Shown: positions 1-64,000, numbered from the stretch's first letter. The stretch is 64,000 bases of DNA from Patescibacteria group bacterium (GCA_049604715.1 JBMYTV010000004.1:22535-86534), one strand, 5' to 3'. The notes: a model not told the origin generated them from the letters alone. Numbers and translations: made by a program.

Positions 1-390
1 ATGTTTATATATGTGGATGCGTACGCATACACAGATGTGGTTATGCAAGATGTTGGTGATACATTTGATTATAAACTACTACTTAAACGAGAAGGCCATC
101 CGGATGTATTTACATACAAGGTAGAGAGCACAAGTGCGCATACAATCTTTGCAGATAAGGCAGGAAATATAGTAGTTGAAAATACAGCACCAGCTGCGGT
201 TGGTGACGGTACTACATTTACTGTAGAAGAATTTACTTTGTTCACACCATTTGTTCAGGACCAAGAGAATAGATCATTTGAGGCAGTAGAGGCAATTGTT
301 GAGGGCGATACTGTATCATTGGTGCTTGATAGTAAATGGCTTGATCAAGCGACATATCCGATCAGTATTCACTTTTCTATAGGTAAGTAA
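1..390 (+). CDS. C-terminal fragment of a larger protein running in from upstream of the window; hypothetical
   Basis: Open frame from position 1 to a stop at 390; no recognisable motif. Confidence 0.35.
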   Translation: MFIYVDAYAYTDVVMQDVGDTFDYKLLLKREGHPDVFTYKVESTSAHTIFADKAGNIVVENTAPAAVGDGTTFTVEEFTLFTPFVQDQENRSFEAVEAIVEGDTVSLVLDSKWLDQATYPISIHFSIGK

Positions 391-411
391 TAATCTGGTA
401 TTCGCCAGATT

Positions 412-882
412 TTGTTTTTACTATATACTATATATATGTTAGTTAAACAAATTATGACCAAAACGGTCATCACCGCAAAGCCTGATGATCGCATCAAAGA
501 CATTGCATCACTTTTATATAGACGCAACTTATCAGGCGTGCCTATTATAGATGACTCAAACAAAGTCATAGGAATTGTTACTGAGTTTGATTTTATAAAC
601 CCTGACTTAGAGGTGCATATTCCCACCTATGTTGATTTTTTGGATTCTTTGGAGGTTGATGACACAACCAACGAAATGGACGAGGCAGTTGACCGGCTAA
701 AAGAAGCGACCATTGATCAGATTATGACACGTGATGTAAAAACAGTTCTTGAAACAACAGATGTTAAAGAAGTGGTTAAAATGATCACAACGTATCGAAT
801 TAATCCAATCCCAGTTGTTGATAACCAAAATACACTTATTGGAATAGTTAGCAGAGCCGATCTCATAAAGATATTGGAATAA
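412..882 (+). CDS. CBS-domain pair protein
   Basis: Two tandem CBS-like segments (IMTKTVITAKPDD...GVPIIDD...IGIVTEFD and IMTRDVKTV...PIPVVDNQNTLIGIVSRADL). Confidence 0.7.
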   Translation: MFLLYTIYMLVKQIMTKTVITAKPDDRIKDIASLLYRRNLSGVPIIDDSNKVIGIVTEFDFINPDLEVHIPTYVDFLDSLEVDDTTNEMDEAVDRLKEATIDQIMTRDVKTVLETTDVKEVVKMITTYRINPIPVVDNQNTLIGIVSRADLIKILE

Positions 883-883
883 T

Positions 884-1105
884 ATGAAAAAAACTAAGCG
901 TGACATTGATAAAACCATTGTTCACTCACGAACCCTTTTGGAGGAGATGCGTGTTATTAGTGAAGCCAAATTACGGTTTTTTCATGTTTTGCTTATCGTG
1001 CTGTTTGTGGCTGGTTTTGTGAGCGCAATTACATGGACGTTATCAGCTGAGTATTTTTCAAAAGTTCTAGCAGCTGAGTATCATGTCGAAGAGGAGATGG
1101 AATAG
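884..1105 (+). CDS. small membrane protein, hypothetical
   Basis: 73 aa with one hydrophobic helix (FFHVLLIVLFVAGFVSAITWTL); start overlaps previous stop. Confidence 0.3.
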   Translation: MKKTKRDIDKTIVHSRTLLEEMRVISEAKLRFFHVLLIVLFVAGFVSAITWTLSAEYFSKVLAAEYHVEEEME

Positions 1106-1134
1106 TTTAAATAATGTGTACAGTTGTAATTACA

Positions 1135-1159
1135 AGCGCTAATGTTAGCGCTTTTTTTA
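1135..1159 (+). terminator. rho-independent terminator candidate
   Basis: AGCGCTAA-TG-TTAGCGCT hairpin followed by a T7 run. Confidence 0.5.
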
Positions 1160-1188
1160 TTGACTCCTCATGCCAAAAGAGCTAGTAT
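1160..1188 (+). promoter_or_regulatory. sigma70-like promoter candidate for ileS
   Basis: TTGACT, 17-nt spacer, TAGTAT; 27 nt upstream of the ileS ATG. Confidence 0.35.
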
Positions 1189-1215
1189 ACATATATTGAT
1201 TAAATACCTGAATTT

Positions 1216-4200
1216 ATGACTAAGATTTCATTCCCAGAGCTTGAGGAGAAGATGTTGGAGCTTTGGAGCGATAAAGATATTTTTCGTAAAACCCTAGAAA
1301 AGGAAGCGCCTCAGGGTGATTTTGTATTTTATGAAGGACCGCCAACTGCAAATGGCAAACCTGCCATTCACCATGTACTAGCGCGGTCATTTAAAGATGC
1401 TGTTCCACGGTACAAGACAATGCGAGGATATCGCGTTGGTCGTAAGGCTGGTTGGGATACACATGGACTGCCAGTGGAACTGCAGGTAGAAAAGGCTCTG
1501 GAGATTTCAGGTAAGCCTGATATTGAAAAATACGGCGTCAAAGAGTTTAACCAAAAGTGTAAGGAATCTGTTTGGCAATACAAAAATGATTGGGAGAAGT
1601 TGACCGAGCGTATGGGGTATTGGGTTGATATGGATGATCCTTATGTGACGTATGACAATGACTATATTGAAAGTTTGTGGTGGATCATGAAAGAAGTATC
1701 AAAAAAAGACCTGCTGTACTTGGGGCACAAAGTAGTGCCGCATTGTCCACGTTGTGGAACAGCTCTTTCATCACACGAGGTTGCTCAAGGGTACAAAGAA
1801 GTAAAAGATATTTCTGTTTATGTGAAATTTAAATTAAAAATAAACAATTCAAAATTAAAAATTGATGGACCGGTTTATATATTGTCTTGGACGACAACCC
1901 CTTGGACATTGCCAGGTAATGTAGGTTTGGCAGTTGGTGAGGATATAGAGTATGTTGGTATTGAGCAAGACGGTGATACTGTGTTTGTTGCCAAGAGTTT
2001 GGTTGAAAATATTTTTGAAGACCCTAAGGTTGTTAAAACTATAAAAGGCAAAGATTTGGTTGGTAGTTCGTATGAACCACTTTTTCCTGGTGCAATTCCA
2101 GAAACTGCTGACAATTATGACAATGCGTACAAAGTATGGGCAGCAGATTTTGTGACTACTGAAGATGGTACTGGTGTTGTGCATACAGCAGTCATGTATG
2201 GTGAGGATGACTATCAGCTTGGTGAGAAAGTTGGTTTACCAAAGCATCACACAGTGTCAGCAGATGGTAAGTTTTCTTTTGATGCAAAAGATGGCGTACT
2301 TGGTGAGCTTGATGGCATGCCAGTGAAACATAAAGATCCAGATGTTGAGATTGAGACTACAAAGGTTATTTTGCGTTTTCTAGCAGACAACAATATTTTA
2401 TTGAAAAAGGAAAAGTATACTCATGATTATCCGTTTTGTTGGCGCTGCGATACGCCACTATTATACTATGCTAAGGATTCATGGTTTATTGCCATGTCAA
2501 AGTTGCGTGATGAGTTAAAAGAAAACAACGATGCAGTAAACTGGGTACCAGGTCATATCAAATCAGGTCGTTTTGGTGAATGGCTTGATGGTGTAAAAGA
2601 TTGGGCTATTTCACGTGAGCGCTATTGGGGTACGCCATTGCCGGTGTGGACGAGCGAGGATAACTCAGAGATTGAGGTGATTGGCTCAAGAAAAGAACTA
2701 TATGAAAGAGCAACCAAAGAAACAAAGCCAACTCGTATTCTCATTATGAGGCATTGTGAAGGAGAGCAAAATCTCGAGGGTATTAGTTCAGATAAGCTTG
2801 AAGGATATGCATTGACTAAAAAGGGCGTAAGCCAGGCAGAGGCTTTGAGAGAGGATATAAAGAATCGAGAAATAGACTATATATATGTATCACCAATACA
2901 AAGAACAAAAGAAACAGCTGAACTTATCAATGCTGAGCTAAATGTTGAGCTTATAGAAGATGATCGTTTACTTGAGCAAGCAACAGGTGAATGGGAAGGT
3001 ATGACGCGGGCAGAGCGCAGAGAGGATCCGTATTATACCCAGCGCACTCAGTATTGGAACAGTAACGATGAAAAGGCATTTACTACAAACTTTGGCAAGA
3101 CTGGTGAGAGCTTTCAAGACGTTCAAAAGCGAATGCATGACTTGTTTAAGGACATAGCCAAAAAACATCAAGGCAAGACAGTGCTTCTTGTAACTCATCA
3201 GGCAAACCTAGTGACTGTCTTGCAGTCATCACATGGGTATTCTCCTGTGCTTACTCAAAGAATGTTCAAGCATGAGCGTACCGCGCCAGGAACTAAGCCA
3301 TTTGAATTTTACTTTAACGCAGATGGTTCAGAGTTTGATCTGCACAAGCCATTTATTGATGATGTTGTTATTGAATCAGAAAAAGGCACCAAGCTAACTC
3401 GAGACAGTGCTGTGCTTGATGTGTGGTTTGATTCAGGTGCTATGCCATATGCGCAGTGGCATTACCCATTTGAGCGCGCTGAGTATATAGACGAAGGTAG
3501 TAAGTTTCCTGCTGATTTTATTTGTGAGGCTATTGATCAAACGCGCGGATGGTTTTATACACTACTAGCAGTATCGACATTATTAGGCAAAGAGGCTCCA
3601 TATAAGAATGTGATTTGTTTGGCGCATATCAATGACAAGGAAGGAAAGAAAATGTCAAAGAGTCGCGGCAATGTAGTTGATCCATGGGAGATGATGAACA
3701 AGTATGGTATCGATGCAGTACGACTTCTCTTTTATACTATGAACCAACCAGGTGACACCAAGAATTTTGACCCAGACCTTGTTGAGCAGATTATGAAAAA
3801 GAATTTCCTGATTCTTTGGAATGTGTTGTCTTTTTATAATATGTACGTCAAAACTGTTGAGGGTAAATATCCAGCAGAACATTCTACCCATGTGCTTGAT
3901 GAGTGGATTATGGCAAAGACAAAGCAGCTCGCTCGAGAAGTTACAGAAAAAATGGAGAATTATGACTTAACCATGGCAGGTAGGGCAATTATTGAGTATA
4001 TTCAGGAGCTATCTACTTGGTATGTGCGTCGTTCTCGTGATCGATTTAAGGCTGGTGGTGAAACTTCAGCACAAGCAGTTAAAACCCTTGGGTTTGTACT
4101 TTATGAACTCAGTAAGCTGATGGCGCCACTTACACCATTCACAGCAGAAGGGTTGTATCAAGAGCTGACACAAAATCATCCTGATAAAGAAAAAGATTTC

Positions 4201-4743
4201 AAAGAGTCAATCCACCTAGAAGATTGGCCAGAAGCGCCAGAGCTTTCAAAAGAAGAAACAGCTGCGCTTGATGCTATGGAAAGTGCTCGAAAGGTTGTAG
4301 AAAAAGCATTGGCAGCGCGCGCAGAAGCAAAATTAAAGATTAGACAACCTCTTGCATCTGTGACAGTGCCGGGTAGTTTTTCTGATGATTTGAAAGCGAT
4401 TATAGCAGAAGAAGTTAATGTGAAAAAAGTTATAGACAGTGGTGAGGATGTTGTGCTTGATACTAACCTTACAGATGAGTTGAAGGCAGAAGGTTTGGTA
4501 CGTGAGACTGTAAGGTTTATTAACTCGCTACGAAAAGAGGCAAAGCTCACCATCAACGATAAAGTTACAACAGCGCTTGTAACAAAAGATGAGGTTCTGC
4601 ATAGGATTTATACAGATCACAGCGAGTCACTACAGTCAGCAACATTATCAAATACAATTGAGGTATCTGAGCTTTCAGATTATGACATAGAAAAAGTTGT
4701 AAGCATTGAAGGTGCTGACGTAAAGATTCAAATCAAGAAGTAA
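1216..4743 (+). CDS. ileS: isoleucyl-tRNA synthetase (type 2) with an inserted histidine-phosphatase-like domain
   Basis: PPTANGKPAIHHVL (HIGH), WCRCDTPL, WAISRERYWGTPLPVW, DLHKPFIDD, KMSKSRGNVVDP; 1175 aa, with an extra domain of about 190-200 aa at roughly nt 2731-3330. Confidence 0.9.
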   Translation: MTKISFPELEEKMLELWSDKDIFRKTLEKEAPQGDFVFYEGPPTANGKPAIHHVLARSFKDAVPRYKTMRGYRVGRKAGWDTHGLPVELQVEKALEISGKPDIEKYGVKEFNQKCKESVWQYKNDWEKLTERMGYWVDMDDPYVTYDNDYIESLWWIMKEVSKKDLLYLGHKVVPHCPRCGTALSSHEVAQGYKEVKDISVYVKFKLKINNSKLKIDGPVYILSWTTTPWTLPGNVGLAVGEDIEYVGIEQDGDTVFVAKSLVENIFEDPKVVKTIKGKDLVGSSYEPLFPGAIPETADNYDNAYKVWAADFVTTEDGTGVVHTAVMYGEDDYQLGEKVGLPKHHTVSADGKFSFDAKDGVLGELDGMPVKHKDPDVEIETTKVILRFLADNNILLKKEKYTHDYPFCWRCDTPLLYYAKDSWFIAMSKLRDELKENNDAVNWVPGHIKSGRFGEWLDGVKDWAISRERYWGTPLPVWTSEDNSEIEVIGSRKELYERATKETKPTRILIMRHCEGEQNLEGISSDKLEGYALTKKGVSQAEALREDIKNREIDYIYVSPIQRTKETAELINAELNVELIEDDRLLEQATGEWEGMTRAERREDPYYTQRTQYWNSNDEKAFTTNFGKTGESFQDVQKRMHDLFKDIAKKHQGKTVLLVTHQANLVTVLQSSHGYSPVLTQRMFKHERTAPGTKPFEFYFNADGSEFDLHKPFIDDVVIESEKGTKLTRDSAVLDVWFDSGAMPYAQWHYPFERAEYIDEGSKFPADFICEAIDQTRGWFYTLLAVSTLLGKEAPYKNVICLAHINDKEGKKMSKSRGNVVDPWEMMNKYGIDAVRLLFYTMNQPGDTKNFDPDLVEQIMKKNFLILWNVLSFYNMYVKTVEGKYPAEHSTHVLDEWIMAKTKQLAREVTEKMENYDLTMAGRAIIEYIQELSTWYVRRSRDRFKAGGETSAQAVKTLGFVLYELSKLMAPLTPFTAEGLYQELTQNHPDKEKDFKESIHLEDWPEAPELSKEETAALDAMESARKVVEKALAARAEAKLKIRQPLASVTVPGSFSDDLKAIIAEEVNVKKVIDSGEDVVLDTNLTDELKAEGLVRETVRFINSLRKEAKLTINDKVTTALVTKDEVLHRIYTDHSESLQSATLSNTIEVSELSDYDIEKVVSIEGADVKIQIKK

Positions 4744-4748
4744 CTACC

Positions 4749-5402
4749 ATGTCCACGTTTGTCACTCCAGCAATTCCACTGCGTATTGATCCCTTTATGC
4801 GTGATGATGAGGTTGTGACATTATATACTCGATCGCATGGAAAACTGCAAGCGCGTATTCGTGGTGGTCAGAAGCTAAGCAGTAAATTGTCACAGCGGTT
4901 TCATGTTATGCAAGAACTTGATGTTATGATTGCGCCCGGTAGACACATGGCAATAGTTGCCGGAGTGCAGACTAGGCGTATGCTGCCACAACTACAAACA
5001 GATGCACTTCGGCGGATGGTAGCACTTTGTGTAACTGATACGCTTAACCAAATTACAGCAGAAAATGACGCTGCAGTAGATGTATATGATTTTGTATCTT
5101 TTTGGCTAGCTAGTATTGCAAGCGAGGTGCCAGCTAGGTTGCATGGATCATATGTAGCACTTATTGTATGGAGATTGCTTAGCAAAACCGGGTTTGCTCC
5201 TGACACTACTAATCTTAAGCATGTTATACTAGCAGCGTTACAGGATGCGTCAATTGAGTCAGAAGCACACATACTTATACAGTCGCTCCCGTTTGCTGAA
5301 CAAGTAGAAGCCGGTAGAGAAGCCCTGCCTATTATAGAGAGTATTTTAGAACAAGAAATAAAAGGACTTCGCGTTTTGCGAGATACAACTATTAGTTTTT
5401 AG
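4749..5402 (+). CDS. recO: DNA repair protein RecO-like
   Basis: N-terminal OB-fold-like pattern (DEVVTLYTRSHGKLQARIRGGQKLSSKL...), 217 aa, tightly linked downstream of ileS. Confidence 0.55.
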   Translation: MSTFVTPAIPLRIDPFMRDDEVVTLYTRSHGKLQARIRGGQKLSSKLSQRFHVMQELDVMIAPGRHMAIVAGVQTRRMLPQLQTDALRRMVALCVTDTLNQITAENDAAVDVYDFVSFWLASIASEVPARLHGSYVALIVWRLLSKTGFAPDTTNLKHVILAALQDASIESEAHILIQSLPFAEQVEAGREALPIIESILEQEIKGLRVLRDTTISF

Positions 5403-5405
5403 TAT

Positions 5406-7199
5406 ATGCCAGCAAAAAATATACGCTCACGAGCGTCATCTTCAAAAAAATCAAACAGCCGTTTGGTGCGCAAGCCATTTCGTATGCGATGGCTTATTGG
5501 TGTTATAGTTGTCGGAGCTATTGTGTCATGGACTTTGGGTTGGTGGCAGTTTGATATTTCACAACCTTCATCTAGCGGAGTAAGTGTGGCTATTGATGCG
5601 CCTGACACAGTTGCATCAGGTGAGATTGTTAATTTACAGATACACATTACCAATGAAGAAAACGTTGCTATAGCAGAGGCTGATCTATCAATACAGTGGC
5701 CAGATGAATTACGTGTAATTGAAAGTAGTGTAGAGCCTCGTAGTATTGCCATGAGTAGCTGGACGCTTGATGAGATAGCAGTTGGTGAGAAAGTAACTAT
5801 TGATATTACAGCTCAAGCATTTGGTGAGGTGGGTGATGCAAAGGTAATTGACGCAACGCTTGTATATGAACTACAGAACTTTAGTTCGAACTTTTTTACA
5901 GAAGGAGTGCATAATTTTGTTATAGGTACAAAGATCGTTGACGTTGTATTTGATGAAACTGATGATCTGCCTCCACTGACAGAAAACGTATGGCGTATTG
6001 TTGTTACTAACGCTGATGATGAGACTCTTCCTTTGAGCTGGTTAAGAATTGTATTTCCACAGGGGTTTGAAGTAATTGAGATATCGCCTGAGCATGACGT
6101 GGTTGATTATGAGGAGTCAAAAGCAGCTATTGTGCCGCTTGATGGTATGGAAGTTGGTGAACAACAGGTACTAAAAATAACAGGGTTGTTTGCAGCTGGC
6201 ACACAAGGGAAATCAAATTTTGTTTGGCAGTATGGCATTGATACTGACGAAGATCCTCGCATTATCCAGGAAGGTTCATATGAGCAGTATGTGATTGGTG
6301 ATGAGGCTGAGGTTGAGGTTCTTTTAAACGGTGAAGAAGAACTTTCAGAACTTTCGTGGGGGGATGAGTTAGTTGTTAATTTGCGAGCACGTAACATCAC
6401 ATCAGAGGACCTAACTAATCTTGAGTGGTCACTTACTATCCCACCAAGTATGGTGACTTGGTCAGGTATACGTAGTGATTCGACGCTTTCTACTGATCAG
6501 TCAAGTGGTGTTGTGAGGCTTTTACCAGAAGATAATGACGTTTTGAAAATAATTCCAGCAGGTGATGAGCTAGAGCTTTCAGTGATTGTACCACTTGCTT
6601 CATCAGCTCAGTCACAAACATCATTTACAGGTTCAGCACGTTTGAGGTTAACGACTGAGAGCTCAGAAGAGCCATTGTCATTTACTAAAAGTTTTGGCCC
6701 CATCCAGCTTAGTGAAACAGTAAATTGGCATACAACAGCTCATTATTATTCAGATGAGGGCATTCAAGTTGGCTCTGGCCCATTGCCGCCACGAGTTGAT
6801 GACAATACAAATTACGAGATCAATTGGAATGTAGGAAGTGTTGCTGGGAATGTGGGGAGTCTCACAGTTCGTGCAACTTTGCCGCCTGATGTGAGGTGGA
6901 ATAACCAATTTTCAAGCAACCAAGGTAATGTGACTTATGTCGCCAGTACACGCCAGGTTGTTTGGTCTGTTAGTGACGTTTCTGGGTATGATTTTACTCT
7001 TGGCGAACTAGAGGCGAAGTGGGAAGCCGGCATAACTCCAAATGAGAGTGACCTTGGTACAGTCATTACACTTACTGGTGCAGCGCAAATAGAATTAACT
7101 ACAAGTGATGGTGAAATAGTTCGACTGACTAATCCGGCATTGACTACTGCACTCGAAGGTGATATTTTTGCACAGAATAAAGGAGTTGTTAGAGAGTAG
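5406..7199 (+). CDS. membrane-anchored surface protein with repeated beta-rich domains, hypothetical
   Basis: Basic N-terminus, one TM helix (WLIGVIVVGAIVSWTLGWW), then about 540 aa of acidic Ser/Thr-rich repeated segments. Confidence 0.45.
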   Translation: MPAKNIRSRASSSKKSNSRLVRKPFRMRWLIGVIVVGAIVSWTLGWWQFDISQPSSSGVSVAIDAPDTVASGEIVNLQIHITNEENVAIAEADLSIQWPDELRVIESSVEPRSIAMSSWTLDEIAVGEKVTIDITAQAFGEVGDAKVIDATLVYELQNFSSNFFTEGVHNFVIGTKIVDVVFDETDDLPPLTENVWRIVVTNADDETLPLSWLRIVFPQGFEVIEISPEHDVVDYEESKAAIVPLDGMEVGEQQVLKITGLFAAGTQGKSNFVWQYGIDTDEDPRIIQEGSYEQYVIGDEAEVEVLLNGEEELSELSWGDELVVNLRARNITSEDLTNLEWSLTIPPSMVTWSGIRSDSTLSTDQSSGVVRLLPEDNDVLKIIPAGDELELSVIVPLASSAQSQTSFTGSARLRLTTESSEEPLSFTKSFGPIQLSETVNWHTTAHYYSDEGIQVGSGPLPPRVDDNTNYEINWNVGSVAGNVGSLTVRATLPPDVRWNNQFSSNQGNVTYVASTRQVVWSVSDVSGYDFTLGELEAKWEAGITPNESDLGTVITLTGAAQIELTTSDGEIVRLTNPALTTALEGDIFAQNKGVVRE

Positions 7200-7204
7200 T
7201 AATT

Positions 7205-8329
7205 ATGAAGTATTCACTATCAAAATCATCTACTGTTTCTCAAGCACGCCGCGGCGTGCTTGAACTTTCGCATGGGAGTATAGAGGCGCCCTTTTTTATG
7301 CCTATTGCAACAAAGGGTGCTGTAAAGTCTATCACGACTACAGAGATGAGATTGCTAGGGGCACAGATTTTGCTCTCCAATACGTATCATCTATATCTTC
7401 GCCCTGGTACTGAAGTTTTGGACCAGGTGGGTGGACTACATACATTTATGGATTGGAAAGGACCCATTTTGACTGATTCGGGTGGTTTTCAGGTGTTCTC
7501 ACTGAGTGGTACTAAGTCACGCAAGGATAATCTAGTTAAAATATTTGATGATCGAGTAGAGTTTCAATCACATATTGATGGTTCAAAACATATATTTACA
7601 CCAGAAAAGGTACTTGATATTCAAAAGTCTATTGGTTCTGATGTAATGATGATTTTGGATGTGTGTACTGCTAACCCAGCAACACATGAACAGGCAATAC
7701 ATGACTTGGAGATCACAACTGCGTGGGCACGTCGAGCAAAAGAGCATTATGAAAAAGGAAGTTTTAAAGATCAATCAATGTTTGGTATTGTCCAAGGATC
7801 AACATATAGTGATTTGAGACAACAGTCAGCTCAAGATCTAGTAAGCTTGGATTTTGACGGATATGCTATTGGCGGTTTGGCTGTGGGAGAGTCTGAGGTG
7901 GATATGTACGCTATGCTTGATGTGACGACTCATCTTTTGCCTGAGGATGCGCCGCGGTATTTAATGGGAGTAGGAAAACCAGAGAATATTATAGAGGCAG
8001 TGAAGCGAGGTGTTGATATGTTTGATTGTGTTATTCCAACACGTGAGGCACGACATGGTCGTCTTTATCTTTGGCAGAACAAAGATGTAACAAAGCCTGG
8101 TTTTTATAAGACCGTTGCTATTACAAACGCATCATATGCTACTGACTTCACACCCCTGGTCGCTGACTCAAAAATTCCAGAACTACAAAATTTAACTAAA
8201 GCTTACTTGCATCATTTGTTTCGCACCTCAGAACCTTTAGCACTTCGTATTGCAAGTCTTATTAATATAGAATTTTATCTTACTCTTATGCAGCGTATTC
8301 GTGCTGCAATTGAAGCTGATCAACTGTAG
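7205..8329 (+). CDS. tgt: queuine tRNA-ribosyltransferase
   Basis: LLSNTYHLYLRPG, LTDSGGFQVFSL, GIVQGSTY, DGYAIGGLAVGE, MGVGKPENIIEAV, MFDCVIPTR; C-terminal CxCxxC zinc motif absent. Confidence 0.85.
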   Translation: MKYSLSKSSTVSQARRGVLELSHGSIEAPFFMPIATKGAVKSITTTEMRLLGAQILLSNTYHLYLRPGTEVLDQVGGLHTFMDWKGPILTDSGGFQVFSLSGTKSRKDNLVKIFDDRVEFQSHIDGSKHIFTPEKVLDIQKSIGSDVMMILDVCTANPATHEQAIHDLEITTAWARRAKEHYEKGSFKDQSMFGIVQGSTYSDLRQQSAQDLVSLDFDGYAIGGLAVGESEVDMYAMLDVTTHLLPEDAPRYLMGVGKPENIIEAVKRGVDMFDCVIPTREARHGRLYLWQNKDVTKPGFYKTVAITNASYATDFTPLVADSKIPELQNLTKAYLHHLFRTSEPLALRIASLINIEFYLTLMQRIRAAIEADQL

Positions 8330-8335
8330 AAATCG

Positions 8336-8344
8336 TGGTATACT
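8336..8344 (+). promoter_or_regulatory. extended -10 promoter element candidate (TGgTATACT)
   Basis: TG-N-TATACT 22 nt upstream of the 8366 ATG; no good -35. Confidence 0.25.
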
Positions 8345-8365
8345 ATATACAGTGATCATATTCCC

Positions 8366-8731
8366 ATGACATCTGTTTTTTTGCATACATTAAAATTACT
8401 CACTTGGGATTTACTACGTGATATATTGTATTTTCCCGTCTGGTGGTATACCGAAGGGCTTTTGTTGATGTGGCAGCGTTTTTTTACTGCTATTATGTCA
8501 TGGCAACATAGGCTTGGACTTGGTATATGGGTCAAGAATTGGTTCAAGCCTATGTATGCGCAATTTGATTGGCAGGGCCGGCTTATTAGCTTCTTCTTTC
8601 GTACACTTACTATTTTGTGGAAGACTATAGAGTTCTTCCTCGGTTTTGTGTTGATTATTTTAGGTTTCTTTTTGTATTTAGTTTTGCCATTTGTTGCAAT
8701 CGTATTGTTAGTATATTCATTCTTGGTATGA
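8366..8731 (+). CDS. small polytopic membrane protein, hypothetical; first gene of the Clp-like operon
   Basis: 121 aa, about 3 TM helices; its stop overlaps the next ATG (ATGA). Confidence 0.45.
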   Translation: MTSVFLHTLKLLTWDLLRDILYFPVWWYTEGLLLMWQRFFTAIMSWQHRLGLGIWVKNWFKPMYAQFDWQGRLISFFFRTLTILWKTIEFFLGFVLIILGFFLYLVLPFVAIVLLVYSFLV

Positions 8732-11463
8732 ACGAGAACCAACCACAAACAATTAATAGCGCAATTACACTAGTGTCATGTAAAAATGACAACGGTGATG
8801 CTGAGCACAAACGTTTGAGACGCAAGTGTGGTGGCCTTGATGTATATGCAACATGGAACAATGTAACTTTTACTTGGGGGCCAAAGTTTTCTGAAGGCGG
8901 CATGCGTGTGTGGGACATGGAGAGGGCGTTTTTCTGGTTTGTAAATATTGTACTGTTCTTCATGGCAGTTGCTGGTGTCGTAAATGCTGTTATTGTGATT
9001 ACTGTACAAGCACAGTTGATTCCTTGGCAGTACTTGTTATTCCTGCCTGAGCTTTCCTATACATGGGTTGGTATTTTAGCAGCATGTTTTGGTGCATATC
9101 GTATTTATCGCTATTCTGAAGCCAATGCTTCACTCGAGCACATTGCTCATGAGCAAGGAGCAAAAAAACAATCTGTTGAGCTCTCTAAGGTGATGAGTAA
9201 AGAAAGTTGGCAGATTCTGAGGGCGTTTTGGAAGTATTGCCATGGTCAGCAGATTGCCATAGCCCATCCTATTCATTTGTTTGCAGTTCTTTTGCAATAC
9301 CCTACGATTGGTTCGTTATTTGTGCGGCTGGGTGTTGATCAGATGAAGCTTGCTGAGATTACCAAAGCTATGGTCGCGCAGCAGTCACGTGTTCGTGAAG
9401 GTAGGGCAAGTTTGCAGATAGATCCAGTACTCAAAGAATGCTTGTTTAGAAGTGTTGGGCATGCATTGGACAAGCAACTTGATCATATCGAGCCACAGCA
9501 TTTGTTATTAGAAGTTATTGCCAAAACTCCTGTTATTCAAGATTTGTTTGATGAGCTTGATGTAAGTCAGCAAGAAATAGGTCAGATGATTGGGTGGTTT
9601 GATATTGAGCAAAAGCTACAAAGCAGATATGCACAGTTTAATCGTTTTTCAGCGCTTAGGCCAAAGTCAAACCTAAACAGATCAATGACTGCTATAGCAA
9701 CTCCTATATTGGATATGTTTTCACAGGACATTACCCAAATAGCAGCATCTGGTCGTTTGACATTCTGTATTGGCAGAAAAAGAGTTATTGATGAAGTGTT
9801 TAGACTTGCGGAAAGTGGCTCTACAAATATTGTACTAGTTGGTCCCGAGGGTGTTGGTAAATCTACGATCATTGGAGCGCTTGCTGAGCGTATGATCACA
9901 GAACAAGTTCCGGAGTTATTTAAAGATAAACGCCTTGTGGCTTTGTCTATCCCAAAGTTACTTGCAGGAGCAACTGCATCAGGTATGGTAGAGCAGCGAT
10001 TATTGGCAATCCGTGATGAGGTTATGCGATCAGGTAACATAATTTTGTTTATTGATAATGTGCATGACTTAGTAGGTGCAAGTGGTCAGGGAGATGCAGG
10101 TCTTGATACTTCAGAGTTAGTGGCACGTATTATGGAGCGCCATGAAATACCTGTGCTTGCTACAAGTAATCCAGTTGATCATCGCCGATTTATAGCAGGA
10201 AAGTCACTAGGTAGTGTACTTGAGCGAGTAGATGTGCCTGAGCCAACACCAGATGAGACAATGGCAATCATGCAGTCACAAACTAGTTTTTTTGAATACA
10301 AATATAAGGTCTACTTTTCTTTTAAATCAATGCAAAAGATTATAGAACTTGCTGATCGATATATGTATGAACATGTATTTCCAGAAAAAGCACTTCGCCT
10401 CATGGAGGAGATCGCAGTTCATATCAAAAACACACGCGGTGAAAAACAACTCATTACCGCAGAAGATGTAGCAGCTCTTGTGTCTGAGAAAGTGAATATG
10501 CCACTCACAGCAATTACGGAAACCGAAAGTGAGACATTGCTGAATTTAGAATCTATTATTCATGAGCGCCTTGTTAATCAAGAGCTTGCGGTCAAGGCTG
10601 TTGCTTCAGCGCTGAGGCGTGCCCGTACAGAGTTACGTGATACAGGTAGGCCTATTGTTAACCTCTTGTTCTTAGGCCCAACAGGTGTTGGTAAGACAGA
10701 GCTTGCAAAAACTGTTGCAGCTGTGTACTTTGGTGCTGAGTCAGAGCTACTCAGACTTGATATGTCAGAGTACCAAAACCAAAACTCGCTCGCGCGTCTT
10801 ATAGGTAGTGAGTCGGATCCAAATGGAGGATATTTAACCGAAGGCATAAAGCAAAAACCATATACAGTACTGCTTCTTGATGAGCTTGAAAAAGCACACC
10901 CTGATATTTTAAATGTATTCTTACAAGTTATGGATGATGGTCGCCTGACAGATTGGGCTGGTCAGACAGTAGATTTTACAAATGTAATTTTGATTGCAAC
11001 ATCAAATGCAGGTACGCAGTTTTTGCAAGATGAACTAAGAAAAAATACACCACTTGATGCAATCAAAGAGGCGCTTATACAAAACGAGTTAAAGGCATCA
11101 TACCGACCAGAATTTTTGAATCGTTTTGATAATATCATTGTGTTCAAACCACTAAGCCAAGAACATATCAAACAGGTTGCAGGCCTTATGCTGAAGAAAA
11201 ATGCAAAACGTTTACAAACCAAAGGAATTACTTTGGAAGTTACTGATGCTGCCCTTACTGAGATGGCGCGAGCTGGTTATGATCCACTTTACGGTGCTCG
11301 TCCAATGCGCCGGCTTATACAGGATACAGTCGATGATGCTATTGCTAAATTCCTATTGACTGGTAGTGTTAGTAGGAGAGATACTGTTGTTTTGGATGTA
11401 GGTGGCAAAATTAATGTGAAAAAGGGAAGAACCTTATACAACACATCTGCGAGGGGAACTTAA
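8727..11463 (+). CDS. membrane-anchored ClpA/ClpB-family double-AAA+ ATPase (unfoldase/disaggregase-like)
   Basis: Two N-terminal TM helices, two Clp_N-like repeats, D1 Walker A GPEGVGKST, D1 Walker B FIDNVH (E to N), D2 Walker A GPTGVGKTE, D2 Walker B LLLDELEKAHPD, sensor GARPMRRLIQD; no IGF/LGF ClpP loop. Confidence 0.8.
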
Positions 11464-11712
11464 ATGACACAACACGAGATTGATCTGGTGTATGATATTT
11501 TAGCTGATACTATTGGCTATAGCATACAAGTTATCAATCCTGATTATGTGCGCATTACCCGCTGTCCGTGTATAGTATGTCGCCGAGACATGTCAGCTAT
11601 GCGCATCGTATATATTGTTCGGCGTAACACGCCATATTTGGTTACGTATTATTGTCTAACATGTGGTTCTTTTACTGATCCAATTGATAACTATATAGAC
11701 TGCTCAAGGTGA
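11464..11712 (+). CDS. small Cys4 zinc-ribbon protein, hypothetical; translationally coupled to the Clp-like gene
   Basis: 82 aa with CPCIVC ... CLTCGS; its ATG immediately follows the TAA of the Clp-like gene. Confidence 0.4.
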   Translation: MTQHEIDLVYDILADTIGYSIQVINPDYVRITRCPCIVCRRDMSAMRIVYIVRRNTPYLVTYYCLTCGSFTDPIDNYIDCSR

Positions 11713-11726
11713 GCAGTCTTGTTTTT
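11698..11726 (+). terminator. rho-independent terminator candidate
   Basis: GACTGCTCA-AGG-TGAGCAGTC 9-bp stem followed by TTGTTTTT; overlaps the stop codon of the 11464 gene. Confidence 0.5.
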
Positions 11727-11829
11727 GGCTTGACAATATGAAACAAATATTGCAAAGATAATTAGGCTGTAACGCAGTATAGTTCTTTACTAAATAACTT
11801 AGTTCCACATTTTTCACGAGGCAAGATCC

Positions 11830-12885
11830 ATGAGATTATTTTTGCAGGTGTTGTTAATGGCAGTATTAGGGTTCAGCGTAATGGCTGATGAGTTAACGCA
11901 GCTCCAGGTGCTGCAGGGTGAAAGGGAGTCGCATTTTGGTTCTCGGATATCCACAGATAGCGGTCTGCTTGCGATAGCTGCGCCACTGAGTAATGTTGGC
12001 GGCACTGCGCATGTATATAAAATGATCAACTATGAGTACAAGAAAATAGCTGACATTTTTCGAAATAACATGCCTGGTTTTGCACTTTTTGCTCGATCAG
12101 TGTCTATACGCAAACAGTACGGTGACCAGCTTTTCTTGGCAGTGGTTGGACAAGGTGACCAGGCAGGTTTTCATCTGTATGTTGCCACAGACTTAACGCA
12201 TCGTAGTTCAGAGGATTGGCAGCTAATAAGCAGCCAGAAAATTCCTGATGGACTACAAGGTGCCCATGCAGCACAGACGTACAACAGGAACATATTTTCC
12301 AGGCCAGATCTTTCCGTCACATATGAGCTCAAAGCTGATGTTACTTTGCATGACTACTCTGTTACTACCGAGAAGGTAGACTTTGGAAATAAGCAGCGTA
12401 GATTCACTATTACCAGCGGGTTGTTTAACGGGTATTTAGTTGCCCAGGTTTTTGATAAAAAGATTTATATCAAGTACGAAGATACTGATCCGCATTTATT
12501 GGTTGACGCTGTTAGTGCTACTAGCCTAGGTCATTATATTGATGCAGATGCTACATATTTTGTTGTTACACGTGAAGAGGGCGGCGTGCATTTTGTTGAT
12601 TATTATCTTATCGCCGGTACAGCAGTTAGACGACTAGACGTTATCCGGTGTTACGAAAAACCGTATTCAGTTAGTATTGAAAACGGGCATATAGCTGTTG
12701 GGTACCGCGGCCGTTTTGATTTGTATAAGGCCAATATTTATAATAAAGTAACCCAACTTCTTACAAAAGGCGGATCAGGCAGATTCGGAGAAGAAACGCG
12801 TTTGCATTATTATTCTAAAACAATGTATGTGTTTGTTGGCAATGTGAGCAATGATACCGTGACAATTCTTAGTTTAAAGAAGTAA
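11830..12885 (+). CDS. secreted protein, hypothetical
   Basis: N-terminal signal peptide MRLFLQVLLMAVLGFSVMA; 351 aa. Confidence 0.5.
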   Translation: MRLFLQVLLMAVLGFSVMADELTQLQVLQGERESHFGSRISTDSGLLAIAAPLSNVGGTAHVYKMINYEYKKIADIFRNNMPGFALFARSVSIRKQYGDQLFLAVVGQGDQAGFHLYVATDLTHRSSEDWQLISSQKIPDGLQGAHAAQTYNRNIFSRPDLSVTYELKADVTLHDYSVTTEKVDFGNKQRRFTITSGLFNGYLVAQVFDKKIYIKYEDTDPHLLVDAVSATSLGHYIDADATYFVVTREEGGVHFVDYYLIAGTAVRRLDVIRCYEKPYSVSIENGHIAVGYRGRFDLYKANIYNKVTQLLTKGGSGRFGEETRLHYYSKTMYVFVGNVSNDTVTILSLKK

Positions 12886-12892
12886 GCTATAG

Positions 12893-12925
12893 GCAGTACC
12901 AAAGGTGCTGCTTTTATTGCTTTTA
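12893..12925 (+). terminator. terminator-like hairpin
   Basis: GCAGTACC-AAA-GGTGCTGC stem (one G.U pair) followed by TTTTATTGCTTTT. Confidence 0.35.
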
Positions 12926-12969
12926 AAAATTATTAGGTTTATTCTAATATTAGAGTATTAATTATTTTT

Positions 12970-14541
12970 ATGCCGGACAATCAACAATTAAAATCAGAGC
13001 CTAAGTTCAATACCGAACACGTAAATACAGAGTCAAAGTCACTTATTGAGCGAATGCCTCTATCAGTAACCTGGGCAGTATTTATTATATTGCTTAGTAT
13101 TTTGGGTGCGGTGGTTTATTTTGTCTTTTTTTCACCACAAAGTATGCAGTTCATGCGTAAGGACATGAGCATTTTCATTTCTGACAACTCAACAGATGTG
13201 ATGCAAGAGGACAATGCTGATGGGCAGCTAGAAGATTATGCTGAGAGCATGATTTTGTATGAAAAGCCAAAGTATCATATTTCATTTGATTATCCACAAG
13301 ATTGGACCATACAGGAAGATGATATAGACAATATATCAAATCCTGGGTTTAAAGTACGTTTAGAAAGCGCAGCTTCAGATGATAGTATGACAATTTCTGT
13401 AACAGAAAAGTATCCAAATACATTTGATTTTTTTGATCCAGTCTCTGCGCCTTCATTTGTGCCGGATGAGGAGCTATTTAAAAAGGAACATGAAAATGGT
13501 TTTTGCGACGTGTTAGCTTGTTCTGACCCATTTACCTCATTTTGGTTTGAGAAAAATGGTTATTTTTATACATTTGTAATTGATACACTAGAGCCTAGTA
13601 TGATTGATAATTTTATTTTCAAATCAGTGAAAGTAGATCCTGTATCTGGTTCTGAGTGGATTACATACACAAATGATGAATATGGATATTCTTTTGCATA
13701 CCCAGACAACTGGATATTAGAAAACGGACTAATAAACCCCACTGCAATACAGTACCATCCAATTGGCTCGAATACTGCTGCCATAAACTTTGGTGTGTAT
13801 TCTGAAAATCAGGAACTTTATAGATCAAGCGACTCAGTGTATGACTACAATCTTATAGCAAGTAGAATTGAAAAGTATGAAGATACAGCAATGGTTATAG
13901 AGTTTATCATAAATAATCATGTGTTTAGATCTTATGAGTATGTAGATGACGGTAGTCTTGAGGGCGATAGTGTTGGCGAAGTATATATGTTTGTAAGTGA
14001 TCCATTTGAAGTTGGTGGTGAAGAGTTTCGTTTGGCCTTATCCTGGATAGAGAATCCCGGGGGATACACAGAGAATCCATATGTAAAAAATACATTTATT
14101 GAGATGTTGTCTACTATCAAGATCAGTCCTGATCTACTTAAAGATGAAAGTGTGTTGTATACAAATAATAATTATGGCTTTGGTATTAATTTACCAAAGG
14201 GTTGGGAGATGCAAGAAGCATCAAGTGTTGATGGAGAGGGATTTTTTGTCTTAGAGGGAGACAAGGAAGTGCGTATACTCCCAAGTGGCGGCTTTGATAC
14301 TGGCATCACATGTTCTGCTCCTGGGGTAGGTTTTGTAGCAGGGAAGGAGACTAGAGCCACAAACTGTGATGTAAACGGAGTAATGGTTATTCATCATTTT
14401 CTCCCCAACGAAGACTTGCCGTCTGGTTGGGTTTCATGTACAGATGAGTACAAAAATTGTCACAGGATAGAGATTTATTCACCAAATGCAGGTGCTTCAA
14501 AAGAGCTTCTAGATATACTTGATACATTTACGCTTAACTAA
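12970..14541 (+). CDS. membrane-anchored extracytoplasmic protein, hypothetical
   Basis: TM helix at residues ~30-55 (WAVFIILLSILGAVVYFVFF) followed by about 470 aa of acidic sequence. Confidence 0.5.
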   Translation: MPDNQQLKSEPKFNTEHVNTESKSLIERMPLSVTWAVFIILLSILGAVVYFVFFSPQSMQFMRKDMSIFISDNSTDVMQEDNADGQLEDYAESMILYEKPKYHISFDYPQDWTIQEDDIDNISNPGFKVRLESAASDDSMTISVTEKYPNTFDFFDPVSAPSFVPDEELFKKEHENGFCDVLACSDPFTSFWFEKNGYFYTFVIDTLEPSMIDNFIFKSVKVDPVSGSEWITYTNDEYGYSFAYPDNWILENGLINPTAIQYHPIGSNTAAINFGVYSENQELYRSSDSVYDYNLIASRIEKYEDTAMVIEFIINNHVFRSYEYVDDGSLEGDSVGEVYMFVSDPFEVGGEEFRLALSWIENPGGYTENPYVKNTFIEMLSTIKISPDLLKDESVLYTNNNYGFGINLPKGWEMQEASSVDGEGFFVLEGDKEVRILPSGGFDTGITCSAPGVGFVAGKETRATNCDVNGVMVIHHFLPNEDLPSGWVSCTDEYKNCHRIEIYSPNAGASKELLDILDTFTLN

Positions 14542-14566
14542 AACTAAATATACACAGTTTAATTTC

Positions 14567-14608
14567 AATCACTGCAAGGATAGCCTTGCAGTGATTTTTG
14601 ACTTTTTT
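14567..14608 (+). terminator. rho-independent terminator
   Basis: AATCACTGCAAGG-ATAG-CCTTGCAGTGATT 13-bp stem followed by TTTGACTTTTTT. Confidence 0.6.
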
Positions 14609-14665
14609 GGCTAAAATTAGTATGATAGAAGCGAATACTTAAGTACGATAACGTACGTTTTTTAT

Positions 14666-15952
14666 ATGGTGATAGCAAAAATAGGAGATTACAAAGATAA
14701 ACAAGTAACAATAAAGGGGTGGGTTTATAATTTTCGTTCTTCAGGCAAGATCGCGTTTTTGCAAATCCGCGATGGTAGCGGCTTTATTCAGGCAATTGTT
14801 GAGAAGACAAGCGTAGACGAAGCATCATGGCAAGTAGTGCAGGAGCTAACCCAAGAATCAAGTGTATCTCTAACAGGACAGGTAAGTGAACATCCAAAAC
14901 AACCAGGTGTATATGAACTTCAAGTGACTAAGCTTGAGCTTATACAAAAAGCAGAAGAGTACCCAATTTCAAACAAAGAACATGGCCCAGAGTTTTTGCT
15001 TGATAACAGGCATTTGTGGTTGAGATCAAAAAAACAATGGGCAATTCAGCGTGTACGTAACATTATTATTAATGCTATGTACGAGTATTTGAACCAAGAA
15101 GGATTTATAAAGATCGACGCGCCTATTTTGACTCCAACATCATGCGAGGGAACAACTGAGCTTTTTGAGCTGGAATATTTTGATGAGCAAAAAGCATACC
15201 TTTCTCAGAGTGGTCAGCTCTACATAGAGGCTGGTATTTTCGCTCATGGTCGTGTGTTTGATTTTGGTCCAACTTTTCGTGCAGAAAAATCAAAAACACG
15301 TCGGCACTTATCTGAGTTTTGGATGATGGATGCAGAGGCTGCATTTGTTGAACATGCTGAGAATATGCAGATCCAGGAAGGCTTAATACAACATGTTGCC
15401 AAAAAAGTATTAGAATTAGGTTCAGAAGAACTAGCTATTTTGGAACGTGATACAGCGCCACTGGAAAAATTACAAAAACCTTTTAAGCGAATGACGCATG
15501 CAGAGGCTGTAGCATTTTTACAAAAAAACGGATCTGATATTGGCGACCGTGATGATCTTGGTGCAGATGATGAGACAAAATTAACAGAAAATAGCGATGT
15601 GCCAATTTTCGTAGAAAAGTGGCCAAAAGAAATAAAAGCATTTTATATGAAACGTGATGATAACGACGCCGATCTGGTGCTCGGGGCTGATTTGATAGCC
15701 ACCGAAGGATTTGGTGAAGTTATCGGCGGTTCCGAGCGTGAAACAGACTACTCCCTTCTTGTGAAACGAATGGAGGAAGAGAATTTGCCGCAAGAGCCGT
15801 TCCAGTGGTATTTGGATTTGCGAAAGTATGGTTCAGTCCCTCACTCAGGTTTTGGTGTCGGACTTGAGCGACTTGTCGCTTGGATGACTGGAACTCATCA
15901 TGTCCGTGAGACCATTCCATTTCCTCGTATGATTCATCGTTTAACTCCGTAA
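14666..15952 (+). CDS. asnS: class IIb aminoacyl-tRNA synthetase, most likely asparaginyl-tRNA synthetase
   Basis: N-terminal OB fold, motif 2 FRAEKSKTRRHLSEFWMMDAE, motif 3 GFGVGLERLVAWMTG; 428 aa; a bacterial-type aspS lies next door. Confidence 0.65.
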   Translation: MVIAKIGDYKDKQVTIKGWVYNFRSSGKIAFLQIRDGSGFIQAIVEKTSVDEASWQVVQELTQESSVSLTGQVSEHPKQPGVYELQVTKLELIQKAEEYPISNKEHGPEFLLDNRHLWLRSKKQWAIQRVRNIIINAMYEYLNQEGFIKIDAPILTPTSCEGTTELFELEYFDEQKAYLSQSGQLYIEAGIFAHGRVFDFGPTFRAEKSKTRRHLSEFWMMDAEAAFVEHAENMQIQEGLIQHVAKKVLELGSEELAILERDTAPLEKLQKPFKRMTHAEAVAFLQKNGSDIGDRDDLGADDETKLTENSDVPIFVEKWPKEIKAFYMKRDDNDADLVLGADLIATEGFGEVIGGSERETDYSLLVKRMEEENLPQEPFQWYLDLRKYGSVPHSGFGVGLERLVAWMTGTHHVRETIPFPRMIHRLTP

Positions 15953-15963
15953 TAATCATCCCC

Positions 15964-16458
15964 ATGATTAACCAAGCGCATTTTTCATACCCGTTTTTGT
16001 TAGCATTGCTTATTGCTATGCTTATAGGACATTCGTTTACTTTGGGGGAAGTCTTTGTCATTTTGACGGCTTCTGTTTTTCCTGATGTTGATTTTCTTTT
16101 TGGTATGTGGTCAGAGTTTAAACATCCGGAAAAGAAAGAAAGCCATCATGCGTATATTACGCATGCACCACTTGTATATGTACCGATCATTATAGTTCTT
16201 ATGGTTATTGAGATGAAACTGGGGTTACTTGTTATGTATGGGCTGCTTACACACTTTATTATGGATTCTCTTGTTGCGCCTGATGGTATTAGATGGTTAT
16301 ACCCTTTCAAGGACAAGTTTTATTTGTGGACAAAGATTACAAAAGACTTATACGGCTTTGCCTTTTTAAATAAGTATCGTAGTTTGCGTCTATACACAGT
16401 TGATAACATTGCATTTTTAGTGACGGTCGTTATTGTGGTGTACATGATAACTACTTAA
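15964..16458 (+). CDS. membrane protein, possibly metal-dependent hydrolase-like (YdjM/DUF457-like)
   Basis: 4 TM helices with conserved His and Asp positions (HSFTLG, HHAYITH, HFIMD). Confidence 0.35.
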   Translation: MINQAHFSYPFLLALLIAMLIGHSFTLGEVFVILTASVFPDVDFLFGMWSEFKHPEKKESHHAYITHAPLVYVPIIIVLMVIEMKLGLLVMYGLLTHFIMDSLVAPDGIRWLYPFKDKFYLWTKITKDLYGFAFLNKYRSLRLYTVDNIAFLVTVVIVVYMITT

Positions 16459-16468
16459 ATACATTTAT

Positions 16469-17872
16469 ATGAAAATTACTCGAAACATTGATGTAAACGA
16501 AAAAATTGGAGCAGAAGTTACGCTGTATGGCTGGGTGAACACCAGACGAAATATGGGCAAGATTGCTTTTATTGATTTACGTGATCGTAGTGCGCTTTTA
16601 CAAGTTGTACTTGTTCCAGCTGAACTTGATGAAACATCAGCAGCGCATATGCCTATGATTCGCCCTGAATATGTTTTAAAAATTACCGGCATTGTTCAAG
16701 AGCGAGGTGAAAAACAAAAAAATGCGGACCTTGCAACTGGTGGTGTAGAAGTTTTGGCAAAAAGCCTTGAGATCATAAATGAGGCTGAGACACCGCCATT
16801 TGAGATTGATAATGAAGACAGACAGGCCAATGAAGAGCTTCGTATGAAGCATCGCTATCTGGATCTCCGGCATGAGCGCATGAAAGATAATATGGTTTTG
16901 AGGCATGACATTATCAAGTATATGCGTGAGTTTTTCTATGATAAGGATTTTCTTGAAATAGAAACACCATTTATTTCTAAATCAACTCCAGAGGGTGCGC
17001 GTGACTTTTTGGTGCCATCACGAAACTGGCCAGGAAAGTTTTATGCACTCCCACAGTCACCTCAACAGTATAAGCAAATGCTTATGGTTGCAGGTATGGA
17101 AAGGTACTTCCAGATTGTTAGATGTTTCCGTGATGAAGATGCTAGAGGCGATAGGCAACCTGAGTTTACACAGCTTGATGTTGAGATGAGTTTTGTTGAA
17201 CAAGAAGATATTTTGCAGATGGTTGAGACATTGGTAAAGGGATTAGTTGAGTCAGTCACGCCAGATAAGAAGTTTACGTTTACGCCATTTAAGCGCCTTA
17301 CTTTTGACGAGGCTATGAAAGAGTATGGTACTGATAGGCCAGACCTTCGTAAAGATAAAAACGATCCAGATGAACTTGCATTTGCTTTTGTTCTAGATTT
17401 TCCTATGTTTGAGTATAAGGAAGGTGATGAGCGCTGGGGTGCAACACATCATCCATTTACATCACCACAAACAGATGACATTGAGAAACTAGATGACAAG
17501 GATAAGATGGGGGAGATTAAGGCATTTCAGTATGACTTAGTGGTAAATGGCTATGAAGTAGCTGGTGGTTCTATCAGAACGCATGATCCAAAGGTTCTAC
17601 AGCGAGTATTTGAGCTTCTTGGTCATACAGAAAAAGAAATAGAAGAACAGTTCGGTCACTTACTTGAGAGTTTCAAATACGGCGTGCCGCCACATGGAGG
17701 TGTTGCTTTTGGCCTTGATCGATTGATCATGGTTATGGCTGGCGAACCAAGCATCAGGGAGGTTATTGCCTTCCCAAAGACTACAGATAACCGTGACATT
17801 TTGATGGACGGCCCGTCTGAAGTGCCTCAAGAACAGCTTGATGAGCTTGGTCTTAGTATTAACAAGAAATAA
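16469..17872 (+). CDS. aspS: aspartyl-tRNA synthetase, bacterial type lacking the GAD insertion domain
   Basis: LPQSPQQYKQMLMVAGMERYFQIVRCFRDEDARGDRQPEFTQLDVEMSF, GGSIRTHD, GGVAFGLDRLIMVM; only 467 aa. Confidence 0.9.
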   Translation: MKITRNIDVNEKIGAEVTLYGWVNTRRNMGKIAFIDLRDRSALLQVVLVPAELDETSAAHMPMIRPEYVLKITGIVQERGEKQKNADLATGGVEVLAKSLEIINEAETPPFEIDNEDRQANEELRMKHRYLDLRHERMKDNMVLRHDIIKYMREFFYDKDFLEIETPFISKSTPEGARDFLVPSRNWPGKFYALPQSPQQYKQMLMVAGMERYFQIVRCFRDEDARGDRQPEFTQLDVEMSFVEQEDILQMVETLVKGLVESVTPDKKFTFTPFKRLTFDEAMKEYGTDRPDLRKDKNDPDELAFAFVLDFPMFEYKEGDERWGATHHPFTSPQTDDIEKLDDKDKMGEIKAFQYDLVVNGYEVAGGSIRTHDPKVLQRVFELLGHTEKEIEEQFGHLLESFKYGVPPHGGVAFGLDRLIMVMAGEPSIREVIAFPKTTDNRDILMDGPSEVPQEQLDELGLSINKK

Positions 17873-17873
17873 T

Positions 17874-18455
17874 ATGGGGCGTGTTAATAGGTTTGAGGGA
17901 GATTTTGGAAAAAATGTATCAGTTTCGCAAGAAACAGCCACTGAGAGTGCTGATGAGGTAATGAACAGAAGAATGTCAGAATTACTGGAAACAGTTTCTG
18001 AGAGTCTTGATACAGCTAGTGAAAAAGGAAAGAAAAGCTTGAGGTTGTTAATACAGACATTTGACAAGGCACAGTCAGATCATTTGTCTGGAACAGCTAG
18101 TATTCAGGATGTGGTGAGTAGTATTCTTGATATAGAAAAAAAGATGAAAGGTGCTACAGCAAAAAACATCTACTCGAATCTTATTAAGCGTGAGCACCAG
18201 ATCGCAAGTACTCTAAATAGTGTATATAAACAAAAACTGGACGAATTTGAAGTGCAGGCACAAGATGGTGCTCTTGATTTACAGGAGATTCGTGAGTGGA
18301 GTGCTGGCATAGCTCGAGATTTCAGTACGAGTGAACGTGAAATGATGGGAGATGAATACGATGCGCATGTTAAGCCAAGTCGTGAATGGTTTGAAAAAGA
18401 AGGTAATAAACGAGTGAGTGAAATTATTTTATTGCAATCTGAGGCTGCAGCATAA
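17874..18455 (+). CDS. hypothetical coiled-coil protein
   Basis: 194 aa from the internal ATG that follows the aspS stop; no motif recognised. Confidence 0.4.
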   Translation: MGRVNRFEGDFGKNVSVSQETATESADEVMNRRMSELLETVSESLDTASEKGKKSLRLLIQTFDKAQSDHLSGTASIQDVVSSILDIEKKMKGATAKNIYSNLIKREHQIASTLNSVYKQKLDEFEVQAQDGALDLQEIREWSAGIARDFSTSEREMMGDEYDAHVKPSREWFEKEGNKRVSEIILLQSEAAA

Positions 18456-18467
18456 TTATGTATTCCC

Positions 18468-19166
18468 ATGCATAGTCATATTATAAAATTACAAGCTTTT
18501 GAAGGTCCGCTGGATGCACTTTTGAAGATTATTGAGCAGCAAGAGCTTGATATATCAGAGGTGTCACTTGCGCAAGTAACTGACCAGTATTTGGCATACA
18601 TTGATACAGCAGATATTAATCCAACTGAAATAGCAGATTTTTTGCAGATAGCTGCTAAGCTTTTGCTTATCAAATCAAGAATACTCCTGCCTTTTACTGA
18701 TGAGCTTGAGGATGATGATATTCAGGACTTGGCAGAGCAACTCAAAGAACACAAAAAGTTTGTAGAGGCATCGCAGCACATAGCAAACCTCTGGTCTGAT
18801 GCAGCGCGTGCATATAGTAGAGACAAGCTTACATTACAACGACAGAGTGGATTTGTACCACCAAAGAGCGTGACCGTAGAAGTACTTTCTACAAGCATGA
18901 AACATCTTATTGATCGTTTGCAGCCAATTGTCAAACTTCCAGAAAAAACTATCCGCAAGGTTGTTTCTTTAAGAGAAAAAATCCAAGGCCTACTTACTAG
19001 GCTTGATAGTGAGAAGTCGGTTTATTTCCATGAGACATTGGAGGTGCAGGATGATTCTTCAGAAAAAATTGTGAGTTTCTTGGCTATGCTCGAACTAGTA
19101 AAGCAGCGTAAAGTAACTGTCAGTCAAGATAGCTTGTTTACTGATATAATTGTTAAAAGATTATAA
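18468..19166 (+). CDS. scpA: segregation and condensation protein A
   Basis: LQAFEGPLDALLKIIEQQELDISEVSLAQVTDQYLAYI at the N-terminus; followed by scpB. Confidence 0.8.
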   Translation: MHSHIIKLQAFEGPLDALLKIIEQQELDISEVSLAQVTDQYLAYIDTADINPTEIADFLQIAAKLLLIKSRILLPFTDELEDDDIQDLAEQLKEHKKFVEASQHIANLWSDAARAYSRDKLTLQRQSGFVPPKSVTVEVLSTSMKHLIDRLQPIVKLPEKTIRKVVSLREKIQGLLTRLDSEKSVYFHETLEVQDDSSEKIVSFLAMLELVKQRKVTVSQDSLFTDIIVKRL

Positions 19167-19168
19167 CC

Positions 19169-19723
19169 ATGTCTGAGCAAGTATCGGCAGCAGTAGAAGC
19201 ACTTTTGTTTGTTGCAGGCAAACCAATGAGTGTGAATCAGATAGCCAAGACTTTGTCTTTGAAACAGGCTGAAGTTGATGATGCTTTAAAAGAGCTACAT
19301 GATCGATATGAGCAAAGTCAGTCTGGATTGCAGCTTGTATTTACTGAAAAGAATGTACAATTATATGCGGCAGCTAAGCAACATGAGGCAGTTGAGTCAT
19401 ATATAGAGCAAGAAGAACATTCAGAATTGACAAAGCCGCAGCTTGAGACGCTTGCTATTATTGCTTACCGAGGCCCTGTCATAAAAGAAGAGCTTGAGTA
19501 TATTCGCGGTGTAAATTGTACCATCATTTTACGCAACCTTATGCTTCGAGGTCTTGTGACAGAACAACAAACTCAAGACGGGCTATTGTACGAAGTTTCG
19601 GGTGATTTTTTGGCACACCTTGGAATTGCTGCTGTAGAAGAATTGCCAGAGTATAGCTCGCTTCATGAGCATGAGCGTTTGGCTGATGTTATGGAAGAGA
19701 AAGAAGAAGTAACAACATCATAA
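19169..19723 (+). CDS. scpB: segregation and condensation protein B
   Basis: VEALLFVAGKPMS..., LETLAIIAYRGPVIKEELEYIRGV winged-helix repeats. Confidence 0.8.
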   Translation: MSEQVSAAVEALLFVAGKPMSVNQIAKTLSLKQAEVDDALKELHDRYEQSQSGLQLVFTEKNVQLYAAAKQHEAVESYIEQEEHSELTKPQLETLAIIAYRGPVIKEELEYIRGVNCTIILRNLMLRGLVTEQQTQDGLLYEVSGDFLAHLGIAAVEELPEYSSLHEHERLADVMEEKEEVTTS

Positions 19724-19726
19724 GCT

Positions 19727-20653
19727 ATGCCGCTTTTAAATGTTATCATTCCTATATTATTCTCGCTTGTACCAGTTTTTCAGACTGATGCCCTGGCATT
19801 TGGTAGTAGTGAAGTTGATGTATTGTCAGATGCATCAGTCGCTGGTGTCGAGGAGATCATAGAGCCACAAGTTGAGCGAGTGTATCAAACTCGAAGTGTA
19901 GGTGTTGAGGTTACGGCTCCTAGTAGTATTGTTCTTGATAGTGTCAGCGGAACAGTACTGTGGTCTGAGGATGAAGATACAAAGCGTTCTATAGCAAGCC
20001 TTACCAAGCTTATTACTGCAGCAGTGTTATTTGCAGAGCCTCGTGATATGGATGATGTTTTAACATTAACTGGCGCTGACCTCAGGCCAGAGGGTGGAAA
20101 TCGACATATTTACCTTGGTGAGCAAATCACAGTAGAGGAGGCATTGCATGCAATGCTTATTGCTTCGGATAATGAGGCAACTGTAGCGCTAGTGCGTCAT
20201 TTTGGATATACAGAGGAGACTTTTCAGCAGGCTGTGCAAAGTTGGCTTGAAACGCATTATTTATATGCAACTACTATTATTGAGCCAACAGGATTGCATG
20301 CGCTTAATGTCTCTACTGCACGTGAGATCGCTCTCATCACAGAGCTTGTGTTTCAAAATCCACGTTTAGCTGATATAGCAGAGAAGTCTTCATTTTCATT
20401 TGTTACACAAAATACTGGCAGGACTATTAAGCTCAATTCTACAAATATTTTACTTGATTCTGACTATAGGATACGTATGGGTAAGACAGGATACACTGAT
20501 GAGGCGGGTGGTTGTTTTGTTACAAGAGCCCAAACACCTGAGGGTCATGAAGTTATTAGTGTTGTTCTTGGATCTGCGTCACGGTCAGAAAGGTTTTTAG
20601 ATACTAAAGCTATTTTGTACTGGGTGTATGAAAATTACCGCTGGAATTATTAA
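19727..20653 (+). CDS. D-alanyl-D-alanine carboxypeptidase (S11 penicillin-binding protein family)
   Basis: Signal peptide; SxxK (SLTK), SxN (SDN), KTG (GKTGYT) motifs. Confidence 0.8.
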   Translation: MPLLNVIIPILFSLVPVFQTDALAFGSSEVDVLSDASVAGVEEIIEPQVERVYQTRSVGVEVTAPSSIVLDSVSGTVLWSEDEDTKRSIASLTKLITAAVLFAEPRDMDDVLTLTGADLRPEGGNRHIYLGEQITVEEALHAMLIASDNEATVALVRHFGYTEETFQQAVQSWLETHYLYATTIIEPTGLHALNVSTAREIALITELVFQNPRLADIAEKSSFSFVTQNTGRTIKLNSTNILLDSDYRIRMGKTGYTDEAGGCFVTRAQTPEGHEVISVVLGSASRSERFLDTKAILYWVYENYRWNY

Positions 20654-20662
20654 TATAATTTT

Positions 20663-21421
20663 ATGAAAAAGTATTTTATAGCAAATTGGAAAATGAATCT
20701 GTTGAAAGATCAGCAAGCTGATTTAGTAAATCATATTCGATCGCTTACTTTTTCAAAAGATGATGTGTCAGTTATTGTATGTCCTTCATATCCAAATATA
20801 CCAGCTGCAGCTGAAATGCTTAAAAGCACCGCGATAGAGTTAGGTGCCCAGGACGTATCATGGGAAGCAGAAGGTGCTATGACCGGTGAGGTGTCAGCAG
20901 AAATGCTTAAGAGTTTTGGTGTTGAGTATGTGGTGATTGGTCATTCAGAGCGTCGTCATAAAATGAATGAGGACAATGATATGGTGCACAAAAAGATTGC
21001 AACTGCAATTGCAAGTGGCCTTACACCTATTTTGTGTGTAGGTGAGACATTTGATCAGCGCAAACAGGGCATTACTGATACTGTACTTATTGAACAGATA
21101 CAGACTGCGTTTGCAGGCATTACACTTCGCTCTCATCAAACATGCATTGTTGCGTACGAGCCAGTATGGGTTATTGGCACAGGTCAGGCGGTAGATCCAA
21201 AGGAGGCCTTTCATAGCGTGGCTGTGCTAAGGGAGACGCTGCATGATGTGTTGCATGAGACAGAAGCTAATCATTTGGATATTCCTATATTGTATGGTGG
21301 TAGTGTGCATGCTGATAATGTAAAGGATTTTTTAAAAGATGATATAAAGGGCGTGCTTGTAGGTGGTGCTAGTCTCAAAGAGGATGAATTTGCGGCCATG
21401 GTTAAGGCGCTGCATGATTAA
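20663..21421 (+). CDS. tpiA: triosephosphate isomerase
   Basis: IANWKMN, VVIGHSERR, ILCVGE, AYEPVWVIGTG, ILYGGSV. Confidence 0.9.
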   Translation: MKKYFIANWKMNLLKDQQADLVNHIRSLTFSKDDVSVIVCPSYPNIPAAAEMLKSTAIELGAQDVSWEAEGAMTGEVSAEMLKSFGVEYVVIGHSERRHKMNEDNDMVHKKIATAIASGLTPILCVGETFDQRKQGITDTVLIEQIQTAFAGITLRSHQTCIVAYEPVWVIGTGQAVDPKEAFHSVAVLRETLHDVLHETEANHLDIPILYGGSVHADNVKDFLKDDIKGVLVGGASLKEDEFAAMVKALHD

Positions 21422-21490
21422 AACTTGCGGCTAGACTTTTTTACTAAGGTGCGGTATATATAACAGACGGGTTGTACTAACAAGATTTTT

Positions 21491-22378
21491 ATGGTCTGGT
21501 ATGAAATATTATTGTTAGCATTAGTGGCAGCATCAATTGTTGCTGTTTTTGTTGTGTACATGCGGCATTTACCAAAAATAGCTGCTATAAATGTGCGCGA
21601 GATGAGTGATGAGAAGCAACGGCAGGTAAAGGCTATTATGGCTGAGCAGCGATTAGCTCGTAAGCTTCGTAAATACATACGCCAAGGTTTGTCAGTATTT
21701 AAACCAGTTGCGTCATTATTAAAGACAGTTACAAGCTCATGGAAAGCAAAGATTCAGGATATTGAAGAGCGTTATAAGATCGAGCGCATGAACGTCAAAT
21801 CAGTTACAGAGCGTGGTCAAGAATCTCTACAGCAAAAGATTGCGCAACTACTCAAAAAAGCTGAAGGATATGCACATGCAACTGAGTATGCTCAGGCAGA
21901 GGAAGTCTATATATCAATTATTAAACTTGATCCACAGTCTATTGATGCTTATGAAGGATTAGGTGAAGTGTATGCTGAACAAAAGAAATATAATGAAAGT
22001 CTTGAAGTTTATGGATATATGTTGAAATTACTTCAGGATACAGACATAGCACAGCAGCATTTATCAGCTCTATTAGAGCTAAAAGATGATGATTCTTCAG
22101 AGGTTTCAGCTGTAATTAGAGCAACCAAGGCACGTATTACCTTTGAAATGGCTATGATCAATAAAGAACTAGAATTTTTTGATACTGCAGTAAATTTACT
22201 ACAGGATGTGCTAAGCTTAGAGGAGTCAAATCCCAAATACCTTGACGCTTTGCTTGATATCAGTATAATAAAAAAAGACAAAAAATTAGCTAATGAAGTC
22301 TTTCTTAAGCTAAAAACTGTCAATCCAGAGAACAAGAAAATCAATGATTTTGAAGAGCAGATTGCTGCTCTTAAATAA
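21491..22378 (+). CDS. membrane-anchored TPR-like repeat protein, hypothetical
   Basis: N-terminal TM (ILLLALVAASIVAVFVVY) then helical repeats with TPR-like AYEGLGEVYAEQKKYNESLEVY. Confidence 0.45.
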   Translation: MVWYEILLLALVAASIVAVFVVYMRHLPKIAAINVREMSDEKQRQVKAIMAEQRLARKLRKYIRQGLSVFKPVASLLKTVTSSWKAKIQDIEERYKIERMNVKSVTERGQESLQQKIAQLLKKAEGYAHATEYAQAEEVYISIIKLDPQSIDAYEGLGEVYAEQKKYNESLEVYGYMLKLLQDTDIAQQHLSALLELKDDDSSEVSAVIRATKARITFEMAMINKELEFFDTAVNLLQDVLSLEESNPKYLDALLDISIIKKDKKLANEVFLKLKTVNPENKKINDFEEQIAALK

Positions 22379-22476
22379 GTGTTGCCGTTGTAGCTTCCGC
22401 CCAAGGCGGACCACCCGTAGGGTGGCAGATGTAATGGTAAGTAAGTACAATTACAATACAATCAAAAAAGCAACAC

Positions 22477-22552
22477 GCCGTTGTAGCTCAGTTGGTAGAG
22501 CGCATCCATGGTAAGGATGAGGTCTCGGGTTCAAACCCCGACAACGGCTCCA
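22477..22552 (+). tRNA. tRNA-Thr (anticodon GGU)
   Basis: Cloverleaf folded by hand: acceptor GCCGTTG/CAACGGC, D-arm GCTC/GAGC, anticodon arm CATCC-ATGGTAA-GGATG, T-arm TCGGG-TTCAAAC-CCCGA, CCA encoded. Confidence 0.8.
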
Positions 22553-22556
22553 TTGG

Positions 22557-22642
22557 GGGTCGGTACCGAAGCGGTCAAACGGGGCAGACTGTAAATCTGC
22601 TGGCATACGCCTTCGTAGGTTCGAATCCTGCCCGGCCCACCA
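22557..22642 (+). tRNA. tRNA-Tyr (anticodon GUA), long variable arm
   Basis: Acceptor GGGTCGG/CCGGCCC (one G.U), anticodon arm GCAGA-CTGTAAA-TCTGC, long variable arm, T-loop TTCGAAT, CCA encoded. Confidence 0.75.
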
Positions 22643-22655
22643 TACCAAATATACT

Positions 22656-22731
22656 GCCACCCTAGCTCAGCTGGTAGAGCAACGGTTTTGTAAACCGTAG
22701 GTCATCGGTTCGAATCCGATGGGTGGCTCCA
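22656..22731 (+). tRNA. tRNA-Thr (anticodon UGU)
   Basis: Acceptor GCCACCC/GGGTGGC, anticodon arm ACGGT-TTTGTAA-ACCGT, T-arm ATCGG-TTCGAAT-CCGAT, CCA encoded. Confidence 0.8.
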
Positions 22732-22765
22732 CTTTCCCTTGCAATTTATAGTTAATCTAAGTGTT

Positions 22766-22951
22766 ATGTCACAAGACAACTTGATAAAGCTTGTATCTGA
22801 AGGTGATGATCAGGGCCGTGGGAAAGGTCATGTCATTCATACATTTAAGAACAAGAAGAATCGTGAACCACTTCGTATCAAAAAGCACAACCCTGAAGCA
22901 GGTGAAGAAGGTAAGGGTGCGCACACATGGTACAAAGAAGTTAAAAAATAA
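22766..22951 (+). CDS. rpmG: ribosomal protein L33-like, Cys-less (non-zinc) form
   Basis: HTFKNKKNREPLRIKKHNPEAGEEGKGAHTWYKEVKK matches the L33 pattern; no Cys pairs; start taken at the internal Met (MSQDN...). Confidence 0.45.
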   Translation: MSQDNLIKLVSEGDDQGRGKGHVIHTFKNKKNREPLRIKKHNPEAGEEGKGAHTWYKEVKK

Positions 22952-23349
22952 TGAATTATCGGCTTTTATTACTCATTGTATTAAGCGCCAGTGTATTATC
23001 TGGTTGCTTTAGTCTTGATAGTCTTGATAAGACAGTGATTGAAAAGAATAAAGAGTTATCAGAAAAAGCAGAGGAGCACGTCGGTGATGACATAGAGGCA
23101 GGTAAGGAGAGGATAAAAGAATATACCAAGCAGCAAATTGCAGGTATTGCTGAATCACTGACTGAGACGGCAAAGAATGAGATAGAGAACTGGCTTTTAG
23201 AAAATAGTCTTAATCAGTATGGTGATGCTGAAGGTACGATGTATACTGGCGGCACACCACTCTTTGATGAGGCTACTGGTGCGTCGCAAGATCGGTTTGA
23301 ATATATCTTAGAAAAGCACCCAGAGCTTATTGAGCAACTTGGATTATAA
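22951..23349 (+). CDS. lipoprotein, hypothetical
   Basis: Signal peptide with lipobox LSGC; acidic 132-aa protein. Confidence 0.5.
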   Translation: MNYRLLLLIVLSASVLSGCFSLDSLDKTVIEKNKELSEKAEEHVGDDIEAGKERIKEYTKQQIAGIAESLTETAKNEIENWLLENSLNQYGDAEGTMYTGGTPLFDEATGASQDRFEYILEKHPELIEQLGL

Positions 23350-23377
23350 ATACATGGGAGCGCCTGTAAAATGGCTA

Positions 23378-23405
23378 CATGTCACTCATGAGTGACAGCA
23401 CATAG
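23378..23405. repeat. small palindromic insertion 1, flanked by a TA duplication
   Basis: Core TGTCACTCATGAGTGACA is a perfect 18-nt palindrome; it interrupts GGCTA|TCACC relative to tRNA-Trp. Confidence 0.4.
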
Positions 23406-23420
23406 TATCACCACGGTCTC

Positions 23421-23444
23421 ACATGTCAGTCGTGACTGACATGT
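23421..23444. repeat. small palindromic insertion 2, flanked by a GTCTC duplication
   Basis: ACATGTCAGTC-GT-GACTGACATGT, an 11-bp-arm hairpin; it interrupts GGTCTC|CAAA relative to tRNA-Trp; shares CATGTCA...TGACATG with insertion 1. Confidence 0.4.
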
Positions 23445-23476
23445 GTCTCCAAAGCTAATTAAATGAGGAGGGGAAT

Positions 23477-23728
23477 ATGTTTTATGTATACGTATTGAAA
23501 GTAGAGGGAATCGCGAATAAAAGATACTATATAGGTTATACTGCAAATTTACAGCGTCGAGTAAGTGAACATCAAAAAGGGTTGGTAAAAACAACCAAAA
23601 ATAAAAAACCGCAACTGGTTTATTATGAAGCGTATAGCAATAAGTACTTAGCACTACGGCGTGAAAAAGGTTTGAAATCAAGCGGTTCAGTAAAAATGGC
23701 GCTTTATAAAAGATTAAAATTAGAATAG
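23477..23728 (+). CDS. small GIY-YIG nuclease-domain protein
   Basis: YVYVLKV...YYIGYTANLQRRVSEHQKG GIY-YIG motif; GGAGG RBS 7 nt upstream. Confidence 0.75.
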   Translation: MFYVYVLKVEGIANKRYYIGYTANLQRRVSEHQKGLVKTTKNKKPQLVYYEAYSNKYLALRREKGLKSSGSVKMALYKRLKLE

Positions 23729-23740
23729 TAAGTATATTAT

Positions 23741-23815
23741 GGGGGTGTAGTGAAATGGCTATCACCACGGTCTCCAAAACCGTTATTCTAGGTTCGAGTC
23801 CTAGCACCCCTGCCA
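23741..23815 (+). tRNA. tRNA-Trp (anticodon CCA)
   Basis: Acceptor GGGGGTG/CACCCCT (one G.U), D-arm GTGA/TCAC, anticodon arm ACGGT-CTCCAAA-ACCGT, T-arm CTAGG-TTCGAGT-CCTAG, CCA encoded. Confidence 0.85.
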
Positions 23816-23895
23816 TCAAACTTTTTTATCGAGCAACCGAGAAGGTAGTGGGTCGTGACCTGCTATAGTACTAGACCGAGGTAAAGAAGTTTTTA

Positions 23896-23921
23896 CAAAA
23901 ACACGGGAAACCGTGTTTTTG
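23896..23921 (+). terminator. rho-independent (possibly bidirectional) terminator
   Basis: CAAAAACACGG-GAAA-CCGTGTTTTTG. Confidence 0.55.
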
Positions 23922-23960
23922 TGTTTCTGGGTGATTAGCGATTTGACTAAATAAATACTA

Positions 23961-23989
23961 TTGTATACAATGTATACGTTGTAATACAG
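23961..23989 (+). promoter_or_regulatory. candidate operator/promoter upstream of the RHH regulator gene
   Basis: TTGTATACAATGTATACGTTGTAATACAG: TGTATAC direct repeat with embedded palindrome TGTATACA and -10-like TAATAC; 15 nt upstream of the ATG. Confidence 0.3.
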
Positions 23990-24003
23990 TAAGTCATAAA
24001 CAT

Positions 24004-24363
24004 ATGTCTAAGAAAAAAGTTATCAATACTCGTGTATCTGAAGAGCTATACGATAAAATATCTAAAAAGGCCGAAGAGCATCGTGTCACGGTCTCTAACC
24101 TAGTAAGAAACCTAGTCGAAGACGTTGTTGAGATACATGGCGATCTTTCTGATGTGTTCGACAAAAAATTAAGAAAGACATTGTTTGATAAAGATGAAGA
24201 CAGTATTTTAGGTCATCAAGAAATAACTCTCAATAAAAACACAGATTGCGACGTGTGTGAAAAACAAGTCAAAAAAGGCGCTAAAGCCTTTGTTGAGATT
24301 TACGAACAGTCAAACAGTAAAAGTGTTGTTTGTGAGGCTTGTAAAAAGAAAAGGGTAAAGTAA
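24004..24363 (+). CDS. ribbon-helix-helix (CopG/Arc/MetJ-type) DNA-binding protein with C-terminal Cys4 zinc ribbon
   Basis: INTRVSEELYDKISKKAEEHRVTVSNLVRNLV RHH pattern; CDVCEKQ...CEACKKK. Confidence 0.6.
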   Translation: MSKKKVINTRVSEELYDKISKKAEEHRVTVSNLVRNLVEDVVEIHGDLSDVFDKKLRKTLFDKDEDSILGHQEITLNKNTDCDVCEKQVKKGAKAFVEIYEQSNSKSVVCEACKKKRVK

Positions 24364-24369
24364 AAAAAT

Positions 24370-25752
24370 ATGATAAAAAGATTTTTTATCATTTTGAATA
24401 TTCTAGGCAAATGGTATTGGCGTTCATTCATTAGAATACGCTCTGCTGATGATGTATCTAACCAAAAAAGAGCGCAGACACTTCGTGAATCACTTGAGCA
24501 TCTTGGCTCAGTTTTTGTGAAGTTTGGGCAGCTACTTGCCATGAGACCTGATATACTTTCTCGTGCTTACTGTCGAGAGCTTTTTTATTTACTTGATGAT
24601 GTTCCGCCTTTTTCATCAGAGATTATCAAAAGAACCATAGTAGAAGATTTTGGTAAGAGCCCAGAGTTTTTATTCGAATCATTTGACGAATCGCCAATTG
24701 CAGCAGCTTCCTTTGGTCAAGTCCATACAGCAGTTACTAGAGATAAAGAGAAAGTAGCAGTGAAAGTACAGCGACCCAATATAGAATTTATAGTAGAAAG
24801 AGATATAAAGTTGATGAAAGTTCTGGCACGAGTGATAGATGTGTTTCGAGTTGGGGTGAATAAGTTAGCTCCAATAGTTAAGGAATTTGAGATGTGGACC
24901 AGAGAAGAGCTTGATTATGAAGTTGAAGCAAATTACACACAAAGATTTCATAAGCAGACTTCGAGCGATGGCATTTATGCTCCTAAGGTGTATAAAGACT
25001 TATCATCCAAACGAGTTTTGACGGCTGAATATGTACCAGGAGCTGCTCTTAGTAAAATTTTAATAGCATATAGAGATCAAAACACAAAGACCATGGAACA
25101 GGTTGAGGACTGGGGATTTTCTCGAAAGGATGTGGCTTTCCAGTTGCTTCGCAATTCAACCAAGCAAATTTACCTTGAAGGCTTCTTTCATGCAGATCCC
25201 CATCCAGCAAATATTATCTTTACTCCTGAAAAGAAGCTCGTATACATTGATTTTGGAATTGTAGGGGAGCTTGGTAGGAGGGAGCGGCTAAAATGTCTCC
25301 GTTACACTAGGTCCGCTATGTATGGCGAGGAGGATCACTCTTTCGATGCGTTAGTTGAACTGTGTGATACAAGCAAGGTTAAGGACATGAATAAATTCAA
25401 GGAAGAGCATTCGGAAATAATTAGAAAAACTTTACAGATGTTCAACAAAGCTAAAGAGACAGGAACGTCTCAAATAGTAGGTAAGAAGTTAGTTGCTACA
25501 CTTCAGCTGCTTCAAAAGCATGGCGCTAGAATACAGACCAATACTATGAGATATTTCCGAACGCTACTCGCAGTAGATAGTTTGATTCTTGAGGTATACC
25601 CCGAAATGGAGCTTAAAGATATAGCACGGAGGTTTCGCAATGTCTCCATTGCAAATATAATTCAAGAATTACCAGATCATTTAGACGCCGAGACATTTGA
25701 AAAAGATATTCTTAAATGGTTGAGTATACTTGAAACCGAGTTGATTAAATAG
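24370..25752 (+). CDS. ABC1/UbiB-family atypical protein kinase
   Basis: FGQLLAMRPDIL, AAASFGQVHTA, KVQRP, FFHADPHPANI. Confidence 0.8.
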   Translation: MIKRFFIILNILGKWYWRSFIRIRSADDVSNQKRAQTLRESLEHLGSVFVKFGQLLAMRPDILSRAYCRELFYLLDDVPPFSSEIIKRTIVEDFGKSPEFLFESFDESPIAAASFGQVHTAVTRDKEKVAVKVQRPNIEFIVERDIKLMKVLARVIDVFRVGVNKLAPIVKEFEMWTREELDYEVEANYTQRFHKQTSSDGIYAPKVYKDLSSKRVLTAEYVPGAALSKILIAYRDQNTKTMEQVEDWGFSRKDVAFQLLRNSTKQIYLEGFFHADPHPANIIFTPEKKLVYIDFGIVGELGRRERLKCLRYTRSAMYGEEDHSFDALVELCDTSKVKDMNKFKEEHSEIIRKTLQMFNKAKETGTSQIVGKKLVATLQLLQKHGARIQTNTMRYFRTLLAVDSLILEVYPEMELKDIARRFRNVSIANIIQELPDHLDAETFEKDILKWLSILETELIK

Positions 25753-27031
25753 CGAGTTTAACTTTTCTATCCAACAAGGTTAACCGATTTCTCAGACAAG
25801 AGAGCAGTTCACGCTTCTCGACAATGTTTCCATTTGTAAGAATATATTTTGCATAATTTTTCATATCGGTTTCCTTGCTCAGTTTTGGTTTAGCTTCATC
25901 TAGCCCGAACACACTTTGTCTAAATTTGTAGTACCGTTCCACTTCTTGCTGGAGTTTGTTTTGTATCCCGAGTTTGTCAATAGTGAGTCTATCTATTAGC
26001 TCAAGTATTTGGTTTACCAAATTTTCTTCTCTTATATATAGTGCCTCACACTTCTTATCTCTCGATCTCGTACAGCCATAATATACATACCTATTCTTGG
26101 TTCCGTCTTTACGATACTTAAACTTTTCTTGCGCTGTAATGCCGGATCCACACTTTCCACAAACCATGAGTCTGGTAAAAGCAAACTCTTTGCTACGATA
26201 CTGAAACTCGTGATGTACTTTTATCTGTGCTTGCACTTGATCGAACAGTTCTTTTGAAACTAGAGGAGTATGTATGCCTGTATACCAGTTACCACTTTTT
26301 CTAGGATATTCAAATACTCCGTAGTAGAAGGTGTTTTTGAGTATGATATAGATATTACTGAGTGATAAATGTTTTCCGTTTTTAGTTTTGAAGTTTATTT
26401 CATCTCTGAGCCAGTAAAACAACTTCCTGCCGCTCCATTTTTCGTGTGCTACTTTTTCAAACATTTGCTTGATAATATGCCCTCGTTCCGGGTCTACCAT
26501 CATATGACATTTCCTATCACTACGTTTCTCATTTAGATACCCCGTAGGAGCAACTCCTGGTCGCAAACCCATTTCTGCTTTTGCTTTCATGCCTCTTTTA
26601 ACGTTAAGACCTCTATTATCATTCTCAAGCTTCGCTTGACTACCAAGAATCATCAGTAGAAACTTCTCATTAGGGGAGTTAGTAAATGTTTGCCCGTACG
26701 TTCTGATCTCTAGAAGATGCTTTCTATCCATGAGGTCGACCACAGATCCCAAATCCCCAGCATTACGAGCTAGTCTATCAGGCGCCCATGTCAGTATTCC
26801 GTTGAATTGGCCTTTGCCAATATCTACTAGTAGCTGGTTGTATACTGGTCGCTTACCGGACTCTTTGGCTGAATGTGCCTCTTGTCTTATTTCAACTACA
26901 TTCAGGTTTTCTCGTTTTGCCAGAGTGGTCATTTCCTTGATCTGTGAATCAATGGAAAGGGCTTGTTTTTCATCACTCTCGCTTGATTTACGAGCATACA
27001 AACAGTACTTAATTTGGGGTTGTTCAGTCAT
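25745..27031 (-). CDS. large serine recombinase (integrase/resolvase family)
   Basis: N-terminal catalytic YARKSSESDEKQALSIDSQ, recombinase domain, Cys4 zinc ribbon CGKCGS...YYGC...KKCEA, C-terminal coiled coil; 428 aa; convergent 8-bp overlap with the kinase gene. Confidence 0.85.
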   Translation of the reverse strand: MTEQPQIKYCLYARKSSESDEKQALSIDSQIKEMTTLAKRENLNVVEIRQEAHSAKESGKRPVYNQLLVDIGKGQFNGILTWAPDRLARNAGDLGSVVDLMDRKHLLEIRTYGQTFTNSPNEKFLLMILGSQAKLENDNRGLNVKRGMKAKAEMGLRPGVAPTGYLNEKRSDRKCHMMVDPERGHIIKQMFEKVAHEKWSGRKLFYWLRDEINFKTKNGKHLSLSNIYIILKNTFYYGVFEYPRKSGNWYTGIHTPLVSKELFDQVQAQIKVHHEFQYRSKEFAFTRLMVCGKCGSGITAQEKFKYRKDGTKNRYVYYGCTRSRDKKCEALYIREENLVNQILELIDRLTIDKLGIQNKLQQEVERYYKFRQSVFGLDEAKPKLSKETDMKNYAKYILTNGNIVEKRELLSCLRNRLTLLDRKVKLAI

Positions 27032-27102
27032 ACTATTTTGGTTAGTTATTAATTTCTAACCACATTGATGACGCAACCCTGCTAGTGAGTCCAGGATACT
27101 TG

Positions 27103-27122
27103 AGTCGATAAACTGTTGGTAA
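27103..27122. repeat. 20-bp direct repeat, copy A (AGTCGATAAACTGTTGGTAA)
   Basis: 19/20 identical to 37704-37723; lies 72 bp upstream of the recombinase start. Confidence 0.5.
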
Positions 27123-27172
27123 GTTTTAAGCCTTGATGTGGGTTATCAATCTGTCCCTTGTAACTATTTCAT

Positions 27173-27201
27173 TCGACAAATAGCATTGTTTTGACTATAA
27201 T
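27173..27201 (+). promoter_or_regulatory. sigma70-like promoter candidate
   Basis: TCGACA, 17-nt spacer, TATAAT; 28 nt upstream of the 27230 ATG. Confidence 0.4.
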
Positions 27202-27229
27202 GTTAAACAACTCATCAAAGTAGAAATAT

Positions 27230-27880
27230 ATGTTTAATAACAAAACCAAATCACAATTTAAGAAACTGACCATACTCTCAACAGTAGTTGCTGGGATACT
27301 ACATGTAACTTTGGCTTCTTCTCAGCACTCTGCAATACCACCAGAGATGGTTTTCTTTATTTTGGCAGGACTAGCACAGGTTGCTTGGGCGATTGTTTTC
27401 ATGAAGAAACAATCTGATGTGATGTACTACTTTGGCATAGTTATTAATGGTGGCTTATTGGTTGTCTGGGCACTTACTCGTATTTTACCTGCACCATTTT
27501 TAAACGAACCTGAGCATATAGGTACGCTGGATCTAATCATAGCGTTGATCGAAGGGTTAGCAATCTTCACTTTGGTTGTATGGCATGAAAAAGTAAGCCA
27601 TTTACCATCTTTGGTAGTCCGCTTTTCATTAGCAGCTTTGATAGCTTTGGTAATCGGATTTTTTGGATATTATTCAAGCATGGCTGCTACTAGATTTTTT
27701 CCAGATATAGAGGTGGTTGATCACCATGGGGTTGAAATAGGTGATAAACATGCAGATGATGGCCACGATAATGAGAACGAGGTTGACGAAATGCATGAAG
27801 TTGTGGATAATAAAGCTGATTCTACACAGGAGGTAGGGGATGATCAGAGGCATGATGATACAGATGATCATCATGATTAA
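27230..27880 (+). CDS. polytopic membrane protein with His/Asp-rich C-terminal tail (putative metal-binding)
   Basis: 5-6 TM helices; tail HHGVEIGDKHADDGHDNENEVDEMHEV...QRHDDTDDHHD. Confidence 0.45.
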   Translation: MFNNKTKSQFKKLTILSTVVAGILHVTLASSQHSAIPPEMVFFILAGLAQVAWAIVFMKKQSDVMYYFGIVINGGLLVVWALTRILPAPFLNEPEHIGTLDLIIALIEGLAIFTLVVWHEKVSHLPSLVVRFSLAALIALVIGFFGYYSSMAATRFFPDIEVVDHHGVEIGDKHADDGHDNENEVDEMHEVVDNKADSTQEVGDDQRHDDTDDHHD

Positions 27881-27887
27881 TATTCAT

Positions 27888-28304
27888 ATGGCAAGTAAAA
27901 ATACCTACAATTTATACGGTATCGCATTGACTGCTTGTTTTATATTGGCAGCGATTATATTACCTATGTGCCAGACGTACATGATGGATCATGCTAATAT
28001 GGCGCATACAGAACAGGCACAATGCTGTGGTGCTGACGAGTCAAATAGCGAGCTGGTCGCAGCTCATCACATTGCTTACTTCAAGACAATGTATAATGGG
28101 TTAGCAAGTAAGGGCACATTCGCTTTACTTCTTGGATTGGCAGCTTTATTTTTCGTATCGGCATTCCTGGTCTGGTCGCGTAAAGATTTCTCTCATGTAT
28201 TTCAACGGTTAGAACACCATTCAAAACTACCAGAGATACCACTGTGGAATTTTCTACAGATGGCGTATGCTCAAGGGATAGTTCAGAGTAAGCACTTGGA
28301 TTAA
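27888..28304 (+). CDS. membrane protein, hypothetical
   Basis: 2-3 TM helices; CC pair; start taken at the internal ATG after the previous stop. Confidence 0.4.
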   Translation: MASKNTYNLYGIALTACFILAAIILPMCQTYMMDHANMAHTEQAQCCGADESNSELVAAHHIAYFKTMYNGLASKGTFALLLGLAALFFVSAFLVWSRKDFSHVFQRLEHHSKLPEIPLWNFLQMAYAQGIVQSKHLD

Positions 28305-28379
28305 CAATATACGTTCACGTTTTTTAGTTGTGTCAGTTTTTTTGCTGATACACATCTTTATTAATCTAACGTAACGTAT

Positions 28380-29153
28380 ATGGACAAACCAAGTGTTTTT
28401 GACGTTATAGGGCCTGGGAAAACCTTTGGTCTCGGTATCGTCACTGCGATCCTCATAATTTGTACTATTGGATTTTTCGTTCTTTTGAGCGGTAAGTTCG
28501 ACGGCACAGCTACAGCCAAAAGTACAGATACCACTCAAGTAGTAAAAACTGGAACTCAACCAACGCCAACACAACCAACCGCACCACAGCCTGCAGGAAC
28601 TGGTGAAATACAATTAGCAGCTGTCACTGAAAGTGATTGGGTAAAAGGAAACCGTAATGCAAAAATCAGCATTGTGGAGTTTTCTGATACAGAATGTCCT
28701 TTTTGTAAACGATTCCACCCAACCATGCAGCAAGTCATTGATACGTATGGTGATGATGTGAATTGGGTCTATCGGCATTTTCCGCTAGATTCTCTTCATC
28801 CAACTGCACGTAAGGAAGCAGAAGCTACTGAATGTGCAGGTGAACTTGCTGGCAATGATGGTTTCTGGGCATATCTTGATCGATTGTTTGAAGTTACTCC
28901 ATCAAATAATGGTTTACAGCTTTCACAACTCCCGCAAATTGCTGAAGATGTAGGAATTAATAGAGCAAAGTTTGAAGAGTGTCTTGATTCAGGAAGGCAC
29001 GCTAATGCGGTACAAGAAGAATATCAGCAGGCCGTAGCTGCCGGAGGAAGAGGTACTCCTTATTCAGTATTGGTGGTTGGTGATGAAAATATACCAGTTT
29101 CAGGTGCAGTGCCATTTGAACAGTTGAAATCAATTATTGATTCTCAATTATAA
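28380..29153 (+). CDS. DsbA-like thiol:disulfide oxidoreductase, membrane-anchored
   Basis: N-terminal TM, Pro/Thr-rich linker, thioredoxin-fold active site CPFC. Confidence 0.75.
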   Translation: MDKPSVFDVIGPGKTFGLGIVTAILIICTIGFFVLLSGKFDGTATAKSTDTTQVVKTGTQPTPTQPTAPQPAGTGEIQLAAVTESDWVKGNRNAKISIVEFSDTECPFCKRFHPTMQQVIDTYGDDVNWVYRHFPLDSLHPTARKEAEATECAGELAGNDGFWAYLDRLFEVTPSNNGLQLSQLPQIAEDVGINRAKFEECLDSGRHANAVQEEYQQAVAAGGRGTPYSVLVVGDENIPVSGAVPFEQLKSIIDSQL

Positions 29154-29162
29154 ACTTAAGAG

Positions 29163-29738
29163 ATGATGAAGAAATACATTTCACAAGTAGTAACTGCAAT
29201 GAAGCAAGTATTTAGTACGTGGCAGTACTGGTTAGTAAGTCTTGGAGTGGCAGCAATGATAGTTCTGATAACAATTTTGCTTTCACAATACCAATTCATT
29301 GCTACCATTCTTGATTCAGAGCTGTTTGATTCAAAAGTGAAATTCAAAGCAATACTCAGTTCTTTGGGATCTTTCCAAACTAATTTGACGCTAGAAGATC
29401 AAGTCTTTGCTGTGGCCATAGCATTACTTTCGGGAGTTACTATGGCAATTGTTGTGTATTACTTTAAGCATAGATTTTCCCTTCAAATGGCAACTGGTAC
29501 GAGCTTTTTGGGAGTCTTGGTTGGATTGTTTGGTGTGGGATGTTCTGCGTGCGGATCGGTAGTTGTTTCTACTATTTTTGGAATCGGAGCAGCAAGTGCT
29601 TTTTTAGGAGCATTGCCATTCAAAGGAACTGAGATAAGTATATTGAGCATACTGATATTACTTGGCTCAATATACATGATTGCAAAGAAAATAGTTTCAC
29701 CAGATGTGTGTGAAATAAAACCTTCTTCATCGTCTTGA
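29163..29738 (+). CDS. membrane protein with Cys-rich motif, hypothetical
   Basis: 4 TM helices; GVGCSACGS motif. Confidence 0.4.
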   Translation: MMKKYISQVVTAMKQVFSTWQYWLVSLGVAAMIVLITILLSQYQFIATILDSELFDSKVKFKAILSSLGSFQTNLTLEDQVFAVAIALLSGVTMAIVVYYFKHRFSLQMATGTSFLGVLVGLFGVGCSACGSVVVSTIFGIGAASAFLGALPFKGTEISILSILILLGSIYMIAKKIVSPDVCEIKPSSSS

Positions 29739-29759
29739 GACACTTTAAAGACGAATTAT

Positions 29760-30581
29760 ATGAAAAATAAGAAATACTTTATTGGAGGAATAGTAGTCCT
29801 TGTGCTTATCATTGGCGCTTTTATGTTAGGTAAAGGTGAGACCAATGAAGCGCAGGCACAGGGCAAGTTAGAAGTAGCTGAAACACATTATGACTTTGGT
29901 ACAATTGGTCTTGATAATGTAACCCATCCTTTTACTGTGAAGAATATTGGTGCAGGACCTCTAACCATTGAACGAGTATCAACATCATGTGGCTGCACTA
30001 CAGCCCAACTTAAGCAGGGTAGCAAAACCAGTGTTCAGTTTGGTATGGACCATGGAAATTTGCCAAAGGCCAACATGACCTTGCAGCCAGGCGAAGAAAC
30101 CGAAGTATTAGTGACATATAACCCACTAGCACATGGATTAAATAACGCAGCAGGACATTTTCGCAGAATTGTTTATATTCAGACCAGTAATCCTAAAGAA
30201 GAACATGAACTCATAGTTGAGATGACGGTTGATCCTGATAAAAAAACAGCACAGGAAGCTCAAATAGAATTTGATAAGCAGTCGTATGACTTTGGTCAAA
30301 TTCCAAAAGAGGGTGGTGTAGTAGAAACGACATTCACTGTATTTAATCGGGGTGGAGAAAGTCTGGCTATCAGTGATATCACCACTTCATGTGGGTGTAC
30401 TAGTGCGGAAATTGCATCAGAAAATATCCGGCCTAATGGTTCTACTAAACTAACTGTTCGGTTTGATCCTGATTTTCACGATGAACCACAAGGCAAGCTA
30501 GAGAGAATAGTCACGCTATTTACCAATGACCCAGAAAACCCTGAGGCTAATGTAGAAATATATGCTGAAATTATTGAATAA
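29760..30581 (+). CDS. DUF1573-like repeat protein (two CGC-containing beta domains), membrane-anchored
   Basis: Duplicated YDFG...STSCGCTTAQ / YDFGQ...TTSCGCTSAE modules. Confidence 0.55.
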   Translation: MKNKKYFIGGIVVLVLIIGAFMLGKGETNEAQAQGKLEVAETHYDFGTIGLDNVTHPFTVKNIGAGPLTIERVSTSCGCTTAQLKQGSKTSVQFGMDHGNLPKANMTLQPGEETEVLVTYNPLAHGLNNAAGHFRRIVYIQTSNPKEEHELIVEMTVDPDKKTAQEAQIEFDKQSYDFGQIPKEGGVVETTFTVFNRGGESLAISDITTSCGCTSAEIASENIRPNGSTKLTVRFDPDFHDEPQGKLERIVTLFTNDPENPEANVEIYAEIIE

Positions 30582-31785
30582 GCTCATAGTCTTTGTCGGT
30601 ATTGGCTTTTTGTTGGCGACCCCTGCTTTTGTTTCTGCTCAACAATCATTTTCTTCAGCTGAAGTTTATTACAACGAAGCATGTGGTGGGTGTAATGTCT
30701 ATTTGCAGGAAAAGTTAATCCCATATCTTGAAGAGCAGGGGTTAGTCGTAGAAATGCATGATTATGTAAACGACAAACAGGCTCGTAAAGACATGAATGC
30801 ATTTCAGGAACGTCTTGGAATTCCGTATGAGCTGCAAAGCCATATCATGACCTTTGTTGATAATGGAAAGTTGGTAATTGGTGGTCATGTGCCACTGGAA
30901 AGGGTAGAGGAGCTGTTTGCTGCAGGTGCATTACCTGACCAACTTGTAGTGTACCAAGATCAGATGCTTGAAATGGGGATCAACCCTGATACGGTGTCGT
31001 ACACGATTTGGCAACCTGATGTTGAAGTAAAAGAGTATGAATTAAATGAACCACTAACTACTTATTTGAGTGAGTGGGAAGTAGGGTCCCTGCAGCCAAG
31101 TAAATGGCAAGAAAAATCATTGTTACCGTTGGTACTGACGACCGGGTTGGTAGACGGATTGAATCCATGTGCATTTGCAGTACTGCTATTTTTTATAGCG
31201 TTCCTGTATTCAATCAGACGGTCGACCAGGCAAGTTTGGTTGATGGGCGCAACGTATATTGCTGGAATTTATCTGATTTATCTCAGTATTGGTCTTGGGT
31301 TATTTCAAGCAGTTACCATTTCCAGTCAACCTCACTTTATTGCTAAAGTGGCAGCGTGGTTAATTATTGGATTAGGTGGTTTGACGGTAACACAACATTT
31401 GTTCCCGCAGTTACCATTTAGATTTCGATTACCATCTTTTTCCAAAGTCACCATTAAAGAATGGCTAACAAAAGCTACCTTACCAGCCAGCTTTATTGCT
31501 GGTGTGATAGTGGGGTTGTGCACATTTCCGTGCTCAGGAGGGATTTATGTAGCAGTTGTGAGTATGTTGACTACGCAGAGTACGTTTGCGAAAGGATTAG
31601 GCTACTTAGCTGTGTACAATGTGATGTTTGTGGTACCACTTATTGCCATTTTGCTCGCGGTTGGGAATAAAAAGTCAGTTGAAAAGGTTGAAACATGGGA
31701 AAAGAAAAAAGCCGGGATGTTCAAATTAATCAGTGGTGTAGTTATGGTTTTGTTGGGACTTAGCATTTTGATTTGGTTTGTTTGA
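30562..31785 (+). CDS. thioredoxin-like domain fused to a CcdA/DsbD-type transmembrane thiol-disulfide transporter
   Basis: N-terminal CGGC; TM core with LNPCAFAVLLFF and TFPCSGG motifs. Confidence 0.7.
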   Translation: MLKLLNKLIVFVGIGFLLATPAFVSAQQSFSSAEVYYNEACGGCNVYLQEKLIPYLEEQGLVVEMHDYVNDKQARKDMNAFQERLGIPYELQSHIMTFVDNGKLVIGGHVPLERVEELFAAGALPDQLVVYQDQMLEMGINPDTVSYTIWQPDVEVKEYELNEPLTTYLSEWEVGSLQPSKWQEKSLLPLVLTTGLVDGLNPCAFAVLLFFIAFLYSIRRSTRQVWLMGATYIAGIYLIYLSIGLGLFQAVTISSQPHFIAKVAAWLIIGLGGLTVTQHLFPQLPFRFRLPSFSKVTIKEWLTKATLPASFIAGVIVGLCTFPCSGGIYVAVVSMLTTQSTFAKGLGYLAVYNVMFVVPLIAILLAVGNKKSVEKVETWEKKKAGMFKLISGVVMVLLGLSILIWFV

Positions 31786-32236
31786 TGATAACTATATGAC
31801 AGTTGTATTTATTTCACTAACAGTCATACTGGCAATTTACTTCATCATAGCCTTTTCTCCACTTAAGGTGTGTGCGATTTGTTCTGCGGTGAGCATGACA
31901 TGGCTTGGCTTGTTGTTAACGTATATGCTTGGCATGCATGAAGAGATAGTTTGGTTGGGAGTACTCATGGGGGGAAGTGTAGTTGGATTGATGTACAAGC
32001 TTGATAGTTACTGGAAAGAGAAAAAGTATTCAGGTACATGGCTGCTCAAACTAACAATTATTGTGTTTGGTTTTTTGACCGTCTATGTAGTCGTGAACAC
32101 ACTGTGGACAGATTTTTTCTGGCTTGTGCCATCCATGGTTGTTGTGAGCACGATCGGGGTCATGCTTCTCAGAAGTAATAAGGAAGACAATGTATCTTCA
32201 AAATTACAAAGTAAACTTGATCATTGTTGTGATTAA
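31778..32236 (+). CDS. membrane protein, hypothetical
   Basis: 4 TM helices; CAICS motif. Confidence 0.35.
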   Translation: MFDDNYMTVVFISLTVILAIYFIIAFSPLKVCAICSAVSMTWLGLLLTYMLGMHEEIVWLGVLMGGSVVGLMYKLDSYWKEKKYSGTWLLKLTIIVFGFLTVYVVVNTLWTDFFWLVPSMVVVSTIGVMLLRSNKEDNVSSKLQSKLDHCCD

Positions 32237-32255
32237 GAATGTAATCTACTGAACT

Positions 32256-32528
32256 ATGGTAACAAAAGACCAAACAAATAAAGAAAAAGCACTTGATAGT
32301 ATTGGATGCGCCAAAGCCAAAGTAAGTAAGATGTTGGTTATGATTGAACACAATGATGATGTGATGACGATAATCCATGAGTCAGAAGCTACCAGACGGG
32401 CATTAAAACGTGCTGACCGCATGATCATCAAACGACATCTGGAGAAAGTTGCGTATGAACAACGTGGTCATACGGGCCAAGCCACTGCACGGGAGTTATT
32501 ATCGTTACTCAAATTTTGGCTAGATTGA
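32256..32528 (+). CDS. CsoR/RcnR-family (DUF156) metal-sensing transcriptional repressor-like
   Basis: 90-aa helical protein with conserved Cys (IGCAK) and His (IIHES) positions in the CsoR-like pattern; heads the copper operon. Confidence 0.45.
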   Translation: MVTKDQTNKEKALDSIGCAKAKVSKMLVMIEHNDDVMTIIHESEATRRALKRADRMIIKRHLEKVAYEQRGHTGQATARELLSLLKFWLD

Positions 32529-32552
32529 TTACTAACCTTAAATAGCTATGTT

Positions 32553-33134
32553 ATGAATTTCAAATTACTAATTATTTTGCTGCTCATCATAGGCGGACTC
32601 GGTGTGCTCTGGTCAGTTAGTAGTTTCTTTAGTAGTAAAGGAAATGATAAGTTGGTTCAAAATCAGGAGAACTTTGAGCGAGCAATAAATGCTGAACTCC
32701 CTGATAAGTGTCAGACACCTGTAGGGTATACTAATGATGAATGGCTGGGACATATGTCGCATCATCCAGATAGGTATCAAGAATGTTTGCAGGAAGTTGA
32801 TCTGGATGCTATAGCACGTAAAGATATAGGTTCACAAGATCTGGCATTAATGCTTGAACAAAAAGACTTTGTGTTAATTGATACTCATATTCCAGAGCAA
32901 AAACACATTCCCGGAACTGACGTGTTTATTTCTTTTAACGAAATTACAGACCAACTTTCGCAGTTGCCTCAGGATAAGAATGCAAAGATCGTATTATATT
33001 GCCGTAGCGGCAATATGAGTGAGCGCGCTTCTCAGGATTTGATTGAGCTGGGTTACACCAATGTATACAATTTAGTTGGTGGAACAAATGCTTGGCAACA
33101 GGCTGGTTACTTGGTTGAGGATGTTTCACTATAA
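32553..33134 (+). CDS. rhodanese-domain sulfurtransferase, membrane-anchored
   Basis: Active-site loop YCRSGNMS; NLVGGTNAWQQAGY. Confidence 0.75.
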   Translation: MNFKLLIILLLIIGGLGVLWSVSSFFSSKGNDKLVQNQENFERAINAELPDKCQTPVGYTNDEWLGHMSHHPDRYQECLQEVDLDAIARKDIGSQDLALMLEQKDFVLIDTHIPEQKHIPGTDVFISFNEITDQLSQLPQDKNAKIVLYCRSGNMSERASQDLIELGYTNVYNLVGGTNAWQQAGYLVEDVSL

Positions 33135-33139
33135 TAGGC

Positions 33140-33592
33140 ATGAAAAAAGAACTTAGAAACAAAGCTTTATTGTGGGGAGTTATAGCAATACTTGGTATGA
33201 CATTGTTTTATATAGTGATCATGTTACTAACCATGTCACCCAGTGAAGCTTGGTTAAATTTTATTAGCCTCTGGCACTATATCGTAGGAATTATTGTTGG
33301 TTTTGGAATACAGGTTGGATTGTGGGTATATATAAAGAACTGTGGTAAGAGTAGCGCTCATGGAGCAATGCCAGGAGCAAGTGGCACCATGTCTGGCACG
33401 GCCATGGTTGCGTGTTGTGCGCATCATTTAACAGAAGTATTGCCAGTATTTGGGTTAACTGGAGCGACTATATTTCTTACGCAGTATCAAAAACCCTTTC
33501 TCATACTCGGTGTATCAATTAATATTCTTGGTATTGCATATATGCTTCAAATCCTACAGAAGCACCAAAAAATAACTATTAACAGTGAATAA
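33140..33592 (+). CDS. membrane protein with CC-HH motif, hypothetical
   Basis: 4 TM helices; MVACCAHH. Confidence 0.35.
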   Translation: MKKELRNKALLWGVIAILGMTLFYIVIMLLTMSPSEAWLNFISLWHYIVGIIVGFGIQVGLWVYIKNCGKSSAHGAMPGASGTMSGTAMVACCAHHLTEVLPVFGLTGATIFLTQYQKPFLILGVSINILGIAYMLQILQKHQKITINSE

Positions 33593-33983
33593 TTGTATGT
33601 CCAACTACGGATATTCCAAACGATTACAAGTTTCTTTTGATGAAGCGGTTGAACGAGCAGTAACTGCACTCAAAGAGCAAGGGTTTGGTATACTGACAGA
33701 TATAGACGTAAAGGAGACATTGAAGAAAAAATTAGACGTGGATTTTAAACAGTATCGCATTTTAGGAGCATGCAATCCACCTCAAGCGTATAAGGCATTG
33801 CAGTTAGAGGAAGAGCTTGGCTTGTTGTTGCCGTGTAATGTGATTGTGTATGAAAAAGATAGTGATGTAATAGTGTCTGCTTTAAAGCCGAGCGTTGCGT
33901 TCACAATTGTAGAAAATACACAACTTGAGTCAGTAGCTTCAGAGGTTGAACAAATATTAAAACAAGTGATTGATAACGTATAA
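33585..33983 (+). CDS. DUF302-family protein
   Basis: [25 protein letters not shown]...ILGACNP pattern. Confidence 0.5.
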
Positions 33984-36222
33984 AAATATGGCAAAGAAAA
34001 TACAACTAAATATTGAAGGAATGCATTGTGCGTCGTGTGTTGCACATATTGAAGGAGACCTTAAGAAAAAAGAGGGTGTTAAAAGCGCACGAGTCAATTT
34101 TGCAACTGAAACAGGGCAAGTTGAATTTGATGAATCACAGGTTAGCCAAGAAGACATTGTCCAGACAATAAAAAAGACTGGTTATAGCGCAACTCCTTTG
34201 GAAGAACCGTCACATGCTCATCATACGGAACATGGCCATGACAATTCTCATGACCATTCAGCTAGTTCTGGGCAGGATCATTCTGCTCACGCAAGTGCTG
34301 AAAGTGACCGTCAGGTAAAGGACAGGTTGAAGAAAGTAGTTATCGCAGGGGTATCGACTATAGGCATTCTTATTTTGATGGCGGTGCATATCGAGAACGG
34401 GATGTTTATCATGCTGTTGCTTTCATTAGGCGCTCTCTGGGCTGGACAAGAGTTTTTCAAAGTTGGATTTCCGGCACTACTGCGGGGTAGGCCAGATATG
34501 AATACATTGGTTGCACTTGGTGTAACAGCTGCCTTTTTATACTCAACCTACGCAACATTGTTCAATCCAGAACTTGGCGAATACTTTATGGACGTTGGTA
34601 TCATTACTACGTTTATTTTACTTGGACGCTACTTGGAAGCGCGGGCAAAAGGAAAGGCTTCAGAAGCAATTAAAAAGTTATTACAGTTATCTGCCAAAGT
34701 TGCACATAAAGTCGTGCGAGAAAATACAACACAAGATATTCCAGTTGATCAGGTTCAAAAAGGTGATGTGTTGCTCGTCAAGCCAGGAGAGAAAATTCCA
34801 GTTGATGGTGAAATAGTAAAAGGTACCGCAACGGTTGACGAATCAATGGTCACTGGCGAAAGTATTCCAGTTGATAAAAAGGAGAAAGATCAGGTGATAG
34901 GCGCTACTATCAATGGAAATCAGACATTTACTATGAAAGCTCGGAAAGTTGGTTCTGAAACAGTGCTCGCTCATATAGTGAAGCTAGTGCAAGAAGCTCA
35001 AATGTCCAGGGCACCAATACAAAAGCTGGTTGATAAAGTTTCAAAGTATTTTGTCTGGGGAGTGATCATCATAGCTATTGCTACGCTTGCAGGATGGATT
35101 AGTTTTTCAGGCGAAGCAGCACGCGCTTTGATTTACACTGTTGCTGTCCTGATTATTGCCTGCCCCTGCGCTTTAGGTCTGGCAACTCCAATATCTATTG
35201 TAGTTGGTACTGGTCGCGGTGCGTCTTTGGGTATTTTGATTAAAAATGCTGAGGCTCTTGAGAAAATGCATAAAATAACAGTGGTTGCTTTTGATAAAAC
35301 TGGAACAATTACTAAAGGACATCCAGAAGTGCAAGAATGGGTACAGATAAGCAAAGATGCTGATGCGTTACTTCCGGCAGCGCTATCTCTCGAGTCTCAG
35401 TCAGAACACCCACTGGCCAAAAGTATTGTGGACTGGTTTGCTAAGGAGAAGAATGCACTAAAACCATACAACCTTTCTGAGGTTAAGGCAGTCACAGGTA
35501 AAGGTATTGAGGGTAAAGATGAGAATAAAATCTATCGAGTTGGTAGCATAAAGTTTTTATTAGAAAGCAAAGTTACTGTTACTAAAGAGAACAAAAACAA
35601 CATTGAGACCTATGCACAAAAAGGACATACCATCATAGGCTTTGCCAAAGATGGGGAATTGGTAGGTTTCTTTGCTGTTCAGGATGGGCTCAAGGAATCT
35701 TCTGTTGAAGCTATTACTATTCTCAAAAACAGAGGCATCAAAACAGTTATGCTAACAGGAGATAATGAGGCAGTGGCAAAAGAAATAGCTCGTCAGGTGG
35801 GTATTGATGAGGTTAGGGCTGAAGTCATGCCAGAGGATAAAGTGAGCGTTATCAAAGAACTGCAAGACAAGGGTGAATTTGTAGCAATGGTCGGTGATGG
35901 TATTAACGATTCACCGGCACTTGCACAAGCGAATGTCGGTATTGCTATGGGTACAGGAACTGATGTTGCAGTAGAGACAGGAGACGTTGTGTTGGTTAAG
36001 GGTGATCTTATGAAAGCAGCTGAAGCAATCGGTCTATCTGAGGCTACACTTAAAAACATTAAGCAAAATCTTTTTTGGGCTTTTATATACAATACAGTTG
36101 GTATCCCGATTGCGGCTTTGGGATTCTTAAGCCCAGCGTTCAGTGCTGCTGCTATGGCTTTTAGCAGTATTTCAGTTGTATTAAATGCTTTGCGGTTAAA
36201 GAAGGTTAAGATGACAAAATAA
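33970..36222 (+). CDS. copA: copper-translocating P1B-type ATPase
   Basis: [11 protein letters not shown], His-rich linker, [30 protein letters not shown]. Confidence 0.9.
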
Positions 36223-36226
36223 TTTC

Positions 36227-37699
36227 ATGAAATTCAGAGCTATTATTAGTATTGTCGTATTTGCATTGATTGCAGGAGGTGGTGTGTGGTTGTATAAAAA
36301 TCAACAAAATACGGAAGGTGTTATTCGGCAAACAAATAGCGATATCAGTAACATCAAACAAGGTTTGCGCAAAGAATTTGCAGATGCTTATGAGAAAGAC
36401 AGCGTACCAAGTGGAAAGGTGGTAGCTTTTGACATGATTGCTGAGCCTAGTACTGTTGAATTATTTACTCAAGATGATGTGGGACTGGAGTTAGATGATT
36501 ATACAACCAGTGTGTGGACCTATAATGGTACGGTGCCAGGTCCTGAGATTAGGATAAAGCTTGGTGATACATTACGACTCAATTTTACTAATAATTTACC
36601 ACAAGAAACGACAGTGCATTTTCATGGCGTGCGAGTGCCAAATGCTATGGATGGAGTGCCAGGAATAACGCAAGAACCTATACAACCGGGCGATAGTTTT
36701 GTATATGAATTTACTCCAAAAGACGCAGGTACCTTCTGGTTTCATCCACATGTGAAGACATCAGAGCAGATGGAACGAGGACTATATGGAACACTGATTG
36801 TCGAGGACGAGATAGACGATCAATACACTCAAGATGTCACATGGGTAATAGACGATTGGAGAATTGGACAAGATTTGCAAATAGATCCAAACTTTAATAC
36901 CATGCATGATTTAATGCATGATGGCAGGTGGGGAAATGTTGTTACAGTTAATGGGAAGCTAGACGAGAAGCTATATGTTAAACCCGGTGAGAGAATCCGT
37001 CTTCGCCTGGTAAACACATCGAATGGACGAGTTTATGTGCCTGTTTTTGCTGGGCTAAAACCTATGGTGATAGCAGTTGATGGAATGTACGTCAAAGAAC
37101 CATTCTTGCTAGATAGATTTGAGCTAGCGCCAGGCAACCGACTTGATATTGATATTACAATTCCGGATAATGAAAGGACGTTCATTGTTTCTGACTATTT
37201 TGGACGTAATGTAAATCCATTAGGTGAGATTATTTCAGAAGGTGCAGTAGTAGCTACACCAGATTTTGAGTATCCGCATAATGATAAAGTTCCTGAATGG
37301 AATGATGTTGCTATTCTCCCTATAAATAAAGAGTATCGATTAAACGCTCGTCGCAAAAGCGGTCATGGCGTGATGGGTGGTATTGAATGGACCATCAATG
37401 ATAAAGCGTTTCCCGAATATGATCCATTTACTTTTGCCTATGATGAAATAAATATCTTTCAGTTTACTAACGAGTCTGCACGCTTGCACCCAATGCATCT
37501 ACATGGACAATTTTTCAAAGTTATTTCCAAAAATGGCCAGATAGCTAATGAAGAATATTTTCGTGATACAGTCTTAGTAGGATCAAAAGAAACAGTAGTT
37601 TTGGCTACCGTACCTCTCGATAAGGGTTCATGGGTTAACCACTGCCATACTCTTGAACACGCTGAAGCTGGGATGCTAACTGTTGTAGAAGTAGAATAA
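36227..37699 (+). CDS. multicopper oxidase
   Basis: HFHGVRVP, WFHPHV, HPMHLHG, HCHTLEHAEAGM copper-site motifs; N-terminal TM/signal. Confidence 0.85.
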   Translation: MKFRAIISIVVFALIAGGGVWLYKNQQNTEGVIRQTNSDISNIKQGLRKEFADAYEKDSVPSGKVVAFDMIAEPSTVELFTQDDVGLELDDYTTSVWTYNGTVPGPEIRIKLGDTLRLNFTNNLPQETTVHFHGVRVPNAMDGVPGITQEPIQPGDSFVYEFTPKDAGTFWFHPHVKTSEQMERGLYGTLIVEDEIDDQYTQDVTWVIDDWRIGQDLQIDPNFNTMHDLMHDGRWGNVVTVNGKLDEKLYVKPGERIRLRLVNTSNGRVYVPVFAGLKPMVIAVDGMYVKEPFLLDRFELAPGNRLDIDITIPDNERTFIVSDYFGRNVNPLGEIISEGAVVATPDFEYPHNDKVPEWNDVAILPINKEYRLNARRKSGHGVMGGIEWTINDKAFPEYDPFTFAYDEINIFQFTNESARLHPMHLHGQFFKVISKNGQIANEEYFRDTVLVGSKETVVLATVPLDKGSWVNHCHTLEHAEAGMLTVVEVE

Positions 37700-37703
37700 G
37701 CGC

Positions 37704-37723
37704 AGTCGACAAACTGTTGGTAA
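37704..37723. repeat. 20-bp direct repeat, copy B (AGTCGACAAACTGTTGGTAA)
   Basis: 19/20 identical to 27103-27122; 4 nt after the multicopper oxidase stop. Confidence 0.5.
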
Positions 37724-37997
37724 CTCGCCTTCGCAAGAAGGTGAGAATGAGCTAGTATACACTGGACTTTTAGGTCTATTAGAGCTAAAATGTCATTGAC
37801 AATTGAGATTACCTAACCCCATAAATATTCGTGTTTATGGGCATGGTAGAAAGACTCGTGAAAGATACTGAACCCTGCGTTCAGCGCTTTCACGAGCCAT
37901 ATGGGGAAACTCATATGGGTCCGCAAGGACCAGCTGGCGTGGGGCTTTGTGTTTCCATAGCCAGCGAGCTTAATAATAGTCTACTAACTACACATCT

Positions 37998-39059
37998 ATG
38001 GATACACTATTCCTCCTCTTAATGTTTGGATCAGTTATCTCTTTAATGATCGGACTGATCAAACCTAGTATATTTGAAAAATTATTCAAAAGCATTCCCA
38101 CTAGAAAAAAATTAGCTGGCATCTTTGGTGGAGCAACCATCTTTTTCTTTATTGCTTTCGGCATTACAACTCCTCCAGTTGAACCAACCGAAGAGAACGC
38201 TACTAATATTACTCAACAGGAAGCAGCGGTTGAGACTCCTGAACCAAATAAGATTACTGAATCTGAGGAAGTTATAGATGATACTTCAGAGGCACCTACT
38301 CAGGTCAATAACAGTTTGCAAACGAGTGACGCTAATGAATTAGTTAACAGTCAAAAGTCACAACAAGAAAACACTGAAAACCAAGTACAGCCAGTAGAAA
38401 GTAATAATGAACAATTCTATTCAGTAACCAGCGTAGTAGATGGTGATACAGTAAAAGTAAATATCAATGGAACTACAGAAACCCTCCGCCTCATAGGTAT
38501 AGACACTCCAGAAACCGTCCATCCCTCAAAACCAGTTGAGTGTTTTGGAAACGAGGCGTCAAACAAAGCTAAAGAATTGCTTAGTAACAAACAGGTAAGA
38601 CTGGAATCGGATGTTTCTCAAGGCGAACGTGACGTATATGGTAGATTGCTATCGTATGTATTTTTACCTGACGGCACTAACTTCAACCAACTCATGATCC
38701 AAGAGGGATATGCGTATGAATACACCTACAATATTCCATACAAATATCAATCAGCATTTAAACAGGCACAAACAGACGCACAAAATAACAAACGTGGTTT
38801 GTGGGCAGATGGTGTATGTGACGAATACGAAGACGAGCCAGTAGCAGTTGAACCAGAAGAAACAACTCCACCACCAACTGAGCCAGCTTCAGATGGATAT
38901 AAGTGGTATGTGAGTAGTCACCATAGCTCTAAGCAATACTACTGCGAAACAGATGATGGTTGGAGAGGGTTATCTGAAAGTTATCTGAAAGAATACACTT
39001 CAGAAGCGGCACTTCTAGCAGACTTTCCTAATCACACACTCAATGAGCCATGCAAATAG
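37998..39059 (+). CDS. membrane-anchored thermonuclease (staphylococcal nuclease-like) with C-terminal extension
   Basis: VVDGDTVKV...LRLIGIDTPE...ECFGNEAS...RLESDVSQGERDVYGRLLSYVF...EGYA SNase pattern. Confidence 0.75.
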   Translation: MDTLFLLLMFGSVISLMIGLIKPSIFEKLFKSIPTRKKLAGIFGGATIFFFIAFGITTPPVEPTEENATNITQQEAAVETPEPNKITESEEVIDDTSEAPTQVNNSLQTSDANELVNSQKSQQENTENQVQPVESNNEQFYSVTSVVDGDTVKVNINGTTETLRLIGIDTPETVHPSKPVECFGNEASNKAKELLSNKQVRLESDVSQGERDVYGRLLSYVFLPDGTNFNQLMIQEGYAYEYTYNIPYKYQSAFKQAQTDAQNNKRGLWADGVCDEYEDEPVAVEPEETTPPPTEPASDGYKWYVSSHHSSKQYYCETDDGWRGLSESYLKEYTSEAALLADFPNHTLNEPCK

Positions 39060-40550
39060 TTAAAACGTCATGTCTCGTATACCAGCCATTATGGGTCTGC
39101 AGTTTTTAGTCATAAGACGATCCCAGTTAATTCTGGCTCTAGTTATCCCAAGCGCATAATTAGCTGCCATAACAAACGCATCTACTAAATCATCATATCG
39201 CTCTGAACCAAAGAAGAGTATTTGATTAATCAACTCTTCAGCACCTTCTTCGGGGAATACAATAACACCTTCTTTTATTGCAACACTTATTTCTGCTAAG
39301 CGAGATCGTTTGTCCATGCCTTGTGGTGAGACTCCTTTGGCTGGATAACCTTCTCTGCCCAGGTCATCAACCAGCCAAGCCTGGGCAGCCACATCTTCAA
39401 TCAATAGTTTGGATAAGTTTTCACCACCGAGTTGTTCAGACAATGCTTTTGCTTGGGTGCGAATATCAGAAATATTCAATCGCTTGTTGATGGGATTTGG
39501 TAGCACATAGATCCTAAAGTTTTCGTCATAGCCATAGACCTTTACAGAAACCATGGCTGTTTTGTCTGCTGAATCCTTTAATGATATAGCAGGATCAATA
39601 GCTGTGACTACTTGTCTAAATGGTCGTTTGTCATCTGTATCAGACGGCAGACTCTTGAAATAGTGTATCCATTCAGGCAACACCACTCTGCTGGCATCTG
39701 AAATGAAGTTGAGCATGTATTCACGTTGGAACGTAACTTCATTACCGGTTTTAAGTTTCAGTGACTCAATAGATTTTTGATCAGTAAACTTACCTGACCA
39801 CAACACTTTGTTTTCGTTATTGACTAGTGGATATTCTTTAAAGATCCCATTCATTTTGCGTGATTCAATACCTCGTCTGAGTCTCATGATAACAGAGTCT
39901 TCGTGGAGCAAGTTGCCAATGATTACAATATTGGTATCCTGATCTCCAGCAGGAAATACATCACCCAAAAGCCAGTTATATAACTTGTCCCGTGAGTCTC
40001 TGTTTTTCATGGAATTCAGATCTTCGATATCATCTGCAATGATAAGATCAGGTCTGTGTTCATAATGTCGTATACCACGAATACTTTGATCTGATGAAGC
40101 GACAGTAATTCGAGCATTGTATTGAGGAATGACAATAGAATACGAACCCCATTCTTCATTGGACTCTTCAAATGGTCCAAGGTCGCTTTTGAGTAGTAGA
40201 TTATGCTCAAGTTCCTGCTTTAGATTCATCATCATTTGTTTTGCTTTTTGTTGGGTTTGAGCAAGTATTACTATGAACTTCTTTTGTAGTTTTCCTAAGA
40301 TTGCCCAGATGGGCAGAGAAGTGGAGATAATAGTAGACTTGCCTGATCCTCTGAATGCGACAATAACTGCCAGAGGGATCTTGCCATCTTCGGTAATACT
40401 AAAGATTTCTTTTTGGAATGAAGCGGTTGGGTATTTCACGTAATGAGCAAAGTAGATGTTAAAAAACCAATAATGACTTTCATGTGCTAGAGATCTACGA
40501 ACTATTGGATCTTTCATAACTCGCTCAGCTACTTGTTTAGGATTTGTCAT
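39060..40550 (-). CDS. phage terminase large subunit
   Basis: Walker A AFRGSGKST, Walker B-like LIIADDIED, C-terminal nuclease-like half; 496 aa. Confidence 0.75.
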   Translation of the reverse strand: MTNPKQVAERVMKDPIVRRSLAHESHYWFFNIYFAHYVKYPTASFQKEIFSITEDGKIPLAVIVAFRGSGKSTIISTSLPIWAILGKLQKKFIVILAQTQQKAKQMMMNLKQELEHNLLLKSDLGPFEESNEEWGSYSIVIPQYNARITVASSDQSIRGIRHYEHRPDLIIADDIEDLNSMKNRDSRDKLYNWLLGDVFPAGDQDTNIVIIGNLLHEDSVIMRLRRGIESRKMNGIFKEYPLVNNENKVLWSGKFTDQKSIESLKLKTGNEVTFQREYMLNFISDASRVVLPEWIHYFKSLPSDTDDKRPFRQVVTAIDPAISLKDSADKTAMVSVKVYGYDENFRIYVLPNPINKRLNISDIRTQAKALSEQLGGENLSKLLIEDVAAQAWLVDDLGREGYPAKGVSPQGMDKRSRLAEISVAIKEGVIVFPEEGAEELINQILFFGSERYDDLVDAFVMAANYALGITRARINWDRLMTKNCRPIMAGIRDMTF

Positions 40551-40962
40551 ATGTTTCTTTGTTAGTGGTTAAAGATGCCAGTTCTAAGGCTTTTTCAACG
40601 ATTGCCTGTTGTTCAGGACTCAGTTCTTTTATTTCTCGTTTGAGTTTGGCTGTAACTTCTACTTTAGTGGCATACATAGGGTGGTGATGCTTGAGCCAGA
40701 AGATAATAGCGGTCATGTTTCTATCTTTGATAGCATCAAGTAACTTAGCCTCTGCCATATCATTGACTAGATCAGCACCATGTTTAATTGCTTCACCCGT
40801 GGCTTTAGCAAATTCAGGATCTTCTTTACGCCAGCGATAGTAGGTAGCACGACTGACATTTTCACGACCACAAGCGTATTGAACAATTGGTGTTTTACGT
40901 AAGCGTTCAAGTAATGCTTGTTTGTTTTTCTCTTTTCGTTCGTTAATAGTTTGATTACTCAT
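40537..40962 (-). CDS. phage terminase small subunit-like HTH protein
   Basis: HTH ...CGRENVSRATYYRWRKEDPEF...; overlaps terL by 14 nt. Confidence 0.5.
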   Translation of the reverse strand: MSNQTINERKEKNKQALLERLRKTPIVQYACGRENVSRATYYRWRKEDPEFAKATGEAIKHGADLVNDMAEAKLLDAIKDRNMTAIIFWLKHHHPMYATKVEVTAKLKREIKELSPEQQAIVEKALELASLTTNKETYDKS

Positions 40963-42277
40963 ATTTCTTACGTTTAAGACCAGTTAATTTCTCCCATCTA
41001 TTCATGATTACTTCAGCATAGACGGGTGATTTTTCCATGAGATAGCACCGGCGTTTCATCTTGGTAGCTGCAATCAAAGTAGATCCACTACCACCAAAGG
41101 GTTCTACAATTAGGTCGTCACGTTTGGTTAAGACCTTTATGTAGGGGATTAATATCTCCACTGGCTTTGTGCCAAAGATGATTCCTTGACCAGATGACTG
41201 TTCGTCACTGGCTTTGTAATCAATAAAATCAGTTGGTGCGTATTTTTTACCCTTCTTGTATCCTTCCCAATGTGGTTTGCCTGAAATAGCAAACAAAGCC
41301 GTCTCATATTCTTCTTGTAGTAATGTTTCTTCAGATTCTTGATTCAGTGTTCGTTCTCCGCTAGTGCCAACCATGGCAATGTCATGTTTTGAGAAGAATT
41401 TGTACTTAGCTGCAAATCCTTGTGTTCTATTAGGTAGGCGCCACACAATCATATTTTTAACCTTCCAATGCTTTTCCATTTCGTTCCAGATCGTACGTAT
41501 GTTCTTCCAGTTCTCATACACGATGATTGAGAAGTCGTTCTTTGCCACTTGAGTAATGTTGTTCATCCATAGCTCCGTAAAATTATCTGGTAGTACATCT
41601 GTCTCTAAATACCTACGATCACGTTTGTATCCAAACCCTTCATTCTTTTTGTTTTTCTTTTTACCTTTGAGGTAGTCGAGAATATATGGAGGGTCGGTGA
41701 AGCACATATCAGCTTGCTTTCCATTCATAAGCTTCAGGACATCTGCTTCAACAGTAGAGTCACCACACATGAGCTTTGAGTCACCAAGCTGATACACATC
41801 ACCTTTTTTTACTTTGACTTCTGTGATGTTCAGTTTTTCCAACTCTTTTTTTAAGTCAAATTCTTCTGGATTGTCGTCGATATCAAATACATTATCCAGT
41901 TCCTCGCTGGAGAACCCGACATCTGAAAGAAACGACTCATCAAACTTAGCTAACAGATCAAAGTCAAATTCACCAGTATTTTTGTTGAGTCGGATATTCA
42001 GCTCTTTTTCTTTTTCAAGATCTGGAATGTTGACGTAGACAACTGGAATTGAATCAACACCCAAGTCCTTTGCAATTTTGAGCCTAAAGTGACCTCCGAT
42101 AACTATGTTCATTCTGTCTGGAGCAGAGTTACATATTATTGGGTCAACTAGCCCAAAGCGTTTGATGCTTTCAGTTAGTTGAGCAATGGCATCCTCACTC
42201 CATTTACGTGGATTATATGTTGCGACCTTGAGGTCTTTGGCAGGGAGGTATACAACCTCCATTTTTGCGTTTTGCAT
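40955..42277 (-). CDS. ParB-like nuclease domain fused to a beta-class DNA (N6-adenine/N4-cytosine) methyltransferase
   Basis: N-terminal ParB/Srx (DPIICN...IVIGGHFRLKIAKDLG); motif IV FTDPPY precedes motif I EPFGGSGST. Confidence 0.8.
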   Translation of the reverse strand: MQNAKMEVVYLPAKDLKVATYNPRKWSEDAIAQLTESIKRFGLVDPIICNSAPDRMNIVIGGHFRLKIAKDLGVDSIPVVYVNIPDLEKEKELNIRLNKNTGEFDFDLLAKFDESFLSDVGFSSEELDNVFDIDDNPEEFDLKKELEKLNITEVKVKKGDVYQLGDSKLMCGDSTVEADVLKLMNGKQADMCFTDPPYILDYLKGKKKNKKNEGFGYKRDRRYLETDVLPDNFTELWMNNITQVAKNDFSIIVYENWKNIRTIWNEMEKHWKVKNMIVWRLPNRTQGFAAKYKFFSKHDIAMVGTSGERTLNQESEETLLQEEYETALFAISGKPHWEGYKKGKKYAPTDFIDYKASDEQSSGQGIIFGTKPVEILIPYIKVLTKRDDLIVEPFGGSGSTLIAATKMKRRCYLMEKSPVYAEVIMNRWEKLTGLKRKKYE

Positions 42278-42607
42278 AAGCGTATATGGTTAGTAATTAA
42301 TAAACAAACAAAAAAGGGCCTAAAACAAACCCACTTAACGCAAATAATGCGAAATAGATTTATTTTAGGCCCCGGTCAACGAACAGGAACGAGATGTTCC
42401 CACGCCTTCATACGCCGCAGAGTCTATACGATAACCAACCGCCAGGCTACAAAGCCTTGTATGGCGCCGGTTGATTAAAGATTAATTGTAATGTCCTAGT
42501 ATTAGGGTAGCATATTGCTCAATAACGTTCAAGTCTTGACTGTTGGGGATAAAAAGAGTATGCTAGCAATAACAACAAATGACAAGAAATGATAACAAGT
42601 AACAAGA

Positions 42608-42619
42608 CCTGTTAACAGG
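42608..42619. promoter_or_regulatory. perfect 12-bp palindrome CCTGTTAACAGG, candidate operator of the LexA-like repressor
   Basis: Seen directly, 12 nt upstream of the repressor ATG; CTGT..ACAG half-sites. Confidence 0.4.
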
Positions 42620-42631
42620 CTATTTGCTCAT

Positions 42632-43282
42632 ATGCATATACTCCAACAAAGAATTCTAAATTTAGCTCAACAAGTAGACCTATCAAAACTAGGCTTACGA
42701 AAGCTAGGTAATCTACTCCATGAGAAATGGCCACAGAAGGTGAAGCACCATTTGCTGCAGTTGGAAGAGAACGGTTATGTGAAATTGGATACCAACAAGA
42801 GCCGGGTTATAAAAGTTTTAAAAAAGGGAAAACCAGCTCAGGGCTCAAAATTATTCAGGATCCCCATCTTGGGTTCTGCAAATGCTGGACCTGCTACTAT
42901 ATATGCGGATCAAGATGTTCAGGGTTATTTGCCAATATCTCAAACGGTTTTAGGCAGAAATAGCACCGATGGTTTGTTTGCCATCAGAGTAGTGGGCGAT
43001 TCTTTAAATAGAGCCACGGATGTTAAAGGTGGTCCAGTTAATAATGGTGATTATGTTGTTGTAGATAGTAAAGTAACAAAACCAAGTAATGGTGATTATG
43101 TGCTATCAGTGATTGACCAAGTGGCAAACCTGAAGCGATACTATGAAGATCCTAAGCATCGTGAGATACGACTAGTGTCGGAATCTAGTTTAGACATACC
43201 TCCTATTGTGTTACATGAGAAGGATTTTGATTCATCAGACTATTTAGTTAATGGAAAAATAATTAAAGTTGTAAAGAGTTAG
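42632..43282 (+). CDS. LexA/CI-like repressor (winged-helix N-terminus plus S24 peptidase domain)
   Basis: LexA-like DNA-binding (LLQLEENGYVKL), Ala-Gly cleavage site (SANAGPA), GDSLN serine and LKRY lysine dyad. Confidence 0.75.
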   Translation: MHILQQRILNLAQQVDLSKLGLRKLGNLLHEKWPQKVKHHLLQLEENGYVKLDTNKSRVIKVLKKGKPAQGSKLFRIPILGSANAGPATIYADQDVQGYLPISQTVLGRNSTDGLFAIRVVGDSLNRATDVKGGPVNNGDYVVVDSKVTKPSNGDYVLSVIDQVANLKRYYEDPKHREIRLVSESSLDIPPIVLHEKDFDSSDYLVNGKIIKVVKS

Positions 43283-43285
43283 AGT

Positions 43286-43990
43286 ATGAATATATTTAAC
43301 GAGTATACTTTGAAAGCTAGGATTGTTCCCGCGTGTATTACTTTAATACCTATTTTGGTTTTATATAATTTTTTTCTTCAGTTATATATTAATGATTTTG
43401 TAAATTTCGTAAATAATTTTTTTATACTAGCCAGTAACGTCTCTCTGGCTATAATCATGATTTTTGTTTTTGCTCAATTTGGTAGATCAGTTGGCAAGTT
43501 CTTGTTTGAAAAAATACACTTTAAGGATCAGTTACAATTCCCAACAACTGATTTTCTTTTGTATCAAAATGATAAATTGAGTAAAGAATATAAAGAAAAA
43601 ATCAGACAACAAATTGAGAATGATTTTCAAATAAAGCTTCTGGATCAAAAAGAAGAGAATGCTGATATTGATTCAGCAAGAAAGAAAATAGTAGAAGCAG
43701 TTGGCTTGGTTAGAAATAAAGTAAAGGACGGGAGGTTATTATTACAGCATAATATAGAGTATGGTTTTTATAGAAATGTTGTTGGTGGATCGGTAATTGC
43801 CACTGCTATCTCGATATTGAATATGCTTCTTTTTTTAATTTATTTGCCAAATGAAATTGCGCTTACCTTATCAGTGATTTTGTTTGTAGTTTATTTAATG
43901 CCAATAATATTTAGTAAAAAAATTTTAAATACGCATGGACATAAATACGCAGAACTACTTTTTCAAGAATATCTTTCTAACACAAATTAA
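43286..43990 (+). CDS. membrane protein, hypothetical
   Basis: 234 aa, 3-4 TM helices, Lys-rich central segment. Confidence 0.4.
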   Translation: MNIFNEYTLKARIVPACITLIPILVLYNFFLQLYINDFVNFVNNFFILASNVSLAIIMIFVFAQFGRSVGKFLFEKIHFKDQLQFPTTDFLLYQNDKLSKEYKEKIRQQIENDFQIKLLDQKEENADIDSARKKIVEAVGLVRNKVKDGRLLLQHNIEYGFYRNVVGGSVIATAISILNMLLFLIYLPNEIALTLSVILFVVYLMPIIFSKKILNTHGHKYAELLFQEYLSNTN

Positions 43991-44001
43991 TATTAATTAA
44001 T

Positions 44002-44922
44002 ATGACAAGGATACACTTTTTAAATGTTGGGGCCGGAGACTGTGCAATTATACACTTTCCTCCAAGAGAAATAACTGATGCTAGTGGTCGTTTAATAAAA
44101 ACTAAAAATGAAAGGATCATGATGATTGATATGAATCATCATGATAGCCACGATGAATACGAAGACGTTATTAGCTACTATAAGTTACATTTCGGCACAA
44201 AACCTATATTTAGGTTTATTTGCACGCACCCACATCACGATCATATATGTGGATTACATAAAATTTTTGCAGATCAGGATATAGAAATTTTAAATTTTTG
44301 GGACGTCATTCATGGCTTTGCACCCGAAAGTTTTGACGGTCATACTTGGCATAAAGCTGATTGGGACACATATCAACATTTGAGGAGTGACAGTACCCAA
44401 ACTCCGAAAACGATAAATGTTCTTAGAGAGACTGCTCCTTTTGCTTTTTGGGATGATAGTGAGGATAGGATCAGTGTATTGTCGCCAACTTTAGATATGA
44501 TTAAAGAGTTGCATGGACCTAAGCAGGATGGAAGTAAGCGTGAAGCTCACGAGGTGGATATTGATGATTTATCTTATGCTCTATTGCTTAAGATTGGTCC
44601 TATTAAGGTGGTTTTTGCCGGAGACGGACGTGAACAGGTTTGGAATGATATAGTTGAGAATTGCGGCTCTTTAATACAAAATACTCATATATTAAAGGCT
44701 GGTCATCATGGACATGAGTCAGGTTTTCATGAGGAAGCTATTAAGTTAATGGATCCAGAATTTATTATTTTTTCGAATAGTGCTAATGAAGATGGTAAAA
44801 ACGGGGCTAGTTCATTGTATGAAACAGCTGTGCCAGGAGTTGATGTATATAAGACGTTCGAACTAGGTAATATCATTGCTAACTGTGATTACGACGGATC
44901 AATAGAGTTTGAATATAGTTAA
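44002..44922 (+). CDS. metallo-beta-lactamase-fold hydrolase (ComEC-like MBL domain), standalone
   Basis: HFLNVGAGDCAII, THPHHDHICG (HxHxDH), KAGHHGHESG. Confidence 0.65.
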   Translation: MTRIHFLNVGAGDCAIIHFPPREITDASGRLIKTKNERIMMIDMNHHDSHDEYEDVISYYKLHFGTKPIFRFICTHPHHDHICGLHKIFADQDIEILNFWDVIHGFAPESFDGHTWHKADWDTYQHLRSDSTQTPKTINVLRETAPFAFWDDSEDRISVLSPTLDMIKELHGPKQDGSKREAHEVDIDDLSYALLLKIGPIKVVFAGDGREQVWNDIVENCGSLIQNTHILKAGHHGHESGFHEEAIKLMDPEFIIFSNSANEDGKNGASSLYETAVPGVDVYKTFELGNIIANCDYDGSIEFEYS

Positions 44923-44942
44923 GACATATACTTAAAAAAATT

Positions 44943-45977
44943 TTGACCAGTATGGCAATTTTTATACCAGATAAAAACATAAAATCTAATGATAGCTTTG
45001 GTCAAGCTGTTAATAAAGCGCATTTAGACTATATAAATTCAGAGCTCAAAAACAGGAAACTGAAAGGTTTCACAGTTGCTGGTGTTGAAATAATTTTGAG
45101 CGGTAAGCATAAAGTTTACTTTGATGGGGAAGTACAAATGTCAATTGAGTTCAAAGATAAAAAACTCAAACCGTCGGATAAGGGGAAAAACATTAGCTTA
45201 AATTTACATGATATTAAAGATATTAAATGGCAGGACCCTAAGTTAAAAAAGAATGCTGCTAGAATACTCATCTGGCGCTTTAATAACGACTGGTGGATTT
45301 GGGATGCTGATTTTAAGCAAAACAAAAAGCTTGAGGAAAGTTTTAAAATTTCTAGAAGTTTTGCTGTGCGAGGTGGAGGTTACATGCCTCTGAGTTTACG
45401 ACGAAAAGAAAGACCTGATTTCATCAGTGGGTGGAAAGATGGATTGGATAAAGAGCTCTCAGCAATGTGGAGGCGACATATAACGGTTTCGCAGCGCTAT
45501 CGAGGGGTAATAGTATATGATGGTAACTATTTCGATCTATTTTCTCATGCCCAAGAACTTTATGTATTAGGTTATTATTATTCGTCGATAGTGATATGTC
45601 GTACTGCTGCAGAGCAGGCGTTAATTCAGATATTACGAAAATCTGGAAAGGGATTTGAGATATACAAAAGAAATAAAGGAAAGAAAAAGTTAAAAAGTAT
45701 TGAGCAGTTAACCACGGCTTGTCGTAGTTATGCCTTATTTCATAAAAAATATCCAATTAATAAAACGGCTGCACGTAAAGCGAATGAGATATCTGTAATA
45801 GCAGGAAATTTAGTACATCCTAAGACCGGTTTAAAAGAATTGGATGTGTATAAAGAGGACGCATTAAAGTGCATGGATAACTTGCAGTATATAATAAAGA
45901 ACCATTTAAATTTTATCAAAGATACTGGAGTTGTATCTGGTTATAAAATAACAGGTTCTTCTAAGCGATTAAAATAG
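44943..45977 (+). CDS. hypothetical protein
   Basis: 344 aa, Lys-rich, no recognised motif; tightly spaced within the operon. Confidence 0.4.
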   Translation: MTSMAIFIPDKNIKSNDSFGQAVNKAHLDYINSELKNRKLKGFTVAGVEIILSGKHKVYFDGEVQMSIEFKDKKLKPSDKGKNISLNLHDIKDIKWQDPKLKKNAARILIWRFNNDWWIWDADFKQNKKLEESFKISRSFAVRGGGYMPLSLRRKERPDFISGWKDGLDKELSAMWRRHITVSQRYRGVIVYDGNYFDLFSHAQELYVLGYYYSSIVICRTAAEQALIQILRKSGKGFEIYKRNKGKKKLKSIEQLTTACRSYALFHKKYPINKTAARKANEISVIAGNLVHPKTGLKELDVYKEDALKCMDNLQYIIKNHLNFIKDTGVVSGYKITGSSKRLK

Positions 45978-45996
45978 GTATTTTTTAATTAATAAC

Positions 45997-47097
45997 ATGA
46001 AACCTCATCTCAAAGAACATCAATATTACTCCGACCTATACGACCGTCATACAGTCGAAAATTGTCGCGGGATAGAATCAAGATATAACGAATCTATCAA
46101 GAACAGAGTTGGCAAGAAAATGACAGAGAAAGACAGTGCTAACCTAACAGCTCATAGGCTGATAATGTACTTTGAAACTGGAGAGCGATACATCAAGAAA
46201 CAAAAAACTATAGATGAATGGATAGCTAGAGATACAGCCAGAGATGATTTATATAATTCAGCTCAAGCCTCAGAGGAAATACGCTGTTTAACGTGCAGTA
46301 CATTAATGACAGTTACTTTAAAAGATTTACAGATTTCAATACTTGAAGATTCTAAAGATAGAATACTATTCATGTATGATTGTCCTAACAAATGCCTACC
46401 CAGACGGGCTTTTTTTGATAATGGTGAAGAATGGAAACCAAAAGTACATTTATGCCCTAAATGTAATACTGAACTAGAATCTTCTAATGAAAGAAAGGGA
46501 GATAAAGTAATAACTACCGAGACTTGTAATCAATGCGATTATTCAAATGTAGATGAATTAGATTTGTCTGCTAAAAAAGAAAAACCCAAAATAGATAAAG
46601 ATTTTGAAAAAGATAGAGCTAGGTTTTGTTTAAGTGAAGAAGAAGGGCAGAAGTATATTCAAGCAAAAACAAATATGGAGCAAATGAAGCACTTGGTTGA
46701 TGAAATGAAAGAACGAGAAAAGAATAAGGATACTTATGATAAAGTCGCCAAGCTCAAAAAACTCACCTTAGTTCAATTAGAAAACACTCTGACCCCAGAG
46801 CTTGAAAAGAATGGCTATATAAAATTAGAATTAGCCACTCCAGAAATGGATAAAGATGTAATAGTAGGTTTTACGGTCAGGGAAAGCAAAGATGATCGAG
46901 AAGAATATGATAGCAAAAATCAACTTAAGAAGTTGGTCCAGAATTTACTCAAAGATACCAACTGGCGATTGATGAGTGATGGGATTCATTATAGATTAGG
47001 TATCCTCCAGGGGAGACTCAGGGCTTACGAGAGGGAAGGAGATTTGAAGAAACTTGTTTTATCACAACTGCGACAGAAGAGTAAAGAAGTTGTATAA
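45997..47097 (+). CDS. hypothetical protein with two Cys4 zinc-ribbon-like motifs and a central coiled coil
   Basis: CLTCST...CPNKC and CPKCNT...CNQCD; KE-rich helical middle. Confidence 0.4.
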   Translation: MKPHLKEHQYYSDLYDRHTVENCRGIESRYNESIKNRVGKKMTEKDSANLTAHRLIMYFETGERYIKKQKTIDEWIARDTARDDLYNSAQASEEIRCLTCSTLMTVTLKDLQISILEDSKDRILFMYDCPNKCLPRRAFFDNGEEWKPKVHLCPKCNTELESSNERKGDKVITTETCNQCDYSNVDELDLSAKKEKPKIDKDFEKDRARFCLSEEEGQKYIQAKTNMEQMKHLVDEMKEREKNKDTYDKVAKLKKLTLVQLENTLTPELEKNGYIKLELATPEMDKDVIVGFTVRESKDDREEYDSKNQLKKLVQNLLKDTNWRLMSDGIHYRLGILQGRLRAYEREGDLKKLVLSQLRQKSKEVV

Positions 47098-47104
47098 TAT
47101 ATTC

Positions 47105-47581
47105 ATGAAGTCAAGAGAAATATTAAAACTTATTCTTGCCATAGGTATTTCACAGCTCGCAGGAATTATAGGATCGCTCTTTACCGCATCATCAATTCCT
47201 AACTGGTATGCAACTATTGAGAGGCCAGCACTGAATCCGCCGAGTTGGGTATTCGGTCCTGTCTGGACAACGCTTTATGCCCTCATGGGAATTGCTGCTT
47301 TTTTAGTCTGGAAGCAAGGCTGGGAGAAAAAGAAAGTGAAAATAGCTCTTGGAATGTTTGGTGTCCAGCTATTTTTAAACTCTATATGGTCTATTATCTT
47401 TTTCGGGTTAAATAATCCTGGTTGGGCGTTGGTTGATATCGTACTCCTGTGGTTTGCAATTGTCTGGACTATGGTTGTTTTCTATAAGATCTCAAAACCA
47501 GCTATGTATCTCCTTGTTCCATACATCCTCTGGGTATCATTTGCAACCTACTTAAACTATGCTATTTGGGCTCTCAATTAA
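47105..47581 (+). CDS. tspO: TspO/MBR-family tryptophan-rich membrane protein
   Basis: WYATIERPALNPPSWVFGPVWTTLYALMGIAAFLVW; 5 TM helices. Confidence 0.7.
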   Translation: MKSREILKLILAIGISQLAGIIGSLFTASSIPNWYATIERPALNPPSWVFGPVWTTLYALMGIAAFLVWKQGWEKKKVKIALGMFGVQLFLNSIWSIIFFGLNNPGWALVDIVLLWFAIVWTMVVFYKISKPAMYLLVPYILWVSFATYLNYAIWALN

Positions 47582-47594
47582 TTGGCTTGATGTT

Positions 47595-48032
47595 ATGGGG
47601 CTATTTGTATTCCTCGCTGGATTTGTAATTGGTCTAGGTGCAGTCACCGTAATTGACATTCACGGATTCCTCGGAAGAAAATCATCGTACTGGACCGAAG
47701 CAACTACAAGGACGCACAAAGTCACCAAGCCCATGATCTGGGCTGGCATATTTCTTGCCATAATCGGTGGGCTTATATTTTATCGGGGTGAATCGTTTAC
47801 AGGCATACCATTAATTCACACAATAATAGCTATCGTCCTTATCCTCAACGGCATTTTCCTATCATCCAAAGTCAGTCCATATCTTCTAAAGCGAGAACAA
47901 GAAGGTAAAGAGAAAGAACTGTTGCCACAATCGTGGCAAAACAAGATCATGGTCAGTCTCATAGTATCAGATATTGGTTGGTGGGGTGGGTTATTTCTTT
48001 TAGTAATCTATTTGATTACTCGTAATTTGTAA
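47595..48032 (+). CDS. membrane protein, hypothetical
   Basis: 4 TM helices; start taken at the first ATG after the tspO stop. Confidence 0.4.
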   Translation: MGLFVFLAGFVIGLGAVTVIDIHGFLGRKSSYWTEATTRTHKVTKPMIWAGIFLAIIGGLIFYRGESFTGIPLIHTIIAIVLILNGIFLSSKVSPYLLKREQEGKEKELLPQSWQNKIMVSLIVSDIGWWGGLFLLVIYLITRNL

Positions 48033-48042
48033 TATTACTAGC

Positions 48043-48813
48043 ATGATACTCTTAACAAGTTTAGGTATAGCACTTGGTATCAACATGCTCATGTTTATAC
48101 CTGCGTATATTTTCCGTACTGACAAACTGACAGATATTTCGTATGCAATTACGTTTGTAGTATTAGCTCTCTATGGATTTATCCTCAGTGCGGGGAATAT
48201 ATTTACAGGGATTCTCTTGGCTATAATTAGTATTTGGGCAGCGAGATTGGGTGGGTATTTGCTAATACGAATTAGAAAGACGGGAAAAGATAAACGATTC
48301 GATACGATGCGGAATAACTTCTGGAAGTTTATTCGCTTTTGGATCTTGCAAGGATTTACGGTATGGGCAGTGCTTATACCAAGCATTTTATTTTTTGGTA
48401 ATCATCCAAAACAGATATCGTCATTCGCATATATAGGAATAGGTGCTTGGATGATTGGATTGCTCATAGAAGCATTTGCAGATATACAGAAGTACCGATT
48501 CATAAATGATCTGAACAACAAAGGTAAGTGGATTGACACTGGATTGTGGAAATACTCCAGGCATCCAAACTATTTTGGCGAAATACTACTCTGGGTTGGA
48601 GTGTATGTATATACGGTTTTTGGATTATCAACCGGACAGGCAGTACTTGGCTTAATTGGACCTCTGTATATCGCTTGTCTGATTATTTTTGTAAGCGGAA
48701 TACCATTACTTGAAAAAGCGGCTGACAAGCGATGGGGTAGTGATCAAAACTACCAGCAGTACAAAAAAAGAACGAGCGTGCTTATACCGCTTCCACCTAA
48801 AAACATTTCTTAA
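48043..48813 (+). CDS. DUF1295 / steroid-5-alpha-reductase-like membrane protein
   Basis: WKYSRHPNYFGEILLWVGV signature; 6-7 TM helices. Confidence 0.55.
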   Translation: MILLTSLGIALGINMLMFIPAYIFRTDKLTDISYAITFVVLALYGFILSAGNIFTGILLAIISIWAARLGGYLLIRIRKTGKDKRFDTMRNNFWKFIRFWILQGFTVWAVLIPSILFFGNHPKQISSFAYIGIGAWMIGLLIEAFADIQKYRFINDLNNKGKWIDTGLWKYSRHPNYFGEILLWVGVYVYTVFGLSTGQAVLGLIGPLYIACLIIFVSGIPLLEKAADKRWGSDQNYQQYKKRTSVLIPLPPKNIS

Positions 48814-48818
48814 GTTTT

Positions 48819-49331
48819 ATGCGAAAGAAAACAATCACTGTGAATGACAAGATGCAGAAGAATTATAAATATCAACTCACTGAACCTGTGGGCAAAAATT
48901 TTGATCCTGTGTTTAAGCCAGAACTTACGCCAAAGCAGATGCTTGACTTAGGGGTATTTGGTGGACACTATATGTCTGACTGCAAAAAGGAGTTTCCTAA
49001 AGACTGGTTTACAAAAGCCAAGATGAATCCGGAAAAGCACGATGATTCACTCAACTATTTCCACAAACATGCATCTCAACCACTCAAGATATGGCAGAAA
49101 AAAGGCTGGATTAATGAAAAGCATGATCCCAGAGGCTGGTTTCAGTGGTACTGTAGGTACTACATGGGTAGGCGCTTGCCGGAAGAAGATGCTAGGCAGA
49201 TCAAACGTTGGAAAGCTATCCAAAGGCATGTTGCTCAGGTCAAGAAGAACTGCAAGAAAGGTGATATGACCTGTCGTCCGCGACAACGACAAGTGCTTCT
49301 ACATTGGGCGTATGATGCGAGGAAGATATAG
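48819..49331 (+). CDS. hypothetical basic protein
   Basis: 170 aa, Trp/Lys-rich (GWFQWYCRYYMGRR); no motif recognised. Confidence 0.4.
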   Translation: MRKKTITVNDKMQKNYKYQLTEPVGKNFDPVFKPELTPKQMLDLGVFGGHYMSDCKKEFPKDWFTKAKMNPEKHDDSLNYFHKHASQPLKIWQKKGWINEKHDPRGWFQWYCRYYMGRRLPEEDARQIKRWKAIQRHVAQVKKNCKKGDMTCRPRQRQVLLHWAYDARKI

Positions 49332-49816
49332 GGAAGTTAGAGTTCTAGACCGAGGTATGAATGAGACATCGAATACTCTCTTTTTATAGCGTCTCATTTG
49401 TCTCATTTACCCCGACCGAGAAGGGTTGTTTACCTGCTTGAAATCCTTCTAGATTTGCCCTAAGGTTACTGTAGGGGACAGGTTCTAGACCGAACTGTCC
49501 TGCCATAGAAATAACCCTTACCTTAGGGGTTATTTTTAGTTGGGGAGGTGGGATGATAGAACTGAGTAGTGTATAATTAAATCATGCTAGAAAAGAAACA
49601 GTCAGGCGACTATATAATATTTTGTGTAAGAAGTTAAGTGGGGTATTTGTTATGTCTCGTAAGTATATTGTTAATACCAAAAGTTCTCCATGGATTCCAC
49701 GTGGGTGGCGAGTAAAAGAGCATCAAAAAGGACTGGGAATTTTGGATTTACAAAGAGTTACTATCAAGCAGATAATTCTCTTTAAGTAAAGAAACAGTAT
49801 TGTCTATGGTAAGGCT

Positions 49817-50068
49817 ATGATTGAAATGTTGAATAACTGGGACTGTTTAAATGCGAATGTATTGGATTTTTTGCTAGAGCACCCACACTTGATTCCTAAT
49901 GGATGGAAAAAGAAAAATGTCTGTTTTTGGGGCACCATCTATAAAGACATAAATCCACTGCCTTCAGTTCGTTATTTGTATTGGAAATGTGAACAATGGC
50001 ACTGGACTCATTCATGGCTACATCGAAGTTTTAATACAAGTTTTTCAGCCGCAGTTTTGAAAAAATAG
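49817..50068 (+). CDS. small hypothetical protein
   Basis: 83-aa ORF in an otherwise non-coding 1-kb stretch; Trp/Cys-rich; weak support. Confidence 0.2.
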   Translation: MIEMLNNWDCLNANVLDFLLEHPHLIPNGWKKKNVCFWGTIYKDINPLPSVRYLYWKCEQWHWTHSWLHRSFNTSFSAAVLKK

Positions 50069-50195
50069 GTAGTTTCCATAAATGTCCATTTATTTTTTCT
50101 ATTAACACAGCACAGCTCACGTTTAATACCAACCTTGCGTGAGTTTTTTATTGGAGATTTTTAGTAGAGGAGTGTAGGGTGCTGCGTTTTAGGGG

Positions 50196-50224
50196 TTGAC
50201 ATTTTTTGACAAATCATATATTAT
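50196..50224 (+). promoter_or_regulatory. sigma70-like promoter candidate
   Basis: TTGACA, 17-nt spacer, TATTAT; about 110 nt upstream of the 50338 ATG. Confidence 0.35.
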
Positions 50225-50337
50225 ATGGCTTTATATAGAACATTAAAAGTATAGTTTAAGTCAGTAGTACAATAGGTATTCAGTTTATATAAATTGTTAA
50301 ATTCAAAAAAGCGGAATCTATCCGCAGGGAGTCAGTC

Positions 50338-50826
50338 ATGAAACAAGTTATGTTTTTGGTTGCAATTATGATGTTGTTATTTTTTGCTTTCAGTTGCAAC
50401 AATCAGGCAAGCCAAGACGTGAGTGCTGAAATTGCAGGTGGTGCAGCTGAAACTACGCTCGCACAAGTTTTTTATAACGGCAGGTATTTGCGACTTGCTG
50501 GTAATGTCGGGCCAGATGTTGTAAATAAGTTTTTTCATGAAATTAGAAAAAGACAAGTGCAGCTTCCTGATAGTACGGAAATTGTTTACCTGGGGCTCTG
50601 GCCTGTAAACAGCCTGACTTCTTATAGAAAGTCATTGACGTTTATGTGCTTGCAGGATCAGCCCTCTCGTTGGGGAGATCGCACTTCGTACACTTTAATC
50701 TCTCCTAGTGGAGATGAGAGAGATTGCCGGGTTTTGCTCGAGTTTAGTGCATCTCGAAGTTATGTCGGGTACTGGATTGATGAAAAAATTGATGACATGG
50801 CAACAGAAATTGCCAACAAACTCTAG
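50338..50826 (+). CDS. lipoprotein, hypothetical
   Basis: Signal peptide with lipobox AFSC; 162 aa. Confidence 0.5.
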   Translation: MKQVMFLVAIMMLLFFAFSCNNQASQDVSAEIAGGAAETTLAQVFYNGRYLRLAGNVGPDVVNKFFHEIRKRQVQLPDSTEIVYLGLWPVNSLTSYRKSLTFMCLQDQPSRWGDRTSYTLISPSGDERDCRVLLEFSASRSYVGYWIDEKIDDMATEIANKL

Positions 50827-50845
50827 GGGTGTTTGACCGTTTTAT

Positions 50846-50897
50846 CCCCACTGCATTGTTCACTTAATTTGGACAATGTAGTGGGGTTATTTTTTTT
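50846..50897 (+). terminator. rho-independent terminator
   Basis: CCCCACTGCATTGT...ACAATGTAGTGGGG 14-bp stem (one mismatch) followed by TTATTTTTTTT. Confidence 0.55.
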
Positions 50898-51007
50898 GTC
50901 CATTATTTTATTGCTTGATTTTCATTATATATAGTTCTGTACATGATTTAACAAAAAATTAATTAAAAAATGTGTTATAATACAATAAATACTATTAGAA
51001 TATCATT

Positions 51008-51382
51008 ATGCCAGATCTGAATAAGACAATCCTTATTGCGGAGGATGAGGTGCCTATGGCACGAGCGCTTGATTTGAAGCTGTCTTCTGAAGGGTTTACT
51101 GTTCATGTAGCCCATAATGGCGAGGAGGCGATTGAGCTTTATAAGGAACACAAGCCAGACCTAATCTTACTTGATTTGATCATGCCTAAAAAGGATGGTT
51201 TTATGGTACTTGATGAGCTTAAAGAGCTTGGTAATACAGCGCCAGTGCTTGTAGCGAGTAATTTAAGTCAAAAAGTTGATCAAATGAAAGCTGAAGAAAA
51301 AGGCGCAAAAGAGTATTATGTAAAATCAGATACTCCGCTGGTAAAAATTGTAGAAAAAGTACGCGGAAATTTGGGACTATAA
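51008..51382 (+). CDS. single-domain response regulator (CheY-like receiver)
   Basis: ILIAEDE...DLILLDLIMPKKDG...KxY pattern; 124 aa. Confidence 0.75.
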   Translation: MPDLNKTILIAEDEVPMARALDLKLSSEGFTVHVAHNGEEAIELYKEHKPDLILLDLIMPKKDGFMVLDELKELGNTAPVLVASNLSQKVDQMKAEEKGAKEYYVKSDTPLVKIVEKVRGNLGL

Positions 51383-51400
51383 ATATCCCTTTTCAATCTC

Positions 51401-53086
51401 ATGCCACTTAACAATCAGACAATAAAAGATATTTTGGTACGCCAAAATTATATTACAGCAGAGGATGCTGAAGCAGCTGAGCGACATGCTGCTGAACAAG
51501 GCGGAAGCATTGATAGCTACCTTTTATCTAATAATATTATTTCAAAACAACTACTCGGCCAGGCAATAGCCGAGCATTTTGGGGTGAAATACCAAAATCT
51601 AGAAAAGCAAAAAGTAGATGATGATATATTTTTCAAAGTTCCAGAGATAGTTGCGCGCAATCAGCATGTAGCGGCAATTGAGCATAAGGGTGATGTTATT
51701 AAAGTTGTTACCTCAGATCCTGAAAATATTAACACTCAGTATGCGCTGGAGAAGGTTTTTGGTGTGCCTGTTGATGTGCACTATACCGGAGACGATGATT
51801 TGGAAGAATTACTTCGAAAGTACCAAACTGATATTCGTTCTGAAATAGAAAAGCTTGATGCTGCGTGGGAGAATGGCGATGATGATATTAGGGATGAAAC
51901 AATTATCGATATTGTAAAACTTATTTTCAATACAGCCATTACAAACAAAGCCTCTGATATTCACCTAGAACCAGAACGTGAGACAGTGCAAGTGCGCTTT
52001 CGTATTGATGGTATTTTGCATGATGTGGTTGAACTTCGTTCTGATATCTACGCTTCTGTTTTGTCTCGTATAAAGATTTTGGGAAAACTTCGGACTGATG
52101 AACATCGTGCAGCCCAAGATGGTAAGTATCGTTTTTCTGATGATAGTGACGAATTTTATGACATCCGTATTTCAGTAGTGCCTACAAAAAATACCGAAAA
52201 TGTTGTTATGCGTGTGCTTTCTGCGCATAACCGTCAGCTGGGGCTTCGTGATGTTGGTTTTTCTGAAGGTGATTTGAAAAAGGTAGAAAAAGCAATAAAA
52301 AACCCGCATGGCATGATTTTGGTTACAGGTCCTACAGGAAGTGGTAAAACAACAACCGTTTATGCCATGATGAATAAACTAAACAGGCGCGAAGTGCACG
52401 TGGCAACTATTGAGGATCCAATTGAATATGATATTCATGGTGTTACGCAGATTCAAGTAAACGAGAGAACAAATTTAACATTCTCTGAAGGATTACGTGC
52501 AATTGTCAGGCAAGATCCAGACATTATTATGGTAGGTGAGATTCGCGATCAAGAAACAGCAGGTATTGCTGTTAACTCTGCATTGACCGGTCACTTGGTG
52601 TTATCAACGCTTCATACTAATGACGCGCCTACCACACTTCCTCGTCTTCGCGATATGGGAGTTGAGCCGTTCTTGATTGCATCAACTGTTGAGATAATTA
52701 TTGCACAGCGCTTGGTAAGAAAGATTTGTAGCAACTGCGTGAGTAGCTATACTTTGACTGATGCTGAGCGCAATACATTGAAAGACAATGAAGCGTTTTT
52801 GCAAGTACTTGAAAAACAAAAAGTTACACTTGATGATCTTCATTTGTATAAGGGCAGCGGATGTTCAGTGTGCGGTGATACAGGATACGCAGGGCGTGCT
52901 GGTATATTTGAGACACTTCATATGGATGATGAAATAAGAAAGGCAGTAATGCAGCACGCACATGCTGATGACATACGGGAGCTGGCTATCAAAAATGGCA
53001 TGAATACTATGTTTGAAGATGGCGTGCAAAAAGCCCTTAGCGGGGTTACTACTCTTGAGGAGGTTATGCGTGTAACTATCGCATAA
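51401..53086 (+). CDS. pilB: type IV pilus assembly ATPase PilB (GspE family)
   Basis: N-terminal GSPII domain, Walker A GPTGSGKTTT, MVGEIRD, His box, tetracysteine CSNC...CSVC. Confidence 0.85.
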   Translation: MPLNNQTIKDILVRQNYITAEDAEAAERHAAEQGGSIDSYLLSNNIISKQLLGQAIAEHFGVKYQNLEKQKVDDDIFFKVPEIVARNQHVAAIEHKGDVIKVVTSDPENINTQYALEKVFGVPVDVHYTGDDDLEELLRKYQTDIRSEIEKLDAAWENGDDDIRDETIIDIVKLIFNTAITNKASDIHLEPERETVQVRFRIDGILHDVVELRSDIYASVLSRIKILGKLRTDEHRAAQDGKYRFSDDSDEFYDIRISVVPTKNTENVVMRVLSAHNRQLGLRDVGFSEGDLKKVEKAIKNPHGMILVTGPTGSGKTTTVYAMMNKLNRREVHVATIEDPIEYDIHGVTQIQVNERTNLTFSEGLRAIVRQDPDIIMVGEIRDQETAGIAVNSALTGHLVLSTLHTNDAPTTLPRLRDMGVEPFLIASTVEIIIAQRLVRKICSNCVSSYTLTDAERNTLKDNEAFLQVLEKQKVTLDDLHLYKGSGCSVCGDTGYAGRAGIFETLHMDDEIRKAVMQHAHADDIRELAIKNGMNTMFEDGVQKALSGVTTLEEVMRVTIA

Positions 53087-53092
53087 AATAAT

Positions 53093-54184
53093 ATGAAAAA
53101 AGGTAAAGTAAAAAAATCATCATTATCAACAGAAATTGCACTGGGAGGTGTGAAGCTTCTTGATAAAGCAACATTTGCCAAGCACTTAGCAACGCTTTTG
53201 AAAGCTGGTATTGGTATTGTTGAGGCTCTTGATATTACTTATGGTGCAGCAAGTGGAAAGATGAAAAAGGTAATAGGCGAAGTGCGTGAGTCAGTTGCCG
53301 CGGGTAACGGCTTAGCTGCTTCGTTTGCGGAGCATCCGAAGGTTTTTACGAATTTACTTGTTCATGTGACTGAGGCGGGTGAGCTTTCTGGTACATTGGT
53401 TGAAAATCTAGAAAATATTGCAACACAATTGCAAAAAGAGTATGACCTTCATGCCAAGATCAAGAGCGCTATGACATATCCTATAGTGGTATTGGTTGCA
53501 GCTATTATCTTAGCTTTAGCAATGGCGTATTATGTGCTTCCGCAAATTACACCACTTTTTGCCGGTCTAAAAGTAGAGCTTCCGCTAACAACTCGTATTG
53601 TTCTATGGTTTTCTGATGTCATGCGAGCACATGGCGGCATTATTGCAAGTGTAGTGGTGGCTCTTTTGATAGCTATTCCTTGGGTTATTCGTAAGCCATT
53701 TGTTTATCCATTTACACATTGGGTGCTATTGAGAATGCCACTTTTTAAGACAATTGTACGTGATGCTAATATCACTAGGTATACTCTCACACTTGGGCTT
53801 TTATTAAAAAGTGGTTTGAATGTAGATGAAGCTCTTCGTATTACACAGTCAACTGTACCAAACTACTATTATCAAAAACACTTGCATGATGTTCTTGACC
53901 GTGTGCAACACGGCGGAACCATCTCTGAAGTACACAAACATGACACACGTTTATTTACTAGGCTTGTTATTAGTATGATTCGTGTCGGTGAAGAGTCAGG
54001 TACGCTTGATGAAACACTCTTGTACTTGGCTACGTTTTATGACAGTGAGGTAGAGGGAAACACCAAGCGCCTCACAACAGCACTCGAACCGATCATGCTT
54101 GTTATTATCGGCGCTGTTGTTGCAACACTTGCACTAGCTATTATTACTCCAATATATGAAATCACCGGTAACATCCGGCGCTAG
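53093..54184 (+). CDS. pilC: type IV pilus platform protein PilC (GspF family)
   Basis: Two GspF repeats, 3 TM helices, 363 aa. Confidence 0.8.
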   Translation: MKKGKVKKSSLSTEIALGGVKLLDKATFAKHLATLLKAGIGIVEALDITYGAASGKMKKVIGEVRESVAAGNGLAASFAEHPKVFTNLLVHVTEAGELSGTLVENLENIATQLQKEYDLHAKIKSAMTYPIVVLVAAIILALAMAYYVLPQITPLFAGLKVELPLTTRIVLWFSDVMRAHGGIIASVVVALLIAIPWVIRKPFVYPFTHWVLLRMPLFKTIVRDANITRYTLTLGLLLKSGLNVDEALRITQSTVPNYYYQKHLHDVLDRVQHGGTISEVHKHDTRLFTRLVISMIRVGEESGTLDETLLYLATFYDSEVEGNTKRLTTALEPIMLVIIGAVVATLALAIITPIYEITGNIRR

Positions 54185-54665
54185 CCGGTATTCCCGGTTT
54201 AACGCGTTTTATAAAATATATATACATAACCGCGGGGTGACCATGCTCGAAGTACTTATTGTTATGGGTATTTTGTCCATTGTACTTGGTAGTAGCTTGG
54301 CAATTAGCGGTAATACAGACCTGGTGAGCCAGCGGCAAGATGTACGTGACCAAGTGAAAAGTCATATTTATACAGCTCAGATTAGGGCTAGGGCTGGGGT
54401 AAACAGCACTTCGCATGGTGTATATATAGCACCGCATGCTATTACGGTTTTTCAGGGTGGGTCATATGCAACTCGTGATACTGACTATGACCTAGTAACT
54501 ACATTTCCTGATGCTGTGACACTTACTGCTGAGGAAAGTGAAGTTATTTTTTCATATGGGCGTGGTTTGCCAAGTGCAACAACCACGTTGGTTATAAGTC
54601 ATGCTATTTCCGGGCGTCATGATTTGTATATTAATGAACATGGAGCTGTAGAGCACAATGATTAG
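54156..54665 (+). CDS. prepilin-type pseudopilin/minor pilin
   Basis: Class III signal ...NRG|VTMLEVLIVMGI (Glu at +5); start codon uncertain (possibly the ATG at 54243). Confidence 0.55.
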   Translation: MKSPVTSGASRYSRFNAFYKIYIHNRGVTMLEVLIVMGILSIVLGSSLAISGNTDLVSQRQDVRDQVKSHIYTAQIRARAGVNSTSHGVYIAPHAITVFQGGSYATRDTDYDLVTTFPDAVTLTAEESEVIFSYGRGLPSATTTLVISHAISGRHDLYINEHGAVEHND

Positions 54666-57600
54666 TTTTTCTGATATACAAAAAAATAAATACGGAGTTT
54701 CATTGTTTGAGGCTGTTATTGCAATGGCGCTATTTGCGCTTGTGGCTGCAAGTTTAGTTAGTCTTGGGCTTGGTGGTTTTCAAGGGCTGCAGTATGCAGG
54801 TAATTATGCACAGGCTGAAGGAATTGCGACTGAAGGATTTGAAGTACTTCGTGCTCTTCGGCATGAAGCTATGAATCAGTTTACATATACGACAAGTTCA
54901 GTTAGTTTTTCTGCAAGCGATTGGGATTTTGATGGTGAAGGAACAACAGAAGTGATTGGGCCTTATACACGTATTATAGCTATAGAAGATGTTTGTCGAG
55001 ATGGGTCTGATGATATTACTACGTGTCCGGGTACATATACTGACGAGACAAGTAAGTTTGTAACTGTCACGGTTACATGGAATTCATTTTTTGGTAAATC
55101 TCAGACGGTTGTTAGGCAGGCGCTTATTACAAACTGGGATTCAAATGATTGGACACAAACAGACTGGTCAGGTGGGTCAGGACAGGCTATTTGGAGTAGT
55201 AGTGATGAGTATGATAGTGATGATACTAATGTAGATGTAAGCACTGCAGGGGAGGTATCACTGGTTAACAATGGTGTTGGGTGCGGAGATTATTCATGGC
55301 GATTTGACTCATCAGGAGATTACTCATTTGATAATGACTTTATTGAGGTGACTGGCAGCAACGCGCAACTTGTCTCGTCTAGCGGAGGTGGTAATAGTGA
55401 TAGCTACCCATACACAAGTGATAGTGAAGGTTGGGTGTATGCTGATTGGGATGAAGGTGGTGGAGAGGTGAATGTAACTGGCACACATAATGCTTCAGGT
55501 GGCAATCCATCTGGATGGCTTGATATAAATGTACCATCAGGTAAGAACGATGAGGTTGGTGGATACTGGTATGATGCCCTTGTCACCACCTCAACAGCAA
55601 GTAGCGCAACACTTTCTTTTGATTATACTGTGACTCAATATGATACAACGCCTGAGACATTTCAAATATATGCATTTATTGATGCTGGTTCAGGAGAGCC
55701 GACTATAGGACAAGAAGTATGGTCATCTGGTGAACTTACAACTACAGCTAGCTGGACTGGAAGTGGCAGCATTGATGTGTCTTCAGACATTACAGCTGCT
55801 GGTACGTATTATATAAAACTTGCGGTATGGGTTGAGACTCCAGGTGGTCCTGGTACTGGGCCATTTGAAATAGGTTTTGATAATACTGATATTTCTTGGA
55901 TAGGAGCAGCGAGTTATCCTACCTCTAACCCATCTGTTAACCCGGTTTCTGGTTACATACCATCTGGTGTAGACACATGGACTGGTTTTACTGAGACAGC
56001 CTCCAAAGATAGTGGAGAAATATATTACCAACTATCTAATGACTCTGGGTCTACCTGGGAATATTGGAGCGGCAGTGCATGGGTGACAGCAGGTGCATCA
56101 AACTACAACACTGCATCAACAATCAATACAAATATAAGCAGTTTTGCAACATCATCTGGCTCAATACTGTTCAGGGCGTTTTTAGAAAGTGACGGCACCC
56201 AATTTGTGCAGCTTGATGAAGTAAGTATATCGTGTGAGCAGTCATATGCCTGGCCATTTACTACACCTAGTAATTACACTTATGATCCAGGAGATATAGA
56301 AGTCACAGGGGGTGTTGCACAGCTTATAGCATCAGGCGGAGGAGGAGAGGTGTTCAGAGTTCAAGAATATTATATTGGATCTGGTCAGTTTACCGGGAAC
56401 ACGTATACACTGCAGCTCAACCAAGATTTGGTATCAAATTATTTCACCCTTGTGCAAGGTAGTGATGGTAATGGAACAAATGGAAGTAACCGTGGTCCAG
56501 ATGAAAACTACGCTATGATTGTGTCTGATCCATTTGGCACTGGTGACCTGAGTACATCAGGAGTGAGTAATGAGATAGTATTACAACGGGGAAATAGTGT
56601 TGATGATTGGATCGGAGTTGTGACAGTTATTGAGTGCATTAGTAATTGCACAACAGATGGTTTTCAGCTACACGATATTCAACGAGTAACACATGGCACA
56701 GGAAATGCTACAGGCAGTGATACGAGTGGTACTGCATGGAGTGATATTAATCAAGTCATGCTATTTGGTGGGTTTAATGGTCCTGGGTGTTTGACTGCTG
56801 AAAACTCAAATGGTGAACATGATGTATGTCATGTGCGTATCTACCCATCAGGTAGTGACACCATAGAATGGGCACGGAATTTTACTGCCAATTCATCAGA
56901 AAGTGCAGTGCAAGTACTTGAGTGGGGTAGTAACTGGACAGTACAGCGAGAAACAGTCACAGGTACCAATGGTGGTAACGGGGTAAATGCAACAGGAGAG
57001 TATAACACAGCTAGTATAACGTCGGTAGCGCGAGACAATACTTGGGTTTGGGGTGTCGGGTACACGTCAGATGATGGTATTGGTGATTCATCAGAGGGTG
57101 TTGTGATTACGCTTGGTGATGGGGTAAATCAAAATGCATCTGAAACCAGTGTAGCAGTAGGTATGGAGTATACGGATAGTAAGTTTTTTGAAGTATACGC
57201 ACTTACACACGATAGCCTTGCAGTTGATTATCGGTTTAAAACTGATGGTGATAGCGGCAACTTAACAGTAGACGTGACTGTTGATACAGCAGCATCATCT
57301 ACGGCGCGTATGGCACTTTCCTACAATACTCAAAATGGTACTGGTGGAGCATTTCCACGACCCATGATGTCAGCAAGGTATACTGCAGATACAACCGTAA
57401 GACTTGAGCGTCGGCGCTCTGGTCAAAATTTTGCCGCTTGGGTGCAGGGTATTGATTTCTCTGGGTTTAATTCGTATGCATCGTATCCAACTGATCTGCC
57501 AACCGTCCAACCAGCAAGTTCATACACACAAGGTGCTGTTGATACTTGGAATAGTTTTACAGAAATCTCTACAAAAAATGGTGGAGAGATTTATTATCAA

Positions 57601-58161
57601 TTATCAAACGATGATGGCTCTACCTGGCAGTACTGGAACGGTGGTGCATGGGCTACGGCTGGTGCGTCAAATTACAATACCGCAAGTACGGTAAATACTA
57701 ACATTAGTGGCTTCGCTACATCTAGTGGAGACCTACTTTTCAGAGCATTTTTAGAAAGTGATGGTACACAGCTTGTGCAACTAGATAACATCTCAGTGAC
57801 ATGGGGTGAGGGCTTGGGTGGTGGAAGTGGATATGAAACTAGCGGGTATCTTGTTTCATCGGCATTTAATATGAGTAATGCATCACCAGTGCAATTTATT
57901 TCCTGGTCAGAAGATGTGTCATGTAGTCCAAGCTGTGATATCCAACTACAGTTAAGGACTGCGCCTGATAGTGGTGGTTCCCCTGGTACCTGGACGAGCT
58001 GGACGGGTGCTGATGGTGTTGGTACGTATTTTGCAACATCAACTACGACTATGGTGCCTACATCGCTGAATGATAACCAATGGGTCCAGTATCGTGCTGA
58101 ACTATCTGGCGATGGGTCTGTTACGCCAATTCTATATGACGTAACCGTAAATTATAAATAA
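54658..58161 (+). CDS. giant pilin-like protein (1167 aa) with prepilin N-terminus and internal duplicated domain
   Basis: KYG|VSLFEAVIAMALF prepilin signature; Ser/Thr/Gly-rich; two ~110-aa repeats (...GEIYYQLSNDxGSTWxYW...LFRAFLESDGTQxVQLD...). Confidence 0.6.
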   Translation: MISFSDIQKNKYGVSLFEAVIAMALFALVAASLVSLGLGGFQGLQYAGNYAQAEGIATEGFEVLRALRHEAMNQFTYTTSSVSFSASDWDFDGEGTTEVIGPYTRIIAIEDVCRDGSDDITTCPGTYTDETSKFVTVTVTWNSFFGKSQTVVRQALITNWDSNDWTQTDWSGGSGQAIWSSSDEYDSDDTNVDVSTAGEVSLVNNGVGCGDYSWRFDSSGDYSFDNDFIEVTGSNAQLVSSSGGGNSDSYPYTSDSEGWVYADWDEGGGEVNVTGTHNASGGNPSGWLDINVPSGKNDEVGGYWYDALVTTSTASSATLSFDYTVTQYDTTPETFQIYAFIDAGSGEPTIGQEVWSSGELTTTASWTGSGSIDVSSDITAAGTYYIKLAVWVETPGGPGTGPFEIGFDNTDISWIGAASYPTSNPSVNPVSGYIPSGVDTWTGFTETASKDSGEIYYQLSNDSGSTWEYWSGSAWVTAGASNYNTASTINTNISSFATSSGSILFRAFLESDGTQFVQLDEVSISCEQSYAWPFTTPSNYTYDPGDIEVTGGVAQLIASGGGGEVFRVQEYYIGSGQFTGNTYTLQLNQDLVSNYFTLVQGSDGNGTNGSNRGPDENYAMIVSDPFGTGDLSTSGVSNEIVLQRGNSVDDWIGVVTVIECISNCTTDGFQLHDIQRVTHGTGNATGSDTSGTAWSDINQVMLFGGFNGPGCLTAENSNGEHDVCHVRIYPSGSDTIEWARNFTANSSESAVQVLEWGSNWTVQRETVTGTNGGNGVNATGEYNTASITSVARDNTWVWGVGYTSDDGIGDSSEGVVITLGDGVNQNASETSVAVGMEYTDSKFFEVYALTHDSLAVDYRFKTDGDSGNLTVDVTVDTAASSTARMALSYNTQNGTGGAFPRPMMSARYTADTTVRLERRRSGQNFAAWVQGIDFSGFNSYASYPTDLPTVQPASSYTQGAVDTWNSFTEISTKNGGEIYYQLSNDDGSTWQYWNGGAWATAGASNYNTASTVNTNISGFATSSGDLLFRAFLESDGTQLVQLDNISVTWGEGLGGGSGYETSGYLVSSAFNMSNASPVQFISWSEDVSCSPSCDIQLQLRTAPDSGGSPGTWTSWTGADGVGTYFATSTTTMVPTSLNDNQWVQYRAELSGDGSVTPILYDVTVNYK

Positions 58162-58164
58162 CGC

Positions 58165-58683
58165 ATGAAGAGCAAAAGTAAAAATCAAGGATTTACACTT
58201 ATCGAGGTAATTATCTATGTCGCTATTGCGGGTATTATTGCGTCAACTTTGATTCAGTATTCAGTAACTATTTCACAATCCCGTAACAAGCAGTTTGTTA
58301 TGCGTGAGGTTGAGCATAATACGCGTGCAGTAATTGGTTTTCTTGAGCAATATATTCGTGAGTCAGATAGCATAGCGACCTCAACTTCAGTATTTGGTTC
58401 AGATCCTGCAACTTTGGTACTTAATAGAGCTGCTGTAGCAGAGCAGCCTACAACCATTACGCTTACTGAAGACAATGGCGTGGTAACTATATTACAAGGA
58501 AGTGGTACAACCACGGCTATTATGAGCGATACAGTGAGTGTGCCAGATTTTCGTATGGAATACGTTACAGCAGGCGATAGAGAAGGTGTGCGCATTTTTA
58601 TGACTGTAGCTGGCGCGAGAGCGTCTGATGTATATTTTGAGTATACATTGACTACAACATCAACAATTTTACTGAGACAATGA
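58165..58683 (+). CDS. prepilin-type minor pilin
   Basis: KNQG|FTLIEVIIYVAIAGIIAS. Confidence 0.65.
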   Translation: MKSKSKNQGFTLIEVIIYVAIAGIIASTLIQYSVTISQSRNKQFVMREVEHNTRAVIGFLEQYIRESDSIATSTSVFGSDPATLVLNRAAVAEQPTTITLTEDNGVVTILQGSGTTTAIMSDTVSVPDFRMEYVTAGDREGVRIFMTVAGARASDVYFEYTLTTTSTILLRQ

Positions 58684-59069
58684 GAAAAACACCTGACAAC
58701 CAAAATGGACTAGCTTTACTTGTAGTGGTTATTATTATTGCATTTACAGCATTAACATATTCACTTGGTACAAGCTTGCTTGGTATAGCAGCCCTTGAGC
58801 ATGGTGTTCGTAGTGATGCTGCGGCAGAGGTCCATGGATATACAGAAAGTTGCATTGAAGAAGGCCTAGGACGTCTTCGTACGGACAATTCATACAGTGG
58901 AGGTTCGTTGAGTATCGGCTCTGGTTCTTGTATACTAAGTGTAACGGGCGCTGGTTCCACGCGTACACTAGTCGCAACAGGAACAATTGATATTTTTTCT
59001 CGTGTTCTTGAGGTAGATGTAACACTTGGCGCTTCAACTATAACTGTTGATTCTTGGAACGTACAGTAA
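58680..59069 (+). CDS. pilin-like protein lacking Glu5 (PilX/GspK-like minor pilin candidate)
   Basis: QNG|LALLVVVIIIAF hydrophobic N-terminus with no Glu at +5. Confidence 0.45.
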   Translation: MRKTPDNQNGLALLVVVIIIAFTALTYSLGTSLLGIAALEHGVRSDAAAEVHGYTESCIEEGLGRLRTDNSYSGGSLSIGSGSCILSVTGAGSTRTLVATGTIDIFSRVLEVDVTLGASTITVDSWNVQ

Positions 59070-60339
59070 TATGCGTATGTCTATGAAATCATTATCAATA
59101 GGTTTAGACATCTCTGATGATACTATAGAGCTAGTAGCAGCACGTCGCAAGGGAAAGGACGTGTCTTTTGAGGTGGCGCTTCACAAAGCAGTGCCAAAGG
59201 GAAGTATAAAGCAAGGTCGTATAAAAAAACCTGAAATAGTAAAAAAGTTTTTACATGATGTTTTTAGTGAAGCTGAGCGCTTAGGCGAAATAAAAATAAA
59301 AGATATAAATCTTATTTTGCCAGATAGTGCAGTTTTTACTCATGTTTTTCGTTATGACCATGCGTATATAGAAAAAGAATCACTTGAAGAGGCAGTACCA
59401 AAAAGTATTCAGAAAATAGTACCACTACGTCCACAAGAGCTAAGGTACATGTATACTGTGCAGAAAGAGACAAAAGAGATGACCGATGTGCTTGTCATTG
59501 CAACTAGTAGCAAGGTACTTGATCAGTGGCAGTCAATGCTAGCATCACTGCATGTGAGTATAAAGTATTTAGACACAGTATCACTCGCGCATGCACGGGA
59601 GTTGTTTCCGAAAGTAACTGAGCCAACAGCTGTGATTGACTGTGGTGCAAGCTCTACGACATTGACTATACTCGATTCATCTGGACTGCGGTATAGCCAG
59701 CAAATATATATGGCTGGTAACGCAATAACTGATGGTATAGCAAGTGCGCTTGGGATGTCTGTTGATGAAGCTGAACAACTAAAAGTATCACAGGGTATGA
59801 CTAGTGGTGCAGATGACTATAAAACAGCTGTAGCTGATGTAGTACAAAAGATAGGCGCAGAACTTCAAAAAAATCTTATTCATTTTGAGCAGTTTTATAC
59901 AGAGGAGATAACATCAACACATGTGACAGGTGGAACAGCCTACCTAACAGGCTTTACAGAATACTTAGATAGTATTCTGAAGCGCTCTCTTAAGCTGGCA
60001 ACTCCGCGATTTTCTGTTGGTCATGTTGATTTGTTGTATGTAGCTGCTGCTGGCTCTGCGCGAAGAGGGCTAGAGTCTACATATGGATTATCATTGTCAT
60101 TTAAGCAGTTAGATGAAGTAGCAGAAAAGCAGCCAAAGAAAAAAAGAAAATCAACAAAACGCATGGATGACCAAGAAGGAAAGTCAGTTAAGAAGCAAAT
60201 CATTATTTTAGTAACTATACTAGTGCTTGGTGCATTGCTTATTGTTGCTGCATGGAGCGCTAAAAATAACGACGCTGTTTCTGAAAGCGATGCTGCTCGG
60301 CAACAATCACTTGATCAGCTTGAACAGTTACCTGAGTAA
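59047..60339 (+). CDS. pilM: PilM-like actin-fold protein with C-terminal PilN-like TM segment (fusion)
   Basis: SIGLDISDDTIELV actin-like ATPase start; C-terminal TM QIIILVTILVLGALLIVAAW. Confidence 0.65.
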   Translation: MILGTYSNMRMSMKSLSIGLDISDDTIELVAARRKGKDVSFEVALHKAVPKGSIKQGRIKKPEIVKKFLHDVFSEAERLGEIKIKDINLILPDSAVFTHVFRYDHAYIEKESLEEAVPKSIQKIVPLRPQELRYMYTVQKETKEMTDVLVIATSSKVLDQWQSMLASLHVSIKYLDTVSLAHARELFPKVTEPTAVIDCGASSTTLTILDSSGLRYSQQIYMAGNAITDGIASALGMSVDEAEQLKVSQGMTSGADDYKTAVADVVQKIGAELQKNLIHFEQFYTEEITSTHVTGGTAYLTGFTEYLDSILKRSLKLATPRFSVGHVDLLYVAAAGSARRGLESTYGLSLSFKQLDEVAEKQPKKKRKSTKRMDDQEGKSVKKQIIILVTILVLGALLIVAAWSAKNNDAVSESDAARQQSLDQLEQLPE

Positions 60340-60374
60340 AAAAGTATGATATAATATTCATATAGAAAAATCCC

Positions 60375-60881
60375 ATGTCTATACACACAAAAAAAGGTTT
60401 TACCCTCATAGAACTACTTTTGGTTATCGCTATTATTGCGATTTTAGCGGCAGTAGTTTTTGTTGCGCTCGATCCTTTGCGTCGTTTTCAAGATTCACGT
60501 GACTCTTCACGCTGGCAAGATGTTGCTGCGGTTGTCTCAGCCATCAAGGTGGATCAGGTTGATAACGGAGGGGAATACTTGAGTGACATTGATTCACTTA
60601 CATATGGCAGTGTTTATATGATTGTTGATGGTAGTACCTCGAGTGGATGTGATGATCAAAATGCTTTTTGTGACGAAAATGTCTCTGGTGATAGTTATTG
60701 TGTAGATTTGTCAGGGCTGGTTGATCAGGGGTACTTAAGTGATGTGCCTGTTAGTCCAGAAGGTGATGGTACATGGACGAGTGATATTAGTGGTTATACA
60801 TTAACTGCTTCGTCCACAGGGCAGATAACAGTCCGTGCGTGCGAATCAGAAAATAGTACAGATATTTATATAACAAGATAA
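60375..60881 (+). CDS. type IV pilin (major pilin candidate), paralog 1
   Basis: KKG|FTLIELLLVIAIIAILAAV; C-terminal Cys pairs. Confidence 0.75.
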   Translation: MSIHTKKGFTLIELLLVIAIIAILAAVVFVALDPLRRFQDSRDSSRWQDVAAVVSAIKVDQVDNGGEYLSDIDSLTYGSVYMIVDGSTSSGCDDQNAFCDENVSGDSYCVDLSGLVDQGYLSDVPVSPEGDGTWTSDISGYTLTASSTGQITVRACESENSTDIYITR

Positions 60882-60894
60882 TTAAAAAATATAC

Positions 60895-61386
60895 GTGTAT
60901 ATGAAACACACTAAAGGTTTTACGCTCATTGAGCTTCTTATCATTATCGCGATCATCGCAATTTTGGCTGCTGTTGCATTTGTATCACTGGATCCTTTGA
61001 CTCGTTTTCGTGATTCGCGTGATGCAGCTCGCTGGTCAGATATTTCTGCTGTTTTGACTGCATCTAAAGTTGATCAGGTTGATAATGAAGGTAGTTATTT
61101 ATCAGCTATTGATAGTTTGACAACTAGCACTAACTACATGATCGGTACTGCAGGTAGTGGCTGTGATGCAACGCCGTGTGATGTGTCTATCAGTGGTAGT
61201 AACTGCGTTGATCTTACAGGTCTTGTAACTGAGGGGTATCTTGCGTCTGTACCTATTAGTCCGAATGGTAGTGGTAGTTGGGATGCTACACTAACTGGAT
61301 ATTATATGGTGAAATCAACTACAGGCGCATTGACAGTTGGAGCATGCGAGTCAGAAAATACTACATCTATTAGTATACAGCGTTAA
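60895..61386 (+). CDS. type IV pilin, paralog 2
   Basis: TKG|FTLIELLIIIAIIAILAAV; collinear similarity to the 60375 product. Confidence 0.75.
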   Translation: MYMKHTKGFTLIELLIIIAIIAILAAVAFVSLDPLTRFRDSRDAARWSDISAVLTASKVDQVDNEGSYLSAIDSLTTSTNYMIGTAGSGCDATPCDVSISGSNCVDLTGLVTEGYLASVPISPNGSGSWDATLTGYYMVKSTTGALTVGACESENTTSISIQR

Positions 61387-61399
61387 TATTGTATGGAGG

Positions 61400-62677
61400 A
61401 TGACAGACAATCATACTGATTTACAAAAAAAGTACTTAGAAAGTGAGCAGCGGTTTCAGGGAGCATTTGAAACCGCTGCTATTGGTATGGCGCTAGTTGC
61501 GCCAGATGGTGCGTGGCTTGAGGTGAATAAGTCGCTTTGTGATATGGTTGGATATTCTAAGGACGAGCTTATGAACAAAACATTTCAAGATATCACGCAC
61601 CCAGATGATCTAGATGCAGATCTTGAGTATGTAAAGCAAATGCTAGATGATAAGATCCAAACATATCAGATGGAAAAGAGATATTTTCATAAAAGTGGGA
61701 GAATTGTTTGGATTCTTTTGAGCGTGTCTCTTGTACGTGATGAAAATAATAAACCCCTTTACTTTGTTTCGCAGATTTCTAACATTACAAAACGAAAATT
61801 GCTTGAGTATGAGATGGAGGTTAAGCTTGAAGAGTTTCAATTGTTGGTTGGAAATCTAACTGATGTTGTCTCGCGTCACGATTCTTTTGCAGTGTATACA
61901 TATGTTACCCCTTCGGTTAAAGCAGTGCTTGGATATAAGCCAAGTGAGCTTATAGGTAAATCAGCATACGATTTGTTTCATAAAGATGACATACCAAATG
62001 TACAAAAGTCACACGCTGCTGACCTGAAGGCTAATGAAGTCAATACGGTTGTGTACCGCATACGCCGTAAAGATGGTGAATATATATGGTTTGAATCAAC
62101 ACATCGTGCTGTCTATGATGATGAAGGTAAGATCCGAGAGATTATAGTAGTATCTCGTGATATAACTGAGCGTAAGAATCTGGAAGAGCGTCTTGAGTAT
62201 GCACTGCAGGGCGCACGTGATGGGTTGTGGGACTGGCTTATCCAAGACGATAAGGTGTTTTTTTCTCCTAGATGGAAGGAAATGCTTGGGTATAAGGACA
62301 AAGAAATCAATAACGTTTTTGCTGAGTGGGAAAAATTACTTCACCCAGATGATTTGGTAACTGCAAAAAAATATATTGATGATTTTTTCAAAAATAGTGA
62401 CAGCGATGATTACGAGCAGATATTTCGCATGCGAAGAAAAGATGGTGACTATGCAACAATTTTATCTCGTGGTCACTTGATACGGGATGTAAAGGGTAAG
62501 CCTTATCGTATGGTAGGTACCCATACAGATATTTCTGCCCAGAAGAAGCTAGAGTTCACTTTAAAAGCAAAGATCGACGAGTTAGAAAAAATTAACTCTG
62601 TTGCAGTTGAACGGGAGCTTAAAATGATCGAGCTCAAAAAAGAGATAGAGGTATTTAAAAAAACTCAGACTAGGTAG
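61400..62677 (+). CDS. multi-PAS-domain protein with no recognisable output domain
   Basis: Three PAS/PAC-like repeats then a C-terminal coiled coil; start set at the ATG preceded by GGAGG. Confidence 0.6.
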   Translation: MTDNHTDLQKKYLESEQRFQGAFETAAIGMALVAPDGAWLEVNKSLCDMVGYSKDELMNKTFQDITHPDDLDADLEYVKQMLDDKIQTYQMEKRYFHKSGRIVWILLSVSLVRDENNKPLYFVSQISNITKRKLLEYEMEVKLEEFQLLVGNLTDVVSRHDSFAVYTYVTPSVKAVLGYKPSELIGKSAYDLFHKDDIPNVQKSHAADLKANEVNTVVYRIRRKDGEYIWFESTHRAVYDDEGKIREIIVVSRDITERKNLEERLEYALQGARDGLWDWLIQDDKVFFSPRWKEMLGYKDKEINNVFAEWEKLLHPDDLVTAKKYIDDFFKNSDSDDYEQIFRMRRKDGDYATILSRGHLIRDVKGKPYRMVGTHTDISAQKKLEFTLKAKIDELEKINSVAVERELKMIELKKEIEVFKKTQTR

Positions 62678-62682
62678 TATAT

Positions 62683-64000
62683 GCATATATCAAAAATGGG
62701 ATTACATACAAAAATAGTTATCCTGGGCATTGTGTCTGTCATTGGTATTTTTGTTATCCTTTCTTTTTTTGTTAATTACACATTTTCAAATGTTATTATT
62801 TCGCGGGAGCTAGATAATTATCAGCAAAGAGTATTGTTGACAAGGGACGTTTTTGAGCTCAGGCTGTCTCAAATCAGAAATGATATCAAGATTATCAGTG
62901 GCTTACCGCCGATTCAAGGGATTATCAGAGCCCAAGACAATGGCGGTGTAGATCCACTTGATGGTTCTAGTCTTACTTTGTGGCGAGGCCGATTAGAGCA
63001 AATATTTTACCAATATGCCACTGAGCACACGGATTATGTTCAGATGCGTATGATTGATGAGACAGGGAAAGAGTTAGTTCGTGTAGATCATAATGGTGTT
63101 ATACAAATAGTGCAAGGTAATGACTTACAGGACAAGTCTGATAGACATTACTTTATTGAGAGTATGGCGCGTGAGCCTAGCTCACATTATATTTCAGCAA
63201 TTGACCTGAATAAAGAGGGTTCGCCTCCGTTGATTGAGATACCGCACAAGCCAGTTATCAGGTATGGAATGCCAGTAAATGATGCTAAGGGACTTAAGAA
63301 TAGGGCTGTGGTGTTTATTAATGTGGCATTGGGTAATTTTTTGGAAAATGTTAAAAAAGATAATAACGAAACTTTATTCTTTATAATCGACCAGGATGGG
63401 TATTATATTTCTCATTCAGTGGCGACAAAAGAGTGGGGTAGTCCAAGAGATCTCAATACAGAAGAGAATGTTTATAATGATTACCCAGAATTGGCAAGAG
63501 ATTTGTTAACAGCAAATAGGCAGGTCATTGAGTCGGCGGATAACTATTTTATAAAGGCCAAGGTATCGCTTGATGGGGTGGATGATAAGCACTTTCATTT
63601 AGTAAAAGTGGTACCAAAAAGTGTGATCCAGTATCAGACAAATACCATAGTATATATTATTTTGTATGCCATTGGAATATTCTTATTGATGTTTCTTTTG
63701 ATGTTAACTTACCTGCTCAATACATTTACAAAACCACTGAAGCTTATAACAAATGCTGCTGTACAAATTGAAGAAGGGAATTTTGAAACACAACTACCCC
63801 ATAGCGGTGATAAAGACACCCATAAGCTGGTCGATGCATTTACACTTATGCAAAAAAGTTTGAAAAAGAAGCAGCAAGAGTTAGAGGATCAAATTGTACA
63901 TCAACAAGAGCGTATTGAAGTTGCAAAAGAAGAACTGAAAGAGCAATATCAAGAGTCAGAAAAGATGAACGAGCTTATGGTTAATCGTGAAATTAAGATG
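62683..64000 (+). CDS. membrane sensor protein, N-terminal part (TM, periplasmic Cache-like, second TM, HAMP-like); truncated by the window end
   Basis: Open frame from the ATG at 62683 to the window end; TM at residues ~12-35 and ~325-345; HAMP-like segment after the second TM. Confidence 0.45.

Follow-up and report, generated by a model that had tools for sequence, protein, structure and literature searches.

Do four tightly packed genes behind a LexA-like repressor gene in a Patescibacteria genome form one new defence system, or do they only happen to be neighbours? Patescibacteria (CPR) account for a large share of bacterial diversity, are mostly without CRISPR, and little of their immune repertoire has been charted. 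The four genes (g1 to g4) lie in a 64,000-nt stretch of DNA, here called the window, and a first-pass annotation had read them, under control of the repressor, as a candidate for a single four-component anti-phage or addiction system. The genes are the following.

43286–43990, + strand: g1, membrane protein paired with the MBL protein, four transmembrane helices plus a soluble helical insert (~100 aa) (hydropathy profile)
44002–44922, + strand: g2, ComEC-type MBL-fold metallo-hydrolase, putative nuclease (motifs, HMM and PDB-profile matches)
44952–45977, + strand: g3, new N-terminal alpha/beta domain (residues ~1–130), long helix and HEPN/DUF4145-like C-terminal domain (~185–325) (AF2 model, Foldseek)
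45997–47097, + strand: g4, helical hairpin, two zinc ribbons, coiled coil and ferredoxin-like C-terminal domain, right frame of the cargo slot described below (AF2 model)

The ORFs were verified at 43286–43990 (234 aa), 44002–44922 (306 aa), 44943–45977 (344 aa from a TTG) and 45997–47097 (366 aa); in the deposited protein and in all homologues g3 starts at the ATG at 44952 (341 aa). The spacers from the lexA-like gene through to g4 are 3, 11, 20 (29 from the ATG) and 19 nt, so that ORFs and short spacing were as annotated, and the quoted MBL motifs were also present. The GC content of g1 to g4 is 0.28–0.37, versus 0.396 for the window. Because nearly every gene of the 64-kb window lies on the + strand with short spacers (TspO begins 7 nt after g4), shared strand and tight spacing are weak evidence for an operon here. 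No terminator-like sites were found on the + strand within 42261–47753, and the cargo genes may be co-transcribed, although co-direction is the rule for the genes of this genome. Pilus genes are located downstream in the window. For comparison we used about 115 related loci (L numbers), a pattern-seeded sample rather than an unbiased census.

The annotation had also placed the genes in a mobile region, directly downstream of a LexA/CI-like repressor, and both placements were borne out by the following genes.

25745–27031, − strand: large serine recombinase (Resolvase, Recombinase and Zn_ribbon_recom domains), where the element probably has its left end
39060–40550, − strand: TerL (Pfam and PHROGs matches)
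40537–40962, − strand: TerS (Pfam and PHROGs matches)
40955–42277, − strand: ParB-N6/N4 methylase (Pfam and PHROGs matches)
42632–43282, + strand: LexA/CI-like S24 repressor, 216 aa, left frame of the slot (Pfam Peptidase_S24, 1.7e-13)

TerL, TerS and the ParB-methylase are thus encoded just upstream of the cargo genes. The serine recombinase is 59–62% identical to those directly adjoining TerL in L001 and L040, and the recombinase together with TerL, TerS and the ParB-methylase, the last three in the same order, was found in L001, L010, L040, L108, L117, L118 and L119. L015 and L107 have only TerS and the ParB-methylase of this trio. The integrated element would measure about 21 kb (about 25.7–47.1 kb), with both ends placed provisionally.

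A sister contig, L115, matches the window with 84% nucleotide identity over 41960–43281, which spans the N-terminus of the ParB-methylase, the intergenic region and the LexA-like gene, and again with 84% over 46027–47045, within g4; at the protein level the LexA-like repressor is 84% and g4 86% identical. Between these two genes, g1 to g3 are replaced in L115 by genes for a 173-aa protein, a SMODS protein and a SEC-C protein. The conserved frame genes, LexA-like and g4, therefore bound a swappable cargo slot. We consider it probable that the interval forms the element's rightward cargo arm, with the slot between the LexA-like gene and g4 holding two unrelated modules, g1+g2 and g3. Its probable limits are the repressor gene on the left and g4 on the right.

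Integrative elements and phage satellites likewise have defence hotspots, such as the E. coli defence islands and pipolins, in which defence cassettes are exchanged between conserved frame genes, and the concept has been described (PMC10121019, PMC11551731). Unlike in those cases, the host here belongs to the Patescibacteria, the frame consists of a LexA-like repressor and the zinc-ribbon protein g4, and the backbone is made up of the serine recombinase, TerL, TerS and ParB-methylase, with no capsid or tail genes seen. A literature search on CPR elements of such type found nothing specific.

The frame protein g4 has more than 1067 homologues across CPR. Seven invariant cysteines and one Cys/His position make up two zinc ribbons that are followed by long helices (AF2 model, pLDDT 87), in line with the double zinc ribbon and coiled coil in the annotation. 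In Foldseek searches against PDB and BFVD only generic ferredoxin-like and zinc-ribbon pieces were matched. The zinc-ribbon protein g4 looks like a nucleic-acid-binding protein and belongs to the slot frame rather than to the MBL gene. In L001, L014, L107, L108, L109 and L115 it closes a run of variable defence genes. Could g4, and perhaps the LexA-like gene, instead serve the life cycle of the element, for example as a directionality factor, in replication or as an anti-repressor, in a slot that merely accumulates cargo? The position of g4 near the recombinase/TerL/TerS/ParB-methylase backbone in the window, L001, L015, L107, L108 and L115 is in line with this, as are minimal versions in which it directly follows regulators (HTH and ImmA/IrrE in L108, small ORFs in L015) and the end of the L115 nucleotide homology just before the g4 stop codon. 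However, in L014, L109 and L110 g4 closes defence operons that lack backbone genes within 10 kb, and it had no similarity to known directionality factors or replication proteins in PDB profile and Foldseek searches. A life-cycle function of g4 is therefore a minority option that we still take seriously, and it is compatible with the cargo slot rather than exclusive of it.

The gene g3 appears to be a module of its own. Its 83 homologues are all from CPR, the full-length form is confined to Patescibacteria, and they sit as a single gene inside type I, IIG and III restriction-modification operons. The AF2 model (pLDDT 83) gave top Foldseek matches that were all HEPN proteins, including HepT and Csm6 (probability up to 1.0, TM to target 0.66, E ~0.06). 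DUF4145 was the commonest weak Pfam match in the family, with all DUF4145/HEPN matches below threshold, and PDB sequence-profile searches with g3 and g4 returned only noise. The annotation had seen no recognisable family in either protein; this stands for g4, which had no informative fold match, but for g3 it was partly superseded by the HEPN-like fold of the C-terminal domain. No relatives of g3 were found in IMG/VR viral contigs. A possible MBL domain hidden in the variable upstream neighbours of g3 was also looked for, and these neighbours were restriction-modification subunits or had no Pfam match.

The canonical HEPN motif Rx4-6H is incomplete in g3, which reads AGNLVH with the His kept and the Arg absent, whereas relatives have RNxYxH; H289 of g3 aligns with the His of RNxxxH in the relatives. 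As the canonical Arg is missing, g3 could be catalytically inactive. R217 in helix 2 is invariant and co-varies with the loss of the motif Arg (CR...GNxxxH or CG...RNxxxH), and the catalytic Arg appears to be relocated to R217 in another helix. With its HEPN-like helical fold and its embedding in restriction-modification operons the protein resembles HEPN-superfamily proteins linked to abortive infection or restriction-modification (DUF4145, AbiD/F-like, HepT, Csm6), and differs from them in its new N-terminal domain and in an Arg of Rx4-6H that is apparently supplied from helix 2. The N-terminal domain, probably a sensing one, is fused to the HEPN-like domain. The most likely role for g3 would be that of an RNase-type effector, for abortive infection or as back-up, such as restriction-modification operons often harbour.

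HEPN domains are classic toxins, and the modules could in principle be toxin-antitoxin-like addiction cassettes that stabilise the element, with an MBL or HEPN toxin checked by a partner or domain. HepT of the MntA-HepT pair is among the top fold matches of g3, the modules are carried by an integrative element, and HigBA, MqsA and HicAB are neighbours in some loci, which all would agree with addiction. Yet g3 has no conserved small antitoxin-like neighbour, its neighbours vary, and restriction-modification operons are the main association. We regard addiction cassettes as unlikely, in the knowledge that the boundary with abortive-infection defence is blurry.

Only g1 and g2 are true partners among the four genes. 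Hydrophobic helices in g1 (n = 4) were located at about residues 13–35, 43–63, 167–187 and 191–211. The motifs HFLNVGAGD, THPHHDH and KAGHHGHESG are carried by g2, and its metal ligands, HxHxDH (H76, H78, D80, H81), D188 and H235/H236, were invariant in 24 sequences. This is the ligand pattern of the MBL superfamily; the Pfam model Lactamase_B itself was sub-threshold (15.8 vs 22.7). In a PDB profile search ComEC MBL domains were the best solved relatives (E 1.5e-6), in accordance with the ComEC-type MBL that had been called from the motifs. The suggested comparison with defence-system models was positive for g2: both PADLOC and NCBIfam matched it to MBL components of defence systems. PADLOC gave PDC-M48B (1.8e-16; 4.2e-15 for a second PDC-M48B model), LmuA (6e-7) and RTasMBL (3.5e-6), where the PDC-M48B alignments cover 99–230 residues, only part of the model, in output without a curated cut-off. 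NCBIfam gave 6A-MBL (8e-6) and weak matches to ComEC and Avs1a.

A protein of the g1 family, or a similar protein with three to four transmembrane helices, was adjacent to the MBL gene in 23 of 35 MBL loci, in comparison to 13 of 569 background ORFs (Fisher p 6e-24). In L016 a g1 homologue (46% identical) directly adjoins an MBL homologue, and L040, an element of the same type, has LexA (46%), MBL (41%) and g1 (39% identity) homologues. The pair occurs in either gene order and in many lineages. Its spread across phyla is patchy. Plasmids and mobile elements carry it near restriction-modification and toxin-antitoxin genes, and plasmid MBL genes adjoin SEC-C and protease genes. At least three membrane-protein families that are not linked by BLAST serve as MBL partners. 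Two of them are related by profile comparison: hhalign of the g1 family against partner family 1 gave a probability of 97.7% (E 1.4e-12), a score that membrane-protein composition may inflate. Partner family 1 matched PDC-M48A weakly (1e-3 to 4e-3), and also Csx27 weakly, and g1 did not match the PDC-M48A model. By these profile comparisons g1 may be remotely related to the membrane partners of the PDC-M48A/Csx27-like type.

The closest known arrangement is PDC-M48, in which a small membrane protein (A) and an MBL-fold protein (B) form the same adjacent pair, and the PDC-M48B models were matched at 1e-13 to 1e-19 by g2 and distant homologues. It differs in that g1 has no PDC-M48A match and in that the CPR version often comes with a LexA-like gene. 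The pair g1+g2 is best described as a putative divergent form of this PADLOC candidate. No paper was found in a literature search on PDC-M48, which PADLOC lists as a candidate; the membrane-protein and MBL pair is thus widespread and known to databases only as an untested candidate. The MBL effectors of validated defence systems, namely those of Lamassu (LmuA-MBL) and of DRT (DRT-associated MBL), Avs1a and 6A-MBL, the last counted among the known jumbo-phage defences (10.1101/2025.09.30.679545), fall in the same MBL-fold branch as g2, with weak to moderate HMM matches that are all far under the curated cut-offs. Domain searches of g1, g3, g4 and the neighbours detected none of the partners by which these systems are defined (SMC-like LmuB/C, reverse transcriptase, STAND NTPase, 6A ATPase).

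The likeness to ComEC/Rec2, an MBL domain with HxHxDH and HHG motifs that is coupled to a membrane component, raises the question whether g1+g2 is a housekeeping or scavenging device, a split ComEC-like DNA-uptake or nuclease machine, rather than an immune one. CPR bacteria have a nucleotide-scavenging lifestyle as well as genes for type IV pili and competence, and the pilus genes of the window, like the ComEC relatives of g2 and its membrane partner, would suit such a device. But g1+g2 differs from ComEC/Rec2 in having no competence or OB domain (Pfam searches of g1 and g2 did not find the Competence domain, PF03772), in a membrane part that is a separate protein of another family with four transmembrane helices, and in genes that are mobile and island-borne, and it scored 14.6 bits with the ComEC model TIGR00361, vs a cut-off of 190. 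The patchy spread, the siting on plasmids and mobile elements by restriction-modification and toxin-antitoxin genes and the low GC here speak against housekeeping as well, and the several membrane partner families with SEC-C and protease neighbours on plasmids are the typical pattern of conflict systems. Scavenging thus seems improbable to us. In a defence pair, the reading that we favour, g1 would most likely anchor or sense at the membrane and control the MBL nuclease, and g2 would break down the DNA of an invader or, abortively, that of the host.

The synteny of the families answered the question of a single system. Neither g1 nor g2 was within 10 kb of g3 in any of the 11 distinct g3 loci, g3 or g4 was present at none of about 80 MBL loci, and g3 and g4 occurred within 10 kb of each other in only two other loci, in differing orders and with other genes between them. 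The family sizes are also very unequal (83 for g3, at least 171, and at least 1067 for g4). The order g1-g2-g3-g4 was thus not syntenic elsewhere, and the co-occurrence check that the annotation itself had proposed failed for g3 and g4 against g1/g2. Since g3 and g4 are non-syntenic with g1/g2 and L115 swaps g1 to g3, the four genes are three independently mobile, defence-island-type modules and not one conserved operon. A single four-component system would explain the tight spacing, the shared strand, the terminator-free interval and the defence-island neighbours of all four genes, but it is largely refuted by the missing synteny, the unequal families and the cassette swap, and we give it almost no weight.

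The proposed look at defence islands in other genomes did find that homologues of all four genes lie within defence islands, of the restriction-modification, toxin-antitoxin or other kinds, and it is by this association that a defence role of the modules is supported. The locus offers a concrete and testable picture of defence-gene trading in Patescibacteria through the slot of a small terminase-bearing integrative element, with three candidates that can be cloned separately: the membrane-protein and MBL pair, the new HEPN architecture and the g4 family of more than 1000 members. It also teaches that in CPR genomes a multi-gene system cannot be read from tight co-directional spacing alone. A bolder and rather doubtful reading is that the window holds a member of an undescribed family of small, phage-satellite-like integrative elements of Patescibacteria, each with a serine recombinase, TerL, TerS and a ParB-methylase. 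A self-cleaving LexA-like repressor and g4 would frame their induction arm, which would act as an immunity slot under SOS control with exchangeable content. In this slot g1+g2 would be a ComEC-like nuclease coupled to the membrane that attacks DNA during its entry, and g3 a HEPN RNase whose active site was rebuilt with a catalytic arginine from a different helix.

The repressor was analysed together with its upstream region. It scored 77.5 bits against the NCBIfam LexA equivalog TIGR00498, under the cut-off of 110.95, and is best classed as LexA/CI-like of the S24 type, from which identity with the cellular LexA does not follow. The features of S24 self-cleavage, an Ala-Gly site (NAGP), Ser124 (GDS) and Lys168, are kept in its relatives, and the copy with 46% identity in L040 has the same element position. 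Only about half of the close MBL loci have a LexA-like gene nearby, and such a gene recurs beside the MBL pair in CPR-type loci; it is absent in the distant MBL clade. We considered it purely as part of the MBL module, an idea dropped because it accompanies other cargo in L115 and L117, and purely as element backbone, dropped in turn because several elements lack it and MBL pairs elsewhere than on the element have it too. The intergenic region 42278–42631 has GC-rich hairpins, yet no credible Rfam match, and is not conserved in the corresponding regions of L001, L015 and L040. It also contains the following feature.

42565–42620, no strand assigned: candidate operator region with three 10-nt-phased repeats (42565–42604) and a palindrome (42608–42619), just upstream of the lexA-like start

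The window contains the perfect 12-bp palindrome, CCTGTTAACAGG, only once as an exact copy, which gave no basis for deducing a regulon, and the repeats and palindrome are putative regulatory sites. The cargo is probably expressed from the lexA-like promoter, and self-cleavage of the repressor would give derepression. A promoter-like site is present at 42536–42564.

The interval running from the LexA/S24-like ORF to the last of the four ORFs behind it is a three-part mosaic of a frame (the LexA-like repressor gene and g4), a PDC-M48-like pair of a membrane protein and an MBL protein, and a single HEPN-like gene. The first-pass annotation had described four co-directional genes downstream of a repressor; these plus-strand ORFs are present as claimed, and the ComEC-type motifs quoted for the MBL protein were found in the sequence. 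In the deposited annotation of the 86.8-kb contig, from a Patescibacteria MAG, the proteins are hypothetical.

42632-43282, LexA/S24-like ORF, directly upstream of g1
43286-43990, plus strand, g1, ORF of 234 aa, membrane protein with four TM helices
44002-44922, plus strand, g2, ORF of 306 aa, ComEC-type MBL metallo-hydrolase
44943-45977 or 44952-45977, plus strand, g3, ORF of 344 or 341 aa depending on the start, HEPN-like protein
45997-47097, plus strand, g4, ORF of 366 aa, zinc-ribbon protein

The spacers between these five ORFs are, in order, 3, 11, 20-29 and 19 nt, and the GC content of g1-g4 is 0.28-0.37 vs 0.396 for the window. Since nearly all genes in the window are on the plus strand with short spacers, and TspO starts 7 nt behind g4, spacing by itself carries little information on operon membership. 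The start of this TspO/MBR gene (47054-47581) is most likely the ATG at 47105, past the g4 stop, rather than the overlapping TTG at 47054, and similarity to the sister element on contig L115 is already over before it.

The LexA-like gene and g4 frame a slot for exchangeable cargo. The decisive comparison was made with L115, where the N-terminus of the ParB-methylase (94% amino acid identity), the LexA-like protein (84%) and g4 (86%) are kept, with a nucleotide identity of 84% to 41960-43281 and 46027-47045 of the window. Between the LexA-like gene and g4, L115 has a 173-aa protein, a SMODS nucleotidyltransferase and a SEC-C protein in place of g1-g3. Because the homology stops just short of the g4 stop codon, it is consistent with an end of the element at g4. 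The alternative cassette (L115 1336-3674), in which the 173-aa protein has an N-terminal TM helix, looks like a candidate for CBASS-like or other signalling defence.

Within the slot, g1 and g2 are a true pair. About 80 loci were retrieved with an MBL profile, and partners were counted in the 35 that had both flanks. A protein of 180-300 aa with at least three TM helices flanked the MBL gene in 23 of these, vs 13 of 569 other ORFs as background (p 6e-24), lying upstream in 6 cases and downstream in 17. One locus (L016) has a g2 homologue (57%) followed by a g1 homologue (46%), and another (L040) has the same element backbone followed by the LexA-like (46%), MBL (41%) and g1 (39%) proteins. The membrane partners fell into three families by BLAST. 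The g1 family (n=28) and the second family (n=11) gave a full-length profile-profile alignment with a probability of 97.7%, and the third appears unrelated. Members of the second family matched PDC-M48A and Csx27 weakly, the latter being a type VI-B accessory membrane protein (10.1101/092577). In L019 (10933-11550) the membrane protein that partners an MBL homologue, 205 aa long, matched the PADLOC Csx27 model along nearly its whole length (E 2.4e-5).

In an alignment of 24 MBL homologues, HxHxDH, D188 and H235/H236 were invariant. The best solved relatives of the g2 profile were ComEC MBL domains (1.5e-6). In PADLOC, g2 matched PDC-M48B, the MBL-fold component of this candidate defence system (1.8e-16), and more weakly LmuA-MBL, DRT-associated MBL and Avs1a; its NCBIfam matches to 6A-MBL enzyme, ComEC and Avs1a were all far under cut-off. 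We infer that g1 may control a ComEC-type nuclease, or anchor it, at the membrane.

Non-plasmid MBL neighbourhoods contained restriction-modification and toxin-antitoxin genes, and plasmid-borne relatives formed tandem arrays that had genes for SEC-C, protease or MPN proteins as direct or close neighbours. On Runella slithyformis pRUNSL03 (L111, 33700-43062 of the record) three tandem MBL genes each have a different neighbour gene, the neighbours being a SEC-C protein, hypothetical proteins of 236 and 136 aa and a serine protease of about 1360 aa, which is suggestive of a conflict system built in modules around MBL proteins. A similar MBL arrangement, with an MPN protein nearby, occurs on a Burkholderia plasmid.

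The third cargo gene, g3, is an independent single-gene module. Neither g1 nor g2 was found within 10 kb of g3 in any of 11 distinct g3 loci and, with g1-g3 missing from the slot of L115, the single four-gene system proposed at first is not supported. The 83 homologues of g3 are confined to Patescibacteria and are 50-68% identical. In the 11 loci g3 closes, or lies inside, various restriction-modification or defence operons, to which it is tightly coupled: between HsdS and HsdR (L005), downstream of HsdM, AbiEii, HsdR and a YgjP-like peptidase (L010), downstream of a PLD-helicase, RhuM and an Eco57I-like methylase (L006), downstream of type III Mod/Res (L008 and L013), or adjoining DUF4238, DUF4209 or AAA_13 proteins.

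In the AF2 model of g3 (pLDDT 83) an alpha/beta domain at the N-terminus is followed by a helical one at the C-terminus. For the latter the best PDB matches were all HEPN proteins (TM0613, HepT and Csm6; E ~0.06, probability up to 1.0), and the commonest weak Pfam match across the family was DUF4145. Against 1.84 billion representatives the g3 profile found 45 proteins, of two kinds. The first (~250 aa) has the N-domain in common with g3 and a different C-terminus, which looks like a classical HEPN from a reading of the sequences and one weak Pfam match; the second (~190-240 aa) is the C-domain alone. Among the library proteins P0326-P0344, one 460-aa protein with the g3 N-domain adds a canonical RNQLCH HEPN motif. 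Since the N-domain is found both there and in the classical-HEPN-like proteins, it seems to be specialised as a partner of HEPN domains.

In the C-domain alignment the invariant H289 of g3 aligns with the His of the canonical RNxYxH motif. Two patterns were seen, one with a helix-2 Gly and the motif Arg kept (CG...RNxxxH, n=6), the other with a helix-2 Arg and the motif Arg lost (CR...GNxxxH, n=5). The g3 family follows the second (CR at R217, AGNLVH at H289), which suggests that its catalytic arginine may have been relocated and, for this reason, that the site may still be active. g3 would serve as an HEPN RNase-type abortive-infection or back-up effector.

More than 1067 homologues of g4 were found, every named one from CPR. 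Seven invariant Cys and one Cys/His position make up two zinc ribbons; the AF2 model is confident (pLDDT 87), and fold searches with it gave no informative match. Typically g4 closes a run of variable genes to which it is tightly coupled, often within the same element family (recombinase/TerL/TerS/methylase). It is preceded by type III restriction-modification and a KAP NTPase (L014), an MmeI-like enzyme, Gabija-like OLD/UvrD, DUF2779 and a trypsin-like protease (L109), a 1035-aa ATPase (L107), an HTH and ImmA/IrrE pair (L108), or NotI restriction-modification with other genes (L001). A role of g4 in the life cycle of the element is a reasonable alternative.

The LexA-like protein has kept the Ala-Gly site and the Ser/Lys dyad. 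Upstream of its gene are a promoter-like site, three phased 10-nt repeats and a 12-bp palindrome, and no terminator-like site was found on the plus strand before the end of g4. The cargo could be induced through self-cleavage of the repressor. About half of the close, CPR-type loci have a LexA-like ORF at most three genes from the MBL gene, in some cases as a fusion with a methylase or adjoining one; among the loci retrieved with the MBL profile, the distant MBL clade has none. LexA-like domains are fused to, or match alongside, a DNA methylase in some Patescibacteria-type loci. Beside the MBL pair of L016 (3264-4859, minus strand) LexA_DNA_bind, S24 and N6_N4_Mtase are in one 531-aa protein; an ORF adjoining g3 in L012 (8347-9822, minus strand) matches both the LexA-like protein and the ParB-methylase of the window; and a 684-aa ORF of L032 joins the LexA-like HMM family and has some 450 residues besides. 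The ParB-methylase/lexA intergenic region (42300-42480) has GC-rich imperfect hairpins at 42316-42372 and 42432-42477. Rfam gave no credible match for it, and it is not conserved in sister elements.

The slot is part of an integrated element.

25745-27031, large serine recombinase
27230-37699, plus strand, cargo block for copper and disulfide handling, between the serine recombinase and TerL
37810-37931, plus strand, full-length LOOT RNA (RF03000), 85.8 bits vs a gathering score of 46.4
39060-40550, minus strand, TerL, upstream of the LexA-like gene
40537-40962, minus strand, TerS
40955-42277, minus strand, ParB-N6/N4 methylase

Relatives of the recombinase (51-67% identical) adjoin or lie close to the TerL/TerS/methylase trio in seven Patescibacteria loci (L001, L010, L040, L108, L117, L118 and L119); L015 and L107 have kept TerS and the methylase only. 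As recombinase and trio recur together, we read the region as an integrated element of ~21 kb that offers two or more positions for cargo in the window.

That a mobile element carries defence cargo controlled by an SOS-type repressor is, as a general idea, supported. A defence role of the cargo is suggested by association and by family resemblance to known effectors. The pieces vary on kinds already known: g1 and g2 on MBL effectors of defence that have a membrane partner, g3 on HEPN proteins in restriction-modification islands, and the slot on defence hotspots carried by integrative elements. What sets this case apart is the CPR host, an element that combines a terminase with a serine recombinase, the frame of LexA-like gene and g4, the arginine swap and the g4 family.

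The block between recombinase and TerL encodes DsbA-like, DUF1573, DsbD-like, rhodanese and DUF302 proteins, a copper P-type ATPase and a multicopper oxidase; an SNase gene is also in this plus-strand stretch, and the LOOT RNA, inside the element, has the multicopper oxidase gene on one side and the SNase gene on the other. The block looks like a second cargo slot, since the recombinase abuts TerL in L001 and L040 with no block between; in L117 two proteins of ~1100 aa occupy the position. The 3' end of the recombinase gene overlaps that of the convergent ABC1-kinase gene (24370-25752) by 8 nt (25745-25752), which may mark integration into or beside the ABC1-kinase gene.
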